This document shows positions 1 to 64,000 of a stretch of 64,000 nucleotides of DNA, piece by piece (position 1 is the stretch's first letter; the number at the start of each line of letters is the position of its first letter). The stretch covers positions 2,048,001 through 2,112,000 of the forward strand of contig OZ242318.1 of NCBI GenBank assembly GCA_965208105.1, read 5' to 3'. The translations under genes were made by a program, and so were the position numbers. The notes beneath the pieces were generated by a model. The model worked only from the letters and a program-made list of their open reading frames with translations, was not told where the DNA came from and did no database searches. This DNA comes from Candidatus Latescibacterota bacterium. GTDB taxonomy: Bacteria; Latescibacterota; UBA2968; UBA8231.

Positions 1-1176
1 GCCGACCTTGCCCGCAACCCCAACCGCCTCGCCCGCACTGTTTCGCAGCAGCACGGTTCCCGCCTTGCCGGGTTCGAACGCCAAACCGACCTCCGCCCGT
101 GTCGAGAACCGCTTCCCTTTCGGCAGACTCGTCGCAGGATGCTTGTCGCCGGACACAAGGTCCTGCTCGACATCTTTGGTCCTCCCCGAGGTGTGGAATG
201 TCCGAAGCGAGACCTCCGGAAAGGGGTGGCTGTTTATGAGCCAGCTTCGCTTGCTCTTCTGTCGGGCGTCGCCGATCCACAGGCCGCCTCCCTTTTCGAC
301 GAAACCGCGCAGCTTGCCTAGAAAGGGGTGTCCAGGCGCCATCGCCCGCGAATGATTCAAAAAGAAGGCCACGTTCGCGGTTTCCAGGTAGCCCTCGATG
401 GTTTCGATCTTGCAAGTGCCGTACGCCGGCACCTCGTCGATATCGAACTGCTCTCCTTCGGATAGCACCTTGAGAACGGGATGGAACCCCGTAACCACCC
501 TCAGGCGAGCCGACTGGTCGGGCTTCCACTGAAGCTGCGAACACAGAACTCTCTGGAGGGCCGTCTTCTCCTGGTCGCTCAACCTGTGGACGGTATCTGC
601 TCCGTCCACCGAGTTCTGGCGCGCCAAGTAGTCGACCCTCGCGTTTGCGAACTCTGTGAAACGTTGCTTCTGTTTCGGCGCGATGTGCGGAGCGAAGCTG
701 ACGCCCCATTCCCCGTCCTTAAGTCCGATGACGTGGCTTGGGAACAAGAAGTGTTTCCCCCGGTAATTCCAACGGAAGACGCTCATGCCGGGCGTGTGGC
801 CCGGAAAGTAGAACGCTTCGAGGTCAGAACCAAGCTTCAGCCCCTCGTCGCCGAACTCCTTCGCGGGACACTTCGTCTTCGTGCGAATGCCGGGGCGCTC
901 GGCTTCGTGGTAGCAAAGCTCGCTGCCGAACCGGTCGTAGAGCTGCTGGTGCAGATCGCCGCGCTTGGCGTCGTGGAAGTGGGGGACAAGCTGTAGGCTG
1001 ATACCTCCGAGCTTGTCGATCTCGTCGTAGTAATCCACAACGGACGAACCATTCTTGCAGTGACACACCAGGATGTTCCCCTGTTTTCGGACGAGCAGGT
1101 ATGTGTGACTAATGCCCCTGTCCTTGCGCCTGTGGGGGAAGTCGAACCGGTAGATGTTGGACAAGACGCGTTCCAT
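1..1176 (-). CDS. Cassette gene: MBL-fold-like N-terminal domain fused to a class I GATase/ThuA-like domain (3' end outside window)
   Basis: Own translation (not in ORF track): GGAGG RBS, ATG at 1176, MERVLSNIYRFDFPH...SHTYLLVRKQGNIL...HFHD...FPGHTPG...LRGFVEKGGGLWIGD, open to position 1. Confidence 0.7.
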   Translation of the reverse strand, partial: MERVLSNIYRFDFPHRRKDRGISHTYLLVRKQGNILVCHCKNGSSVVDYYDEIDKLGGISLQLVPHFHDAKRGDLHQQLYDRFGSELCYHEAERPGIRTKTKCPAKEFGDEGLKLGSDLEAFYFPGHTPGMSVFRWNYRGKHFLFPSHVIGLKDGEWGVSFAPHIAPKQKQRFTEFANARVDYLARQNSVDGADTVHRLSDQEKTALQRVLCSQLQWKPDQSARLRVVTGFHPVLKVLSEGEQFDIDEVPAYGTCKIETIEGYLETANVAFFLNHSRAMAPGHPFLGKLRGFVEKGGGLWIGDARQKSKRSWLINSHPFPEVSLRTFHTSGRTKDVEQDLVSGDKHPATSLPKGKRFSTRAEVGLAFEPGKAGTVLLRNSAGEAVGVAGKVG

Positions 1177-1270
1177 GGGTCCTCCATTATAGGGCGAAAC
1201 CGCCGAGTGAAGGATGCGGCCCGAGGTGCCGGCAGCTCCGCAGCTGCGGCTTGGACGCTCTCCTGCTGGC

Positions 1271-1353
1271 GGCTAACGTTTTCGCCGTGCCCGAACCGCG
1301 AATGCGGTTGCGCGAAGGGCGCATGCCCGAAGCCGGACACGGACGTGTTAGCG
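1271..1353 (-). repeat. attC-like site 1 (family A, CCGTGCCC stem)
   Basis: Top strand CGCTAAC-acgt-CCGTGTCC...GGGCACGG-cgaaaac-GTTAGCC; near-identical to the sites at 2060, 2879, 7704 and 10176. Confidence 0.9.
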
Positions 1354-1487
1354 GCTGTGGGCAACCCGGCACATCGGGTTTCTGCACCAGATGGATAGTC
1401 CCAGAGAATCCACGATGAAAGACAACGGAACACTGCAATTGAGTGTTGCCGTTGCCACATGTGATCTTGTTCGATCCACTACTGTGG

Positions 1488-2021
1488 TTACTCGGGTATC
1501 TCGAACACTTTGGCCAAGAAGTCATCTTTGTACCCGTTATTAGCGTCAGCCGTAGGAATTCCCTTGTTTACTGCACTCATTTTCAACGCGGCGTATTCAT
1601 CAAATAAATCAGGATCACTTAGCATTCTGTCTCTGAAAATCATAGCATCTCGGTATCGCTCCGAGTCTCTCGAGGTAATGTGAGCATGTATATTGAATTG
1701 GTTGCCGTCTGTTACGATCCCGGCGAACATGACGGGGGAGCTGTCATTACCCGAAGGCTCTCGCCAATCAGCATCGTGAAAGCCAAGTGATTTCAAAGTA
1801 GAGATGACCGCTGGTATCCTGTGTTCGTCAATGAGGACGAAGATGTCAATGATCGGCTTGCTAACCATGCCGGCAATCGATGTGCTCCCGAAGTGTGCAA
1901 CTTTACATGAAGTGACTTCCGATTCAACCAATTTTTTTATTCTGGAGAATACTCTCCCATAGATTGGATTGTGTGGAAGCATTTTCACGGGTTCGTATCG
2001 GTACCTTACAAGTTGTGTCAC
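1488..2021 (-). CDS. Cassette gene: GrpB/UPF0157 family nucleotidyltransferase-like protein
   Basis: HFGSTSIAGMVSKPIIDI and FRDRM...EYAALK motifs typical of GrpB. Confidence 0.85.
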   Translation of the reverse strand: MTQLVRYRYEPVKMLPHNPIYGRVFSRIKKLVESEVTSCKVAHFGSTSIAGMVSKPIIDIFVLIDEHRIPAVISTLKSLGFHDADWREPSGNDSSPVMFAGIVTDGNQFNIHAHITSRDSERYRDAMIFRDRMLSDPDLFDEYAALKMSAVNKGIPTADANNGYKDDFLAKVFEIPE

Positions 2022-2059
2022 CTCTCACCCTTTCTAACGTCCATTTCTATGCCCATTCC

Positions 2060-2142
2060 CGCTAACGATATCGCCGTGCCCGAACCGCGAATGCGGTTGC
2101 GTAAAGGGCGTAACCCCGAAGCCGGGCACGGACGTGTTAGCC
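2060..2142 (-). repeat. attC-like site 2 (family A)
   Basis: cgctaac...gttagcc palindrome; the stop codon of the 2137-2829 gene lies in its R'' box. Confidence 0.92.
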
Positions 2143-2829
2143 GTTGGGCCCCGCTTTAGAGGACAACCATTGAGCCAGAATCTCGGCGACACTGCTCATT
2201 GCCATCTGAAGATTTGTCTTGAAATCATCAGGTGCGGATTCGTCGGCATCGTCCGTGACTCCTCTCATCTCAAGGTACGGGACTTCGCTGAACCTGCACG
2301 CGCGCGCCCCGCCGGCGCCCTCCCAGGCGACAACCAGAGCTTGAGTCCGCTCACGAACCTGCACTCTCCGACTGGGTTCGACGATGTCCTCATCACCGCT
2401 TGCGATTACACCGAAGTGGACTTCGTGGCCCTCCACAGCCGCCGGCATCCCACGCAAACTCTGGAGCGCTGTCGGATCACCCTCGAATGAGGGCACCGGA
2501 CTGTCGTTGAACCTGTTGATGTAATCGTGCTCAACCGTTCGGGTGCCGACCACCACATCCCCGACGCGCAGTCCATCCGCCAGCCCCCCAGCGGCACCTG
2601 TGCAAATCACGAGGTCCCAACCTGATCCCGCATCCAGAAGATGCTGCAGCTGAACTCCGAACTGAGCCTTGCCTGTGCCACCCACCGCAAGAGTGAGTCC
2701 GAGGTCGGGGAACTGGGTGACAGGCAGCCGCCCTATGGTCTTAGCTCGTTGATCATGCCCGGCCGCCACGAGATCGTCGCGAATGGCTTCCAGCTCTTCT
2801 AGCATTGGTGCTACAGCGGCCACTTGCAT
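2137..2829 (-). CDS. Cassette gene: MTA/SAH nucleosidase (PNP/UDP family 1)
   Basis: VAPMLEELE, GGTGKAQ, TGAAGGL, GDVVVG, ASGDED, WEGAG, RGVTDDAD motifs. Confidence 0.85.
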   Translation of the reverse strand: MQVAAVAPMLEELEAIRDDLVAAGHDQRAKTIGRLPVTQFPDLGLTLAVGGTGKAQFGVQLQHLLDAGSGWDLVICTGAAGGLADGLRVGDVVVGTRTVEHDYINRFNDSPVPSFEGDPTALQSLRGMPAAVEGHEVHFGVIASGDEDIVEPSRRVQVRERTQALVVAWEGAGGARACRFSEVPYLEMRGVTDDADESAPDDFKTNLQMAMSSVAEILAQWLSSKAGPNG

Positions 2830-2878
2830 CTAATTCACATCCCAAGTGTCCCTTTGTGCTTCCCTTAGGGGGCCTTTC

Positions 2879-2952
2879 GGCTAACGTCCCCGCCGTGCCC
2901 GAACCGCGAAGCGGTTGCGCGGAGGGCGTAGCCGGGCACGGTCGTGTTAGCT
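2879..2952 (-). repeat. attC-like site 3 (family A, shortened)
   Basis: ggctaac...gttagct; contains the stop codon of the 2947-3435 gene. Confidence 0.92.
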
Positions 2953-3435
2953 GCTGGCTCTGTTCTCTCTCAGCCAATTTCTCAAGAAATCTGCTCTATC
3001 TGACCTGCCAAGTGCTTCGTACGCCGAACACTCGTAAGCCAAGTTTAGCACAGGAACCTGAATGCCTTCCGTTTCGACTGACAGTCTGTGCTCTGCAGGA
3101 TCAATTGGGTCCTCCCATGATCCATCTGAAAGAAGTTTTTGCACATCTCCCATGATCTCTACTCGTACTCCTCCGATTTCAAGCACACCAAAGTGAGATC
3201 GGATATTGCCAGAAGTCGAAAAACCTACCTTCTCGGTGGAGTACTCGCACAAGAGGTCTTCGATTTTGTAGGCCCCCGCGCCATCTGTTTGGAGATCAAT
3301 ATCGTGGACATCCACCGGCACTCCTTGCAATCGAAAACCCAAACTGCCGGTGATTGCCCAATTCACGTCGGCCCCATCGAGGCGCTCAACGACCTTGGCT
3401 AATGCTTGTCCGATCGTAGTAGGAACTGTAACCAT
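2947..3435 (-). CDS. Cassette gene: nucleotidyltransferase (Pol-beta superfamily, lincosamide/aminoglycoside NTase-like)
   Basis: WAITGSLG...HDIDL (GS + DxD) signature. Confidence 0.75.
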   Translation of the reverse strand: MVTVPTTIGQALAKVVERLDGADVNWAITGSLGFRLQGVPVDVHDIDLQTDGAGAYKIEDLLCEYSTEKVGFSTSGNIRSHFGVLEIGGVRVEIMGDVQKLLSDGSWEDPIDPAEHRLSVETEGIQVPVLNLAYECSAYEALGRSDRADFLRNWLRENRASS

Positions 3436-3451
3436 GTGCTTCGGAGCTTGC

Positions 3452-3552
3452 AGCTAACGTATTGCCAGTTTGCGAACGCCGAGCTTGTCGAGGCGTTTCC
3501 CGAAGGGACAAGGCGCCAAAAGGCGCCGAAGCGCAACACCGTGCTGTTATGC
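3452..3552 (-). repeat. attC-like site 4 (family B, CGGTTTGCG stem)
   Basis: agctaac...gttatgc; similar to the sites at 4271, 6804, 9502 and 12505. Confidence 0.9.
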
Positions 3553-3568
3553 GAAGATCGCCCTGACC

Positions 3569-4219
3569 CTAGTTCCGAGAACGTTCCAAAGCCAATCTTG
3601 CTCCCAATCCAACAAATATCACCCCTGCAAGACGCTGAATGGCCATCATGGCCCGAGTCGATGGCCGGAGCGCCCTTGACATCCTTGCAGCAAAGGTCGC
3701 CACAACTAGGCACCAAACAGTACCAGTGAATACGAACGTGCTACCCAAGACAAAGAATGCGAATGGTCTATAAGAGCTACTAGCGTCGATAAACTGGGGC
3801 AGAAATGCCAGAAAGAACATTGCAACCTTCGGGTTTAGGAGATTCGTGACTATGCCTCGCCGATATGTTGTCGTGACCCCTCTGAGATGCATTCCTTCGT
3901 TCGAACAAATGTCTGTCGACTGTCGGCGAAGCAGCATATCAACTCCCAAGTATACGAGGTACGCAGCGCCGAGTAGCTTCACTGCTGCGAAGGCAGCTGG
4001 CGACGTGGTTATTATGGCCGAGAGTCCCAGTGTTGCTAGCGCAAGATGAATAACGCCACCCGTGCTGACGCCGAGTGCTGATGCAAGCCCTGATATCCGA
4101 CCCTCCGCGACGCTGCGCGTGACGATGTAGATGGTATCCTGACCTGGTGTGATATTCAGAATAATGCCCGCCGTTACGAACACCCAGAAATTTACAATGC
4201 CGAGTGATTGGATATCCAT
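3569..4219 (-). CDS. Cassette gene: LysE/RhtB family exporter
   Basis: ITPGQD, GAAYLVYLG and NLLNPKVAMFFLAFLPQF motifs. Start at MDIQSL (alternative start 4243). Confidence 0.92.
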   Translation of the reverse strand: MDIQSLGIVNFWVFVTAGIILNITPGQDTIYIVTRSVAEGRISGLASALGVSTGGVIHLALATLGLSAIITTSPAAFAAVKLLGAAYLVYLGVDMLLRRQSTDICSNEGMHLRGVTTTYRRGIVTNLLNPKVAMFFLAFLPQFIDASSSYRPFAFFVLGSTFVFTGTVWCLVVATFAARMSRALRPSTRAMMAIQRLAGVIFVGLGARLALERSRN

Positions 4220-4270
4220 GTCCACCTCACAAATATGTTCCAAAATTTGACGAATCTACGGAGCGAATTC

Positions 4271-4361
4271 ACATAACGTTATGCCGGTTTGCGAACCCAC
4301 GAAGTGAATTGCCAAAGGCTAAGGCGCGAACAGCGCCGAAGCGCAAACCGTGCTGTTACCC
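4271..4361 (-). repeat. attC-like site 5 (family B; degenerate R'')
   Basis: acataac...gttaccc. Confidence 0.85.
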
Positions 4362-4390
4362 GATGTGTCAAACCACCCGACGCGCCGGCG

Positions 4391-4771
4391 CTACTTCACT
4401 GGCTCTCGAGGAACGGCACGAATTGCATCATCTAGCTGGCGCGACAATGGCGAAAATTCGGCACCAGATTTCGGATCAATCACTGCAATCGTGTAGTCAA
4501 CTGTGGTATCAGCGTAAACCTGAACAACCTTGTAGTCGATGGACGGGTTCGGATCCACAACGCGGATTGAATACTTAGCGCCCAACTCAGGAACATGCAC
4601 ATGGCGCATTTGTTTCAAAGCGTGCTCGACCCTTCGAACCGAAGACGAGTCACCTTGAACGACCAGCGATAATGGCTCTTCAGCGGGCTCGTCGCAGCTA
4701 GTCACCAGGAGTGCCCCTACTGCTGAACAGATAATCCAGAGTCGTGGTCGCATCATGTTCTGATCTCGCAT
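4391..4771 (-). CDS. Cassette gene: hypothetical lipoprotein
   Basis: Signal peptide with lipobox-like LVTSC; ATG directly after GTTATAGGAA. Confidence 0.65.
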   Translation of the reverse strand: MRDQNMMRPRLWIICSAVGALLVTSCDEPAEEPLSLVVQGDSSSVRRVEHALKQMRHVHVPELGAKYSIRVVDPNPSIDYKVVQVYADTTVDYTIAVIDPKSGAEFSPLSRQLDDAIRAVPREPVK

Positions 4772-4774
4772 TTC

Positions 4775-4865
4775 CTATAACGGGTTGCCGATGTGCGAAC
4801 TCGCGGAGCGAGTTGGCGAAGCCCCAAGGCCCGAATGGGCCGCAGCGCACAACGCGCTGTTATAC
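4775..4865 (-). repeat. attC-like site 6 (family B variant)
   Basis: ctataac...gttatac with the 4/7 spacer geometry. Confidence 0.88.
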
Positions 4866-4906
4866 GGCGTGAATCTCTGCTTCAGATTGAGCGCTATTTT
4901 CCTTAC

Positions 4907-5242
4907 TCAAATAGAGCAGTGTTGAGCCACGGGCACGACATCCGCCTGGCTCCGATCGTCCGAACCGGCCAGTCGAATCATCGTCGACTCATGGAGGAAG
5001 TCGTCGATGTCAAACCGTCTTGTAGGCCCGGGCAAGCCAAAGGACTGCTGCTCGAGCCCCTTCGCGAGTGAGGACTTGCCAGCGCAGTTCATCCCAGGGA
5101 TGCCAACGAGGTAATGCCGGGCGACTCCCTCAGCTCCTTCCGCGATCCGCTGGGCCACATGGTTCAGCAGGCCCGACTGTCGGACGCGAACGGTCGTGGT
5201 GTCTTGATCCGTCATCTCGCTTCCGATCTCACGACTCGGCAT
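4907..5242 (-). pseudogene. Truncated P-loop (uridine kinase-like) gene
   Basis: LVGIPGMNCAGKSS Walker A and DIDDFLH, then a stop after only ~100 aa. Confidence 0.55.
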
Positions 5243-5269
5243 GGGCCGCCATGCCTGATGGTTGCAAAT

Positions 5270-5328
5270 GGATAACGTCGCGGATCAGGCGCGGCTACTC
5301 GCCGTCGCCTGCATCCGGCTGGTTCGGC
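5270..5328 (-). repeat. Canonical 59-bp attC with extrahelical G (foreign type)
   Basis: Top strand GCCGAAC-cagcc-GGATgCAGGCG...CGCCTGATCC-gcgac-GTTATCC: 5/5 spacers and one unpaired G in L''. Confidence 0.88.
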
Positions 5329-6707
5329 GACCCTTCGTTCACATTTCGGAACCTGAAACTGTAAAGATCGGTATCCTTCATCTCGAATCGCAGACGAATA
5401 GTCTGTCCAGCCAACCGCTTCACATCGCTGCCGCTCTTCCAGGCAACGACGCAATCGATTTCGTCGCCTTTTAGGAGGCGGCATGCAACCAGTCCAAAGC
5501 CGTCGAGCGGCGTGCCTCTTTCGTCCTGGACTTCCACTCGCAGACTGCCGCCTTCCCGTGTAACGAAGTTCAGGACAAGTTGCCCGCCATCGAACGTGAT
5601 GGGCTTGGTCACCAATTCGCCCCCTTGGGTCCCGGCCCGGACTGATGCAAATCCGTCAACCCGGTACGTGAACCGGCGCAGCCTGGACTGTCCGGCGTCC
5701 TCGTACCCTTCGGAAGCATAGACGGAGACCTCCTTGTCTCCGGTCCGCACTATCCCCCACTGCATGTAATTGCCGCGATTGCCCTGGCGATCTTTCGGAG
5801 CGGTACGCGGGATCACCGGTTCCTTGCCCCAGAAATAGAACCGACGCCCGTTGCGACTGGCCATCAAGTAGGGCTCCGTCGATTCATCTTTCATCAGCCG
5901 CGTCGGAAAGCCGATATAGATTTGCGGTGCCCGCTCGTACGGCAGCACGGCGTTCGTGTACAGTTGAAACCCATCGCCGTAGACATCGGTGTTGGCGTAC
6001 GACAAACGTTCTGACCGGTCGTATTGCCATCTCTCGAAATCGTCTGAGGTAACAGTACGAATCATGCGCTGCTGGCCGTCCCACTCACGAAAAAACATGA
6101 CGTATGTCTTACGCAATGCATCCCAGAAAACCAGGTTCTGGGAATCGAAGAAGTGGCGTTGCCCCACGTGGATCTTTCCATCCGGAACAAGAGTCGGGTC
6201 ACCCTTATTGACCGGATGCCAATGAATGGCGTCCGACGACACGTAACCGTAAAGGGCGGCACTCCCCCGCTCCGCGATTGCCTTGTACCGGGCATGGGAC
6301 GGGCAGTCTGGATTGGTGTCTTTGAAGGGCGTGAAAGCGCTCGTGCCCAGCCTGGGATCGGAACCCAGAATCAGGTTGTTGGTTTTCGAGCCGGCGAACT
6401 CCACTAGTCCAAGACTTGGCTTATGCCAATGGATACCATCAGTACTTTGCGCATAACCCACACGGGGATTCTTCCAGTCGTCCCGGCGGCGGCCGGAAGC
6501 GCGATAGTACATCCGGTACGTCTCTGCATCTTTGAATATGGTAGCAGACATCGATGTGCAACCCTCCCACTGCGCGTCATACACCGCCGCCACCTCCCGC
6601 GGCACGGGTCTATGCAAATGCAGACGGACATCGTCCCCAATCCTGTCGATCAGCGCGTCATCTACAAACAACTGCCTGCGGTCCGCGATACTCTTCGGTT
6701 GTGTCAT
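5295..6707 (-). CDS. Cassette gene: five-bladed beta-propeller glycoside hydrolase-like protein (GH32/GH43 clan)
   Basis: AGGAGG RBS then MTQPKSIADRRQLFVDD; YAQSTDGIHW, SSDAIHW and FDSQN repeats. The C-terminus reads into the attC. Confidence 0.75.
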   Translation of the reverse strand: MTQPKSIADRRQLFVDDALIDRIGDDVRLHLHRPVPREVAAVYDAQWEGCTSMSATIFKDAETYRMYYRASGRRRDDWKNPRVGYAQSTDGIHWHKPSLGLVEFAGSKTNNLILGSDPRLGTSAFTPFKDTNPDCPSHARYKAIAERGSAALYGYVSSDAIHWHPVNKGDPTLVPDGKIHVGQRHFFDSQNLVFWDALRKTYVMFFREWDGQQRMIRTVTSDDFERWQYDRSERLSYANTDVYGDGFQLYTNAVLPYERAPQIYIGFPTRLMKDESTEPYLMASRNGRRFYFWGKEPVIPRTAPKDRQGNRGNYMQWGIVRTGDKEVSVYASEGYEDAGQSRLRRFTYRVDGFASVRAGTQGGELVTKPITFDGGQLVLNFVTREGGSLRVEVQDERGTPLDGFGLVACRLLKGDEIDCVVAWKSGSDVKRLAGQTIRLRFEMKDTDLYSFRFRNVNEGSPNQPDAGDGE

Positions 6708-6803
6708 TTCTCCTCCTTGTGCCATGGCGGTCTGGCCGCCCAACAAGGCCAAAGCGACTTTCAAAATGCATTATAATAACACCAATTCGTTTTTTCTCAT
6801 GCC

Positions 6804-6900
6804 GTATAACGTTGTGCCGGTTTGCGAACGCCGAGCTTGTTGAGGCGTTGCCGAAGGCCAAGCCGCCGTAGGCGGCGAAGCGGAAACAGGTGTGTTAGAT
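6804..6900 (-). repeat. attC-like site 8 (family B)
   Basis: gtataac...gttagat. Confidence 0.9.
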
Positions 6901-6949
6901 GAAGTGGGATTCAAACCAATGCCAAATCTGCATAGAAAACATCTTGAGA

Positions 6950-7594
6950 TCAGTCGCCGGTGCCTTGTCCGGTCAGTTGCGTCGTTTGGTTCAACGGCTT
7001 TCTCGCCACGGCCTTGTTGATTGGGTGCGTGTGCCGAATACTACCCGGATGCTCATCCTCAATGGTGTAGCTCTCTTCTAATTCGATGTCCCAATCCTCA
7101 TAGAGTGAGAACAATTTGCCTTCTTGGAACAGTCCGAGGCAGTGCGCTTCCAGATCCGCTGGCGGAGGAATCCTGTCAGTGAAAACGACAACGACGTTCG
7201 TGCCGCCCGGAATTGTATGAGACTTGAATTCCGAGACTAACTTCATCCATTGTTTTCGAGCGATCAGATGCAGACACCCGTGCGAGACAATGAGGTCGAA
7301 CTTGCCAGAGAATGAATACTGACGCATATCAGCGACATCGGCGCGTATGCTGATTCCATCACGGTCCGCCAGCATTTGCAACTTCCGGATGCCTGACTCC
7401 GAAATATCGACTGCCGTAACATCAAACCCCTGCTTCGCAAGGAAGAGTGCATTCCGTCCTTCTCCGCAACCTAAGTCCAAAACTTTTGCTCCCTGCACCA
7501 TCTGATTTGCAAGTTCTAGGATCTCAGCACTCGGATCGCCAAATGTCTTAGCCTCAAGATCCGCGTACCCTTTGGTCCATGGAAAATCAATCAT
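6950..7594 (-). CDS. Cassette gene: class I SAM methyltransferase (TehB-like)
   Basis: VLDLGCGEGRNALFLAKQGFDVTAVDIS; C-terminal HPG..H.H. Start MIDFPW (ORF extends to 7705). Confidence 0.88.
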   Translation of the reverse strand: MIDFPWTKGYADLEAKTFGDPSAEILELANQMVQGAKVLDLGCGEGRNALFLAKQGFDVTAVDISESGIRKLQMLADRDGISIRADVADMRQYSFSGKFDLIVSHGCLHLIARKQWMKLVSEFKSHTIPGGTNVVVVFTDRIPPPADLEAHCLGLFQEGKLFSLYEDWDIELEESYTIEDEHPGSIRHTHPINKAVARKPLNQTTQLTGQGTGD

Positions 7595-7703
7595 CGAATT
7601 CACTGGCTGTCGAACTTGCGCTTGAGTGGCGACTATGAAAGTATATCTCCAGAAAAATATTGGGAGATACACTGCAAGGCCCCGACTATACTTTTCCCAT
7701 TTC

Positions 7704-7785
7704 ATCTAACGTTCTCGCCGTGCCCGAACCGCGAAGCGGTTGCGCGAAGGGCGAAAGCACGAAGCCGGGCACGGACGTGTTACCT
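7704..7785 (-). repeat. attC-like site 9 (family A)
   Basis: atctaac...gttacct. Confidence 0.92.
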
Positions 7786-7831
7786 GCCGTGGCCATCCTG
7801 CACGAATGAAAAATTCCTCGTAGCAGCCGAT

Positions 7832-8629
7832 TCACACCTCTGGCTTAAAGCCTACGGCGCGACACCACGCAAAGGCCGCATAGGCATCGGGAGATACCGA
7901 CCACTCCTCCCAGGCTTCGGTTATTGCTTTCAACTCGTCATCTGTAGCAAGTCCGTGTTCTTGCGCGTTCTGAACAAAGGCTCCGTCCTGGAAGTAGTGC
8001 ACTTGTCTGCTCCCAAACGTCTTCACTTTGTCCTCAGTTCCATAGCAGAGATATTTGGAAGTGGCAGTCACATCATTAAAACTCGCGCCATTCAATAGAC
8101 CGCGAAGTTCGCGGCCGCAATATGGACCGCCGGTGCCTTTCAGAGTCCAGAGCTGCTCTCGAATTGAATAGCTGCGTCGAAGTAAGGACGAACGTGGTCC
8201 GCTGACGATGAAACCACCGTATTCCACGTCTGCGATTCCTAATACCCCACCGGGTTTGAGGACGCGCTTCACCTCCAGGAGTGCGTCTTGTGGGCGATCC
8301 AGGGTCTCGGCCACCGAGTGGCAGAGGCAGGCATCGAAGCTATTGTCTGCGAAATCGAGTTTGTAAACATCACCGACGCAAAAATCAATGTTTCCAATCG
8401 CGTGGACGCGAGCATACGTTTCAGCATCTCCGAAACCATCATCGCTAAGATCAACACCGACTACGCTACGCACCTTCTCGGCCACACCCAAAGCAATGCT
8501 TCCGCCACCGCATCCTACGTCCAGGACTTTGAACTCTGGTGCCAAGTGTGGAAACAGGAACTCGGCATAATCGTCCGCGTTCCGGCCGGCCATGTAGTCT
8601 TCAAAGCTCATGCCAAAGGTGTCTTCCAA
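7832..8629 (-). CDS. Cassette gene: class I SAM-dependent methyltransferase (UbiE-like)
   Basis: VLDVGCGGG, LDFADNSFD and RVLKPGG motifs. Confidence 0.9.
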   Translation of the reverse strand: MEDTFGMSFEDYMAGRNADDYAEFLFPHLAPEFKVLDVGCGGGSIALGVAEKVRSVVGVDLSDDGFGDAETYARVHAIGNIDFCVGDVYKLDFADNSFDACLCHSVAETLDRPQDALLEVKRVLKPGGVLGIADVEYGGFIVSGPRSSLLRRSYSIREQLWTLKGTGGPYCGRELRGLLNGASFNDVTATSKYLCYGTEDKVKTFGSRQVHYFQDGAFVQNAQEHGLATDDELKAITEAWEEWSVSPDAYAAFAWCRAVGFKPEV

Positions 8630-8645
8630 TGCGGAAAGCCATGGC

Positions 8646-8803
8646 AGGTAACGTTCTTAAGTGGCCGAACTGGCAAAGCCACAACTCATCCTAACCGCTG
8701 TGCCGCTCGGGCAGCCACTACTCCTTCCCAACGTCCGCACGTTAGGGCCAGTTGGGACGGAGGCCGCCGCAGGGCGGCCGCAGCCGGCCACTGTGTGTTA
8801 TGC
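8646..8803 (-). repeat. attC-like site 10 (long, 158 bp, unique sequence)
   Basis: aggtaac...gttatgc; AGTGGCCG/CGGCCACT stem with the same 4/7 spacers. Confidence 0.8.
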
Positions 8804-8856
8804 GAAGGTGCCCCCCGAGGCTACCCGCACCGCGTTCCACTACCCTCACAATGCTG

Positions 8857-9450
8857 TCATGTCGAGGTCCTCAATAGATGACGAACGGGCTCGTCAGACC
8901 ACAGCTGCACCTCAATGAACCGCTCCACAGGTGTCCCCCAGTAGTTGTCGTATTCAACTCGAGGCATTCCGTACTCCCCGATCACGGCCTCAAGTTCATC
9001 GATGAGGTACACGCGATCGTGATACGGTCTCGCCTCCTGGCGCGGGATTCCGAAATCCGCCCCGAAACCCATGGCCTCGAAACTGTCAGAATAGGTGAAG
9101 CTAGTGACGGGTGACGGGAGGTCGTTCAGAGCGACCACGACTTCCTTGGTGTCGGGAGCGAGCTGCTTGAACCACTCGGATCTACCCAGGACAAAGTAGT
9201 GTGGAGCGCTCCGCTCGGGCCGTCCGCCCCGGGCGACGAAGAGGCCTCGGAGCCGTTCCTCCGTCAGCCGTCGCATTTCAATATACTTGCGGCCGAACGG
9301 CCGCTTGTGATCACGGACTCGTCGGAGTTCCTGAAGCCCCTGCCGCACACCCTCAAGGTCTGTCTCAGCGAGGTCTGACAGGTTCAGAAACGGATGTCTG
9401 TCGGACAGGTGATAGTGCGTTACGAATTCTGGAATCTTCAATCGCGCCAT
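8857..9450 (-). CDS. Cassette gene: hypothetical protein
   Basis: 197-aa ORF filling a cassette, GGAG RBS; no family recognised. Confidence 0.75.
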   Translation of the reverse strand: MARLKIPEFVTHYHLSDRHPFLNLSDLAETDLEGVRQGLQELRRVRDHKRPFGRKYIEMRRLTEERLRGLFVARGGRPERSAPHYFVLGRSEWFKQLAPDTKEVVVALNDLPSPVTSFTYSDSFEAMGFGADFGIPRQEARPYHDRVYLIDELEAVIGEYGMPRVEYDNYWGTPVERFIEVQLWSDEPVRHLLRTST

Positions 9451-9501
9451 CTCCGACTACCGCTAGGACCCCTCCCTTCCAAATACGTTCCTGGCACTTT
9501 T

Positions 9502-9591
9502 GCATAACGTTCTGCCGGTTTGCGAACCCGCGCAGCGGGTTGCCGAAGGCCAAGGCGCGTCTGCGCCGCAGCGAAAACCGATGTGTTATCT
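9502..9591 (-). repeat. attC-like site 11 (family B)
   Basis: gcataac...gttatct. Confidence 0.9.
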
Positions 9592-9634
9592 GACATGCAA
9601 TTCGGTGAGCTCCAAGTCGAATAGATGCATTCCT

Positions 9635-10084
9635 CTATACGAACTCCTGAGCACGTACAGTGAATGGTGAAGTTGTATATGACTGAAACAAAACCCGCCC
9701 ATCAAATGACAGAAGCTGCCGAAGCCTTCGGCTGTAGCCAGGGTGATCTATCATCTTATCGGCATCTGTCTTCTGAACCCACGAAACATCAAGAGTCTCC
9801 TCTCCAATCCGGGCGTCGCCAGACAACCAAGATCCAAGGAAATCGAAAATAACTCGACGCTCACTAAGGTTGGTATACACCCCAACAAGTCGATTAGCCG
9901 AGGCCAGGATGTTGGCCTCTTCTCTGACTTCACGGATGACCCCATCGAGGATGGACTCACCTTCCTCTATTTGGCCACCTGGAAACTCCCACCCCCTTCG
10001 TGGGGTTTTAACCAGAAGGACATCGTCTCCTCGTTCCACGAGAATTCCAGCAGCGACGATATGTTTCGGTGGGTTCGGATGCAT
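9635..10084 (-). CDS. Cassette gene: NUDIX hydrolase
   Basis: Nudix box PGGQIEEGESILDGVIREVREEAN. Confidence 0.92.
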   Translation of the reverse strand: MHPNPPKHIVAAGILVERGDDVLLVKTPRRGWEFPGGQIEEGESILDGVIREVREEANILASANRLVGVYTNLSERRVIFDFLGSWLSGDARIGEETLDVSWVQKTDADKMIDHPGYSRRLRQLLSFDGRVLFQSYTTSPFTVRAQEFV

Positions 10085-10175
10085 TTGTTGCCTTCAGGAT
10101 GACCTTAAATTCCGGTCGATTCGGAATATCCAACCGGACGGGGATGGTAAGATAGTAGCCAAAAAAATGCATGTC

Positions 10176-10258
10176 AGATAACGTTCTCGCCGTGCCCGAA
10201 CCGCGAATGCGGTTGCGCGAAGGGCGAATGCCCGAAGCCGGGCACGGACGTGTTATAG
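10176..10258 (-). repeat. attC-like site 12 (family A)
   Basis: agataac...gttatag. Confidence 0.92.
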
Positions 10259-10302
10259 GATGTGCCAGATTGGGTGGAGGGGAAAGACATTCCACCAGCA
10301 CA

Positions 10303-10799
10303 TTATGTCCAATATTTTCGGCAGATAAAGGCCAATTCATAGAGAGCCGCGAAATCCTGGTCGTCAGCGGAAAACAGATCTGTTGCCTTATCGTACTCGA
10401 TAGTCCGCACTTCAGTGATCGAACCTCCCGCACATGAATGGGGTGGGGGAAATGAGGTAGCCTGGGCTGGGCCTCTTGTGAAACGCAATGGTACATCCCG
10501 ATCGGTTTGACGTGGCTCAAAGCTGCGCCCGTTTCCTCCATCATTTCCCGATGTGCAGCCTGCAACTAGCTCTCCCCAGGTTCCAGCGTCCCGCCAGGCA
10601 ACACCCACCTGCCATTCTCGCGACGGGTCACGAGGCACTCAGTCGCCGAGACAAATGGAATTACATAGGACGAGCCGCAACACGAATCTACGACTTCGCG
10701 ATCGAAATTGACGAAATCAATGCCCTGCCTCCCGCGATCCCGCAATGCTGGAAGATCTCGGACAAATCTGTCGAAATCTGAGTCATCCAGAGATTTCAC
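10303..10799 (-). pseudogene. Cassette gene: NUDIX hydrolase, disrupted
   Basis: LPGGTLEPGES*LQAAHREMMEETG: in-frame TAG at 10566-10568 inside the Nudix box, plus a frameshift/deletion near 10437. Confidence 0.8.
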
Positions 10800-10822
10800 A
10801 GCACTTCCCTATCTGGCATTTC

Positions 10823-10910
10823 CTATAACGTTCCCGCGGGCTGCGAACCCGTGCAGCGGGTTTTCTGCGAAGGCGCGAATGCGCCGAAGCCGTAGCCCGT
10901 CGTGTTAGCC
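10823..10910 (-). repeat. attC-like site 13 (family C, CGGGCTGCG stem)
   Basis: ctataac...gttagcc. Confidence 0.88.
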
Positions 10911-10962
10911 GTGTGTGCAGCCCGCACTGGCCTTGCCAGGACGGCAAGGCCTCTTGATTTGC

Positions 10963-11514
10963 TTAGGCATCCGTGGGACCAGGCGACCAGCCGATCGATT
11001 GGGCCCAACCGTCCGCACGGGACATGATTTCCCAGATTATTGGATTTTTTGAATCGGTGTACCTCTTCCTGTCCTCTCGGTACTTCATAGCCAACTCCCG
11101 TTTAACCTTCTCGTAACGTTTCTGCTCTTCCAAGTGTTCTCGGAGATAGTCACGAAACAACAAGGCGAACTGCTCAGACCAGCTGCCAGCCTTGCGGACG
11201 TGGATATGTGTTCGTCTCTTCCCTGGCAGTTCTCGAAAATACCGCTTTGTCCTTTCAGGGTTGTCCTTCCGCCAGATGTAGCCAATTTGCTCCAGCGGAA
11301 CTCGAAACGGATCAACGGGGTCGAGTTCCTTCACTGAAATCTGCACATCAATGATGGGCTTGGCTGCCAGACCTGCGATTGAGGTAGATCCAATATGGTC
11401 AATCCGGATCGCCACGTTCCCAAGAGCTTCCTTCATCCTGATCCCGAGCTCGCGGAAGAGCATTGGCCACTCATCCGAGTAGTCCTTGATCTCAATCACG
11501 TAAGGTGTCGTCAT
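10963..11514 (-). CDS. Cassette gene: GrpB/UPF0157 family protein
   Basis: IDHIGSTSIAGLAAKPIIDVQ, HIHV and LLFRDYLR motifs; start MTTPY. Confidence 0.92.
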   Translation of the reverse strand: MTTPYVIEIKDYSDEWPMLFRELGIRMKEALGNVAIRIDHIGSTSIAGLAAKPIIDVQISVKELDPVDPFRVPLEQIGYIWRKDNPERTKRYFRELPGKRRTHIHVRKAGSWSEQFALLFRDYLREHLEEQKRYEKVKRELAMKYREDRKRYTDSKNPIIWEIMSRADGWAQSIGWSPGPTDA

Positions 11515-11584
11515 TGATCGACTGCTCAGTTCATGGATTTGGCGGCGCAGGAGGCGCCGCCGCATTCTTTGCGGGCTGCATTAC

Positions 11585-11687
11585 GGCTAACGTTCTCGCG
11601 GGCTGCGAACCTGCCGCAGGCAGGTTTCCTGCGAAGGCCGAATGGCCGGAGCCGCAGCCCGCCGCAGCGTAAACCGCTGTGTTATCG
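11585..11687 (-). repeat. attC-like site 14 (hybrid family B/C)
   Basis: ggctaac...gttatcg; family C body with an extra family B arm. Confidence 0.85.
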
Positions 11688-11712
11688 GAAGGTCAATACA
11701 TCCCTCGCGTGC

Positions 11713-12489
11713 CTACTTGACCGCCAAAAGGTTGATCCTGCGGAAGGTTTCGAAACACGTGCCATCCGTTTGACGCGTCTCCTCAACCATTCGTTTTGTT
11801 ACAACCTCGTGAAATCGACTCCCTGTTTCAGAATCGAGGTACTGCTTGAATGGTATCACTGCCGGATGGTCAACCCAACCTAACATTGTCTGCGTATCGG
11901 GGAAGAATCGATCAGCGTTCTCTCCCCATACCCGCAGACTCGAAAAGGATGAGTTTCCTACGAGCTTCTCGTATGCTTCCACTGAAGGCATGTACCAAGG
12001 CCATTCGAAATCTGAAAAAGCTCCGGAAAATTCCTCGCTGGCCATTACCTCCAAGGCTACACGATTGAACGTGCCGCAGTTCCCCTCACCTGCAAAATTA
12101 ACCCTAACTACGCCAGAGCGTTTGAGAGCACGACAAAAGATCTCGAGGAGCATCTGGTGGTCCTTGATCCAGTGCAAAGTGGCATTGGAGAATATCACAT
12201 CGAACTCGTCCTGAAATTCTGCGTCGAGAATATCGATCAGTCGGAACGAAAGATTGGCTCGGTGGATATTCTGTGCCGCCTCGATCATTCCTTCAGAGGT
12301 GTCGATTCCAACAACTGAACCGGCGGAAACTGCGTCAGCGAGATTCGCGGTGAGGGTGCCGTCGCCGCAACCTACATCCAGAATGCACTCGTTGCCGGCG
12401 AGATCAAGTTCGTCGATCAATCGCGCTCCCCATTCTTTCTGGTGAGCGGACGTCTCCTGGTAGCGCTTTCCGTCGAAATCTACTCTCAA
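11713..12489 (-). CDS. Cassette gene: trans-aconitate methyltransferase-like SAM methyltransferase
   Basis: ILDVGCGDG and FDVIFSNATLHWIKD. Probable TTG start at 12489; the ORF-track extension reads through the attC. Confidence 0.85.
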   Translation of the reverse strand: MRVDFDGKRYQETSAHQKEWGARLIDELDLAGNECILDVGCGDGTLTANLADAVSAGSVVGIDTSEGMIEAAQNIHRANLSFRLIDILDAEFQDEFDVIFSNATLHWIKDHQMLLEIFCRALKRSGVVRVNFAGEGNCGTFNRVALEVMASEEFSGAFSDFEWPWYMPSVEAYEKLVGNSSFSSLRVWGENADRFFPDTQTMLGWVDHPAVIPFKQYLDSETGSRFHEVVTKRMVEETRQTDGTCFETFRRINLLAVK

Positions 12490-12504
12490 CTCACTTTGAC
12501 TTTC

Positions 12505-12600
12505 CGATAACGTTCCGCCGGTTTGCGAACGCCGAGCTTGACGAAGGGTTGCCGAAGGCCAAGGCGCGACAGCGCCGCAGCGCAAACCGTGCTGTTAGAT
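12505..12600 (-). repeat. attC-like site 15 (family B)
   Basis: cgataac...gttagat. Confidence 0.92.
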
Positions 12601-12624
12601 GAAGCTCTCTCAGAAGTCAGATCT

Positions 12625-12990
12625 TTACGCGTCAATGGCTTCACGTGTAACGGATGGTTCGAAAAAACGCTCCTGGAACTCCGTCAAAGCCAGGATCTGC
12701 TCGTCTGAGTAGTCTCTACCGGCAGGTACGACAATGAGCTTATCATCATCGTCGTCCGATCGTTGAATGACGGCGATACATCTGCCTGTAAAAGCCTCTA
12801 TCGGTTTGAAGACACCCAGGATATAGGCGTCCATATTTTCTCCGTCAGGCGCCGGAACGTCCGGAAGAAATCCGTAGTTGACAGGATAGATGAAGCCCGC
12901 TTCAGGATGCCTGGAGCCAAGGGGTCGATCAATCGTAAGATCGACCATTTCTCCGATGAACTTCCTCGCATCCACGAAATTCCCCGCCAT
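12625..12990 (-). CDS. First cassette gene: short inorganic pyrophosphatase family protein
   Basis: YPVNYGFLP, DGENMDAY and DDDDDKLI motifs. Confidence 0.88.
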   Translation of the reverse strand: MAGNFVDARKFIGEMVDLTIDRPLGSRHPEAGFIYPVNYGFLPDVPAPDGENMDAYILGVFKPIEAFTGRCIAVIQRSDDDDDKLIVVPAGRDYSDEQILALTEFQERFFEPSVTREAIDA

Positions 12991-13043
12991 GGTCGTTTAA
13001 TCTCCCAGCCATGTTGAAGTGAGGCAACGCTGCTCCGAGTTTC

Positions 13044-13080
13044 ATCTAACTGCCTGTATGCGAACCATTGGTTCGTATAA
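13044..13080 (-). other. attI-like primary recombination site (crossover G/TT at 13050/13049)
   Basis: The last GTTAGAT is not preceded by an attC stem; it lies between the first cassette and the integrase. Confidence 0.75.
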
Positions 13081-13260
13081 TGGCCGCCAAGTGCTACCTA
13101 TCTGAAACGAAGGTACCTATTGTTGTGAACAGTCGCAACCAGTATCCTCGAGGTCGTATATTCTCGTAACTCTTTGCGACTGTTCGAGATATATCGATTC
13201 TTCTGAGGTCCGGCGCATCTGGCATGCATTTCTCTGGCAAAGGTTTGGAGTATGCACGCA

Positions 13261-14190
13261 ATGCGGAAATATCGCGGACACCCGGGCCTGACCGATGAAG
13301 AGGTAGCTGTCCTCAGCCGGGTCGAGTTGGAGCTGAAGCTGAGGGGATACGCCAGGAAGACGCGGAAGTCGTACATGGGCCACTGCCGGCGATTCCTTCA
13401 ATGGAAACGGGGCTACCGCGGCTAAGGGCAGGAGGAAGTGCGGTCGCATCTGGGTTGGCTCCTCGCCCGGGGGGTGAGCCGCTCCGCCTTCAACACCACC
13501 TACAGTGCCTTGAGCTTTCTCTATAGGGAAGTTCTGATGCAGCCCGCCTCCCTGGAGAGGCTGCGAAGACCGAGGGGCGGACGGCAGCTTCCCGAAATCC
13601 TCAGCCAGCGGGAAGTGCTGCGTATCCTCGATTCTCTCCGCAATCCGAAGCACCGGCTCATCCTTGCCCTGCTGTATGCCGGGGGCCTGCGTGTGGGAGA
13701 GGTCGTGCGTCTCAAGGTGAGCGATATCGACAGCGATCGCATGCTGATCCGCGTTCGCCAAGGCAAGGGACGAAAAGACCGATATACCTTGCTGCCCCGG
13801 TCGATTCTCGAGGATCTCCGGTCTTACTGGAAGGCGTACCGGCCGTCGACATGGCTGTACCCCGGAGCCCGGGAAGGACGGCATCTCACCGAACGGTCGG
13901 TGCAGAAGATGTTCTCCCGTGCGGTCGTCGCCGCGGGAATCCGCAAACGGGTGACCGTGCACACCCTGAGACACAGCTTTGCGACGCACCTGCTCGAAGG
14001 GGGAACCGATCTGCGCTACATCCAGGAGCTCCTCGGGCACAGAAACTCGAAAACGACGGAAATCTACACCCACGTGCAGCGCAAGGACCTGGTGCGCATC
14101 GAGAGTCCGCTCGACGCGCTGTTGGGTCACGGCGGTAGCCCTGAGCAGGTTAGAGGACGCACCTTTCCGCGCCACGGCGATGAGAGGTGA
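13261..14190 (+). pseudogene. Integron-associated tyrosine recombinase (N-terminal SAM-like + catalytic domain) with in-frame TAA at codon 55
   Basis: MRKYRGHPG...ELKLRGYARKTRKSYMGH...YRG*GQEEVRSHL; catalytic GLRVGE, GKGRKDR, HTLRHSFATHLLE, LLGH and TTEIYTH are intact. Confidence 0.88.
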
Positions 14191-14406
14191 TGGGTTAAAC
14201 GATCGCTGGTCCTCGTTGTCCTGTAGCTGTCCATCTGGTGATAGATGATTCCGGTAGGCTAGACGACGGATATGCAGACCTCGTCGAGGTCGATAGCGGG
14301 TTCTTCAGCACCCACTGACCTGATGCCCTTGAGACCAGGAGCGAATTGGGTTTAATTTCCCATCTTCCATGCAGGTTACGATCTTCCATGTTAGGAGGAT
14401 GACGCC

Positions 14407-15267
14407 ATGTCGGTCCAATTCGATCCCGCATTCAAGGCCCGGCCGACTCAGGACGAACTGAGCCGAATGGAGCGCGACCTGCGCTTCTTCCCGAGCACCG
14501 TCGATGACCCGTCCACCCTCACAGCCGGCCAGGTCGCCGCTTTCAACCGGGACGGTTATCTCAAGGGCTTTCGCATTTTCGACGCCGCCGGGATCGCCGG
14601 GCACCGGGCATTCTTCGACGGCCAGCTGCGCAAGGTCCAGGCCGCCGGCTACGGCAGCTTCTCCATCAGCTCGGCGCACCTCAAGTTCGCCAAGGTCTAC
14701 GACCTGATGCTTCATCCCGGTATCCTCGCTCACGTCCACGATCTCCTCGGCCCCGAGCTCGTCGGCCTGGCCTCGCACTACTTCTGCAAGCTGCCCAGGG
14801 ACGGCACCACCGTCTCCTGGCACCAGGACGCCAGCTACTGGCCGCTGACCCCGTCGAAGACGGCCACCGTCTGGCTGGCCATCGACGACGCCGATACCGG
14901 CAATGGCTGCATGCGCTTCGTCGCGGGCTCGCACCTCCACGGCCAGCTCGAATTCCGCCCCAGCGACGCCGCCGAAAACAACGTCCTCGATCAGACGGTG
15001 GACGAGGTGGAGCGCTATGGCGAGATCGTCGACGTCGAGCTCGAGGCCGGCGAAATCTCAATCCACTCCGACCTGCTGTTGCACAGCTCGCACTACAACG
15101 AGTCGGACCGCCGCCGTTGCGGCCTGACCCTTCGCTACTGCACTCCCGACGTGCGCGCCATCCCCGGCTACGCCTGGGAGAAGGAGGGGGTGCTGATCAA
15201 CGCCTCCGACCCGTCCGGCCACTGGGGCAATCCGCCAAGGCCCGCGAGGGACTACGAGGCGGCCTGA
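14407..15267 (+). CDS. Phytanoyl-CoA dioxygenase (PhyH) family Fe(II)/2OG oxygenase
   Basis: WHQDASYWP, GCMRFVAGSH and LLHSS..N.SDRRR. Confidence 0.92.
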   Translation: MSVQFDPAFKARPTQDELSRMERDLRFFPSTVDDPSTLTAGQVAAFNRDGYLKGFRIFDAAGIAGHRAFFDGQLRKVQAAGYGSFSISSAHLKFAKVYDLMLHPGILAHVHDLLGPELVGLASHYFCKLPRDGTTVSWHQDASYWPLTPSKTATVWLAIDDADTGNGCMRFVAGSHLHGQLEFRPSDAAENNVLDQTVDEVERYGEIVDVELEAGEISIHSDLLLHSSHYNESDRRRCGLTLRYCTPDVRAIPGYAWEKEGVLINASDPSGHWGNPPRPARDYEAA

Positions 15268-15334
15268 GCCGCCTGGCGCAAACCGCAGGGACTTCACCTC
15301 CCCGGGTCTGCACAGACCAAGCCGTCGGAGCGCC

Positions 15335-16780
15335 GTGAAACCAGGCAATTTCCTCTTCATCCTGTCCGACCAGCACCAGCGGCTCGCCAGCGGCTGCTAC
15401 GGCCATCCGCTGGTGCAGACCCCGCACCTGGACGCCCTGGCCGCGCGCGGCACCCGCTTCGGGAACGCCTACACCAACTGCCCGATCTGCGTCCCCGCCC
15501 GCGCCTCGCTGGCCACCGGCCGCTACGTACACCGGATCGGCTACTGGGACAACGGGCATCCCTATGACGGCACCCCCGTCTCCTGGCACCGGCGCCTGCG
15601 CCAACAGGGCTTCCGCTGCGACTCGATCGGCAAGCTGCACTTCAAGGGGCAGGGCGCGGACCACGGATTCGGCGAGGAGATCGAGCCCTTGCACGTGGTG
15701 GACGGCGTCGGCGATGTCCTCGGCTGCATCCGCGATCGCCCTCCCCTCCGCGACAAGCACGGCGAGCTTGGACGGGCGGGCCCGGGCGATTCGACCTATC
15801 TGCGCTACGACGCCCGCTGCGCCGAACACGCCCTGCGCTGGCTCGCCGCGCACCGCGGCGATTCCAGACCCTGGGTGGTCTTCCTCAATTTCGTCTGCCC
15901 CCATCCACCCTACATCGCGCCGCCGGAGATCTACGCCCGATACCCGCCCGCTGACCTTCCCCTGCCGCCGCAGTGGACGCCCGACACCTGGCCCGGCCAT
16001 CTGGCGATGGACTACTTCCGCCGCTTTTTCCGCTTCGACCAGGGGCACAGCGAGGAGACGGTGCGGCGAGTTACAGCCGCCTACTATGGGACCACGACCT
16101 ATCTCGACCGTCAGATCGGCCGCGTGCTCGCCGCGCTCGACGACTATGGCCTGATGGACTCCACCCGCGTGCTCTATACTTCCGACCACGGCGAGTGCCT
16201 GGGCGCCAGGGGCATCTTCGGCAAGTTCACGCTATACGACGAAGCCGCTGCCGTTCCCATGATCATGGCGGGGCCTGAGGTTCCGGAGGGCAAGGTGGTG
16301 CAGACTCCAGTCTCTTTGGTGGATTGCTTCCCCACGGCCCTGGAGTGCGTCGGGGCTGAACTGGCCGGCGAAGACCTGCCCGGCCGCTCGCTGTGGCAGA
16401 TCGCGCTGGAGGACGATCACGAGCGCACGGTCTTCAGCGAGTATCACGCCCTGGGCACCGAGCACGGCAGCTACATGCTGCGCCGCATGCGCTACAAGTA
16501 CAACCACTACGTCGGCGCGCCGCCGCAGCTTTTCGACATGGCGGAGGATCCCGAGGAGCTCAACGACTTGTCAGGCAGGCCGGATCACCAGGACCTGCTG
16601 CGGGACTGCGAAAGGGAATTGCGCGCCATGCTCGACCCGGAAGCGGTGGACGGGCGCGCCCATGCCAGCCAGCGGGCCACCATCGAGGCGGCGGGAGGGA
16701 CTGCAGCGGTAATCCGGCGCGGCGCCTTCGACCACTCGCCGACCCCTGGGGAAAAGGCCGCGTTCAGGGCGCACGGATGA
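15335..16780 (+). CDS. Formylglycine sulfatase (choline-sulfatase-like)
   Basis: SDQH, CPICVPARASLATG (CxPxR), GKLH and SDHGE. Confidence 0.93.
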   Translation: MKPGNFLFILSDQHQRLASGCYGHPLVQTPHLDALAARGTRFGNAYTNCPICVPARASLATGRYVHRIGYWDNGHPYDGTPVSWHRRLRQQGFRCDSIGKLHFKGQGADHGFGEEIEPLHVVDGVGDVLGCIRDRPPLRDKHGELGRAGPGDSTYLRYDARCAEHALRWLAAHRGDSRPWVVFLNFVCPHPPYIAPPEIYARYPPADLPLPPQWTPDTWPGHLAMDYFRRFFRFDQGHSEETVRRVTAAYYGTTTYLDRQIGRVLAALDDYGLMDSTRVLYTSDHGECLGARGIFGKFTLYDEAAAVPMIMAGPEVPEGKVVQTPVSLVDCFPTALECVGAELAGEDLPGRSLWQIALEDDHERTVFSEYHALGTEHGSYMLRRMRYKYNHYVGAPPQLFDMAEDPEELNDLSGRPDHQDLLRDCERELRAMLDPEAVDGRAHASQRATIEAAGGTAAVIRRGAFDHSPTPGEKAAFRAHG

Positions 16781-16864
16781 CGATGGGCAGCAACCGTTGA
16801 TCGAGCTGATGCGCGAGCGTTGGGCGGAACCGCAGGCCGATTCGCCCGGACCTATTGCTCCGCC

Positions 16865-18118
16865 TTATTCCGCCGTCATCACCGGCGACTCGGCGGCGCG
16901 GGCGTGGAGGTCGGCGAATTCGGCGCTGCCGTCGTCGTCGAGCAATTCGGTGCTCGATCCCCATTCGTCGACGGGGTGGTTGCCGCCCTCGAAGAAGGTC
17001 CACTTCTGTGCGGAGTTGGCAAAGTAGAGGTTGATACCGCCGGCGCGGGTGACCTTGACCAGCCGTTTGGGCAGGCTGTGGTCGGCTTTTTCCACGCGGT
17101 ACTTCGCCAGCGCCCCTTCGTCGATCTCAACGCCCAGACCCGGCGCTTCGGGCACCCGGGCGTGGCCGCCGATGACCTCGATCCGCTTTTTGAGCAGGCT
17201 GTGCTCGTAGAGCTCGTGGCAGGTGATTGTCGGCCACTGGGCCTGGACCAGCACTGCGCTCAGGTGCAGCGAAAGTGCGGTGGTCGGCCCGGCACCGACC
17301 ATCTGCAGGAAGAAGGGCATGCGCAGCGCCTCGCAGGTGCAGCCCTGGCTGGTGATCCCGTTGACGCCGCCGACCAGGATCCAGCCGTCGCAGACGCCGC
17401 CCAGCTCCATGGCCTCGCGGGGGTGGATCACGCCGTAGTGATGGGCGATGGCGGTGCTGATCTGGGTGCGCAGGAAGCGGTTGCCGGATGCGTCGTGGCG
17501 CGGTATCGGGTCTTCGAAAATTTTTATCTTGGGGAAGGTTCCCTCCAACTCGCGCAGCAGGGGGATGGCGTTGGAGGCGTTGTTCAAAAAGGCGTTCCAG
17601 TCGGCGTCGATGCGGAAGTGGTCGGGAGTGACGGCGCTGATCTGGCGGATGGTCTCGCGTACGTCGAACCACGGCCGGGTCTTGATCTTTATGCAGGTGT
17701 AGCCGAGTTCGACGGCGGTTTGCGCCTCGATGGCGTACCGTTCCGGCGACATATCGTGGTCCCAGAACGAGATGGCGCACCAGTCGCGGCACTTGCTCCC
17801 CAACAGCCTGTAGAGCGGCACGCCGGCCAGTTTCCCCGCGGCGTCGAAGAGGGCCATCTGCAAGCCGGCGCCCAGGGAGTCGTCCCACATGACGGCAAAG
17901 GGCGACTGGCCGAGAACGCGCTCGTGGGTTTGGACGCGGCCCCAGGTGTAGTTCTGAATGGTCTCGCCCCAGCCGACGACGCCGGCGTCGGTTTCGACCC
18001 GGGTGATCTCAATCTCGGACCAGGTGTGGATGCCGGCGCGTTCCATCTCGCGCCGGACGCGCTCGACAAACGGCACCTGCAGGGTGAAGCGTTCGACGTG
18101 GGTGACAGTGGCAGTCAT
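16865..18118 (-). CDS. Mandelate racemase/muconate lactonizing enzyme (enolase superfamily)
   Basis: Start MTATVTHVERF after AAGGAAGG; GWGE, ALFDAAGKLAGVPLYRLLG, KIK, EDP and PEAPGLGVEID. Confidence 0.88.
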   Translation of the reverse strand: MTATVTHVERFTLQVPFVERVRREMERAGIHTWSEIEITRVETDAGVVGWGETIQNYTWGRVQTHERVLGQSPFAVMWDDSLGAGLQMALFDAAGKLAGVPLYRLLGSKCRDWCAISFWDHDMSPERYAIEAQTAVELGYTCIKIKTRPWFDVRETIRQISAVTPDHFRIDADWNAFLNNASNAIPLLRELEGTFPKIKIFEDPIPRHDASGNRFLRTQISTAIAHHYGVIHPREAMELGGVCDGWILVGGVNGITSQGCTCEALRMPFFLQMVGAGPTTALSLHLSAVLVQAQWPTITCHELYEHSLLKKRIEVIGGHARVPEAPGLGVEIDEGALAKYRVEKADHSLPKRLVKVTRAGGINLYFANSAQKWTFFEGGNHPVDEWGSSTELLDDDGSAEFADLHARAAESPVMTAE

Positions 18119-18351
18119 GGGCGGGCCTTCCTTGGTGTCGGGTGATATGGAGAAGGTAGTGTCGAACGGGGTAGCGGGGGTGTCAAGGCCGGAGGCCCCG
18201 GATCGGGCGCGGAATCGATCTAATGGACCTAGAGGACATGAGGTCGGCCAACCGCGAACCGCGCTGACCGGGGGAGGGGCAGGCTTTATCCGCCCGGGCC
18301 GCGGGCCATCCGCGGCCGCAAGGTTCCACAATCCCAGGAGCTGAGGCCGCC

Positions 18352-19080
18352 ATGCATACATCTGAAGAAATGGAATTCTTTCTCGAGCACGGCTACCTGC
18401 ACGTGCCCGGCGTCCTGGACGCAGATCAACTCGCCCGCTACCGCTCGGCATTCGACCGGGTCTGGGAGCGGGAACAGCCGAGGGTCAATCAGCACAAGCT
18501 TCTGAAGTACCGGGACTTCATCGACCTTATCGAACATCCTGGCATTCTGTCGCGCCAGCAGGCCGTATTCGGCAACCAGACCCAACTGCTGCAGTACGAT
18601 CTGCTGCGCCAGGGCCCCCGCAGCGATGCCCCCGCCCGCCGCTGGCACCGGGATTTCGCCTTCCCGGGCGACAGGCCCCTGAGCGTCAACTCCATCGTCT
18701 ACATGGATGACATGACTCTTGAACGCGGTCCTACCTGCGTGGTGCCCGGCACCCATCGCGGCGAGGCGCACCCTCCCCCGGACCGGACCCACGAACACCT
18801 GCCCGGAGAAGTGGAAGTAACCGCTGCCGCCGGCGACGTGGTCTTCATCAACGGCGCCGTCTGGCATTCCGGAAGCGCCAACCGTTCCGGCGGACTCCGG
18901 CGGGGCATCTTCCTCTATTTCGGCCACTGGTGGATGAAGCGCTATGAAGCCGAAACCGAGTTGCCCTGGCAGATTTTCGAGAACGCCAGCTCCCTGCGCC
19001 TCCAGCTCCTGGGCATCAGGATGCCTGACCGCGACCTCCATATGTACGATCCCCAAGCCCCCATCGAGGGGTCCTCATGA
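18352..19080 (+). CDS. PhyH family dioxygenase
   Basis: WHRDF, GPTCVVPGTH and VWHSGSANRS. Confidence 0.9.
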   Translation: MHTSEEMEFFLEHGYLHVPGVLDADQLARYRSAFDRVWEREQPRVNQHKLLKYRDFIDLIEHPGILSRQQAVFGNQTQLLQYDLLRQGPRSDAPARRWHRDFAFPGDRPLSVNSIVYMDDMTLERGPTCVVPGTHRGEAHPPPDRTHEHLPGEVEVTAAAGDVVFINGAVWHSGSANRSGGLRRGIFLYFGHWWMKRYEAETELPWQIFENASSLRLQLLGIRMPDRDLHMYDPQAPIEGSS

Positions 19081-19199
19081 CGAGCCCGCCTGCCATGTCG
19101 CCACCCTCGTGGGTCTGTCGGCCCGGGGCCTGGACCATGGCGTTGAAGTTGCCCCGGGGAGGCGAATTGTATTTCCAGTAATCCGATTTACCTGTTGCG

Positions 19200-19616
19200 C
19201 TACGGGTTCGGCGGGGATGTGCAGATCAAAACCTCCATGGACTCGTCGCCGGTATTCTCTATTCCATGCTCACACCACGGAGGCAGATGGATGAATGTTC
19301 CTGCCTCCACGGGCACCTTCTCACCGGCGAGGGTCATCGTTCCACTTCCCTTCAGGATCACGTAGCATTCCTCGGTGTGGTGGCTCCCGGGCTCGAGAAC
19401 CACGTGGGGCGGCACGAAAAACACCACCATGCCCAGGTTCTGCGCGGGAGCATTCGGATTGGCGGGATGCACTACGCGGACGCCGATACCCTCACAGCCG
19501 GGGTACTTTACAGGCACCCCGTCCTGGACCGTGACTACATTCGCCAGCACCTGGTGCGCGGGTTTCGGAACAGGCGGTTCCCCTTGATACCCTTTGAACA
19601 TGGTGATCTTTGCCAT
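19200..19616 (-). CDS. Cupin domain protein
   Basis: HHTEECYVILKGSG...PPWCEHGIEN. Confidence 0.88.
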   Translation of the reverse strand: MAKITMFKGYQGEPPVPKPAHQVLANVVTVQDGVPVKYPGCEGIGVRVVHPANPNAPAQNLGMVVFFVPPHVVLEPGSHHTEECYVILKGSGTMTLAGEKVPVEAGTFIHLPPWCEHGIENTGDESMEVLICTSPPNP

Positions 19617-19678
19617 TTCCTCTCCTTTGCAAAAATAAATTCCCGGCACTCGCCGCGTGCGGTCACGCCGGGGCTGAT

Positions 19679-20497
19679 CTACCAGTCTCGCGCATAGCCC
19701 GCGGTCCAGCCCCCGTCTACGGTGATGATGGAACCATTGATGTAGCTTGCATCCGGCGATACGAGAAAGAGCACCGCCGCCGCGATCTCGGCCGTTTGTC
19801 CCGGTCTCCCCAGGGGGATATGCGACAGCAGACTCGCCGCGTTTTCGGTGTATGCGCCGTCCTCACCGTAAAAAAGCGCCTCCGTGCCAAGCGTCAAGGT
19901 AGATCCCGGAGCGACGGCGTTCACCAGGATCCCTTCCGGTCCAAGCTCCAATGCCATTGAACGCGTCAGGTTGGCGACCCCTGCCTTCGCCGCTACGTAG
20001 GCGCTCTGCAGGCGCAGGGGCACCAGTCCTGCGACGGAACTGATGTTCACGATGCGTCCGGTGGCATGCCCGGCGCCGGACTCGCGGTGGGAATCGAGGA
20101 TGTGGGGAATAACCGCACGGCTGGCCGCAAACACGCCGGTGAGGTCTGTTTCCAGGATCCGCTGCCAGTCGTCCAAGGAGTACTGATGAATGGGAACCCT
20201 GTCACTCCGGGTGTTGATTCCGGCATTGTTCACCAGGATGTCGATTCCGCCGAAATGCCCTGCAATCCGAGCGGCCACGTCCTTCATCTCCTCGGCGTCC
20301 GCTACGTTGCCTTCCACGAACTGGCAGGTCCCACCCGCGGCCTCGATTTCTTCGGCGCTTCTCCTTCCCGCCTGTTCGTCGATGTCGACGATGGCCGCCT
20401 GTGCTCCACTGTCGACCAGCGCGTCCACAGTGGAGCGGCCGATGCCATTCGCGCCGCCCGTAACCACGGCCACCTTGCCCTCGAGTTCGACTTTCAC
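19679..20497 (-). CDS. SDR family oxidoreductase
   Basis: TGGANGIG, NNAG and YVAAK. Confidence 0.95.
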   Translation of the reverse strand: MKVELEGKVAVVTGGANGIGRSTVDALVDSGAQAAIVDIDEQAGRRSAEEIEAAGGTCQFVEGNVADAEEMKDVAARIAGHFGGIDILVNNAGINTRSDRVPIHQYSLDDWQRILETDLTGVFAASRAVIPHILDSHRESGAGHATGRIVNISSVAGLVPLRLQSAYVAAKAGVANLTRSMALELGPEGILVNAVAPGSTLTLGTEALFYGEDGAYTENAASLLSHIPLGRPGQTAEIAAAVLFLVSPDASYINGSIITVDGGWTAGYARDW

Positions 20498-20673
20498 GTG
20501 AGTTCTCCTTTTCCTCCCCCGTTCTCCGCAATGGCGGGAGGTGGTGAAGCGCGCCCTTTCTACGGGCAGTGGAACCGGGAACTGATCTCTCTGAAGGTAG
20601 GGTCTACCGCGAATCGGTTCAGGAAGCTATGACCGCCGGTGGCTGCGCGGCGGACTGTGGGGCAGGCTTCCCC

Positions 20674-22143
20674 TCACACGGCATCAGGCGTCCAGATGCG
20701 GCTCTCCCGGGCTTCCAGAAAACCCTGGTTTGCGGGCCGCAGCTTCCAGATCTCGACCCTGCGGATCCTGATGGGAGGGGTGTCCTGCCTGCGGCCGAAG
20801 AGGTATGTCCTCATCTCGCTGCCCCCGTCCCGGTAGGCCATATGGGCGCACAATGCCGCCTGGCGGCCGTTGGCGAACACCTCCACCAGGTACTTGTCGA
20901 TGAAGACGCGCAGCTCCACGTCCTCCCCCGGCGGGAGGTCCGCCACCGCGAACGGCGCCTCGGTTTCGCCCACGCAGAGAGTGCCGGTTTCGGGCCTGAG
21001 CATGATCTGCAGCCCCTCGTCGGTGTCATCGGCGAAGAGTTGGATGCCGAAGCGCTTGCGCTCGGCCTCGGCCCGGTCTACCACTATCCGCGCCTCGAAG
21101 GCGTCGCCCTCCAGGTCGGCGATTCTTGCCGAGGTGTGGTAACCTTCGGCGGGAGGCGACAGCACCACGTCGTTGAAGGTCCGGGGGTCGTAGCGGAGCG
21201 TCTCGAGCTCGCGCAGCGGCTCGATCCTCAGGCGGCCGTCGGCGCCGAGGCTCAACTCGCGCGGCAGCGACTGGACCGTCCTCATGGTGATTTCCGCATC
21301 GAGAGTTCGGAGCCAGGCCCACATCACGCGGCGGCCGTCGCTGGTGAGCACGCTCTCGGGCGCGAAGAAGTCCCGGTAGTAAGGCTGGGTCAGCGATTGG
21401 CCGGGGCGCCGCCAGTTCATGCGTCCATGCTTCTGTGGCACGAACTGCTCCGCGGTCGCGTCCCAGTCGCCGATGTAGTAGCGGCAGCCGACGAAATGAC
21501 TGATGCACAGAAGCACCCACTTGCCGTCGAGCTGAAAGAAATTGGCGCAGGAAATGTCTTCCCCTATGGCCACGTCGGGCATGTCGTGCCTGAGGAAGGG
21601 CCCTACGTAGCTCCACTCGACGAGATCGGCGGACTTGCACAGGGGAACGTTTTCCGCCGCGGAATAGGCGTAGTAGCTGTCGCCGACGCGGAAGCAGTCC
21701 GGGTCGGCGAGCAGGCCCACGTCCCGGCCGTCGGGGCCGCCCTTGGGCAGCACGGGATAGGGCTTCTCCCAGCTGCCGAGGTCGTTGTCCCTGGCGATGG
21801 CGATGTAGGAATGCCCGGGCTCGGACAGGCCGGCGTAGATCGCCGCGGGCCGTCCTTCTTTGGTGAGGAAGCCAGTGCCGCTGAAGGTTCCGTGGCCGGT
21901 GAAGGAGGGCTGCAGCCTGGTGGGCTGCCATGACCAGTGCAGCATGTCCGGGCTGGTCACGTGGACGAAGGAGTAGGAAAACTCTCCCCGCCAGGGGTGC
22001 CGCAGGATGTAGTGGAGATGGTAGGTGCCGTTTAGACAGAAGGCGAGGTTGGGGTCTCCGGGCGCGCTGTCGCCGCCCGGATGCATCAGGTGGTAGTTGA
22101 GTGCCAGTTCGTCGGAGACCACGGTTTCGTCGGTTTGTAGCAT
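20674..22143 (-). CDS. Glycoside hydrolase family 32-like protein
   Basis: GDPN, FSG, ADP and SCANFF (RDP/EC motifs degenerate); C-terminal beta-sandwich LRVFIDKYLVEVFAN. Confidence 0.85.
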   Translation of the reverse strand: MLQTDETVVSDELALNYHLMHPGGDSAPGDPNLAFCLNGTYHLHYILRHPWRGEFSYSFVHVTSPDMLHWSWQPTRLQPSFTGHGTFSGTGFLTKEGRPAAIYAGLSEPGHSYIAIARDNDLGSWEKPYPVLPKGGPDGRDVGLLADPDCFRVGDSYYAYSAAENVPLCKSADLVEWSYVGPFLRHDMPDVAIGEDISCANFFQLDGKWVLLCISHFVGCRYYIGDWDATAEQFVPQKHGRMNWRRPGQSLTQPYYRDFFAPESVLTSDGRRVMWAWLRTLDAEITMRTVQSLPRELSLGADGRLRIEPLRELETLRYDPRTFNDVVLSPPAEGYHTSARIADLEGDAFEARIVVDRAEAERKRFGIQLFADDTDEGLQIMLRPETGTLCVGETEAPFAVADLPPGEDVELRVFIDKYLVEVFANGRQAALCAHMAYRDGGSEMRTYLFGRRQDTPPIRIRRVEIWKLRPANQGFLEARESRIWTPDAV

Positions 22144-22162
22144 CAAGGCTGCCCTCCCGGAC

Positions 22163-22954
22163 TCAGGCGGTTCTTTCCCGGAGCGCCGCCTCGACGGCGC
22201 GAGCCAGGGCGGGCAGCAGCTGCGTCACTTCGCCCTCGAGTCGCATGTCGGCGAGCCGGTCGTGGGCGGTCTGCCCGCGGTTGATGATCGCATAGCGGGC
22301 GCCGGCCGCCGCGGCGGCCAGAGGCACGCCGGCAGCGGGATGCACTTCCAGGGTGGAGCCGATCGCCAGCACGAGATCGGCGCGGCGCGCGGCGTCCAAC
22401 GCCCGCTGCAGCTCCGCCTGCGGCATCGGCTGACCGAAAGACACTGTCGCGGTCTTCAGGACACCCCCGCAGGCCCGGCAGCGCGGACAGTCGCCCGTGG
22501 CCTCGAACTCCTCCAGGGCCGGCTCCGGCGCGCTGCGCTCTCCGCAGGAAAGGCATTCGGCGGCCCGGTTGGTGCCGTGCAGTTCGACCACCCGCGCGGG
22601 GTCGTGACCTGCATCCTGATGCAGGCCGTCCACGTTCTGAGTCACCAGGGTATCCAGCTTGCCGAGCCGCTCCAGCGCGACCAGCGCCAAGTGCCCGGCG
22701 TTGGGACGCGCCCGGGCGAAATCCCGGTGCCCGTCGGCCTTGTAGCGCCAATGCTCGCGGCGCGCGTGTTCCGAGGCGAGGAAGTCCTGGAACAACACCG
22801 GGCGGCGCTGCTTCCAGGTCCCCTGCGGGCCGCGGAAATCGGGGATCCCCGAGGCGGTGGACATTCCCGCCCCGGTGAACGCCAGCACTCGCTCGGCCTG
22901 AGTTACCGCCGCCGCCAGATGGTGCATCGTTCCAGCTTCCGCCGCCATCATCAA
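22163..22954 (-). CDS. cobB: Sir2 family NAD-dependent deacylase
   Basis: TGAGMSTASGIPDFRG, TQNVDGLH, ELHG and two CxxC. Confidence 0.92.
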   Translation of the reverse strand: MMMAAEAGTMHHLAAAVTQAERVLAFTGAGMSTASGIPDFRGPQGTWKQRRPVLFQDFLASEHARREHWRYKADGHRDFARARPNAGHLALVALERLGKLDTLVTQNVDGLHQDAGHDPARVVELHGTNRAAECLSCGERSAPEPALEEFEATGDCPRCRACGGVLKTATVSFGQPMPQAELQRALDAARRADLVLAIGSTLEVHPAAGVPLAAAAAGARYAIINRGQTAHDRLADMRLEGEVTQLLPALARAVEAALRERTA

Positions 22955-23145
22955 CGCCTCGTCTTCCTGGCCCCGTCCATGATCGTCTCCATCGAGGCTG
23001 TAACAATCCCCTTTTCTCCATAGACGGTTCGGGAGGGTGACCCTGCAAAGCGAAAAAACAACCTCGCGCAGGGGAGGTCAAGGCGGCCATTGTTGGCCCG
23101 CAGCGGAAATTCTATATTTCGCCGCAGACAAAGGACGGAATTCCA

Positions 23146-24141
23146 ATGATCATCAGGACCAGGGCCTACGCGCGGGCGGGTCTGGTGGGCAATCCATCGG
23201 ATGGATACTTCGGCAAAACCATCAGCATAATTGTGAAGAACTACTGCGCCGAGGTGACCCTCTACGAAACCCCGCACCTGGAGATTCTGCCGGCGCAGCA
23301 GGACTCCCTGCGGCACGAATCGATGAAGCAACTGGCCTCGGAGGTCGAACTCTACGGTTACTACGGCGGCGTGCGCCTGCTGAAGGCGGCCATAAAGCGG
23401 TTCTACGACTATTGCCGGGAGAACTCGATCGACCTGCCGGAGCGCAACTTCTCCGTCGAATACCGCACCGACGTGCCGCAGCGGGTCGGGCTGGCTGGCT
23501 CGAGCGCGATCATCACCGCCACCCTGCGCGCCATGATGCGGTTTTTCCAGGTCTCAATCGAACTGCAGCAACTGGCCAACCTCACCCTGTCGGTGGAGAC
23601 CCGCGAGCTCGGGCTGCCTGCCGGGTTGCAGGACCGCGTAATCCAAGCCTACGAGGGCTGCGTTTACATGGACTTCTCGCGCGAGCTGATGGAGAGCCGC
23701 GGCTACGGCGACTACGAGGCCGTAGACCCCGAGCTGCTGCCGCCGCTGTACGTCGCCTGGCTCGGCCGCCTCTCCGAGGGAACCGAGGTGTTCCATTCGA
23801 ACATCAAGGGGCGCTGGGAAGCCGGCGAGCCCGAGGTTGTGAATGCCATGGACGACTTCGCCGCATATACCGAGGAAGTCCGCGGCCTTCTGCTGGATGG
23901 AAGGGGGGAGGAGATCGGACCGGTCCTCGACCGCAACTTCGACCGCCGCGCCTCCATATATCAGATCAGCGCGCAAAATCTCGAAATGATCCGCCGCGCG
24001 CGGGAAACCGGCGCCAGCGCCAAGTTTGCCGGCTCCGGAGGCGCCATCATCGGCACCTATCCGGACGAGGATGCCTACCGCGCCCTGCAGCGCACCCTTG
24101 CCGCCATCGGCGCCACCGTCATAAAGCCGGAGATCGCCTGA
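23146..24141 (+). CDS. GHMP kinase (glucuronokinase-like)
   Basis: ARAGLVGNPSDGYFGK, PQRVGLAGSSA, AGLQDRVIQ and KFAGSGGA. Confidence 0.88.
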   Translation: MIIRTRAYARAGLVGNPSDGYFGKTISIIVKNYCAEVTLYETPHLEILPAQQDSLRHESMKQLASEVELYGYYGGVRLLKAAIKRFYDYCRENSIDLPERNFSVEYRTDVPQRVGLAGSSAIITATLRAMMRFFQVSIELQQLANLTLSVETRELGLPAGLQDRVIQAYEGCVYMDFSRELMESRGYGDYEAVDPELLPPLYVAWLGRLSEGTEVFHSNIKGRWEAGEPEVVNAMDDFAAYTEEVRGLLLDGRGEEIGPVLDRNFDRRASIYQISAQNLEMIRRARETGASAKFAGSGGAIIGTYPDEDAYRALQRTLAAIGATVIKPEIA

Positions 24142-24345
24142 CAACCAGCTAGACCTGGTTGTCCTCGTCGCCATCCGATCCCTGCCGTGGCTCTCCGGGG
24201 ATCGTATTGCCCAGCGGCCATTCCCCACGCGCTCCCTCCCTCCGCAACTCGTCCGCCTCCCGACGCGGGCATCCGCTTGGCCCTCCGCCTCGAATGGATT
24301 CCGAGAGCGGCCTGTTCGGGAGTTCGATCGTCGCTTCAGAAGCCC

Positions 24346-25407
24346 TCAACCATGGCGCTCGCGCAGGATCTCCGCCGCCCGGCACATGGCTTTGAACTTC
24401 CGGCAGGCTTCGTCCAGGGTAACCGGGTTGTCGGGGTCCGAAGGCACAAAGCCGCAATCGGGATGCAGAACGATGCGCTCCTTGCCGACATAGCGCATGG
24501 CTTCCTCCACCCTCGCGGCCACCTCTTCCGGGCGCTCGACCCTGCGCTCGTAGCGGTCGATACATCCGAAACCCAGCCGCGGTCCTTCGGGGAAACGGGT
24601 CAGGGCCTCCAGCGGGCCGGCGACCGCTGTGGCGTACTCCATGGAAATGATGCCGGCGCGGAGCCTGGCAAGGGCCGGCATGATCAGCTCCGGATGGCCT
24701 ACCTGCACCCGGCCCCTGTGGGCGTGGCACAGATGGACCCCGGTGTCCATCCCCTCGATCCCTTCCAGCGTCTGGTTTATCAGGCCGGCGCAGCGGTCCA
24801 GCTCTGACTGCACGTCGCCAATCCCCTCCCTCTCCTGGTAGCGGCGCTGGACGAGCCGGCTGAGCCAGGGTTCGTCCAGCTGTATCGTGTCAGCCCCGGC
24901 CTCGCGAATCAGCTCGATCTCCCGGCGCAGCAGGGGCACGCATGCCTCCATGAACCCCTCGCGGGTAGGGTACGCCGCCCTGGAGCGCTCATGGTCCCAC
25001 AAGCGCCTGCCCACGAGGTAGGGCCCGGGCAAGGTGGCCTTCACCCGCCGCCGCGTGCGCCGGCGCACGAAGCGGATCTCCTCGGCGACGATGGGGCGGT
25101 GGTACTCCATCGGAGCCACCACCACCGGGGTTTGTGATCCTTCCTCGAAACCGCGCACGCGCTCGGCGAACACCGCGACGTAACTCAGGCGGCGCCACTC
25201 CCCATCGGTGATCTCGTCCAACCCTGCCCGCTCCTGCAGCGCCAGGGAGGTCTCGACCGCCCCGTCGAGGAGGCGGCCGGCATCCTCCTCTGAAATGCGG
25301 CCGCACCTGCGGTCGTCGATGACTTCCCGCACCCGGGCGGGCTGCGGCAGGCTGCCGATTACGGTGGTAGGAAAAAGCGAGTCCACGACGATGAGTCCCT
25401 CCTTCAA
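24346..25407 (-). CDS. Cobalamin-independent methionine synthase II (MetE C-terminal) family protein
   Basis: TTVIGSLP, TDGEWRR, IQLDEP, HLC and HPDCGF. Confidence 0.88.
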   Translation of the reverse strand: MKEGLIVVDSLFPTTVIGSLPQPARVREVIDDRRCGRISEEDAGRLLDGAVETSLALQERAGLDEITDGEWRRLSYVAVFAERVRGFEEGSQTPVVVAPMEYHRPIVAEEIRFVRRRTRRRVKATLPGPYLVGRRLWDHERSRAAYPTREGFMEACVPLLRREIELIREAGADTIQLDEPWLSRLVQRRYQEREGIGDVQSELDRCAGLINQTLEGIEGMDTGVHLCHAHRGRVQVGHPELIMPALARLRAGIISMEYATAVAGPLEALTRFPEGPRLGFGCIDRYERRVERPEEVAARVEEAMRYVGKERIVLHPDCGFVPSDPDNPVTLDEACRKFKAMCRAAEILRERHG

Positions 25408-25461
25408 AGCTCGGCAAAACCGGTGTGCCGCGGCAGGAAGGCAATATTGGTCTTTCCCCCG

Positions 25462-27336
25462 TCAAAGATCGGCGGCAGAGCGCCGCGGGGTCTGACCGTT
25501 CGTGCCCCAGTCGAGCCCGGGACGCAAATCCGCCACCGCTTCGGCCACCTGGCCCATATGGGTGCCGTCCACGGTTGCATCCAGGGTGAAAGCCTGGCGG
25601 CGGTAGGTTGCAGGTTGGCCGGCGGGCACCCGCAAAACGAAGTCGACCACCTGCTTATCACCGGGAGCCGCCGTGATCCTGCCGCGGTCCGGGCTGGCGG
25701 ACCAGCCCGCGGGCAAAACGAGGTGGTACTCAAGTGTCGATTCCCTGTCGAAGATGTTTTCGTACCAAACCTGCATCCGCACCTGCCCGCCGGGTGCCAC
25801 CGGCGGCTGGTAGGGATAGAGGAAGATGTAGTCGGGATAGATGGCCTGCTCGAGCACTGCGGGCGCGGCCAGATCGCGCCAGTGCTCCTGCTCCTTGAAA
25901 CACCAGTCGTGAAAGCCGCGCCAGTCCTCCGGGCCCATCTCGTGGGGACCGCCGTGGCCGGGGCAGGCGATCTCTGGCTGGTGCTCCAGATAGAGCCTGC
26001 CGGTTATTTCGTGGGAATTCGCGTGCACATGGTTGCGCCAGACATTGTTGGAAACATACCGTCCTTCGCCGCGCAAACCCACCTCATCGCCCGAAAACGC
26101 CACCCTCCTGCCGTCGATCTCGCCAAACATCGCCATGTGGTAGTCGGCGTGTCCCGGCGAATGAAATACCTGAAACTCGTACTCCTCCCATTTGAACCTC
26201 TCGCCCTGGGCCAGGCCCCGTTCGATCGCCACCGGTTCCGGGTAGGTGCAGCCCAGCTTGTAGCCGTGGGGGTGGCGCATGATGTCCACCATGTTCTCGA
26301 AACACCAGACGCGGGTGCCGTGGTGCCGCTGCAGGTAGGGCAGGCCGTTCACGTGGTCGTCGTGGTAGTGGCTGGGCAGGGCCAGGTCGATCTGCCGGAC
26401 GCCGAAATTGGCGCGCAGCAGGTCGAGGTTGTGCTCCTGCATGCGCAGCCGGTTGCCGGCCTCGAAAAAGACCGAGAACGAGTACATGAAGGTGAGGCTC
26501 TGGGAGCCGTAATCGACGAAAAGGGCCTTGCCCGAGTCGCTGACCACGATCCAGGTATTGGAGCAGCCGGAGATTTGCAGTAAATGGGGCAAGATGGCCC
26601 TGGGCCCAATGTCGTGGGTAGGCGTGTCGATGCTCCAGCGATGCTGCATGTAGGCGCGGAACTTCTCTTCCAGCGCCTGCAGCGCCGGTCCGGTGTCGCG
26701 CAGGGGGTCGCCGTGGGAGGGACAGAGCAGGCCGCAGCTCTGCTCGCGCATCTTGGCCAGTGAATAGACCATGTAGTCGCAGCCGTCGGCGGACCCATAG
26801 GCGAATTGCAGGTCGTAGAGGGTCTGCACCTTGCCCGGCGCCGCGATCAGATCGCCGCTGAAGCCGACGCGGACACCGTCGATCTGGGCAACCAGGGCAA
26901 TCTGGCCCAATGTGTGGCCCGGAGCAGGCTGGATGAAGAAGCTGTAGGAACCCCATGTAAAGGTCTCGTAATCCTCCAGAACCCGCGCGGTGCGCACGCT
27001 CTGCGCCAGGGTGAAGAAGGTCTGGCGCACATCGTAGATACCGTAGATCTGGCGCGAGCCCCAGAATACCTCCACCTCTTCGAAATAGGGAAGTTCGTGG
27101 GCCGGCACAGCAATGGGGATGTTGCGCTCGTTGGCCAGATGGTCTCCCTGGCACTGGTCGCGGTGGTGGTGGGTGTGCAGAATCCAGTCGACCTGCGCGA
27201 TCCCCAGCGTGGCGAGCTCGTCGAGCACGGCGCCGCTGCCGAAGTCGATGAGCACGGCCCTGGAGCCCTCGCGGACCACGTAGACATTGCAGACATCGCG
27301 GAAGAGAAAGAGATTGTCGGATAGTTTTTCCAGCAT
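25462..27336 (-). CDS. Tandem MBL-fold metallo-hydrolase
   Basis: Two MBL domains (THHHRDQ...PGHT and SHYHDDH...PGHA). Confidence 0.88.
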   Translation of the reverse strand: MLEKLSDNLFLFRDVCNVYVVREGSRAVLIDFGSGAVLDELATLGIAQVDWILHTHHHRDQCQGDHLANERNIPIAVPAHELPYFEEVEVFWGSRQIYGIYDVRQTFFTLAQSVRTARVLEDYETFTWGSYSFFIQPAPGHTLGQIALVAQIDGVRVGFSGDLIAAPGKVQTLYDLQFAYGSADGCDYMVYSLAKMREQSCGLLCPSHGDPLRDTGPALQALEEKFRAYMQHRWSIDTPTHDIGPRAILPHLLQISGCSNTWIVVSDSGKALFVDYGSQSLTFMYSFSVFFEAGNRLRMQEHNLDLLRANFGVRQIDLALPSHYHDDHVNGLPYLQRHHGTRVWCFENMVDIMRHPHGYKLGCTYPEPVAIERGLAQGERFKWEEYEFQVFHSPGHADYHMAMFGEIDGRRVAFSGDEVGLRGEGRYVSNNVWRNHVHANSHEITGRLYLEHQPEIACPGHGGPHEMGPEDWRGFHDWCFKEQEHWRDLAAPAVLEQAIYPDYIFLYPYQPPVAPGGQVRMQVWYENIFDRESTLEYHLVLPAGWSASPDRGRITAAPGDKQVVDFVLRVPAGQPATYRRQAFTLDATVDGTHMGQVAEAVADLRPGLDWGTNGQTPRRSAADL

Positions 27337-27583
27337 AGGTCCGGCTCCTCAGGCCTGGGGCCGTAGATTGGGTTAAAGCTGCAGGCAACCTTAGTTTCTT
27401 CTCGACACGATGGCTCCGATTCCATTCCCCGGACAGCGCCACGGCGTCTTGCCCGGCGGCAACCTATTGTATACACTCGAAACCGCACCTCGTCAACCTG
27501 CCTGAGAACTCCCCCGCCGGTAAGCCCGGGATGGCCTGATTCGGGGCCTCGAACCCCCTGTTTTCTGCGAAAGGAAGGCGAAA

Positions 27584-28675
27584 ATGAACGCTAGATTCCG
27601 CGTCGGCGTCATCGCCAGCGGCCGCATCGCCAGGTCCCACGGACGCGGCTGGAGCCAGTGCGAGCACACCGAGATTGCCGCGATCGCCGATACCCACCCC
27701 GAAGCGCTGGCCAGCTATGCCGAGGACTTCGGGGTCGAGTCCCGCTACCACGATTACCGCGAAATGCTGGACAATGAAGACCTGGACATCGTCAGCGTCT
27801 GTTCATGGGATCCCCACCACGCCGAAATGACCATTGCCGCCTGTTCCCGCAAGCCCAGGGCGGTCCTCTGCGAAAAGCCCATGGCCGTCTCCCTGGGCGA
27901 GGCGGAGGCCATGATCGTTGCCGCCGAACGCAACGGCGTCAAGCTGGCCATCGGCCACCAGCGCCGGTTCTACCCGCGCTGGCGCGAGGCGCGGCGGCTG
28001 ATCGCCGACGGGGCCATCGGCAGGCCGCAGCGCCTGTGGTCGTCGGTCAGGTCCGGACTGATGAACACCGGCACCCACTGCCTGGATTGCCAGCTCTTCG
28101 TCCTTGGAGACCCCCGGGCCGAATGGGTCATGGGAGCGGTCGAACGCCACAGCGACCATCACATCTTCGGGCATAGAGTGGAGGACCGTTGCGCCGGTAT
28201 TATCGGATATCCCGGTGGGGTGGAAGGGGTGATCGAGAACGAGATGAACGATGCCAACCTGGTCGGCGCCGCCATCTACGGCGAAGAGGGAATGATGGTG
28301 GTGGACGACGACAGCCTGCGACTGATGACCGCAGCCACCGGGGGTTGGAGGGAAACCGGACCCGGCGGGCAGGCAGGAGCCGGCAACAGCGACGCCTTTG
28401 CCGAACAGGCCAACGGCATCTGCAGATGGATAGATGGTGAGTTCGACGACTACCCCGGCAAGGCCGAATACGGCAAGTCGGCCACCGAGATCATGATGGC
28501 GCTGTACGAGTCTGCCCGCCTGCACGAGCGCGTTATCCTGCCATTGCAGACCCGGGCAAACCCCCTGGACGTGGCCGTGGAGGAGGGCGTCATCCCGGTA
28601 ACCCGCCCGGGAGTTTGGGACGAGCGCTCTTTCCTGGTTCGAGGCGAAAGCATGAGCTGGATCGGGGACAAATGA
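27584..28675 (+). CDS. Gfo/Idh/MocA family oxidoreductase
   Basis: Rossmann fold N-terminus, CEKPMA and GHQRRF. Confidence 0.92.
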   Translation: MNARFRVGVIASGRIARSHGRGWSQCEHTEIAAIADTHPEALASYAEDFGVESRYHDYREMLDNEDLDIVSVCSWDPHHAEMTIAACSRKPRAVLCEKPMAVSLGEAEAMIVAAERNGVKLAIGHQRRFYPRWREARRLIADGAIGRPQRLWSSVRSGLMNTGTHCLDCQLFVLGDPRAEWVMGAVERHSDHHIFGHRVEDRCAGIIGYPGGVEGVIENEMNDANLVGAAIYGEEGMMVVDDDSLRLMTAATGGWRETGPGGQAGAGNSDAFAEQANGICRWIDGEFDDYPGKAEYGKSATEIMMALYESARLHERVILPLQTRANPLDVAVEEGVIPVTRPGVWDERSFLVRGESMSWIGDK

Positions 28676-29114
28676 CGCGGAGAGCCAGGTGTTGAGCGAC
28701 CTGATCAATGGTGAGCAGGACCCTGGAGACCCTCGCCGCCGCCGAAGCAACCGCCGGATTCGGGCTCGGGAACACAGTGCAGGCGAACTCGGTAGCCGAC
28801 GCCCTCCGTTCATCCTTGTCCGGTTGCCCCGCATGGCTGCCCCTGTAGATGAAATCCAAATGACGCACCTATCAATGCCACCGAGCCTGTACCCAGCCAG
28901 GTTCCAAGGCCTACGGGCTCAGAGGCAGCCGGAATAGAAACCAAGGAACTCCTCCTCGATTTGTAGGCCAGCCTCTCAACTTCGAGCGTCCAGCCGCCCC
29001 GCTCCTGTTCGGTCAGCGCCCAATAGCACCAACTCCGTGTGGCTCATGCCTGAGCCCCGTTCATCTCCTCCGCGCTCCATCTTGAGTAGCGTTCCTCTTC
29101 GGAAAATCGTATAT

Positions 29115-29132
29115 TCAGATGATAATATCTGA
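29115..29132. promoter_or_regulatory. Palindromic operator candidate TCAGAT-N6-ATCTGA upstream of rrf2
   Basis: Perfect 6-bp inverted repeat; a related ATAGAC-N6-ATCCGA lies at 29728-29745 upstream of nap. Confidence 0.45.
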
Positions 29133-29190
29133 GTGAGGTCAAAGATGGATGGTTCAGGTCCATCAGATGGTTCCCAATAGATAGTAGCGC

Positions 29191-29604
29191 ATGCTCCTCT
29201 CCCAATCCGCACGGTACGCCCTGCGCGCCGCCATCTATCTCGCCAAGCGCGACGGCGAGTGGCATCTGAGTCACGAAATTGCTGCTTCCCTTGGCGTGCC
29301 AGCCCAGTATCTTGCAAAGATCCTGAAGGACTTGACCCGTCATGGGGTGCTGACTTCCACCCGAGGACGGGGTGGCGGGTTCCGTCTGGCCCATCCCGCG
29401 GGGCAAATCGACTTGCTGCGTGTTGTCCAGGCCATCGATGTCCAGCGTTTCGACAAGCATTGCGTCCTCGGACTCCCCGACTGCTCCGATGAGAGGCCCT
29501 GCGTCCTGCACGAGTCGTGGAGCCACCTCCGCGATGAGATCTTGCGGATGCTGAAGGACACCTATCTTTCTGACCTATCCCGAGGACATCCACTCCGCGC
29601 CTGA
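29191..29604 (+). CDS. Rrf2 family transcriptional regulator (3-Cys, Fe-S type)
   Basis: YALRA, STRGRGGGFRLA and CVLGLPDCSDERPCVLH. Confidence 0.93.
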   Translation: MLLSQSARYALRAAIYLAKRDGEWHLSHEIAASLGVPAQYLAKILKDLTRHGVLTSTRGRGGGFRLAHPAGQIDLLRVVQAIDVQRFDKHCVLGLPDCSDERPCVLHESWSHLRDEILRMLKDTYLSDLSRGHPLRA

Positions 29605-29793
29605 AGCCAGCCTCGCCAACCGCTTCTCCCAATTCGGTCTCTGAGGGTCCGGCAGCTCAAGAACCAGATCCTACCACTTGAGTTCCATGACAGGCCCACT
29701 CGAACCTGATTAGAGACCACTGGGTAAATAGACAAACATATCCGAATATATTATATTAATCTTAATCTCTCAACTCATTTGAAGGGGACAACC

Positions 29794-30093
29794 GTGCCTG
29801 TCTGCAGCTATCTCGTCTTCCCTCGGCCCGGCGCCTCGGGCTTGGCTGGGCGGCTAGCGACCTTGCCGGGGTGTTTGGTGACGCCGGCCGAGAACGCCGA
29901 GGTGCTCATCCTGGTGACCGAGACCGCCGACGAGACCGCCGATGAAGAGCTGCGCGACACGTTGCGATTGGAGGATGACATCCAGTGCCTGGTGCTGACC
30001 TTCGGTGAGGTGGACCAGGATCCGGGGCCACGGGCTAGATGGAACCGGAACTGCCAAAAGGGACACGCAACGGCTCACAGGAGAGGCCGATGA
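29794..30093 (+). CDS. napD: NapD-like chaperone
   Basis: Short ferredoxin-like ORF (MPVCSYLV...ILVTET) whose stop overlaps the napA start (ATGA). Confidence 0.65.
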   Translation: MPVCSYLVFPRPGASGLAGRLATLPGCLVTPAENAEVLILVTETADETADEELRDTLRLEDDIQCLVLTFGEVDQDPGPRARWNRNCQKGHATAHRRGR

Positions 30094-32447
30094 CCGAACC
30101 ACTGACTCGCAGAGACTTCATGCTCCGCATGGCACACTCTGCCGCGGCCGCGGCGGCGATGAGCCTGATCCCCGGGGTTTCCTTCGCCGCCTGGGAAGAG
30201 CTGGACGCCGACACCAGCGACATCGATTGGCGCAAGACGCCGTGCCGCTTTTGCGGTGTCGGCTGCGGCCTTCTGGTCGGTGTCGCCGCTGGCCGAGCCG
30301 TGGCGGTAAAGGGGGATCCGGCCTCGCCAGTAAACCGGGGGCTCGCCTGTGTCAAAGGCTACCACTCAGTGCAGGCCCTGTATGGCAGCGACCGGCTGAA
30401 GACCGCCTTTGTGCGGCACCAGAGGCGGCTCGTGGAAGTACCCGTGCAGGAGGCCCTCGACCTGGTGGCGGCGAAGATGCGGGAGACGATCGAGGATCAC
30501 GGAAAGGACGCTGTCGCAATCTACGGTTCGGGGCAGTGGACGATCCCCGACGGTTACGTCGCCAGCAAGCTGTTCAAAGGCGCCATCGGCACCAACAACG
30601 TCGAGGCCAACGCCCGCCTGTGCATGGCTTCGGCGGTGACTGGGTTTCTGACGAGTTTCGGCCTCGACGAGCCGATGGGCTGTTATGAAGACATAGACCA
30701 CGCCGATACCTTCGTCATCTGGGGCAACAACATGGCCGAGATGCACCCGGTGCTGTTCTCGCGCATCCTCGACCGAAGGTTGAAACACCCCGACACCGTG
30801 GTCGTCGATTTCGCCACGCGTACCACACGGACGAGTCACGCCGCGGACAAAGCGATCCTGTTCCACCCGCAAACCGATCTGGCCGTGGCCAACGCTATCT
30901 GCCATGAGATCATCGTCCACGGATGGGTGAACCGCGACTTCGTCCGACGCCACGTTGCCTTCAAGGCGGGAAAGACAAAGATCGGCTACGGCCTGGAGGA
31001 CCACTTCTCGTTCAGCGACCAAGCACGCGATATCTCCTTTGAGGACTACCGGCAGTTTCTCGCACAGTACACACCCGAGAAGGTAGAACAGATGTCCGGT
31101 GTCCCGGCCGATGACATCCGCTACCTGGCTGCCCTGTACGGCGATCCGGCACGCAAGGTGGTCTCCTTCTGGTGCATGGGCATGAACCAGCACACCCGCG
31201 GCACGTGGATCAACAACCTGGTCTATAACATCCACTTGCTCACTGGGAAGATCTCCCAGCCGGGCAACGGGCCGTTCTCATTGACCGGCCAGCCGAGCGC
31301 CTGCGGCACGGTGCGCGAGGTCGGCACCATGACCCACAAGTTGCCGCACGGCGTGGTGACCAAGGCGGAGCACCGGGCCCTGGCGGCCAAGATCTGGGGC
31401 GTACCCGTAGACAACATCCCGGCCAAGCCCACTTACCACACGGTGGAGATGTTCCGCGCCCTCGACCGCGGCGATGTGCGCTTCCTGTGGGTCCAGGTCA
31501 CCAACCCGATGGTTACGATGCCGAAGCTGAACCGCTACCGCGACGGAGCGCGCAAGGAAGGGCGCTTCGTCGTCGTGTCGGACGTGTACCCGACGCCCAC
31601 GACCCAGATCGCCGATGTCATTCTGCCGTCGGCCATGTGGATCGAGCGCGAGGGCCTGTACGGTAACTCGGAGCGACGCACCCAGCACTTCGACCAGCTG
31701 GTGGCGCCGCCGGGAGAGGCCATGTCGGATACCTGGCAGCTGATCGAAGTAGCGCGGCGTCTGGGATTCGAGAAGCAGTTCCCCTGGTCCTACGAGACCC
31801 ACATCGGCGCCATCTGGGAGGAATACCGCCAGTTCCACGACACCCCGAAACACGCGATGGCCTCCTACGACGAGCTGCGCCGGCGACCGGGCGTAATGTG
31901 GCCGTTCGTCGATGGCAAGGAGACCCAATGGCGCTACAACAGCGCCCTCGACCCGGCGGCCGACCCGTCCCGCGGCGCCTTCGACTTCTACGGCAAGCCC
32001 GATCACCGGGCGTGGATCTGGCAGCGCCCCTACGAAGAGCCGGCCGAGACGCCGGACGCGGAGTTTCCCTTCTGGCTCAACACCGGCCGCGTCCTCGAGC
32101 ACTGGCACACTGGGTCGATGACCCGGCGCGTGCCCACCCTGCACCGCTCGATGCCCAGCGGCTACGTCGAGCTGAATCCGGCCGATGCCCGCCGTCTGGG
32201 GGTACTGGACGGAGAGGTCGTCCGGCTCGTGTCCCGCCGCGGCCAGCTGGAGCTGCCAGCGCAACTGAACGGCCGCGGGCAACCGCCGCCAGGCCAGGTG
32301 TTCGTGCCGTTCTTTGACGAAGCGCTGCTCATCAACGAGTTGACGCTGGATGCCTTCTGTCCCATCTCGAAGCAACCGGACTACAAGAAGTGCGCCGTGC
32401 GCGTCGAACGCCTGTCACCTGTGGAGAGGGGTCGTGGCGAAGGGTAG
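30090..32447 (+). CDS. napA: Periplasmic nitrate reductase catalytic subunit
   Basis: Tat signal TRRDFM; CRFCGVGC Fe-S motif; NARLCMASA Mo ligand; WHTGSMTRRV; CPISKQPDYKKCAV. Confidence 0.93.
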   Translation: MTEPLTRRDFMLRMAHSAAAAAAMSLIPGVSFAAWEELDADTSDIDWRKTPCRFCGVGCGLLVGVAAGRAVAVKGDPASPVNRGLACVKGYHSVQALYGSDRLKTAFVRHQRRLVEVPVQEALDLVAAKMRETIEDHGKDAVAIYGSGQWTIPDGYVASKLFKGAIGTNNVEANARLCMASAVTGFLTSFGLDEPMGCYEDIDHADTFVIWGNNMAEMHPVLFSRILDRRLKHPDTVVVDFATRTTRTSHAADKAILFHPQTDLAVANAICHEIIVHGWVNRDFVRRHVAFKAGKTKIGYGLEDHFSFSDQARDISFEDYRQFLAQYTPEKVEQMSGVPADDIRYLAALYGDPARKVVSFWCMGMNQHTRGTWINNLVYNIHLLTGKISQPGNGPFSLTGQPSACGTVREVGTMTHKLPHGVVTKAEHRALAAKIWGVPVDNIPAKPTYHTVEMFRALDRGDVRFLWVQVTNPMVTMPKLNRYRDGARKEGRFVVVSDVYPTPTTQIADVILPSAMWIEREGLYGNSERRTQHFDQLVAPPGEAMSDTWQLIEVARRLGFEKQFPWSYETHIGAIWEEYRQFHDTPKHAMASYDELRRRPGVMWPFVDGKETQWRYNSALDPAADPSRGAFDFYGKPDHRAWIWQRPYEEPAETPDAEFPFWLNTGRVLEHWHTGSMTRRVPTLHRSMPSGYVELNPADARRLGVLDGEVVRLVSRRGQLELPAQLNGRGQPPPGQVFVPFFDEALLINELTLDAFCPISKQPDYKKCAVRVERLSPVERGRGEG

Positions 32448-33138
32448 CAAGTCTCGCGGGTCGAAGATTCTAGGCGCCGTGGTGCTCATGCTCGTCGCCA
32501 TCTTCGGCGGGGGCGAGGTGCTGCGCGGCCGCGGCGATGGGGGTCAGCCGCATCAGCGGGACCCGACCCACGGCGTGGGCATCCTCGCCGTGATTCGCGC
32601 CGGCGATGCCGCCCCGCGCACCGATCCCCATGCCACCAGCCTGAGTCCGCAGATGCCCGTCGCTCCCGGCGTGCCGGAACGGACCCTTTCGGCCTACTAC
32701 GAGCGCCGTGCCTATCCAGGAGCTCCCCCTACCGTTCCCCACCCCGTCGACCCAGAGACCAACCGCACGCAGGCCTGCAACGTCTGTCACGCAAAGGGTG
32801 GGTTCACTCCCAAGTTCAACGCCTACGTTCCGGTGACCCCCCATCCGGAGTTGGGCAACTGTCTGCAGTGCCATGTCCAGGGGGCGGTTCCGGCCGCCTC
32901 CTTCGTGCGCGACGAATGGCTCAGCGTGCGCCCCCCGGCGTTGCAGCGGCCCGCGCTGCCCGGAGGCCCACCACCCATGCCGCACGGCCTGCAGCTGCGC
33001 CAAAGGTGCCTTTCCTGCCACGCTGGACCGGCGGCGGTGGCCGCAGTGCGCACCAGCCATCCGGAGCGCGTCAACTGTCAGCAGTGTCACGTGCCGCGGC
33101 GTACGCAGCGCCTGTTTCGCCGCACGGGGATGGAGTGA
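32434..33138 (+). CDS. NapB-like tetraheme cytochrome c
   Basis: RRAYPGAPPTVPH; four CxxCH (CNVCH, CLQCH, CLSCH, CQQCH). Confidence 0.8.
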   Translation: MAKGSKSRGSKILGAVVLMLVAIFGGGEVLRGRGDGGQPHQRDPTHGVGILAVIRAGDAAPRTDPHATSLSPQMPVAPGVPERTLSAYYERRAYPGAPPTVPHPVDPETNRTQACNVCHAKGGFTPKFNAYVPVTPHPELGNCLQCHVQGAVPAASFVRDEWLSVRPPALQRPALPGGPPPMPHGLQLRQRCLSCHAGPAAVAAVRTSHPERVNCQQCHVPRRTQRLFRRTGME

Positions 33139-33141
33139 ACG

Positions 33142-33738
33142 ATGCGCAACGCCTGGACGATCATAGGAGCGTTGTTGCTGGCCGCCTGTGGCGACAGCGG
33201 CGGTCAGGCGCCGGCACCACCGGCCTCGCTCGAGACCAACCAGCAGCGCTCGCGGCAGCTGCACATCCTCGCTGCGGTCGATGTCCAGGAATACACCGGC
33301 CCTGGGGGCAAACCGTTCCGCGTGGCACAACGACGGGGACGCATCACCCAGTATCCCTGCGGTGCGTGCCACGATAGGCCCGTCGTGGAGGAGAGGCCCG
33401 GCGGCCTCTCGCGGCGCTGGTCGCACCTCGACGTTCACCTCGAGCACGCTGCGGCCCTGCACTGCGCAACCTGCCATCGCTACGAAGACCTCAAAGACCT
33501 GCGTCTCATCGACGGCGAGCCAATCGACTTCGACCACAGCTACCTCGTCTGCGCCCAGTGCCACTCGCAGAGGGCGCGCGATTGGGCCGGCGGCGCCCAC
33601 GGCAAGCGCCTGGGCGGCTGGCGCGGAGAGCGGGTCATCGAAAACTGCACCGGTTGCCACGATCCCCACGATCCGGCCTTCCCCCGGCGCATGCCGTCGA
33701 CCTACCCGCAGGTGCCACGCACGGGAGGGAGACGATGA
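33142..33738 (+). CDS. Tetraheme cytochrome c lipoprotein
   Basis: Lipobox LAAC; CGACH, CATCH, CAQCH and CTGCH. Confidence 0.85.
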   Translation: MRNAWTIIGALLLAACGDSGGQAPAPPASLETNQQRSRQLHILAAVDVQEYTGPGGKPFRVAQRRGRITQYPCGACHDRPVVEERPGGLSRRWSHLDVHLEHAAALHCATCHRYEDLKDLRLIDGEPIDFDHSYLVCAQCHSQRARDWAGGAHGKRLGGWRGERVIENCTGCHDPHDPAFPRRMPSTYPQVPRTGGRR

Positions 33739-34784
33739 AGAGACGCTTTCGCTTCGCCAACCTGCGGCGTCTGATGGCGCGTTTTAAAGCGCCCTCTACC
33801 GAGGAAGTCGCTGGCTGTGGCACTGGATGCGAGTGTGCTGGCGAAAGCCGCCGGCATTCGGTCATGGACAAGCCGGTCGGCAGGCGCCGCGCCTTACGCA
33901 TGCTCTTCAGTGGCAGCACCGCCGCCGTTTCAGCGACCGCCGCAGCAGTGAGCGCAACGCAATCAGAAGAGGAGAAGGACGAGAAACTGCTGCAATGGGA
34001 GGAGCGGCTGAAGGGAAACTTCCGCCTCATGTCGGATGGCGAGAAGGCCGAGACCATCGAGCGACTGGAGGAACTGGCGCGGCTTAGGCACGGATTGGAC
34101 GTACACATCAAAGCCGACGCCGCGATCCCCGGCGTGCTTTATGGCTACGCCTTCAACATCTCCAGCTGCAAGGGCTACCGCAATTGCGTCGATGCCTGCG
34201 TGCGCGAAAACAACCTCGATCGGCGAACTGGGACGCAGTACATCCGCATCTTCGAGATGGAAGGCGGGCAGGTCACCTTTGAAGACGGCGACGCCGAGTA
34301 TTTTCACCAAGTTCCGGCGGAGGGCCACTTCTACATGGGCACCCAGTGCTTCCAGTGCGCCAATCCGCCCTGTGTCCCCGTCTGTCCCGTCGGGGCGACC
34401 TGGCAGGAGCCGGACGGCATCACCGTCGTCGACTACGACTGGTGCATCGGCTGTCGCTACTGCGAGGCCGCCTGTCCGTACTGGGCGCGCCGTTTCAACT
34501 GGAGCGAACCGGAGGTGCCGGCCGAACAGATCAACCGCAACCAACACTACCTGGGAAACCGGCTGCGACCGCGCGGTGCGGTGGAAAAGTGCACCTTCTG
34601 TATCCAGCGCTCGCGACAGGGCCAGTTGCCGGCCTGCGCGGAAGCCTGCCCCACGGGGGCTCGCGTGTTCGGCAACCTGCTCGACCCCAACAGCGAGATC
34701 CGCTATGTGCTGGAGAACAAGCGCGTCTTCCGTCTCAAGGAGGACCTCGGCACGGAGCCGAAGTTCTGGTACTATATGGACTAG
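33735..34784 (+). CDS. 4Fe-4S dicluster electron-transfer subunit (NrfC/PsrB-like)
   Basis: CFQCANPPCVPVCP, CIGCRYCEAACPY and KCTFC..PACAEACP. Confidence 0.9.
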   Translation: MKRRFRFANLRRLMARFKAPSTEEVAGCGTGCECAGESRRHSVMDKPVGRRRALRMLFSGSTAAVSATAAAVSATQSEEEKDEKLLQWEERLKGNFRLMSDGEKAETIERLEELARLRHGLDVHIKADAAIPGVLYGYAFNISSCKGYRNCVDACVRENNLDRRTGTQYIRIFEMEGGQVTFEDGDAEYFHQVPAEGHFYMGTQCFQCANPPCVPVCPVGATWQEPDGITVVDYDWCIGCRYCEAACPYWARRFNWSEPEVPAEQINRNQHYLGNRLRPRGAVEKCTFCIQRSRQGQLPACAEACPTGARVFGNLLDPNSEIRYVLENKRVFRLKEDLGTEPKFWYYMD

Positions 34785-34878
34785 AAGTGGGCGAATTACC
34801 ATCCAGAATCCCGAGCAAGCTCACCTTATTCGGAAAATTGGGTGAGCCTTGGGCGGCATCTAGATTCAAGGGGGTCAG

Positions 34879-36108
34879 GTGAAGCTTCTGACCTTCCTGC
34901 GCGATGCCCTGGAAGTGGCGACGACGGGCGGTCGCGGCTATCACACCTGGATGGGTGCGCTCACCTTCGCGATCCTCCTCGGGGCGTACGCCTATTCGGT
35001 GCAGCTGCGCGACGGTCTTGTGGTCACCGGTATGAGCGACCACGTCAGCTGGGGCCTTTACATTGGCAACTTCACCTTCCTCGTCGGCCTGGCGGCAGCG
35101 GCCGTGATGCTGGTATTGCCGGCGTACGTGCTGCACGATATCGACTTCTCCCGCGCCGTGCTCATCGGCAAAGGCGTCGCCGTAGCGGCGCTGACCATGT
35201 GCCTGTGCTTCGTCGTCGTGGATGTGGGCAGACCCGATAACTTGTGGCATCTGGTGCCCGTGCTGGGCTATTTCAACTGGCCGCGGTCGCTGCTGGCATG
35301 GGATATCCTCGTCCTCAGCGGCTACCTCGCGCTCAACCTGCTGGTCCCGCTCTACATCCTCTATGAACACTATCGCGGGCGCGAGCCGGACGAACGGCGC
35401 TACGTTCCATTCGTCTACCTGTCGGTCCTCTGGGCTATCAGCATCCACATCGTCACCGCCTTCTTGCTGGCTGGTCTGCCGGCGCGCCCTTTCTGGCATT
35501 CCGCGCTTCTGGGTCCGCGCTTCCTCGCCTCAGCGTTCGCCGCCGGCCCGGCTTTTATCCTCGTGACGCTGCACCTCATCCGCACGACCACGGGCTACCG
35601 CATCGCCGACCAGACGCTGTCCAAGCTGGCGCTGATCACCACTGTGGCTGCTCAGGTGAATCTCGTCATGCTTGGGTCGGAGATCTTCACCGAGTTCTAC
35701 TTCCCCACGCATCATTCCGCCAGCGCCCGCTACCTGTTCTTCGGACTGCACGGCCACGCCAGCCTGGTATCCTGGATCTGGACGGCGCTAGGCCTCAACC
35801 TGCTGGCCACCTTGTCGCTGACGCTGCACCCGCTGCGGCGCAACCCGCGCATCCTCTATCCCGCTTGCACGGTCCTGTTCGTCGCGGTGTGGATGGAGAA
35901 GGGGATCGGGCTCATCATTCCGGGGTTCGTGCCGTCGCCGCTGGGTGAGATGGTCGAGTACTGGCCCACGTGGGTGGAGTTGGCCGTCACCGCCGGCATT
36001 TGGGCCCTCGGACTGTTTGTCTTTACCACCCTAGTGCGGGTGGCGCTGGCCGTGGAAACCGGCGCCATGCGCTACCTGGATCCAGAAGCCGAAAGAGGCC
36101 GTCCATGA
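34879..36108 (+). CDS. NrfD/PsrC family membrane anchor
   Basis: WGLYIGNFTFLVG, DVGRPD and multiple transmembrane segments. Confidence 0.9.
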   Translation: MKLLTFLRDALEVATTGGRGYHTWMGALTFAILLGAYAYSVQLRDGLVVTGMSDHVSWGLYIGNFTFLVGLAAAAVMLVLPAYVLHDIDFSRAVLIGKGVAVAALTMCLCFVVVDVGRPDNLWHLVPVLGYFNWPRSLLAWDILVLSGYLALNLLVPLYILYEHYRGREPDERRYVPFVYLSVLWAISIHIVTAFLLAGLPARPFWHSALLGPRFLASAFAAGPAFILVTLHLIRTTTGYRIADQTLSKLALITTVAAQVNLVMLGSEIFTEFYFPTHHSASARYLFFGLHGHASLVSWIWTALGLNLLATLSLTLHPLRRNPRILYPACTVLFVAVWMEKGIGLIIPGFVPSPLGEMVEYWPTWVELAVTAGIWALGLFVFTTLVRVALAVETGAMRYLDPEAERGRP

Positions 36109-37253
36109 ATCGGAGCCTGATCGTCTTTGTCCTCGTCATGGGGGCCACTACCGTCACTGCCGCCGACGTTTCAGTGGGCGGCCAAGTTCGCAGCCGCTGG
36201 GAATTGCGAGAAAAAAGCGACGCTGGCAGGGACAACCACACTGCAATGCGCACGCGCCTGCACCTAAGAGCCCAGCACGAAAGCGGCCTGCATGCCTTCG
36301 TGCAATGGCAGGACGTGCGCATTTGGGGAGAGGAGACGCACACGCTGGGTGACTTCAGCGGGGATCACTTGGACCTGCACCACGGGTACGTGCAGTTTGA
36401 CGAGTTGGCCTGCCGATCTTCGCCTAGGTCGCCAGGAGATCAGCCTGGGAGGACAGCGCCTGGTCGGCGCCGTGACTGGACGCAAAAAGGCCGCCCCTTC
36501 GACGCAGCGCGGGTGACTTGGCGCTATGCCGGGTCTTCCATCGACTTGCTGGCAGCGCGCCTCGGCGACGCGACGGCAGGGCCATCGATGCTTCCTTTTT
36601 CGGCGTCTACGCATCTCCGGCGCCGCTGGGAGACAGCCAGGTCTATCTGCTGTTCAACTCCGTCGATTCCGGCACAGACCAACTCACCCTCGGTGCGGGC
36701 CGCGCCAGCCAAGCGGCGGGGTTTACCTATCGTTTGGAAGGAGCGCACCAGACGGGCAGGCGGACTGATTCCGACATGGCCGCCGTCTTCGCTGCGGCGC
36801 GCGCTGGACGCGTGCTCGGCAGGATGCAAGTCGAGATGTGGAACGACTACCTGTCGGGCGACGACGATCTGGACGATGACGAGATCAAGGTCTTCGACAC
36901 CCTTTTCGCCACCAACCACAAGTTTTACGGGTACGTGGATTTCTTCCTGAATATCCCCGAGGACACGGCGGGCCGGGGGTTGCAAGACCCTGGCGATGAA
37001 GGTGAAGACAACGCCGCTCCCTAGATGGACCACAGCCGTCGATCTGCACTCCTTCCGCCTAGCGCAGAAAAGTGGCCTAGGCGAAACCCGTCTGGGAGAG
37101 GAGGTGGACCTTACGATCGGTGCCGACTACCGAGGCGTTGCCCGCTTCACTGGAGGTTTGTCCTACGTGCAGTTCGGAGAGAGTCTCAATGAGATCGATC
37201 CCCTTTCGGACGATGCCCTGTTCGTCTACGCCATGACCGACGTGCGTTTCTGA
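36105..37253 (+). pseudogene. Alginate-export-family outer membrane porin, multiply frameshifted
   Basis: Fragments in different frames: VGGQVRSRWE, LRLGRQEISLGGQRLVGA, DYLSGDD..FDTLFATNHKFYGYVD; C-terminal ...TDVRF. Confidence 0.75.
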
Positions 37254-37312
37254 TAACATCCTCGACCAACAATATGGAGTCATCTCATATGGTAGGAAAG
37301 GAGGGGATCAAT

Positions 37313-37495
37313 TTGATTATCGGACTTCCCAAAGAGATCAAAAATCACGAATACCGGGTAACGCTGACACCTCATGGGACAGCAAGCCTAGTCCGGGAAG
37401 GACATGAGGTCCTCGTTCAGGGTGGAGCAGGAGTCGGTAGCGGCTTTCCAGACGACCAATACCTGGGTGAGGGCGCGCGGGTCATCGACGGCCTA
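37313..37495 (+). pseudogene. ald: Alanine dehydrogenase N-terminal fragment
   Basis: IIGLPKEIKNHEYRV...GHEVLVQGGAGVGSGFPDDQY..GA, then diverges. Confidence 0.8.
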
Positions 37496-37639
37496 GAAAG
37501 AGTGGATACAATCCAACCCAACTCAGGAGGAGAAAGATGACCAGTACCTGATTGATCGCTGTGATCTTTGTCGGGCTGATGAGTGGCCCCGCCTTCGCGG
37601 CCGACGATCCCAGCATTTAGGGGACGACCCGGGCTGACG

Positions 37640-37800
37640 TGCAAGAGGCCGTGAAAGGGAACCGGTCTTCATGCGGCTACCCGGAATCCGCCATTCGTGG
37701 GCATCAATGTCGATCTCGTCCCACCTCGCACCTCGAGCCTCTCCGCTGCGCGCCGCAGTCAGGACGAGGAACTGAAGGCACAATTTCACCGATGAAGATG
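37640..37800 (-). pseudogene. Phage (P4-like) integrase fragment
   Basis: LQFLVLTAARSGEARGARWDEID...WRIPGSRMKTG. Confidence 0.75.
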
Positions 37801-38199
37801 CCCCGGACTCCTCGACGGTTCCCTGGGCCTTGGCGCTTTCCCGGTAGGGTTGCGCAGGGCCCGGTCCGGCATATTGCATCAGTTACGGGATTTTACGAAA
37901 CAGGAAGGAAACTACTGAAACGGGAAGGATGGTGCCGAGGGCCGGAGGAAAACCAACAACGTAGGCCAATAATTTACTAAATGATACAAATCCACCTTGC
38001 CGACTTTTCCCACAATTTTACCCACTAAATTGTCCTAATTTCCCGGATGCAAAGCGCCATTTTGCACAGCTTAGAAAATCCTAAAACCGCTATGTTTACA
38101 TATTGGAACTGTCCCACTAATATTTCGTCTAAGGATGTCCTAATCATTGCAACAAGTGGTCGTTTTACCCTCGAATGTGGAGTTACCCCGGTTTGGTGG

Positions 38200-38370
38200 G
38201 AGAAGTGGACCCCATTCTTTGGACAGCCAGGCAGCCTGATTAAGGTGGATTCCTTGTGGTTGATTTGCTGCCCTGTCCTGCTTTTTCCTGGTTTCTCTGA
38301 GGCCACCTTTCCGACTTGGCTGGAGGGCCGTTTTGCTGGTTGACGGGATAGACCACCCGGGCTTCAGCAC
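38200..38370 (-). mobile_element. Solo remnant of IS3-family right end
   Basis: About 160 bp, clearly similar to 39043-39210 including the IR (GGACCCCATTCTTTGGACAG). Confidence 0.75.
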
Positions 38371-38448
38371 AGCGCGGTAGCTATCCGCGCCCTCCATGTG
38401 GCTTATTCATTGGGGCTCCCGGCCTTCATTGCGATTTATTCTCTCGAG

Positions 38449-39018
38449 TCAAAAGCGGAGCTTGGCAACCGCGGACAAGCCGCCGTGGGACATAGGAGAC
38501 AAGCCAACGGATACGCGGCTATCTTCAGGGGGCCTGCGGGAATATTCAGACATAATCATAGCTCCTGCAATGTGGCCGACGAGAAGAGACGGCCACAACT
38601 CCTCGTTGCTGATCGTCAACGCCACAGCCGTTCCGAAGCCAGCCCAGCCGCCCGCCAATGCGTATAGGAATCGATCCGTTTTGTCTACGCTGCTTATGCC
38701 AAAGGACACTCCGGTCGAATATCCGATCAGAGTGCCCAATGCATATTCAGTTTCTATCCACTGACTAGGGTCGTTCTCGCCTAGGTTCCCTAGTCCAGCC
38801 CCAAGCATTGCGCCAAAGATCCCGAAAACAGATCCGGCAATCAACTTCACTGCAACTCGGTGGTGAGCGCTCGTCATTAGGCTGTCTATCTCATCGCCTT
38901 CAGCCTGCGCATTGTGGGGAGCTGCAAGCAGCATAATTGCCGTGAGAAGGTATTTAGTGCCTGAGACCACGATCCGCCTTCTTTCTGCTTTGCAAAATAG
39001 ACATAGCTTCTGTCCCAT
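38449..39018 (-). CDS. Hypothetical membrane/secreted protein
   Basis: Signal-like segment, Gly-rich hydrophobic helices and C-terminal ...AKLRF. Confidence 0.6.
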   Translation of the reverse strand: MGQKLCLFCKAERRRIVVSGTKYLLTAIMLLAAPHNAQAEGDEIDSLMTSAHHRVAVKLIAGSVFGIFGAMLGAGLGNLGENDPSQWIETEYALGTLIGYSTGVSFGISSVDKTDRFLYALAGGWAGFGTAVALTISNEELWPSLLVGHIAGAMIMSEYSRRPPEDSRVSVGLSPMSHGGLSAVAKLRF

Positions 39019-39042
39019 TTAATTCGATTTTCTATCAGGACA

Positions 39043-40435
39043 CATAGGTAGACCCCAATCTTTGGACAGCCTGGCAGCCTGATTAAGGCGGATTCATCGA
39101 GGTTGATTTACTCCCCTGTCCTGCTTTTTCCTTGTTTCTCTGACGTGTCCTTTCCGACCTGGCTGGAGGGCCGTTTTGCTGGTTGACCACCGGGATAGAC
39201 CACCTGGCCTGAGGCAAGGGTCCACAGCGTTTCTTCCGCGTTCATGCCGCTTTGCGCCCTGTGTAGGCCTCCATCGGCGTCCGGTTCCCCGCCAGGCTGG
39301 AATGAGGTCGATCTTCGTTGTAATACCGCAGCCAGTTCGCGATGGTCTGACGCGCCTGACGCCCATCCTCGAATTCGTGCAGATAAACACACTCGTATTT
39401 GAGAGAGCGCCACAAACGCTCGATGAAGACGTTGTCCCTCCATCGGCCCTTGCCGTCCATGGAGATCTCTACCTCGGCCTGCTCGAGGATCTCGATAAAA
39501 TCGCGGCTCGTAACCTGGCTGCCCTGGTCGGTGTTGAAGATCTCCGGTCGGCCGTAGCGCTCCAGCGCCTCCTGCAGAGCCTCCGGCAAATGGAGCTGTC
39601 CTGGGTGTTGGACAGCCGCCACGCAAGCACCGTGCGCGTCGCCCAGTCCATGACCGCCACCAGGTAAAGGAAGCTCTCGCCGAATCGGAATGTAGGTCAC
39701 GTCCGCACACCACACCTGGTTCGGCCGCTCGATTTTCAGATGGCGAAGACGATACGGATAGACCTGATGGGATCCATCCGGCGAGGAGGTCTGCGGCCGG
39801 CGGTAGATGGCCGTCAGTCCCATCTGTCGCATCAGGCGGCGTACCCGCTTGCGGCCCACTGGGTGCCCTTGGCGCCGAAGATGACGGACCATCTGCCGGG
39901 ACCCAACCCACGGCGTGGCCAGAAACTGCTCATCGATGCAGCGCATCAACTGCCGGTTGAAGGAACTTTCCCCGCAACCCGAGTAGTAATAGGTGGATCG
40001 AGACAGGGCGACCAAGGCGCACTGGCGCACGACAGGGAGCCGGGGATGATTCGGATCGATCATCGCTTCCCTCCGGTCTCGGCTCAACGACCCAAGGCGC
40101 GAGACAAAAAATCGTTCTCGACGATCAGTTGGCCGATCTTGGCGTGCAGCGCCTTGATTTCCGTCTCATGGTCTGCGCTGCCCCGAGAGGTCTTGCGGGC
40201 GAACACCTCGGGCAGGCTCTCCCTGGCCTGCCGCTTCCATTGCGCAATCATGTTGGGATGCAGGTGATGCTTGGAAGCGAGCTCGGCCATCGTCTGGTCG
40301 CCGACCAGCGCCTCCAAGGCGACTTTGGCCTTGAATTGGGCGGAGAAGCTAGGTCGTTTTCCCATGTCACCCTTCCTTCCGTAGAGGGGTTGGACCCACC
40401 TAACATAACTGTCCGATTTCCGGGGTCCACCTCTA
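39043..40435 (-). mobile_element. IS3-family insertion sequence (orfA 40084-40365, orfB 39242-40087, locally frameshifted)
   Basis: FSAQFKAKVALEAL; NDFLSRALG frameshift region; WCADVTYI, NTDQGSQ and DNVFIERLWRSLKYE; IRs at 39043-39069 and 40409-40435. The correct reading AVMDWATRTVLAWRLSNT is in another frame. Confidence 0.9.
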
Positions 40436-40456
40436 AGCGACACCACTTACAACGTT

Positions 40457-40860
40457 TTGGAAGTGGTGGAAAAAAGTGTGGATATTATATGGAAATGGGG
40501 GAATTATGGCCCTGAATACGATTTCAGGGCAGAAGTGGTCAATGTTTCCGATTTGGTTCTGACGGACCTTAAGATTTGTCTCTGCTTGTATAGAAAAACA
40601 GGAAAATCATGGCGTGCACTATCGAACGTCCCCGGACACGCTATCGATACGGGCACCCATCCCGACCGAGAATAGTCCACCCAGGGGAAACTATAACAAT
40701 CAGGGAAACATTCGATGTTCAGGATACGCCCTCAAATGAACAGCCCTTGTTCCCGGCCTACACATTTGAGTTCTCATACAGCATTGTCCCCCCTACAACA
40801 ATCAAAGCCACAAGCTGGGGAACCCTAAAATCGAGAAAGGTGGCCCCCTATGTCTACTGA
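40457..40860 (+). pseudogene. C-terminal remnant of a secreted protein ending in a TTIKATSWGTLK motif
   Basis: Two overlapping frames abutting the IS3 end. Confidence 0.45.
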
Positions 40861-41620
40861 AACTCTGGATGCAGGGCGTCTATACTTCGGAGACTGGCTG
40901 CAGGTCATGCGAGAAGATATTGCATCGGAAACTGTTGATCTCATCTACCTGGACCCCCCCCTTCAATTCCAAGCGTCTCTATAACGCCTATATCGGCGGT
41001 GCTCAATGGGTAGCTTTCACTGATACGTGGAGGTGGAGCGAAGCCATAGGCGACTTTGAAGAGATGGCTTCCCGCGTTGACATGGCCGACCTGATGGAAA
41101 GCTTGCGGACTATTTTGGGAGAAGGCCCCAATCTTGCCTATTTGTCCTACATGGCGAATCGGCTGTATGAATGCCGCCGCGTGCTCAAGGATACGGGCAG
41201 CATTTATCTCCATTGCGACCCCACCTTTTCGCACTATCTCAAGATAGTAATGGACAGGATTTTTGGGTGCGAGAATTTCAAGCGAGAAGTTGTGTGGAGC
41301 AACGAGGATCAGTCAGGCTTTAAATCCCTCGCCTCGAATTGGGTCAGGGGACACGATACACTGCTCTTCTATGCCAGGTCAAGAAAAAGCCTGAAATTTC
41401 ACAAACAATATAGGCCTCTGGACGAAAAGACAATAAAGCGATACGACAAAGTGGATGAGAAAGGCAAGAGATTTAAAATTTACAGAAACAAAGATGGGTC
41501 TGAAAGATGGGTCTGAAAGATGGGTTTACTTGAATGAAGATCGCGGCGCACCCATAGGGAGTGTGTGGTCTGATGTTCCTGGCTTTCAAAAGGAAAATAA
41601 TACAGGGGAGTATATTGGTT
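40850..41620 (+). pseudogene. N6A/N4C DNA methyltransferase (beta class), frameshifted and truncated
   Basis: MSTETLDAGRLYFGDWL...VDLIYLDPPFNS restored by removing one C from C8; GSIYLHCD; 13-bp duplication at 41490-41515; ends before the expected YPTQKP motif. Confidence 0.85.
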
Positions 41621-41897
41621 AGGGAATTATAAACTGTTGCCATTAATTTCCAACCTTGCTCCCGAGAGGAATCCCTCCCTGGGTTTCGGAAGTGTTCAAA
41701 CCCAAGTGCCCGGCAAGCGTCCAGGACGGACCTTCTCAACCGCCAATCGCTTTCTTACCATTCTTGCCTTTATCCCTACCTAGACCTTATGTATTGACGG
41801 GTATATGAAAGACCTCCTCCGATTTCGGTTTTCGGGGGTTATCTTTGGGAAAACTCAGTTCACCCAAAGACCTATCCCCAGCGAAAAGGAGGAGGCC

Positions 41898-43037
41898 ATG
41901 CGTAAATCTACGAAATTCGTCGCCTTGGACATACATAAAGATTCGATCACCGTCGCTCTTACCGGTGAGGGCCTCCAAGGGCCAAAGCTGTATGGAACGA
42001 TACCGTCTACGGGCGCTGCGTTGTCCAAGCTGGCGGGCCAACTGGCCCGTGGTGGGACCTCGTTGCGGTTTTGCTACGAGGCCGGACCCTGCGGCTACGG
42101 CGTCTACCGTCAGCTCACAGCCCTGGGGCACGCCTGCACGGTGGTGGCGCCCTCGCTGATCCCGCGTCGGCCGGGCGACCGCATCAAGACCGACCGCCGC
42201 GATGCTGTGTCTCTGGTGCGGCTTTTCCAACACGGCGAGTTGACCCCCGTGTGGGTGCCCGACGAAGCGCAGGAGGCGATGCGCGATCTGGAGCGCTGCC
42301 GGGAAGACTTCAAGCACGCCGAGCGCCGCGTGCGCCAGCGGCTGAACAGCTTCTTGCAGCGCCACGGCCGGATCTACTCCGGGCGCAGTCGCTGGACCCA
42401 AGCCCACTTTCGCTGGCTGGAGACCCAGCGCTTCGATCATCCGGCCCAGCAGATCGTCTTTCAGGAATACGTGGACGCGGTACAGGAAGCCCAAGGTCGG
42501 ATCCAGGGGTTGGACCAGGCCCTGCAGCAGGCGCTGGAGGGATGGTCTTTGGAAGGGGAGACGCGGGCTATGAGGGCGCTGCGCGGGGTAGACACGCTCA
42601 CCGCGGTTACGACCCTGGCCGAGCTGGGGGACCTCACCCGCTTTGACTCGCCGCGCCAACTGATGGCCTTCGTCGGTCTGGTCCCCAGCGAGCATTCCAG
42701 CGGCTCCCGCCAAAAGCGAGGGGCGATCACCAAGGCGGGCAACGCCCACGTGCGGCGCGTGCTGGTGGAAGCGGCCTGGTGCTATCGCTTTCCCGCCCGC
42801 AAGACGGCCGCCTTGCAACGACGCGCCGAACAGACCGCACCCGCCATACAGGCCATCGCCTGGAAGGCACAGAAACGCCTGTGTGGACGCTATCGACGGC
42901 TGAGTGGGCGAGGGATGCCGAAGAACAAGGTGTGCTGCGCGATCGCGCGGGAGCTTTTGGGTTTCATCTGGGCCATCGCCTGGGAGCAGAAACGCCCCGG
43001 CCGCCTCGTGGCCAGGAGACCTCGGATCGCCGCCTGA
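41898..43037 (+). CDS. IS110 family DEDD recombinase/transposase
   Basis: VALDIHK, YEAGPCG, IKTDRRDA, GLVPSEHSSG and AIARELLGFIWAI. Confidence 0.95.
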   Translation: MRKSTKFVALDIHKDSITVALTGEGLQGPKLYGTIPSTGAALSKLAGQLARGGTSLRFCYEAGPCGYGVYRQLTALGHACTVVAPSLIPRRPGDRIKTDRRDAVSLVRLFQHGELTPVWVPDEAQEAMRDLERCREDFKHAERRVRQRLNSFLQRHGRIYSGRSRWTQAHFRWLETQRFDHPAQQIVFQEYVDAVQEAQGRIQGLDQALQQALEGWSLEGETRAMRALRGVDTLTAVTTLAELGDLTRFDSPRQLMAFVGLVPSEHSSGSRQKRGAITKAGNAHVRRVLVEAAWCYRFPARKTAALQRRAEQTAPAIQAIAWKAQKRLCGRYRRLSGRGMPKNKVCCAIARELLGFIWAIAWEQKRPGRLVARRPRIAA

Positions 43038-43039
43038 TA

Positions 43040-43310
43040 AGCTCATCGTCTCAGAAGCCGGCATAGGACCTTTGCTCATGTAAATCGAAACGGGACAGAA
43101 GGGACCGGTCAGGAGAATCCTCGAAGACACTATGAGGCGCCTTTTCAGGCTGACCCTCGACCCTAGATTGAGGCCGCTCCGCGACGCACCCAGGACAGGC
43201 GGTAGCCAACCCGCGAATATCAGTCGGATCAACCGTCGCTACAGCGTCCCTTCTGTTGCCGAACAAACTATGCAAAGATAACACCCGAAACGACCACCCC
43301 GGAGAGGGTT
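43040..43310 (+). ncRNA. Putative bridge/seek RNA
   Basis: Non-coding end of an IS1111-type element; contains ATATCAGT (also at the right end) and CCTAGA (also at the left junction). Confidence 0.55.
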
Positions 43311-43559
43311 GACAACCGTCAATACATATCAGTGTTGTGTCCTGCAAATAACTTCAATAATTGGAGGGCGCTGAAAGCGTCCATTCTCTCTAGTATTTCA
43401 AAAATTCGGCGCCGCGAAATAATGCAAGGAATTTCCAGGACGCAACACTAGTCTCGAATTTAGAGGCAAAGTCCCCTTTTTTTCGTACTGGACAGACGGA
43501 CTGTAGTGCCTTTGGCCAGGCCCCGATAGCGTACCTTGCGATGGCCCCAAAGGTGCTTG

Positions 43560-44006
43560 ATGACCCCACTTCCACGCTACTACGCACCCATCCGCCACCC
43601 TCTCGTCGGTCCCCTTCCCGGTGTCTCCGGTTATAGGACCTACCCTGCTCCGGCGGTTTCGCGCCGGGACGAGGAGGGCTTCTCCAGTTGCTCGGCATGT
43701 CCTTGCCATCATGCCGTCGCTGCCACCCCGCCGAAGTAAAGCAGCCGTCTCATTCAGCCTTCGGCTGCCCATGCTGCCTTCGCCGTACGGTTGTCGGCTC
43801 GGCCTTCGGGGCTTCGCATTTTCGGGGCCATCTCTGCGTTCACTTTCGTTACGGCCCGATGACTCGCAGTCTCCCCAGGGAGACTCTGTCGATAGGCTTC
43901 AGGATGTTGGTTTCCCGCCACCCTGCTATCCAAGCTACGGGGCCGCTGACTCCTACCCCGGCAGGACTGTCCTCCTGGTGAACATGCCAGCCTTCGCTGG
44001 ACACAC
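43560..44006 (-). mobile_element. Group II intron 5' fragment (DI-DIII), inserted in domain V of another intron
   Basis: Starts GTGTGTCCAGCGAAGGCTGG directly after ...GTCCGGTT; typical AACTGGAGAAGCCC and GGCGGATGGG..CGTAGTAGCG segments; no RT. Confidence 0.7.
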
Positions 44007-44495
44007 AACCGGACATGTGACTCTCGGCGCATTCGGCTCTCCCCATATCCACTCCTATATGTGGCACCTAATCTCCCGTCCACTGGTGCAGCTCCAATTG
44101 CATCCCTCGTACCCGGGACACGGGCACTTCGAGGTCGGGCCACGGTGCGCCCATGTTCATCAGCGACCTCCATGGTATTTGTCGTTGCTGGGAATACGCT
44201 GTTGGGTCCTTCGCCATGTGACCGGCTTCCCCGGCCTCGAACTACTACGACCCCTCCGCCACCTCCCCTCGGTATCGACTTGCGACGAGCCTTCCCGCCG
44301 GTCCGCTCGCGAAGCGGGTGGAGGTGGGGCCGCAGGGAAGGTTCCCACGTTAACTGTCCTACCGTTCGACAGGGGAGGTACCCAACTATGCCTCTGCGGT
44401 ATCGCCACGGCTACGCCGAAGGCTTTCACCGTGGCCTCCCTACCGGCGACCTTTACCCGGCACAGGAGTTCCCAGCACCATTCAAGTCACCGCAC
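44007..44495 (-). mobile_element. ORF-deleted group II intron (GTGCG start to domain V)
   Basis: 5' GTGCGGTGA; 30-aa RT N-terminal remnant MNMGAPWPDLEVPVSRVRGMQLELHQWTGD* (44068-44160); DV GAGAGCCGAATGCGCCGAGAGTCACATGTCCGGTT. Confidence 0.75.
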
Positions 44496-45013
44496 AGGGG
44501 GCGACCTCGACAAAGGCCTGCGGGATGCCGCCCCAGCCGACGTAGAGGGAGAGTTTCTGCTTCTCCTCGGGGTCGGCAGCCGGTGGTTTTCGGCAGGGCT
44601 CTCGCCCTTCAGAGGGTTGGGTGCGGGTCCCCGAGGTTCGGATGTTCCTCCTCGCTCGGGAGAAATATCTCCTGATTCGCCAGTTCGTCCGCCGTCTCGT
44701 GATTCGCTCCGTTCGCCCTCGCGCGGTAATACACTTTGGCCGCCCTCTCCTGCGCCCTCACCACCATCGGCACCAGCTGGCCGTCCTTCTCCAGCTCCCG
44801 GCACATCTTCGGTCGGGCCTCCTTCCACTGCTGCAGGGCCTTCCAGCCCCGCCCGATCAGCTTCTCCCTCGTGTCTTCTTGCTCGTTCATCTCTCTCCTC
44901 CCGCCTGGTAGTGGTCGTTTCAATCCACGCCCCCGCACGGGGGGCGACTTGACGAAGCTGACGGTTGATGGACTGATTGACGTTTCAATCCACGCCCCCG
45001 CACGGGGGGCGAC
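44490..45013 (-). CRISPR. Type I-C mini array: two full repeats (44917-44948, 44982-45013), a 33-bp spacer and a partial third repeat (44490-44505)
   Basis: Repeat GTCGCCCCCCGTGCGGGGGCGTGGATTGAAAC; AT-richer leader 45014-45198 next to cas2. Confidence 0.9.
44609..44890 (-). CDS. Small MGE-type (TnpV-like) protein located between CRISPR repeats
   Basis: AGGAG RBS; MNEQEDTREKLIGRGWKALQQWKEARPKMCRELEKDGQL...; family assignment by resemblance only. Confidence 0.55.
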   Translation of the reverse strand: MNEQEDTREKLIGRGWKALQQWKEARPKMCRELEKDGQLVPMVVRAQERAAKVYYRARANGANHETADELANQEIFLPSEEEHPNLGDPHPTL

Positions 45014-45198
45014 TGTTGCAAGTTAATTCCTTGCGTACCAACACAAAAATTGCGCCACTGCGCGAACCACCAACTGGTGTTTTAGTTTCGCTAGCTACCG
45101 GCACTATCGTGACTCGAATCCCTTTAAGTTCCAATAAGTTATATAGTGCGCGGACCTCCCCGTGTTTACCTGACCGCTTGTGGTTCGCACCAGCCTTC

Positions 45199-45489
45199 TC
45201 ACACAATCAATGTTCCGTTCAAGTCGGTGGCCGGCTTGGCACCGATGTGCTCTACACGTCGCTTCCCATTAGCACCGAGAAAATAATACCTGAGACTGTC
45301 GGTTTCCGGATTGATGATCGCCTCAAGTTGGACCTTCAAGGCGGCCCATTGCGCCGGCTCCACCTCAATCTCGAACACTGAAAACTGCACTCTTTGTCCA
45401 AAATCGCGACAGGTCTTAGCGACACGTCGTAAACGACGTGCGCCGCCATCGGATGTCGTCGAGACATCGTACGTAACGAGAACCATCAT
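45199..45489 (-). CDS. cas2: CRISPR-associated endonuclease Cas2
   Basis: MMVLVTYDVS...GQRVQFSVFE...DSLRYYFLG. Confidence 0.97.
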   Translation of the reverse strand: MMVLVTYDVSTTSDGGARRLRRVAKTCRDFGQRVQFSVFEIEVEPAQWAALKVQLEAIINPETDSLRYYFLGANGKRRVEHIGAKPATDLNGTLIV

Positions 45490-45551
45490 GGTTGTTTGTT
45501 TTTTCTTCCTCGCGGATACGGCTGTCGTTTAAGAGGGTATGTTGAGTAGCC

Positions 45552-46586
45552 TTATTTCCATAACCACGGCGGGTGGGCGTCTAAGTCACCTCGAAGATGC
45601 CGAGCCAGCAATTGCGCTTGGAGATATGGAACCAAGCCGAGTGGTGCCTGCTCCCCAAGAAAAGGATGACGGCGCCCTACACGCTTTCGCTCCTGCCAAG
45701 CACTGAGAACGGTCTTGCGAGCGGCATCGCTCATTGAAACGCTGCCGCCTTCTCGGATTTGGAAGTCTTTAGCGCGTACTTGCCGACGATTGACTAGCGA
45801 TAGCGCGAGCCGGTCAGCCAAGACTGGCCGTAGCTCTTCCATAAGGTCTAACGCCAGACTCGGACGGCCGGGACGATCTCTATGAAAGAAACCCACGGCC
45901 GGATCCAAGCCTACGCTCTCGGCGGCAGAGTTGCAGTCGTGGACGAGAAGGGTATAGAGAAATGAGAGCAGGGCATTCACAGGGTCACGTGGTGGCCGAC
46001 GGTTGCGGCCAGCAAATGCCATCTCTGGTTCGGGTACGCGGATCAGGAGACCAAAGACCGAAAAATAGAGCCGTGCGGCCTCGCCTTCAAAACCTCGTAG
46101 CCTGTCAATACTGTCTTGGCCGTCGCTGATGCGTTGCACAATCTGCCGCAGACGATTCGTCGCGACGGACATAGCTTCGCAGCTAGAAGACTCAAGTTCG
46201 TCGCCATAGTCACGCTGTGCTCTTTGCAGGACGCTTCTCTGATTAGCGATCTTGCCGACGAGAATGCTGCGGACGATTTCTTCCGGTGTGTCGCTGGCTC
46301 CATACTGTGCACGACGCAGCAGTACATTGCCAGAAACTGGTCCCTCGACTCGGGCTTGGAATCGGCCGAATCGACTTAGGAGTACTAAAACGATGCCACC
46401 GGCAGCACATGCTTGGATCAGAGGTGGAGATATATAGATGCTGCCGAACACCACCACGGACCCAAGCATGTGGAATGGCACCCTCACACGTTCCTCGCCC
46501 TCTACTTCCGCGACCAGATTCTCGCCGTCCTTGGTCAGACGTGCTTCAGGCGTAGTAACGTATAGCGTATTGAGCAATCGCCTCAT
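45552..46586 (-). CDS. cas1: Type I-C Cas1
   Basis: MRRLLNTLYVTT; LRGFEGEAA; RNRRPPRDPVNALLSF; DLMEELR. Confidence 0.97.
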   Translation of the reverse strand: MRRLLNTLYVTTPEARLTKDGENLVAEVEGEERVRVPFHMLGSVVVFGSIYISPPLIQACAAGGIVLVLLSRFGRFQARVEGPVSGNVLLRRAQYGASDTPEEIVRSILVGKIANQRSVLQRAQRDYGDELESSSCEAMSVATNRLRQIVQRISDGQDSIDRLRGFEGEAARLYFSVFGLLIRVPEPEMAFAGRNRRPPRDPVNALLSFLYTLLVHDCNSAAESVGLDPAVGFFHRDRPGRPSLALDLMEELRPVLADRLALSLVNRRQVRAKDFQIREGGSVSMSDAARKTVLSAWQERKRVGRRHPFLGEQAPLGLVPYLQAQLLARHLRGDLDAHPPWLWK

Positions 46587-46588
46587 GG

Positions 46589-47221
46589 TTATTCTCCAGG
46601 CTCGACAAGATGCGATGCTAGAGTACGCGTTCGCCAAGCGAGAACCGAACGCTCCATTGCCTTCGGGCGACACTGGTCGAGCAGAGAACAGCCACGGCAC
46701 TTGGCCGCTTCATATTCGGCTGGGGGAGTGCAGCCTTGTGCAAAGAGTGCGGCAACCTGCTCGACGGTCGTCTCGGTCAGGGCGCGGAGTGCGGCGTCAA
46801 AAGACACTTCTTTCCGCCGCTTGGTTTGGCTGTAGTAAAAGGCCCCCATCGGCACCTCTGTACCGGTCAATTCTTCAAGGCACAGTGCCTGAGCGCAGAG
46901 TTGCACCTCGTCGGCTCGATGCACTTTGGCCTTGCCGCGTTTGAACTCGACCGGGAACGGGGTCGTGCCTGTCCGGCTTTCGCGGAATTCAACCATATCG
47001 GCGACGCCTGTAAGATTGAGCCGGATGCTGTAGATCGGGAGTGACATCACCTGACGCACACTCGCCTTGCGCCGGTGCCCTGCCTCGTCAATGACTTGAT
47101 GTAGCACCCGACCTTCGGCGGTAAACCGATTTTCCTCCCAAAGCCGTTCTAATTGGATCAGAGCGCATTGTCTCATACAGTACACCGCATGTTGCAGAGC
47201 CGACACGGGTATTGACTCCAT
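46589..47221 (-). CDS. cas4: Cas4
   Basis: SALQHAVYCMRQ, GVADMVEF, PVEFKRG and CRGCSLLDQC. Start may be further upstream. Confidence 0.95.
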   Translation of the reverse strand: MESIPVSALQHAVYCMRQCALIQLERLWEENRFTAEGRVLHQVIDEAGHRRKASVRQVMSLPIYSIRLNLTGVADMVEFRESRTGTTPFPVEFKRGKAKVHRADEVQLCAQALCLEELTGTEVPMGAFYYSQTKRRKEVSFDAALRALTETTVEQVAALFAQGCTPPAEYEAAKCRGCSLLDQCRPKAMERSVLAWRTRTLASHLVEPGE

Positions 47222-47329
47222 TCTATGCTCTGATCCACGCACCTGCACAGGAGGAGCTCGCCCGGACTGTGTTTCACTCATCGTCATATCCACTCTGTTT
47301 GTTTCATTCAATGTCCCGCACGAAGGCAG

Positions 47330-48274
47330 TTATGAGATCACCTCGATGGCCTCGACATTTGCTGGTATATCGTCTAAGTCGAGTTTCACGCGATAATCGG
47401 CAAAACTGCGAGCAGGCGGCAGGATGCTTTCGCTGCCATTCGTTTCTGTACGCTTCACACTTACCCTCTCAAAAAGCCTATGCGCGGGCGCGTTGCCCAA
47501 GGCACTAGCGTGCTTAAAGGCAATGAGCCGACGGGCAACCATTTCGCCGCGAGCAGCCGAATGGTCGTGCTCAAACATTTGCGTCAGGGAATCCCAGAGA
47601 ACATCGAGATCATCCGGTGAAAAGCCGGTGCGCTCGGCGAGCTTGGCGGATACAAAACCGTGCGCCCTATATAGCCCGTAGGGCACAATGTGTTTGCGGC
47701 CCATGGTGCGGTGCTCGATTCGCTCGTCGCCCTCGTTTGCGTCGTTGGTCTTTCCGCGCTCCTCCTTTTCCTTCTCGTTAGTCGCTGCCATGCGCGTAAT
47801 GGACACTTCGAGTGGTACGATCGGATCAATGGACCGCGCAAAGGTCAGCTGTACTGGGCCGCGTACTTGGCCACAGTTGATACCCATGCCCATTACCGCA
47901 CCGAAGACGCGCACATCAAAGAAATTGTTGCACATGAACCTACGCAGGGAGTCCATTTCCGCGTCGTTTTTTGGGCTTAGTTTCTTGCTGCTCTCGACAT
48001 TCTTGTCATTAGGACGCACAACTTGATACGCCTTTCGGTGTTGCTCGTTGAGCACAGCACCTTCTTGGACGTAGATCGCATAGCCGGACTCGTCGCCTTT
48101 TGCCAGCTCAACGAAATTGCGTATTTTGCGCTTGAGGCAAACATCCGTAACCAAACCGTGGTTGGTTTCCGGGTCGAGGCGCGGGAGGTTTCCCGCATCC
48201 GGATCGCCGTTGGGATTGCCGTTGTTGACGTCGAACAGATAGACGAAATCATAGCGGTGGTTAAGTGCAATCAT
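47330..48274 (-). CDS. cas7: Type I-C Cas7 (Csd2)
   Basis: NGNPNGDPDAGNLPR, TDVCLKRKIRN and GRKHIVPYGLY. Confidence 0.97.
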   Translation of the reverse strand: MIALNHRYDFVYLFDVNNGNPNGDPDAGNLPRLDPETNHGLVTDVCLKRKIRNFVELAKGDESGYAIYVQEGAVLNEQHRKAYQVVRPNDKNVESSKKLSPKNDAEMDSLRRFMCNNFFDVRVFGAVMGMGINCGQVRGPVQLTFARSIDPIVPLEVSITRMAATNEKEKEERGKTNDANEGDERIEHRTMGRKHIVPYGLYRAHGFVSAKLAERTGFSPDDLDVLWDSLTQMFEHDHSAARGEMVARRLIAFKHASALGNAPAHRLFERVSVKRTETNGSESILPPARSFADYRVKLDLDDIPANVEAIEVIS

Positions 48275-50082
48275 TCTTCGTTCTCCTTTTCTTCTTTTTT
48301 GGTGAAGAAAGCGTTTTTCTGGTGGTAGTAGCCAATGGCGAAGAGTGCTTGACGCTCCATCGTAAGCGTTGGCACAAACAGCTTCTCGGGTGTGGAGCAT
48401 TCGTAAATTTGGGTGATGTCCCGGTCAAGGCGAATCTCCGCCCCTCGACTTTTTGGGTCCTTCCGAAGTTTGGCCAAGTGGTTCATGGCGTTGCGTTGCA
48501 AGATAGGAAATACAGAACGCGGCGTGGCCGAAGCCGCCCCATAGTACTTATCGCGTATCGTGGCGTTGACATTGCCACCGAGAGCTTGCCTTTGCGCGTG
48601 CTCAAAGCAAGAAAATAGCCGACCAAGCAAGTAGCCAGGATCGACGTTTGTAGGATCAAGAGACACGAGATCATCCTCCTTTGTTGAGTTTCCAGCCGTG
48701 CGCCGATCGCGGCAAACCACGGCTTTGAGTAAGGCTACGCGCAGGTCCGTTATGGCTTTGTCTGACCGCAGGCGCATGAGAATCGTAGATAACAAGGTCT
48801 GCGGATAGGAACGACCCGTCAGGATGGCGCGCAGCATCTCCCCAGCGAGTTGGGGAGGGATATGTTCGTATGGGTTTTTCACCTTCGTCGTGGCGACCTC
48901 ACGTAGGCAGCGCCGAACGCTCGGCTGCTCTTGGCGTGGCGGCGGGTCAATACGCATATCCCGATAGTGCCAGAGGATATGCTCTGCAATCGTCGCAAAG
49001 TCGTCCTCCAGCCAGAAGCGAATCGAAATACGAGCTGCATTGGGGGCCAATCCCAACACATAAAAGCGCACACCTTGGGGCAAATCTGGACGGATTTCCT
49101 CCATGGGGCGGCCTCTTTTTATTTTTTCGAGGATAGTCTTGATGGCCTGCTCGCTTATTTCGTCGTCTGCGTCATTAGCGTCATTGACGGCGAAGGAAAA
49201 AATGGCCTCGCATTGCGCCTCGGCTTCTGCATCCGAGGCAACAGCCCAGAATACAGTCGAGGCGTCGCCGAGTTGGACTTTGTTTTCGTTGGTACGGAGA
49301 AAGTGGTTGAGCACAGTTGTATAGGCGGCGGCAGCATCCTCACTTACAGGCGCATTATCGCCCTGTTTATGCCCATACGACTCAAAGGCATCTAGATTGA
49401 AAGAGACGATGGACGCGCCGGCAGACTGTGCGCCACGCACCCCCTTGATCGAGGGATGCAAACGGGCGATAGGGGATAGATCTCCGGTCACCAAGCAGAC
49501 GGCTTGGCCCGACTCGTGATCCTGATTCATCTGCGAGGACCAGAGTTGACGTGCGGCCTCGCGGTCATGTATGAAGTTGTGCTCTCCCTTCAACCGGAAC
49601 ACCACATTGGCCCCCTTCATTTCATCTGGCCAGCCGAGGGCGTCGAAGTACTCTGGCTTCCACCATTGCAGGAAACGATAACAAGCCACAAGTCCTGCGT
49701 CGCTATCGTTTTGTAGGGCAAGGTGCCTGTTCTGAAAAGCCTCGTACTGGTTTTTCACCCGCTCGGCACGTCGCTCTCTGGTGTCTGGGTCCTCGCCTTC
49801 CAAGTCTTCCATAGCACCAAGCGCATACGACGCCTTGTCCCAGAGGAAGCTCGGCAACAGCGTTTTACCCGCCCGCTTTTCTGGTCGCGGAACTGAGTAT
49901 CGCGGGGCTACAGGTTTCTTCCCTGAGTGGTCTCGTAGGTCCATAGGCTGACCGTCGGGCTGGCCATCGGCTTTCAGGACGACGCAATAGTCGATCCCCT
50001 GGTCGGAATAGCCGATGGGCGGTACTTTGTCCTCTTTCTCGAGCCGGTGATAGGCTCGCTCAAGAGAAACTAGAATGCTCAT
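48271..50082 (-). CDS. cas8c: Type I-C Cas8c (Csd1)
   Basis: CLVTG, IVSFNLDAFESYG, GYLLGRLF and QALFAIGYYHQ. Confidence 0.96.
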   Translation of the reverse strand: MSILVSLERAYHRLEKEDKVPPIGYSDQGIDYCVVLKADGQPDGQPMDLRDHSGKKPVAPRYSVPRPEKRAGKTLLPSFLWDKASYALGAMEDLEGEDPDTRERRAERVKNQYEAFQNRHLALQNDSDAGLVACYRFLQWWKPEYFDALGWPDEMKGANVVFRLKGEHNFIHDREAARQLWSSQMNQDHESGQAVCLVTGDLSPIARLHPSIKGVRGAQSAGASIVSFNLDAFESYGHKQGDNAPVSEDAAAAYTTVLNHFLRTNENKVQLGDASTVFWAVASDAEAEAQCEAIFSFAVNDANDADDEISEQAIKTILEKIKRGRPMEEIRPDLPQGVRFYVLGLAPNAARISIRFWLEDDFATIAEHILWHYRDMRIDPPPRQEQPSVRRCLREVATTKVKNPYEHIPPQLAGEMLRAILTGRSYPQTLLSTILMRLRSDKAITDLRVALLKAVVCRDRRTAGNSTKEDDLVSLDPTNVDPGYLLGRLFSCFEHAQRQALGGNVNATIRDKYYGAASATPRSVFPILQRNAMNHLAKLRKDPKSRGAEIRLDRDITQIYECSTPEKLFVPTLTMERQALFAIGYYHQKNAFFTKKEEKENEE

Positions 50083-50738
50083 CGCAATACCTCCGGCGAA
50101 CTGGGAGAGGGAATTTCGACAACGCCCTGTTTCATCTCGGCCCAAAAGAAGAGCGGCTGTCGCTCGTTTGCGTGGTCAACATCCAAGAGCATCCAGCCCA
50201 AGTCGCGGCTTTCATCAATTGCCGGCGGCAGGTCGTCGTTCTCAATGAGTGTGTAGTCTGCGACAAATTCTCTCGTTCCGAGACAGGGCTGGTGAAAGCA
50301 CTGCCCGTTCCTAGCTCGGCGATTGAAGATGTCGAGATGCTTGCCCACGTTATCGCTTTCACTCGCTTCGTCCGTTAGGTCAAAGTGCGCTTCAATAGCG
50401 TAATCTACCTCGACTAGAACGGTGGCGGAGCGTTGCTGGCGATCATCCTCAATCTTGGTGTACAGGGTTTCAATGGATCCCTTGTTTTTTGCTGTGCGGA
50501 CGGTCCCCGTGGGAATTTTCTTACCGACTTCGTTGCGCCGAATTGACTGGAACTGAATTGGTTTGAGGACGTGAATACGGTCAATGCGCCAGACGATAGC
50601 CGGCTTCCAGTGAATGGCCTCCAAGATGCCGCGTGCCGCCGAAGGTGTCATTACGTCGTAAGACACTCGCTCGACCTTCATTTCCGGCCGAGTGAAACAG
50701 GCGTATCTGCCTCCCACCCGCAGACGTACTCCAAACAT
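50079..50738 (-). CDS. cas5: Type I-C Cas5 (Cas5d)
   Basis: ACFTRPEMKVERVSYDVMTPSAARGILEAIHWKP. Confidence 0.97.
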   Translation of the reverse strand: MFGVRLRVGGRYACFTRPEMKVERVSYDVMTPSAARGILEAIHWKPAIVWRIDRIHVLKPIQFQSIRRNEVGKKIPTGTVRTAKNKGSIETLYTKIEDDRQQRSATVLVEVDYAIEAHFDLTDEASESDNVGKHLDIFNRRARNGQCFHQPCLGTREFVADYTLIENDDLPPAIDESRDLGWMLLDVDHANERQPLFFWAEMKQGVVEIPSPSSPEVLR

Positions 50739-50801
50739 GGACTAACTCCTTTAATACGGTAATATGGTATTTCGATGCCTCCCGCAGGGAGGCCCTCATC
50801 A

Positions 50802-53023
50802 TTATATCAGCATCGCTTCACTGCCGATCGCATCCGCATCTTCCCAAAGAAGGCCAACATCTTCTCGATAAAGGCTCTTAGTTAGAAGAACGGCAAATTG
50901 ATCGCCGAGGCGTTCTCGTTCCGCAAAATTTACGTGAATATTTTTTACAAGTTGTTCCCGGAAGCGAGGAAAAACTTGCACAATATAAGGCTGGAGCCGC
51001 CGTGCCGCCGTGCCACCCTGCCCAGCCGTTTAGAATCAGCGAGATCACGAACGGCCTTACACGCTTCCTCTTCTCGGGCAACGATCACCGGCTCAAGTCC
51101 GCTCTGGATCAGACGAAACGTCTCGCCAACCTCTCGGAAGGAGAAAGAAGTGCCGTGCTTACTCATCTTGAACTTTTTCAAGAACTCATCGCCAAGCCCT
51201 TCTCCTTTGCGCCAGTACACCTCTTGGAAGTAGTCTTCCATAGCCTCCGGTGACAGCAGGTCATCGTGGCGACCCGTGATGCGCTCCATATCTCCGGCGA
51301 GTTGGCTCAACTCAGCCGGACTGGAATGTTCCGCTGGCCGGAACACGGTAACGATACTGTCTGCAATATCTCGTCGTCCCTCCCTATTGCACCGCCCGGC
51401 GGCTTGAGCAATCGAGTCAAGCCCTGCTTCGGCCCGCCAAACCCTCGGAAAGTCCAGATCAACACCCGCCTCAACCAGCGAGGTAGCAATCAACCGGCAC
51501 GGCCTTCCTGCCTTTAACCGCTGACGCACATCCGCAAGAATGCGGCGGCGATGCGCTGCGTATTGCCGCGTACTCAGATGCACTACGCCATCAATGTCTG
51601 CTTCACACGCTTGCCGAAAGAGGTCCAAGGCGTGTTTCCGACTGTTGACAATAACCATGCCTTGCGCCGTTTGCGCGAGGGTATCGCATAGGCTCTCGTC
51701 GGTGAGTATGCCCTCGTTGGAGATAGTGACGCGAGCGAGCTTCTGGTGCAAGAGCGGCGGGTCAGGTGCGAGTTCGTGGACTTGGACGAAGCCCCCTTTG
51801 AATTCAGGTGCCTTGAGTGCCGGTTGGGTCGCGGTGCAGAGTACGATGGATGAGCCATAGTTGCGAGCCAGTTCCTCGAGGACGGCAACCGATGGCCGCA
51901 GCAAGTGCAGCGGGATGGTCTGCGCTTCGTCGAGGACGATGACCGCACGAGCTAGATTGTGCAGCTTACGGCATCGCGATGGCCGATGGGAGAACAGGCT
52001 TTCAAAGAGTTGGACATTGGTGGTCGCGACGATGGGAGCGGCCCAGTCCTCCATGGCGAGCCGCAATTTTTCGGCACCCTCCCGCTGTGTGAATTTGGTT
52101 TCGTCAATCGCCGAATGGTGTTCGAGGGCGACACCCTCCCCCAGCACATCGCGGAAAATCTCCGCAGTCTGATCAATCACTGAAGTAAAGGGAATCGCAT
52201 AAACGATGCGATCAAGCCCGTGTGCTTTGGCATGATCAAGAGCAAAGGCGAGGGAAGTCAGCGTCTTGCCGCCGCCGGTCGGGACATTGAGCGAGAACAA
52301 GCCCGGAGGGTATTCTGCTTGAGTCCGAACATGCTCCAGAATTTCGCGGCGCAGGCGATTGACCTTACCTATGCTGGCAAGTCCGGTGAAGTGATTATTG
52401 AGTCTATCACATAGCTTATCAACTATTTCGGGAACCACGGGCCAGTCACGGTCAATGGTCTCACCTTTTGCGACAGCGTAAAAGCGTTCGGTGTCGCGGA
52501 AGTCTGCATCAACAAGACACGAGAAGATCATCCGCGTCAGGAAGGAAAGCGAAAATGCTCCGCGATCAGGAGTTATGGTAAAATTTTTTGGGAAGAGACC
52601 GGATACGTCAGGCTCAATTTCTGCCCTCCAGTCTAAAGCAAGGGGATCGAGTGTCTTCTTTAGCCGTTCATCAAGCGAATCAAGCGTGCCGGTATTGCTG
52701 TGCATATCTGGGAGGCCAGCGTGGTGTCCGGCGATGGCATAAGCAATGAGTTGCCCCATTGCCCGATCCTTATTGGTTTCTGCCAAAGTATTTACCAATT
52801 TTGCTCCGGCAGTCGCGTGATCAACCACAGGGCCGCCGTGTAGGCGCTTTTGGAATGCTTCTGTGTACTTGCCAAGATCGTGCAAAAGCCCAGCCAAGCC
52901 CACGGCCTTACCGGCTCCAAACTTGGCACCTAGTGCCTCCGCCTCGGCCTGAACCTTAACTAGGTGCTCCTTTAGTGGCTGCCATTTTTTTTGGTGACAT
53001 TTTAGGGAATGTGCATAGTACAT
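50802..53023 (-). pseudogene. cas3: Cas3 HD nuclease-helicase, C-terminus frameshifted by an 8-bp tandem duplication
   Basis: HDLGK, PTGGGKT, DEAQ and QAAGRCNR. Removing one GCCGCCGT copy (50996-51011) restores VARRLQPYIVQV...LYREDVGLLWE...* ending at 50802. Confidence 0.9.
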
Positions 53024-53193
53024 TCTATGTCCTTATTCATCCTATTCAAGACTATTGACCTGCCCCCACGAATGGTGCCAACTACTTGTATCTTCCAAAT
53101 GGGCTGAAGAGGCTTGCCTCTTGGGCAGGAAGTCCTACGGCGCCGGAGGAAGGTCCAGTAGGACTGATCTTCCAACCTTTACATCATGCACTG

Positions 53194-54330
53194 TTACTCG
53201 AAGGGTTGTAATGTGCCATTTTTTACAATCAGCACCTTCGGCTCATAAATTGCATCCCCGTTGGGGTCAAAAGAGAACTTGCCCAAGATGGTGTCGAGGT
53301 CTCTGAGGGCCGCGAGGGCGTCTCGAATTGAAATTGAATCGATTGATGGGGCCTTCTCCATGGCCGCGGCTAAAATATGAACCGAGGCATACGAAAACGC
53401 AGCGAAGGCGTTCGGCTCGGTGCCGAAAGTCGCTTTATAATTCTCAATAAAGGCTCGATTTCCGGGGGTTTTATCCGTTGGGAGCCACCCTGTAAAGGTG
53501 ATTGCGCCTTCAGCGGCGGCACCTGCCGCTTGCACCTCGAGGTCGGTCAATGAACTGACAATAAAAGGAATGGAGATGCCCAGTTGGCGCCCTTGAGTCA
53601 GGATTTTTGGTTTTTCGGGGGGCAAGGCGGAGACGAAGACCACATCGGGATTCACCTCCTTGATCCGAGTTAATTGGGCCGAGAAGTCGGCGTCGCCACT
53701 TTGGAAGGATTCCGTCGTGAGCACCTCAATATTGTTGGCAGTGAATACTTCCCGCAGGGTCTGGTCGCGATCAGTGGAGAAGAGATCGGTTTCGTCATAC
53801 ATCGTCGCCACCTGTTGATAGCCGAGGGATTCCTGCGTTGCCTTGACTCCTCTGGGAATCACCACATCCGTCGTGAGCGGAATGCGAAAGACGAAGTCGC
53901 CAATCGCGCTCAGTCCGCTGGCCCCAGATGTCGGGCTGATGGCCACGACTTGATGGTCTTGCGCAATCGGAAACGCGGCCTGTGTCGCACTGGAGGACGC
54001 GGGGCCGAGAATGACGGACACGCCCTTTTGGTGGATCAGTTGATTGAAAGCATCTATCGCACCCTCTGGGGTGCTGGCATCATCTTCCATGATGAACTTC
54101 AGGGGTGTCTGCCTGAATTGTGCGGTGTTGACTTCCGCGAGAGCGAGGTTAAAGCCTTGTTGCATGAGTTGGCCTGTAGCAGCCAAGTGTCCAGTTAGAG
54201 GCAAAACGACTCCGATGGCAATCTCGCCGCTCTTATCGGTGGCAGGATCGGTGGTTGGCGGCGTTCGCTCACAGGCGTAAAAACCTATGAGCACGGTGAT
54301 GATTGCCGCAACTAATGCGAAGATTTTCAC
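53194..54330 (-). CDS. Branched-chain amino acid ABC substrate-binding lipoprotein (LivJ/K-like)
   Basis: IGVVLPLTG, DFSAQLTRIK and FSFDPNGD. Confidence 0.9.
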   Translation of the reverse strand: MKIFALVAAIITVLIGFYACERTPPTTDPATDKSGEIAIGVVLPLTGHLAATGQLMQQGFNLALAEVNTAQFRQTPLKFIMEDDASTPEGAIDAFNQLIHQKGVSVILGPASSSATQAAFPIAQDHQVVAISPTSGASGLSAIGDFVFRIPLTTDVVIPRGVKATQESLGYQQVATMYDETDLFSTDRDQTLREVFTANNIEVLTTESFQSGDADFSAQLTRIKEVNPDVVFVSALPPEKPKILTQGRQLGISIPFIVSSLTDLEVQAAGAAAEGAITFTGWLPTDKTPGNRAFIENYKATFGTEPNAFAAFSYASVHILAAAMEKAPSIDSISIRDALAALRDLDTILGKFSFDPNGDAIYEPKVLIVKNGTLQPFE

Positions 54331-54410
54331 TGGTTATTCCCTTGTGATCTTGAAGCGCCTACGCCTTCCCGAGGACCTCAGATATATCCGCCTCCGGGCC
54401 GCCGCACACC

Positions 54411-55712
54411 TCAACGGAATTCAAATTCTTCCTTGTGAACACGACGCGCCGGCACGCCCCGTTTTCTCAACCCGCCGGAGACGGCGGTGACCATCGGCCG
54501 CGGACCGCAGAGGTAATAGCTCCAGTCCCCAAGCGCTCCGCCAAGGTCGGTCTCGATCGTGTCAGCGTCGATCCGTGCGCCGGCGTCGGAGTCGACCAGC
54601 GCGATGGTTACGCTGTCCAGTTCAGCCGAGAGCGACTTCAGTTCGTCGAAGAAAAGCGCCTCCCTGGCCGCACGTACGCAGTAGTAAAGCCGGACAGTCT
54701 TGCCGTGCCCCGGTTCCATCGTGCGCAGTACGGACAAAAAGGGCGTGATCCCTATGCCCCCTGCGACCCATATCTGCTTGTCGGAACCCTTCAGCGGATT
54801 GAACCGTCCATAGGGTCCCTCGACAGCGACATCGGCACCCGCCGCCAGATGGTCGCGCACCCGGCGGGTGTAGTCCCCTAGCACCTTCATGGTGATGCGA
54901 AGTCTGTCTTCCTTCGCCCCGGACGAGATGGTGAAGGGATGCGCTTCCCTGAAACCAGCCGCGTCAATAGTGATGAAGACGAATTGCCCCGGCTCGAAGG
55001 AAAACATCCCATCCTTCGGTTGCAGCACCACTTCGGTCGCACGGTCCAGCCTGTGGACCGCAGCCAGGGTGAAGTGGTGTTTCTCTTTCAGCGGATGAAG
55101 GAACTGCTTGTATAAATAGGCCGCCAATCCGGCCAGCAGCAGCACCGCGAGAACCACTCCGGGAGCGGAGAATAGCGCGATCTCTTCGCCGTCGTAGAGC
55201 ACCAGGAAGACGTGGACGCTGACGACGAAGAAAAACACGCCCATAAACCGGTGAGTCGTGATCCAGCGATGATAGGGAATTTTGCGGTTCAGGGTGAGGA
55301 GAATCAGGAGGGTGAAGCCGATCATCGCGATCAGGCCGAATAGGTCGATGGGCAAGTCTTCCTCTTCATCCAGAGACCCGTTTTCACCGGATACGGCACC
55401 GGTCGCGGCCACTTCTTCCTCCGGCCCGCCGGGGACGGTCGCGAAGTGGGCGATGAAAAGCAGCAGGGCGGCGACGCCAAGATACTTGTGCAGCTTGTAC
55501 ATCCGGTCGAGACCACCAAAGGATGTCTCTACTGCACGTGGGCGCGCCGAAAGAAACAGGCCCAGCGCCATGCAGATCACCGAACAGGAACCGACGAAAT
55601 AGGAAAACTGGGCGGCAAACGGCATGGCCGCCGCTATCACGTGAAACCAGTACAGCGCGGAGTATCCGGCAAACAGCGCCGCGACGCCCCACACACCTTT
55701 TCGCAGATTCAT
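54411..55712 (-). CDS. Ferric reductase-like transmembrane oxidoreductase (FAD/NAD binding)
   Basis: GGLDRMYKLHK, EAHPFTISS, EGPYGRF, AGGIGITPF, CGP and EEFEFR. Confidence 0.9.
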   Translation of the reverse strand: MNLRKGVWGVAALFAGYSALYWFHVIAAAMPFAAQFSYFVGSCSVICMALGLFLSARPRAVETSFGGLDRMYKLHKYLGVAALLLFIAHFATVPGGPEEEVAATGAVSGENGSLDEEEDLPIDLFGLIAMIGFTLLILLTLNRKIPYHRWITTHRFMGVFFFVVSVHVFLVLYDGEEIALFSAPGVVLAVLLLAGLAAYLYKQFLHPLKEKHHFTLAAVHRLDRATEVVLQPKDGMFSFEPGQFVFITIDAAGFREAHPFTISSGAKEDRLRITMKVLGDYTRRVRDHLAAGADVAVEGPYGRFNPLKGSDKQIWVAGGIGITPFLSVLRTMEPGHGKTVRLYYCVRAAREALFFDELKSLSAELDSVTIALVDSDAGARIDADTIETDLGGALGDWSYYLCGPRPMVTAVSGGLRKRGVPARRVHKEEFEFR

Positions 55713-55933
55713 GTAGTCACCGTGAGTCCCTTGTTCATTAACCCTGCCTCTCAGGAAATCAGAGAGGTAATCCAAAGAAGATGCAGACCAGGATTATCGG
55801 CTTGTTTTTGATAGTATTACGTACCCCGGTTTGCAACCTTCAGCGCAATGGATTAGTCCAGCGAGGGGTGAATGCTGTTCTACTGGGGATCTCGGATCAT
55901 TTCCATGGGATTTTGCGATTTCGCTCCTCCCTT

Positions 55934-56188
55934 TTAGCTCATTTCTTCAGAGGGAGTCATTCCCGTCTCAGGTCCGGGTTGTACCAGAATTGGACGGCCA
56001 ATGAGGGTGTCTAACCGATAATTCACGTTGTCGATGCGGGTATTGAAGTCACCGCTCAGGTGGTCAAGGCGCTGATGGATGCCGTCGATTCGACCATTTA
56101 AGCTACGGCTCAGCACAACGTACATGAACCACTGAAAAATCAGAAAAACCACCAAAAAGACTGGGATAACCAGGATTTCATCACTCAT
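55934..56188 (-). CDS. Small membrane-anchored coiled-coil protein
   Basis: One TM helix then RIDGIHQRLD...RIDNVNYRLD heptads; GGAG RBS. Confidence 0.6.
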   Translation of the reverse strand: MSDEILVIPVFLVVFLIFQWFMYVVLSRSLNGRIDGIHQRLDHLSGDFNTRIDNVNYRLDTLIGRPILVQPGPETGMTPSEEMS

Positions 56189-56209
56189 GATGTTGTTCTC
56201 CTTTCTCCA

Positions 56210-56332
56210 TTAGATTTGTCCCTCCAGGTGCCGATCAACGCCCTCATTGATTCGATCGATCTTTCCGTCTAGGTCTTTCCAAATGAACAGCGTCCACCCC
56301 GCCACAATGGCTGGGGTCAGATAGGCCTCCAT
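56210..56332 (-). CDS. 40-aa membrane-anchored peptide
   Basis: Own translation MEAYLTPAIVAGWTLFIWKDLDGKIDRINEGVDRHLEGQI*. Confidence 0.4.
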   Translation of the reverse strand: MEAYLTPAIVAGWTLFIWKDLDGKIDRINEGVDRHLEGQI

Positions 56333-56360
56333 TTCGCGGTCATTTCTACGGACCTTATCC

Positions 56361-58178
56361 CTATTCGGTTCCCGTCAGTTGGATCTGGAGACTCCGGGTC
56401 CCTTCGATATACAGACCGATTTCCTCCTCCGTGGAAATCGCTGCCACCGTGTTATCGGGGAAATCCGTTGGCCCTGGGTCACCAAGGGAACCCGGCGGCG
56501 CCGTGACACCACCGTCAGTAACGCCCCCCTCGTCCAGAAGATCGGGGGATGCGGAAAACCTCAGGCGCGCCTTCAAGATGATGTTCTCATCGGGTTGGTT
56601 CAGGCGGGAGAAGACCTCCTCCAGCGTTTCTTCTCCATCTCCGAGGTTCACCAATTCAAACGGACCGCCGCCGAAAAACCCTCCGTCCTCATTTCCCAGG
56701 GTGGCGGCGGAAGCCACCTCGAGCTCGTACCGACCCGGAGGGATCGTATCCGGTAGGGCGAGTTCCAGCCCGATTTCCCGGTCGATACGCCGGCCCACGC
56801 GCAACGAGACCGAAAGGGGCAGCGTGCTTCCCAGGCCGGCCACGGTGTCTGCGGTGACCTCCACCACCTGGGCGAAGCGAGGTTCCGGAATCATTTCCAG
56901 GTGGACCTCCGCCTCGCTGACCTCCACGGCGTAGTCGTTCCTCGTCATCAGTTCAGATAGCGCGAACGACAAATCGCCGGAGGCCGCGCCGACCAAGGAG
57001 AAAAGTCTTCCCTCCGGTTCCGCGTAGAGGCGGGTGCGGGCAAGCACCGAGTCGGTGCCGGAAAAGGAGATATTCGTTGTAATCTGGACGCTATGGTTCG
57101 GTTCGTTCTCGATCCGGTTGGTCAAGGGATTGAATACGGCAGTCAGGAGAAGACTGGCTGTGAAATACGAGTCGAGGCCGAAGGTGGGCATCCGGTGGGT
57201 CAGTTCGAGCTCGCTTCCGGAGGCGAAGGTGTATTTGCTCAAAATGGGCACCAGTTCGGGCTCCTCGCCGAGCACGCCGCTCACGGCGGGCAGGTGGTCC
57301 TCGGTCAGGATGCCCTGCACCGTCGGGTTCAAGGTCGCAAACTTGAAGGGAGCGTAAATGTTGGAGACCTCTCCGAGCACCTTGCCTTCGATAATGGGAA
57401 GCGCAGTGGATCCCAGGCTGGACAGAGGATGTCCGAACCCATATACCCGGTCGCCGGCGATGTAGGATATGGTCCCGAGTGCCGCGGAGGTGGTTTCACC
57501 GAGCAGCAGGCCGACCACCAGCGGCCGGCCGGCCTCAAAGCTTTCCTGGCGGTCGAGAGTAAGGCCGGCCGAGAGGGCCTCCCCAAAGGGGAACGAGCCC
57601 CCTCCGTTCACCGGTTGCAGACCGTTGGCTCCAGTGCTCACCAGGGGGATTTCCAGTGGAGTGACCCTGCCGCCGTCCCACGTGGCCGCGGGTTTGGCCA
57701 CCGGCACCGTTCCCCGGGAGCCGATCACCCATTCTATAGGGGTAGCAAAGCTGTAGTAAGGCGGCTTGTCCTGAGCATTGAATGCATAGGCGATGGCGCC
57801 AAGAGTGCCCTTTTCGCTAAAGACTGGGGAACCACTCATGCCCCGGGCGATGCCTCCGAGTTGGATCAGCACCGGGTCCGAGGATTCCACCATGATAATG
57901 GGCATGGGCGGCAGAAAATCGTCGACCACCTGGACAAAGAGCATTTCCAGATCGGCGAGCTGGCCGTTGGCGAACTCGGTGCGCAGGTACAGGGGAGTCC
58001 CTGGGGCCATGGCGCGTACCGAGTCGATCGGAACGACCGCCGAGAGATCCCAAGGCATCAGTTCACCGCTGGGACGCAATATCGGATCTTTCGGCGCGAC
58101 CGGTGTCGAATCCTCGTCGTCTTTTCCGCAGGACCAAAGGCAAATCACGAACGCGAGCAGGGCCCATCGAATCGTCAT
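56361..58178 (-). CDS. SpoIVB peptidase S55 domain lipoprotein
   Basis: Lipobox LWSC; GGIARGMSGSPV and GFGHP. Confidence 0.8.
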   Translation of the reverse strand: MTIRWALLAFVICLWSCGKDDEDSTPVAPKDPILRPSGELMPWDLSAVVPIDSVRAMAPGTPLYLRTEFANGQLADLEMLFVQVVDDFLPPMPIIMVESSDPVLIQLGGIARGMSGSPVFSEKGTLGAIAYAFNAQDKPPYYSFATPIEWVIGSRGTVPVAKPAATWDGGRVTPLEIPLVSTGANGLQPVNGGGSFPFGEALSAGLTLDRQESFEAGRPLVVGLLLGETTSAALGTISYIAGDRVYGFGHPLSSLGSTALPIIEGKVLGEVSNIYAPFKFATLNPTVQGILTEDHLPAVSGVLGEEPELVPILSKYTFASGSELELTHRMPTFGLDSYFTASLLLTAVFNPLTNRIENEPNHSVQITTNISFSGTDSVLARTRLYAEPEGRLFSLVGAASGDLSFALSELMTRNDYAVEVSEAEVHLEMIPEPRFAQVVEVTADTVAGLGSTLPLSVSLRVGRRIDREIGLELALPDTIPPGRYELEVASAATLGNEDGGFFGGGPFELVNLGDGEETLEEVFSRLNQPDENIILKARLRFSASPDLLDEGGVTDGGVTAPPGSLGDPGPTDFPDNTVAAISTEEEIGLYIEGTRSLQIQLTGTE

Positions 58179-58933
58179 GTCCGTTTTTCCTGTTTTCTCA
58201 TGAGGTTATGTCAGGCAGATTCGGAATGATACGTTAGGGGCTTAAATCTTTCAGCATCTGCAATATTTCAAGCCTGGCCCTACCTTCTTCCACGCCAAGT
58301 CTATTGTTTTCGGAATTTCCTACTTTGAGGTATTGACAACGAAAAAGAGGAGCGGAATGAATAAGATTACTCGCAAGCATCAATATAGAGAGCCAAAGCC
58401 CGAGCAACTTCTTCTTTCTCCACGAGAGGCGAAGCGTATTCTTGATCTGCCACCACTATCCCCAGCAAGTGATCCTTCAAACGCTGCTTTGTCTCCCAAT
58501 CCAGGCAAAGGATTAGCTTCATCAATGCCAGTGAAGTAGCAACGCTAAATTCGGGGTCTCGTAAGGGCCTATCATCGTTTCTTGGGTCCACGGTTTTCCT
58601 ACTCCTTCTTTCATTATGGATGGCCCAGCCAGGCGCGGAGTGCATCCCCATAGAATTTACACTCCGCGGAGAGAATGGCCTGGCTGGTGGGAATGGATGG
58701 GGCCTGCGACACCCCCAAGAAACTCCCCCGAGTCCTTTTCGCGCCGCATTGCTGGTCCCATCCCTATTCAAAAAGGATATCAAGCATTGCCTGAATTACT
58801 TACGGCTGAAGCCGTGCGGAAGAGAGCGGTAGGCCAACTAGTGCGCTGTTAATGAGTCGGCATTGAGTTTTAGACCTTGGCCAGTGATACCACGAAGAAA
58901 GAAAAATTACAAGTCTGAATACTTAACAGCGCA

Positions 58934-59197
58934 CTAGAGATTAAACCCGATCCGTCTTTTGCTGTCCAAAAGAGAATTGACTGCCTCGATAAGCGCCTCA
59001 ACAACCTCATTTTGTTTATCAATTCTTTCCTCCAAGACTTCAACGCGGGACGCAAGGCCGCCGGGCTCCCACCCATCTAGCTTCTTCAGCCGTTCAATGG
59101 CTTCGGTGATCAGCTTTACGTCTTCGGGAGTTTTGCTCTTGTAATCCCATTGCAGTCTTTCCTGAAGCCTCTCTATTTCCTTGTCAAATTGCCCCAT
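58934..59197 (-). CDS. Hypothetical coiled-coil protein
   Basis: 87-aa ORF ending in KRRIGF; stop codon lies in the 15-bp repeat copy. Confidence 0.55.
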   Translation of the reverse strand: MGQFDKEIERLQERLQWDYKSKTPEDVKLITEAIERLKKLDGWEPGGLASRVEVLEERIDKQNEVVEALIEAVNSLLDSKRRIGFNL

Positions 59198-59206
59198 TTT
59201 TATTGA

Positions 59207-59686
59207 TTAGCCAGAAACCAGAATCGCTATCTCCACATTCTCGGTTTCTTCAGAGTAGCCTAACAGGAAAGCAAGATCCAGCAAGTACAGGTTGGGATCG
59301 CTTATAACGATAACCCCATCGGATACGGCAATTATCGGAGTCAGCCATTCATCTGCCTCTTCTGAAAACGCTACGTCCGCCAGTAAGAGATAGCCCACTG
59401 GGACATAGGCTGCTTGTCCTGAAGTCAACTCTACCTTGATATAGAGACCCAGAAAGCTTTCCGGCGTTATCCTTGGGTCTGCTATGCTGATATTGCCATT
59501 CAGATCATAGGCAGACGTAGACAGAGTTATTTCGATCAGAACTCCATCCCTGGGTGGTCCGGTTGCGCCTCTTGGACCTGTCTCCCCTTGCGGACCTTGG
59601 GGGCCAATTGGCCCCGCAGGTCCTTCGGGGCCTTCGCAGGCTACTACTCCCAAAGCAAAGCAAACTAAGAGAATGATATTGCGCAT
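59207..59686 (-). CDS. Collagen-like repeat lipoprotein
   Basis: MRNIILL...VVAC then (Gly-X-Y)n GPEGPAGPIGPQGPQGETGPRGATGPP. Confidence 0.8.
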   Translation of the reverse strand: MRNIILLVCFALGVVACEGPEGPAGPIGPQGPQGETGPRGATGPPRDGVLIEITLSTSAYDLNGNISIADPRITPESFLGLYIKVELTSGQAAYVPVGYLLLADVAFSEEADEWLTPIIAVSDGVIVISDPNLYLLDLAFLLGYSEETENVEIAILVSG

Positions 59687-59793
59687 GGTTCTTCCTTCCT
59701 TGGAGTGGGAGACATCGGAAAGATATCCGGCAAGTGCACTTGTTTTCAATCTTGGCGAGCCCCCCGATGAATGGTAGGGCGGCTTCTTTTTAG

Positions 59794-60036
59794 TTAGGGG
59801 CCTGCGGTGCGCCACGTCCCAACTACAGGATGGGGACGAGATTGTGTGACGCACCGCCCGACTAGCCCCCAATCCACCATATGGCCCCTGTGACCGTGAA
59901 TAAGTAACTGCGGAGGACATGCGGGGAACCATTGCCCCCGCTTCATGTTCACTTTAGGATTTCCGTGTTCCTTGCACTCGCATTGATAGACGCCCGATTG
60001 CTGGAAGGTTTGCCAAGTAGACGCATCGCGACCCAT
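59794..60036 (-). CDS. Small zinc-ribbon (YjzC-like) protein
   Basis: SGVYQCEC...KRGQWFPAC. Confidence 0.45.
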   Translation of the reverse strand: MGRDASTWQTFQQSGVYQCECKEHGNPKVNMKRGQWFPACPPQLLIHGHRGHMVDWGLVGRCVTQSRPHPVVGTWRTAGP

Positions 60037-60062
60037 GTTATTTCCTTTGAATGGCAGGCCGG

Positions 60063-60287
60063 CTATCCCACCAGTAACCATATAACGAAGGCGAAAATTG
60101 CTACTACCATAGCTATTCCAGGCAGAAATATGATCCACACGGCGATATAATCAACGATGTCCCTTATGCTTCCTTTTTTCCCTGGGCCCCTTTGCTCGTC
60201 CAAATACCTAAGAATAGTGATAGCCGCGATGGCAACTAGTGGCCCAACGAGCAGGACCCAAGCAGCGATTTCACCAAGAACGTCCAT
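60063..60287 (-). CDS. Small two-TM membrane protein
   Basis: Two hydrophobic helices. Confidence 0.45.
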   Translation of the reverse strand: MDVLGEIAAWVLLVGPLVAIAAITILRYLDEQRGPGKKGSIRDIVDYIAVWIIFLPGIAMVVAIFAFVIWLLVG

Positions 60288-61711
60288 TCAATAGATTTTA
60301 TTCATATTGGGCTTCAAGAAGACACTACCTTAGGTGAAAGCCAGCCCATCCCCGTTTAGGGTGTAATGGCCCAGTGTTCCGGAGTCTTCGGTCAAATCAA
60401 CGAAGGCCTGCGACGCCTCCTCCGGCACCCAGGAAGGGCGCAACTGCTTGGGCCTTTTATGCGGGACCTACCTCCATTGGTCCCAGTAGATGAAGATTTG
60501 ATAGAGAATGATTTTCGGGACCATGGCGTGGCGCACGCTCCCTTGCACTCGAACCCGCTTCCAGTCGTATCCAGCGCCCACCCAGGGCAAAACTTCAAGC
60601 CCGCCTTGTTCCCCTTCCCATTCATACCACCTGTATTGTTGCATTACTTCATGGATTAGGCCAAGGTCCATATATAAAACAGTCCCTGCCCGATCTTCTC
60701 TCCTGGATAGCGTAAGGCACTGAGCTTCAGGTTATTCACATCCACTCAATTTCCTGAAATTCCCATTGCCTGCTCCATCCCCTCAGGTTCTTATGGCCAT
60801 AGGAGCGATAAAGTCCCGCATTGCCCCCTATTTGATCGAACAGGGGAACGTCGGTCCCTTTCATCCCTCCATGCCGACTCTTTAACAGCGCACTAGTTGC
60901 CTCCCCCTTGGCGCTCTTCGCGCCTCTCTTTTCTTCTCCTGAAAAAATCAAACCCTAGTCCGAGGATCAGCACGGCAACCCCAATCAGCAGCAATACCGC
61001 AATGTAGTCCCACAAAGGCTCCATACCTACGACCTATCCACCTTCATCTGCCACAGTTCATGGCGTAGCTGTCTGACCCAATGCAGAATCAGAAAGATGA
61101 CGACCAATAGGGCCAAATAGAACAGGCACTTGATCGACGCGCCAATCTTGAAAAACCATTCCAGAAATTCCGGTGGGTTTTAAATTTCCTTGTTTCCTTC
61201 AATACACCTCCATCGTCTTTGGCCAGCGCTGTAAAGCCGGTAGGGGAAGGCAATCGATGGGCTCGGCAGGCCATTGCTTTGCCCATCCCCCGCGCGAATG
61301 GTTCTTTGCCACCTTGGAAGGTGACCTTCTTGATCGCTATCCCTTCCGCTCTCAGGCCTAGGCTCGCATTGCCCTTTTCCGTTGTGCTGAGTGTATTGAG
61401 GGTTGATACAACCTCCCTCGCCGCCCCTTCACCAAAGACCAGGGGAACTCCAATGTTCGGCGATCCACGTACCTGGAGGGAATCGATAGTGTAAATTGGA
61501 ATCCCCTTGATATTCCTTCTGGTTAATTTACATGTTCTTGAATGATATTTTTATGGAAATTGGCCTTGGTTTGGTGGTATTTTGGTGGAAATGCGAGAAT
61601 TCATCTATTTTTGGTTGTCGGGTCCAGGCGACGGGGCATCCCTGCTGCGGCGGAAGCGCTATTTGACGGTGGGACCCCCAAGGATCAGGATCCTCACTCA
61701 GGAGGAGAGCC

Positions 61712-64000
61712 ATGAGGCCGGCTGAAGAATTGGAACGAGAAAACAGGGCGTTGCGGGAGCGTCTGGCCCAATCTATCGAGGTCAGCCTGCGCATCAACGA
61801 GAGTCTCGATTTCAACACCGTACTGCAAGGGGTCCTGGACTCGGCCCGGTCGCTGACGGGGGCCCGGTATGGGGTGATTACGGTGGGAGACGGTTCGGGG
61901 CAACCGGAGGACTTCCTCTCCTCGGGGTTGACGGCCGGGGAGGCGGACCAACTGTGGGACCTGCCCGACGGCCCGCGCCTGTTCGAGTATCTCGGCGGCC
62001 TTTCAACACCGCTGCGGCTGGCGGACCTTCTGGTCCACCTCTCCTCGTTGGGCCTTCCCGACCATTTCCCTCTCGTGGCGGTGACCCCGAAGTTCTCCTT
62101 CCTTGGCGCTCCGATTCTCCACCAAGGCCAGCGGGTGGGGAACATCTACCTGGGCAAGAAGGAAGCGGGCGAGGAGTTCACCGAGGCCCATGAGGAGACC
62201 CTGGTCCTGTTCGCCGCGCAAGCCGCCATGGTCCTATCCAACGCCCGCAGATACCGGGATGAGCAGCGGACCCGAATGGATCTGGAGACGCTGATAAACA
62301 CCTCACCGGTGGGGGTGATCCTCTGGGACGTGAGGACCGGCAGGCCGGTTTCGTTCAACCGGGAAGTCCGAAGGATCGTCGACGGCCTGCGCAATCCGGA
62401 CCAGTCGCCCGGAGATCTCCTCCAGATTTTGACCTTGCGGCGCGGAGACGGGCGAGAGGTCTCCGTTGCCCAGACGCTGAGCGACTGTGAAACCGTGCGG
62501 GTCGAGGAGATCGTCCTGCGGGTGCCCGACGGCCGGTCGGTCACAGTGCTTCTCAATGCGACGCCGATCCGCTCGGAGGAGAACGGCGAGGTGGAGTCGG
62601 CGGTGATGACGCTGCAGGACATGACCCCTCTGATGGAGGTAGAGCGCCTGCGGGCCGAGTTTCTCGCCATGGTGAGCCACGAGTTGCGCGCCCCTCTGAC
62701 CTCCATCAAGGGTTCCACGGCCACGGTGTTGGGCGACCCCTCTACCCTGAGCGCGGCCGAGATGATTCAGTTCTTTCGCCTCATCAACCGTCAGGCCGAC
62801 CATATGAGTGGCCTGATCAAGGACCTGCTGGACGTGGGCCGCATCGAGACGGGCACCTTGCAGATCGATCCAACCCCCACCTCGGTGGCCGGCCTGGTGG
62901 ACCAGGCCCGCAACACCTTTTTGGGTGGGGTGAAATCAGGAAACCTTCGGATCGAACTGGCGGTCGATCTTCCCCGGGTGATGGCGGACAGGGGGCGCAT
63001 CGTCCAGGTGTTGGGCAACCTGCTGTCCAACGCGTTCCGGCACTCTCCCCAATGGGGGGCACCCGTCCTGGTTTCGGCGGTGGAGGAGGAGGTTCACGTG
63101 GCGGTATCCGTTACGGACCGGGGCCGGGGAGTTTCGGCCGAGCAGTTGCCGCACCTGTTTCGCAGGTTCCCCCGCTTCAACGGGGAAGACGGGGAGGGGA
63201 AGTGGGGGGCAGGCCTGGGCTTGGCCATCTGCAAAGGCATCGTGGAATCCCACGGGGGCCGAATCTGGGCCGAAAGCGAAGGGGAGGGCCGGGGGACGCG
63301 CATCACCTTCACCCTCCCCATCGTCGAGGAAGCCGCCATGGTCGTTGCGGGGGAAGCCGAATCCGGCTCCCCTCGCCGACAGGGCGGGAAGAGGCCGACC
63401 CCCATCCTGGTGGTGGACGATGACCCGCAGACCCTGCTGAGCGCGCGGGATACCTTGTCGAAAGCGGGGTACCAGACGGTGGCCACCGGCGATCCGGCGG
63501 AGGTACCCCTCCTTCTGGAGGAGCACCGTCCCCACCTGGTGCTTTTGGACCTGATGCTGCCCGAGGTCGACGGCATCGAGCTGATGCGGCAGATGTTCGA
63601 AATAACCACCTTGCCGGTCCTCATCCTGTCCGCCTATAGCCAGGAAGAGGTGATGGTCCGGGCCCTCGACGCCGGGGCGGCGGATTACGTGGTCAAGCCC
63701 TTCTCTCCGAATGAACTGACGGCCCGGATCCGGGCAGCCCTGCGCCGGGGCGCCTCACGAACCGAGCCGACCGAACCCTGCCTCTTGGGAGATCTGGCCA
63801 TAGACTACGTGGGACGGCGGGTGACGGTGGGAGGGCGGCGGGCGCGGTTGACCAACATCGAGTACCGGTTGCTGGTGGAGCTATCGGTCCATCTCGGCAG
63901 TGTAGTGACCTACCGGGAGCTGCTGCAGCGGGTCTGGAGGGGGAAGGCCCCGTCCGACCTGCGGTCGCTGCGCTCCGCGGTGAAGAGCCTACGCCGCAAG
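61712..64000 (+). CDS. Hybrid sensor GAF-PAS-HisKA-HATPase-REC-winged helix (3' end outside window)
   Basis: Own translation after AGGAGG: MRPAEELERENRALRERL...FLAMVSHELRAPLTSIKG...NLLSNA...GAGLGLAICKGIVESHGG...ILVVDDD...LLDLMLP...DYVVKPF. Confidence 0.9.
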   Translation, partial: MRPAEELERENRALRERLAQSIEVSLRINESLDFNTVLQGVLDSARSLTGARYGVITVGDGSGQPEDFLSSGLTAGEADQLWDLPDGPRLFEYLGGLSTPLRLADLLVHLSSLGLPDHFPLVAVTPKFSFLGAPILHQGQRVGNIYLGKKEAGEEFTEAHEETLVLFAAQAAMVLSNARRYRDEQRTRMDLETLINTSPVGVILWDVRTGRPVSFNREVRRIVDGLRNPDQSPGDLLQILTLRRGDGREVSVAQTLSDCETVRVEEIVLRVPDGRSVTVLLNATPIRSEENGEVESAVMTLQDMTPLMEVERLRAEFLAMVSHELRAPLTSIKGSTATVLGDPSTLSAAEMIQFFRLINRQADHMSGLIKDLLDVGRIETGTLQIDPTPTSVAGLVDQARNTFLGGVKSGNLRIELAVDLPRVMADRGRIVQVLGNLLSNAFRHSPQWGAPVLVSAVEEEVHVAVSVTDRGRGVSAEQLPHLFRRFPRFNGEDGEGKWGAGLGLAICKGIVESHGGRIWAESEGEGRGTRITFTLPIVEEAAMVVAGEAESGSPRRQGGKRPTPILVVDDDPQTLLSARDTLSKAGYQTVATGDPAEVPLLLEEHRPHLVLLDLMLPEVDGIELMRQMFEITTLPVLILSAYSQEEVMVRALDAGAADYVVKPFSPNELTARIRAALRRGASRTEPTEPCLLGDLAIDYVGRRVTVGGRRARLTNIEYRLLVELSVHLGSVVTYRELLQRVWRGKAPSDLRSLRSAVKSLRRK

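What the first reader, a model, noticed from the sequence alone, without database searches (positions are those of the whole stretch)
44506..44916. 411-bp 'giant spacer' carrying a whole gene inside the CRISPR array
Seen: precisely between repeat 2 and the partial repeat 3 lies an RBS plus a complete 93-aa ORF, co-oriented with the leader. It is followed by a fragment reading ...PEEKQKLSLYVGWGGIPQAF, which resembles the N-terminal motif of large phage/ICE methyltransferase-helicase (DarB-like) proteins. Normal I-C spacers are ~33-37 bp. Inference: aberrant Cas1-Cas2 capture of long MGE DNA, or recombination between spacers and their target. Either way a foreign gene could be expressed from the leader; an anti-CRISPR or regulatory role is speculative.
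Basis: partly seen in the sequence, partly recalled or inferred. Interest (0 to 1): 0.75.

Follow-up and report, generated by a model that had tools for sequence, protein, structure and literature searches.

The report
Mobile-element gene stuck inside CRISPR array
A 411-base piece of a mobile genetic element, carrying one intact small gene, sits where the last spacer of a shrunken type I-C CRISPR array should be; it looks like a scar of recombination with an invader, not a spacer captured by the adaptation enzymes.

Summary
On the minus strand a complete type I-C cas operon and a 185-nt leader are followed by repeat 1, a 33-nt spacer and repeat 2. Then come 411 bp (44506-44916) and a degenerate repeat remnant (44505 to about 44480). 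That remnant is the best non-array match to the repeat in the whole 4.85-Mb genome. An independent short-read contig spans 43889-44945 without a difference, so this is not a misassembly.

The 411 bp are mobile-element DNA: a GGAGG ribosome-binding site, an intact 93-aa helical ORF, and about 25 codons of a DarB-like methylase that has no start. The ORF is a remote TnpV-like protein. Distant homologues of it sit directly upstream of DarB-like methylase genes in three related genomes.

What follows repeat 3 is debris: a group II intron lacking about 270 nt of its 5' end, a second intron piece and IS elements.

One diverged homologue (84% identity, on another contig) has an N-terminus that translates the same I-C repeat. 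The repeat-ORF junction is therefore heritable or recurrent.

Most likely an invading element recombined with the array and the product then decayed. Cas1-Cas2 capture is unlikely but not excluded. There is no evidence for an anti-CRISPR role. Interest is moderate.

The parts
45199..53032 (-). Type I-C cas operon: cas3 (50948-53032), cas5d (50082-50741), cas8c/csd1 (48271-50145), cas7 (47330-48400), cas4 (46589-47311), cas1 (45552-46700), cas2 (45199-45489)
   Evidence: Pfam hits, all far above cut-off: Cas2, Cas1, Cas4, Cas7, Csd1; Cas5d and Cas3 HD/helicase.
45014..45198 (-). Leader (185 nt) between the cas2 stop and repeat 1
   Evidence: Sequence. No sigma-70-type promoter was found by the consensus scan.
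44982..45013 (-). CRISPR repeat 1 (32 nt)
   Evidence: Predicted to fold into a 7-bp hairpin of -15.1 kcal/mol (folded on the identical repeat 2).
44949..44981 (-). Spacer 1 (33 nt), the only normal spacer
   Evidence: No convincing self-target in the genome. The best partial hit is a 13-nt seed at genome position 4322806 without a TTC PAM.
44917..44948 (-). CRISPR repeat 2 (32 nt, identical to repeat 1)
44506..44916 (-). The 411-nt 'giant spacer': mobile-element DNA (GC 64.5%, against 55-57% for the cas region)
   Evidence: Unique in the genome. Covered without any difference by a 1057-nt short-read contig.
44897..44901 (-). GGAGG ribosome-binding site, 6 nt before the ATG
   Evidence: Read from the sequence. 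The block GCGGGAGGAGAG is compatible with the back-translated upstream part of P0002 (inference).
44609..44890 (-). Intact 93-aa ORF (stop included): small all-helical protein of a mobile-element family, a remote TnpV-like relative
   Evidence: Translation. One close homologue, P0002, at 84% identity. A profile search finds 883 representatives at E<=1e-3. Of 59 family members, 27 hit Pfam TnpV PF14198, but the ORF itself does not. The AlphaFold model has five helices and pLDDT 78.
44506..44583 (-). Fragment (about 25 codons, no start codon) of the N-terminal motif region of a DarB-like / N6-adenine methylase-helicase gene
   Evidence: blastn to phage 'DarB-like antirestriction' genes covers 44583-44513. 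Motif alignment. Relatives have about 130 nt between the small ORF and the motif, whereas here there are 38 nt.
44480..44505 (-). Repeat 3 remnant: 15/16, then 6/10 identical to the repeat (21/26). The 3' part and the hairpin are lost.
   Evidence: Its first 16 nt are identical to a natural repeat variant in relative G070.
43984..44487 (-). Decayed ORF-less group II intron copy lacking about 270 nt of its 5' end; degenerate D5-D6 at 44041-43984
   Evidence: 81-85% identical copies occur in G001, G018 and G022. Their D5-D6 score 59-61 bits, against 18 bits here. The true 5' end of this intron family lies about 345 nt upstream of an anchor that is only about 70 nt below 44494 here.
43560..44013 (-). 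Second group II intron-derived segment (Rfam group-II-D1D4-4 at 43844-43980)
   Evidence: RF02003 at 107 bits. Two more copies in the genome at 95% and 92%.
41805..43037 (+). IS110-family transposase gene, part of the debris island downstream of the array
   Evidence: Pfam Transposase_20 and DEDD_Tnp_IS110.
37523..41516 (.). More mobile-element debris: N6_N4 DNA methylase ORF (40869-41516, +), IS3-type rve transposase (39245-40165, -), weak phage-integrase fragment (37523-37879, -)
   Evidence: Pfam. Ordinary chromosomal genes begin below about 37000.

Best explanation
The 411 bp are a whittled-down piece of an invading mobile element's anti-restriction module. The module is a TnpV-like small gene followed by a DarB-like methylase-helicase gene. 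The piece now occupies the position of the oldest spacer of a collapsed type I-C array, between intact repeat 2 and a degenerate third repeat.

I think it got there by DNA recombination between the array and the element, using homology that the array offers: a spacer matching the element, or a repeat carried by the element. I do not think it came through spacer acquisition. Later events cut it down. A deletion removed the methylase start, and the distal array was lost, leaving repeat 3 fused to a 5'-truncated group II intron and IS debris.

Shown:
- the anatomy;
- the mobile-element origin of the stretch;
- that repeat 3 is a real repeat remnant;
- the contiguity of the assembly;
- the existence of the same repeat-ORF junction in a second, diverged contig.

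Inferred:
- the recombination mechanism and the order of events;
- that the intact ORF, which has a good ribosome-binding site and is co-oriented with the leader, is read from the pre-crRNA transcript. Cas5d would cut in repeat 2 but not in repeat 3, because repeat 3 has lost its hairpin.
For: - Repeat 3 is the top non-array match genome-wide and lies 411 nt from repeat 2 on the same strand.
- Homologues of the ORF in G008, G026 and G059 sit directly upstream of DarB-like methylase N-termini. The stretch is therefore one contiguous piece of a conserved gene pair.
- blastn links the fragment to phage DarB-like genes.
- The family overlaps Pfam TnpV, a mobile-element protein family: 27 of 59 members match. 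One homologue matches the C-terminal part of a giant phage-protein profile, phrog_938.
- The methylase piece has no start and is about 92 nt closer to the ORF than in relatives, which points to decay.
- The intron after repeat 3 is 5'-truncated and degenerate. IS110, IS3 and integrase remnants follow.
- The insert has 64.5% GC, against 55-57% in the cas region.
- Relatives with the identical repeat have spacers of 32-43 nt, with rare intervals up to about 70 nt, in 389 intervals of six arrays. A ruler-based acquisition of 411 nt would be unprecedented there.
- P0002 contains SPPVRGRGLK, the exact frame-1 translation of the repeat. It starts with MK as expected from TTGAAAC of a preceding repeat 66 nt upstream.
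- The assembly is supported by zero-difference contigs.
Against: - Both borders of the stretch lie at, or within a few bases of, the repeat-spacer boundaries. At most 12 nt on the left and 6 nt on the right are of unassigned origin. That is what a true spacer replacement would give, whether by Cas1-Cas2 or by a double crossover at two spacers. It is awkward for random insertion plus deletion.
- For the two-spacer version, no TTC PAM precedes a 30-41-nt protospacer ending at the right border.
- No source element was found in plasmids, phages, GTDB genomes, JGI metagenomes or IMG/VR. Contiguity and the PAM at the source could therefore not be checked.
- No repeat-like sequence lies next to the distant homologues of the ORF, so an element-borne repeat is not shown.
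- The DNA of the P0002 contig could not be read.
- There are no expression data.
Confidence: 0.5

Rival explanations
1. Site-specific integration. A family of integrative elements uses the I-C repeat as its attachment site, as phage PhiAP1.1 does with type II-A repeats. The TnpV-like gene is the excision-factor-like gene next to attL. Repeat 2 and repeat 3 are the hybrid att sites, and most of the element was later deleted.
For: The same repeat-ORF junction occurs in a second contig at only 84% protein identity, which fits recurrent site-specific insertion. TnpV of Tn4451 was postulated to act in excision (passages of PMC3158075). Repeat 3 carries a C-to-T variant at position 10 that repeats 1 and 2 lack. 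A weak integrase fragment lies at 37523-37879. Precedent for prophage integration into repeats comes from the abstract of 10.1101/2020.10.09.333658.
Against: An internal deletion would have to end exactly at the start of repeat 3. No other repeat fragment exists between 36500 and 44480. Distant homologues of the ORF are not next to repeats. The shared junction can equally be common descent.
Confidence: 0.15
2. Illegitimate insertion of a larger element into the last spacer (or loss of the array's end into neighbouring mobile DNA), followed by deletions. The near-exact borders are then coincidence.
For: The whole 37-44.9 kb region is a graveyard of IS, intron, methylase and integrase pieces. 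A relative (G021) also ends its array in a repeat cut at nt 23 next to foreign-looking coding DNA. Insertion of elements at fixed positions in spacers is known for Tn7-like transposons (abstract of PMC11837452).
Against: At most about 18 nt of the stretch could be left-over spacer, whereas 33 are expected. The start of repeat 3 is intact. The same left junction is present in P0002.
Confidence: 0.15
3. Aberrant Cas1-Cas2(-Cas4) integration of a 411-bp fragment into a one-repeat array, followed by one normal acquisition (spacer 1).
For: Both borders coincide with repeat boundaries. The array has exactly three repeats, as two successive acquisitions starting from one repeat would give. cas1, cas2 and cas4 look intact.
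Against: Spacers in 389 intervals of related arrays are 32-43 nt, rarely up to about 70. No source or PAM is known. The fragment shows internal decay (the methylase start is missing), which a fresh capture would not. I recall no case of a fragment this long being integrated in cells; this was not searched.
Confidence: 0.07
4. No third repeat at all. 44490-44505 is a chance match, and the 411 bp are simply the mobile DNA flanking a two-repeat array.
For: Only 21 of 26 positions match and the 3' half is gone. The array-specific 3' handle (ATTGAAAC) is absent.
Against: It is the single best non-array match in 9.7 million positions and lies within 450 nt of the array on the same strand, which is of the order of 1e-4 by position alone. 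Its first 16 nt equal a natural repeat variant of the family. The neighbouring intron does not explain these bases: relatives match only 6 of 16 there.
Confidence: 0.08
5. Assembly artefact joining array and mobile DNA.
For: Repeats and multi-copy intron or IS pieces are classic causes of misjoins.
Against: A 1057-nt de Bruijn contig with 0 differences spans 43889-44945 in two runs. The genome is a single 4.85-Mb contig.
Confidence: 0.02

Closest known systems
[quoted passage not shown]
   Same: Mobile-element DNA ends up inside an array, bounded by repeats, and can remodel or cripple immunity (abstract of 10.1101/2020.10.09.333658).
   Different: Here only 411 bp remain and no integrase is linked. 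The system is type I-C. The distal repeat is degenerate, and no att-site homology was shown.
Spacer-protospacer recombination between phages and CRISPR loci (Varble et al. 2019, recalled; one search found only papers that cite it)
   Same: Short spacer homology lets invader DNA recombine with the array. This would explain borders at the repeat-spacer boundaries.
   Different: That work concerns transduction of CRISPR loci in staphylococci. A gene-sized piece fixed in a spacer position was not what I recall from it. The PAM check at the right border failed here.
Transposons and IS elements inserted in CRISPR arrays (for example Tn7-like elements that target arrays)
   Same: Foreign DNA at a fixed place in a spacer region of an array (abstract of PMC11837452).
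   Different: No Tn7 genes are present. The insert is a gene-pair fragment without transposition functions. The IS and intron pieces lie outside the repeat-bounded stretch.
Element-borne mini-arrays, solitary repeat units (Racr) and cr-like RNA mini-arrays
   Same: Repeats next to mobile-element or regulatory genes, and arrays of one spacer (search listing and abstract starts of PMC10651486, 10.1101/2023.03.03.530964 and PMC6858448).
   Different: Our two intact repeats follow a full cas operon and leader. Repeat 3 has lost the hairpin. Spacer 1 has no partial target near the locus.
TnpV (Pfam PF14198) and the small genes that accompany DarB-like / polyvalent methylase-helicase proteins
   Same: A small helical protein encoded on mobile elements. 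Relatives of the ORF precede DarB-like genes.
   Different: The ORF itself does not reach any Pfam threshold. The function of TnpV is only postulated (PMC3158075 passages). The 'polyvalent protein' concept is recalled, not read here.

Membership tests
CRISPR spacer (type I-C) | Lies between two repeats of the array | tested here: met
   Repeat 2 is intact. Repeat 3 is a 21/26 remnant and the best non-array match in the genome.
CRISPR spacer (type I-C) | Length set by the acquisition ruler (about 32-37 nt) | tested here: not met
   411 nt. Related arrays with the identical repeat have 32-43 nt, rarely up to about 70, in 389 intervals.
CRISPR spacer (type I-C) | Source protospacer flanked by a TTC PAM | not testable with these tools
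   No source element was found. For a hypothetical right-hand spacer no TTC is present.
CRISPR spacer (type I-C) | Processed into a crRNA by cleavage in both flanking repeats | tested here: inconclusive
   Repeat 2 folds into the 7-bp hairpin. Repeat 3 does not and lacks the ATTGAAAC handle. No RNA data were laid.
Type I-C CRISPR-Cas locus | cas3, cas5d, cas8c (csd1), cas7, cas4, cas1, cas2 plus a 32-nt ...ATTGAAAC repeat | tested here: met
   Pfam hits. The same repeat forms arrays of 27-118 units in relatives.
TnpV (PF14198) | Significant match to the Pfam model | tested here: inconclusive
   The ORF gives no hit at E<=0.01. Of 59 profile-search relatives, 27 hit TnpV, best E 4.2e-7. The Atlas gives only a low-ranking TnpV-bearing cluster at score 0.82.
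DarB-like / N6-adenine methylase-helicase | N-terminal ...Y.GWGG..QAF motif | tested here: met
DarB-like / N6-adenine methylase-helicase | Complete methylase and helicase domains in one open frame | tested here: not met
   Only about 25 codons are present, with no start. The frame ends in repeat 3 and the intron.
Group II intron | 5' GUGYG end, domains I-VI, catalytic D5 | tested here: not met
   The copy after repeat 3 lacks about 270 nt of the 5' end. Its D5-D6 scores 18 bits against a 40-bit cut-off. A D1-D4 piece scores 107 bits. It is a remnant, not an active intron.
Anti-CRISPR protein | Inhibits a Cas effector; usually next to an aca regulator on a mobile element | not tested
   No anti-CRISPR library was on hand. 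The PDB fold search gave nothing at E<=0.001.
Solitary repeat unit / Racr | Element-encoded repeat mimic with an intact hairpin | tested here: not met
   Repeat 3 has lost the hairpin. No repeat lies next to the distant homologues. The exact repeat is absent from IMG/VR.

The most novel reading that the evidence does not exclude
The TnpV-like gene is a heritable cassette at a spacer position of type I-C arrays. There are two versions. In the first, it marks a family of integrative elements that use the I-C repeat as attachment site, with the TnpV-like protein acting as their excision factor next to attL. In the second, it is a foreign gene that lives off the CRISPR leader promoter, and its mRNA 5' end is made by Cas5d cleavage in repeat 2. 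Either would explain why an intact ORF with the same repeat junction is kept in two lineages that differ by 16% in protein sequence.
Probability: 0.12. Interest if true: 0.7.

Novelty: new variant of a known kind. Interest (0 to 1): 0.4.

Why it matters
Arrays are usually read as clean records of past infections. This locus shows gene-sized invader DNA fixed in a spacer slot, with an intact ORF placed to be transcribed from the CRISPR leader. The array itself has shrunk to one working spacer.

If the repeat-ORF junction proves recurrent, it would point to mobile elements that target I-C repeats, or to genes that exploit crRNA transcription and processing. If it is only a recombination scar, it is still a useful caution for spacer-calling pipelines. 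It is also an example of how arrays decay.

Tried and rejected
1. I first read GTGCGG at 44494 as the 5' end of a group II intron, with repeat 3 being 10 exon bases plus the intron. I rejected this. Multi-copy relatives show the true 5' end (GTGCGCC..., or GAGCGCC... in L012) about 345 nt upstream of a conserved anchor that here lies only about 70 nt below 44494. The relatives match only 6 of 16 bases under the repeat remnant. No exon-binding pairing specific to this site was seen by eye.

2. Regulatory mini-array (cr-like RNA) idea. Spacer 1 has no partial target with a TTC PAM near the locus. The best hit is a 13-nt seed elsewhere with AAC. Dropped.

3. Searches for a source or close relatives of the ORF found nothing:
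- JGI metagenomes: 183 pattern hits, none confirmed.
- GTDB genomes: 96, none confirmed.
- IMG/VR: 71, none confirmed.
- PLSDB plasmids: none.
- The exact repeat is not in IMG/VR.

4. A protein search with the 41-aa methylase fragment against longer proteins gave 2 candidates, none scored.

None of the best 120 of 7141 Cas2 hits showed a 2653-bp longest contig. This is inconclusive, because clusters hide shorter contigs.

6. Fold search of the ORF model against the PDB gave no match at E<=0.001. The top hit was 2apl at E 0.69. PHROGs and NCBIfam gave nothing for the ORF itself.

7. The promoter and terminator scan of 44300-45300 found nothing.

8. Laid runs:
- Runs X5 and X10, and the more abundant relatives in X1 and X3, showed no contig over 44494-44919 at 80% likeness or more. 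Missing cover is not evidence of absence.
- The small-share runs held intron, leader and cas2 relatives only.

9. No further repeat fragment was found in 36500-44480.

10. My fetch for the G078 array missed it, with 1 repeat in L053, so that array is not in the spacer count.

12. Supplements of papers were not opened. Supplementary lists of solitary repeats and mini-arrays (PMC10651486, 10.1101/2023.03.03.530964) might hold I-C cases that bear on the novelty claim.
Full report
**Anatomy.** The window is bases 2048001-2112000 of a single 4.85-Mb contig. On the minus strand it holds a complete type I-C operon. The genes are cas3, cas5d, cas8c/csd1, cas7, cas4, cas1 and cas2 (53032 down to 45199), each with strong Pfam hits.

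After a 185-nt leader come the following:
- repeat 1 (45013-44982);
- a 33-nt spacer (44981-44949);
- repeat 2 (44948-44917).

These are the only full copies of the repeat in the genome, even allowing 6 substitutions. They are followed at 44505 by GTCGCCCCCTGTGCGG. This matches the repeat's first 16 bases at 15 of 16 positions, and ungapped the match is 21 of 26 down to 44480.

**Is repeat 3 real?** I scanned both strands of the genome. This site is the best non-array match for the 16-nt prefix; the next best are 13 sites at 14/16. It is also the best for the 26-nt prefix; the next best is one site at 20/26 (one search agrees). That the genome-wide top hit should fall within 450 nt of the array, on the same strand, is of the order of 1e-4 by position alone. 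Its first 16 bases are also identical to a natural variant of this repeat in a related genome, G070.

I first suspected that GTGCGG at 44494 was the 5' end of a group II intron, which would have explained part of the match. That reading is wrong.
- The sequence from about 44487 down to about 43984 is 81-85% identical to ORF-less group II introns in three related genomes. Their D5-D6 score 59-61 bits.
- Multi-copy members of this intron family show that the true 5' end lies about 345 nt upstream of a conserved anchor. Here the anchor sits at 44423, only about 70 nt below the supposed end.
- So this copy lacks about 270 nt of its 5' part. Its D5-D6 is degenerate (18 bits).
- Under the repeat remnant the relatives match only 6 of 16 bases.

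Repeat 3 is therefore a genuine repeat remnant fused to a truncated intron. It has lost the 7-bp hairpin and the ATTGAAAC handle.

**Is the assembly sound?** Logan contigs of 1057 nt in two runs of one sample cover 43889-44945 with no difference. They bridge the intron, repeat 3, the whole insert and 29 nt of repeat 2. The sample may be the one the genome came from, so this is an independent assembly rather than independent material.

**What the 411 nt are.** They begin with 26 nt holding GGAGG 6 nt before an ATG. Next is an intact ORF of 93 codons (44890-44609). After 38 nt, in another frame, comes ...AADPEEKQKLSLYVGWGGIPQAFVE, which ends at repeat 3.

- blastn finds the last part in phage genes annotated 'DarB-like antirestriction', at 79-81% over about 71 nt. 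The motif aligns with PEp14 and with a relative's methylase.
- The ORF has no Pfam, PHROG or NCBIfam hit of its own.
- A profile of the ORF and five homologues finds 883 cluster representatives at E<=1e-3. Most are small proteins of about 80-130 aa.
- Of 59 of these that I scanned, 27 match Pfam TnpV, best E 4.2e-7.
- TnpV is a transposon-encoded protein that was only postulated to act in excision (passages of PMC3158075).
- The model is a five-helix bundle with pLDDT 78. It has no significant PDB neighbour.
- In G008, G026 and G059 the homologues (29-39% identity) lie directly upstream of DarB-like methylase N-termini.

So the 411 nt are one contiguous piece of a conserved mobile-element gene pair. 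In those relatives about 130 nt separate the small ORF from the EEK..Y.GWG motif. Here there are 38 nt and the methylase has no start, so the piece has suffered a deletion. Its GC content is 64.5%, against 55-57% for the cas region.

**Surroundings.** Below repeat 3 lies only debris:
- the truncated intron;
- a second intron-derived segment (RF02003, 107 bits; two more copies in the genome);
- an IS110 transposase, an N6_N4 methylase ORF, an IS3-type transposase and a weak integrase fragment.

Ordinary chromosomal genes start near 37000. No further repeat fragment occurs in 36500-44480.

**Comparison with relatives.** The identical repeat, within 3 mismatches, occurs in 13 of 76 genomes of the family, this genome included. 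It is mostly found as arrays of 27-118 units. In six of these arrays I examined 389 inter-repeat intervals.
- Spacers are 32-43 nt.
- The few longer intervals contain a repeat that my pattern missed, or reach about 70 nt.

A 411-nt unit is thus far outside what this system's acquisition machinery produces. Truncated or degenerate terminal repeats next to foreign DNA also occur in relatives (G021, G088).

**A second instance.** The only close homologue among 5.8 billion clustered proteins is P0002. It has 138 aa, is 84% identical over all 93 residues, and comes from one 2653-bp contig. Its N-terminal extension contains SPPVRGRGLK, which is exactly repeat 2 translated in the ORF's upstream frame. 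It begins with MK, as TTGAAAC of a preceding repeat 66 nt upstream would read.

In that contig too, then, the gene follows at least two I-C repeats in the same orientation. About 62 nt separate the repeat from the start there, against 26 nt here. The first bases after the repeat and the GGAGG block are compatible with ours, but this is an inference from back-translation. The junction is therefore inherited or recurrent, not a private accident. I could not read that contig's DNA.

**Mechanism.** The borders of the stretch coincide with the repeat boundaries to within at most 12 nt on the left and 6 nt on the right. That favours a replacement of a spacer over a random insertion.
- Ruler-based Cas1-Cas2 acquisition is unlikely given the length, the non-leader position and the internal decay. 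It cannot be excluded.
- A double crossover at two spacers against the same element would fit. However, no TTC PAM precedes a 30-41-nt protospacer at the right end.
- Site-specific integration into repeats has a precedent (abstract of 10.1101/2020.10.09.333658). It would explain the shared junction, but it needs a deletion ending exactly at repeat 3.

I commit to recombination between the array and an invading element, followed by decay, as the most likely history (about 0.5). The rivals are ranked in the Rival explanations section.

Expression of the ORF from the leader is plausible from its orientation and ribosome-binding site. Cas5d would cut at repeat 2, and there would be no cut at repeat 3. 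This is untested. Nothing points to an anti-CRISPR function.

**Verdict.** It is partly unsupported: Cas1-Cas2 capture and the anti-CRISPR role have no evidence. The finding is a new variant of a known kind, mobile DNA inside CRISPR arrays. The conserved repeat-gene junction is its one truly intriguing feature.

Noticed in passing
window 43560-44013 (minus); genome 508820-509270 and 3131154-3131609: A group II intron-derived unit of about 450 nt (Rfam group-II-D1D4-4) occurs three times in the genome at 92-95% identity with the same ends. No D5-D6 hit was found within the 5.5 kb fetched around the other two copies.
   Followed up: partly
L015, L016, L021-L030 (G008, G021): A related intron is multi-copy (7-8 or more matches per genome). 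Many copies share 550-969 nt of identical upstream sequence, which suggests insertion at one position of a multi-copy gene. Two copies (L016, L027) reveal the true 5' end, GTGCGCCACGAGG.
   Followed up: partly
L045 (G021:C4:2146000-2147500): The array of this relative ends in a repeat cut after nt 23 and joined to coding-looking foreign DNA. This is another array truncated by mobile DNA.
   Followed up: no
L036 (G032) and L040 (G070): Single, solitary copies of the I-C repeat lie next to ordinary-looking genes. The G070 copy carries the same C-to-T change at position 10 as repeat 3 here, plus a second change. A sponge-metagenome contig (run X10) shows the same flank as G070.
   Followed up: no
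L052 (G016 array): Many repeats of this array have a one-base deletion in the C-run. Two inter-repeat intervals are about 65-69 nt, roughly twice the normal length.
   Followed up: no
genome position 4322806 (outside the window): The first 13 nt of spacer 1 match exactly, preceded by AAC rather than TTC. About 0.14 such matches are expected by chance.
   Followed up: no
window 44984-45600, runs X1/X3: The same sample holds more abundant relatives whose leader and cas2 are about 87-95% identical. Repeat-containing contigs reach very high summed depth, so strains with ordinary long arrays coexist with this one.
   Followed up: partly
window 45199-45489: Cas2 is 98% identical to that of a genome of another genus of the family (a cluster whose longest contig is 6.6 Mb). 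It is 76-82% identical to Cas2 proteins that sources name as Alphaproteobacteria. The I-C locus (55-57% GC against 61.6% for the genome) may itself be horizontally acquired.
   Followed up: no
window 40869-41516 (+): An N6_N4 DNA methylase ORF of 215 aa covers only part of the Pfam model (positions 8-132 of 221). It is probably another truncated mobile-element gene.
   Followed up: no
L005 1504-1758 (G059): This distant homologue of the ORF matches the C-terminal end (positions 2083-2159 of 2185) of phrog_938. That is a giant phage-protein profile labelled endolysin, which suggests the domain also occurs fused in polyvalent virion proteins.
   Followed up: no
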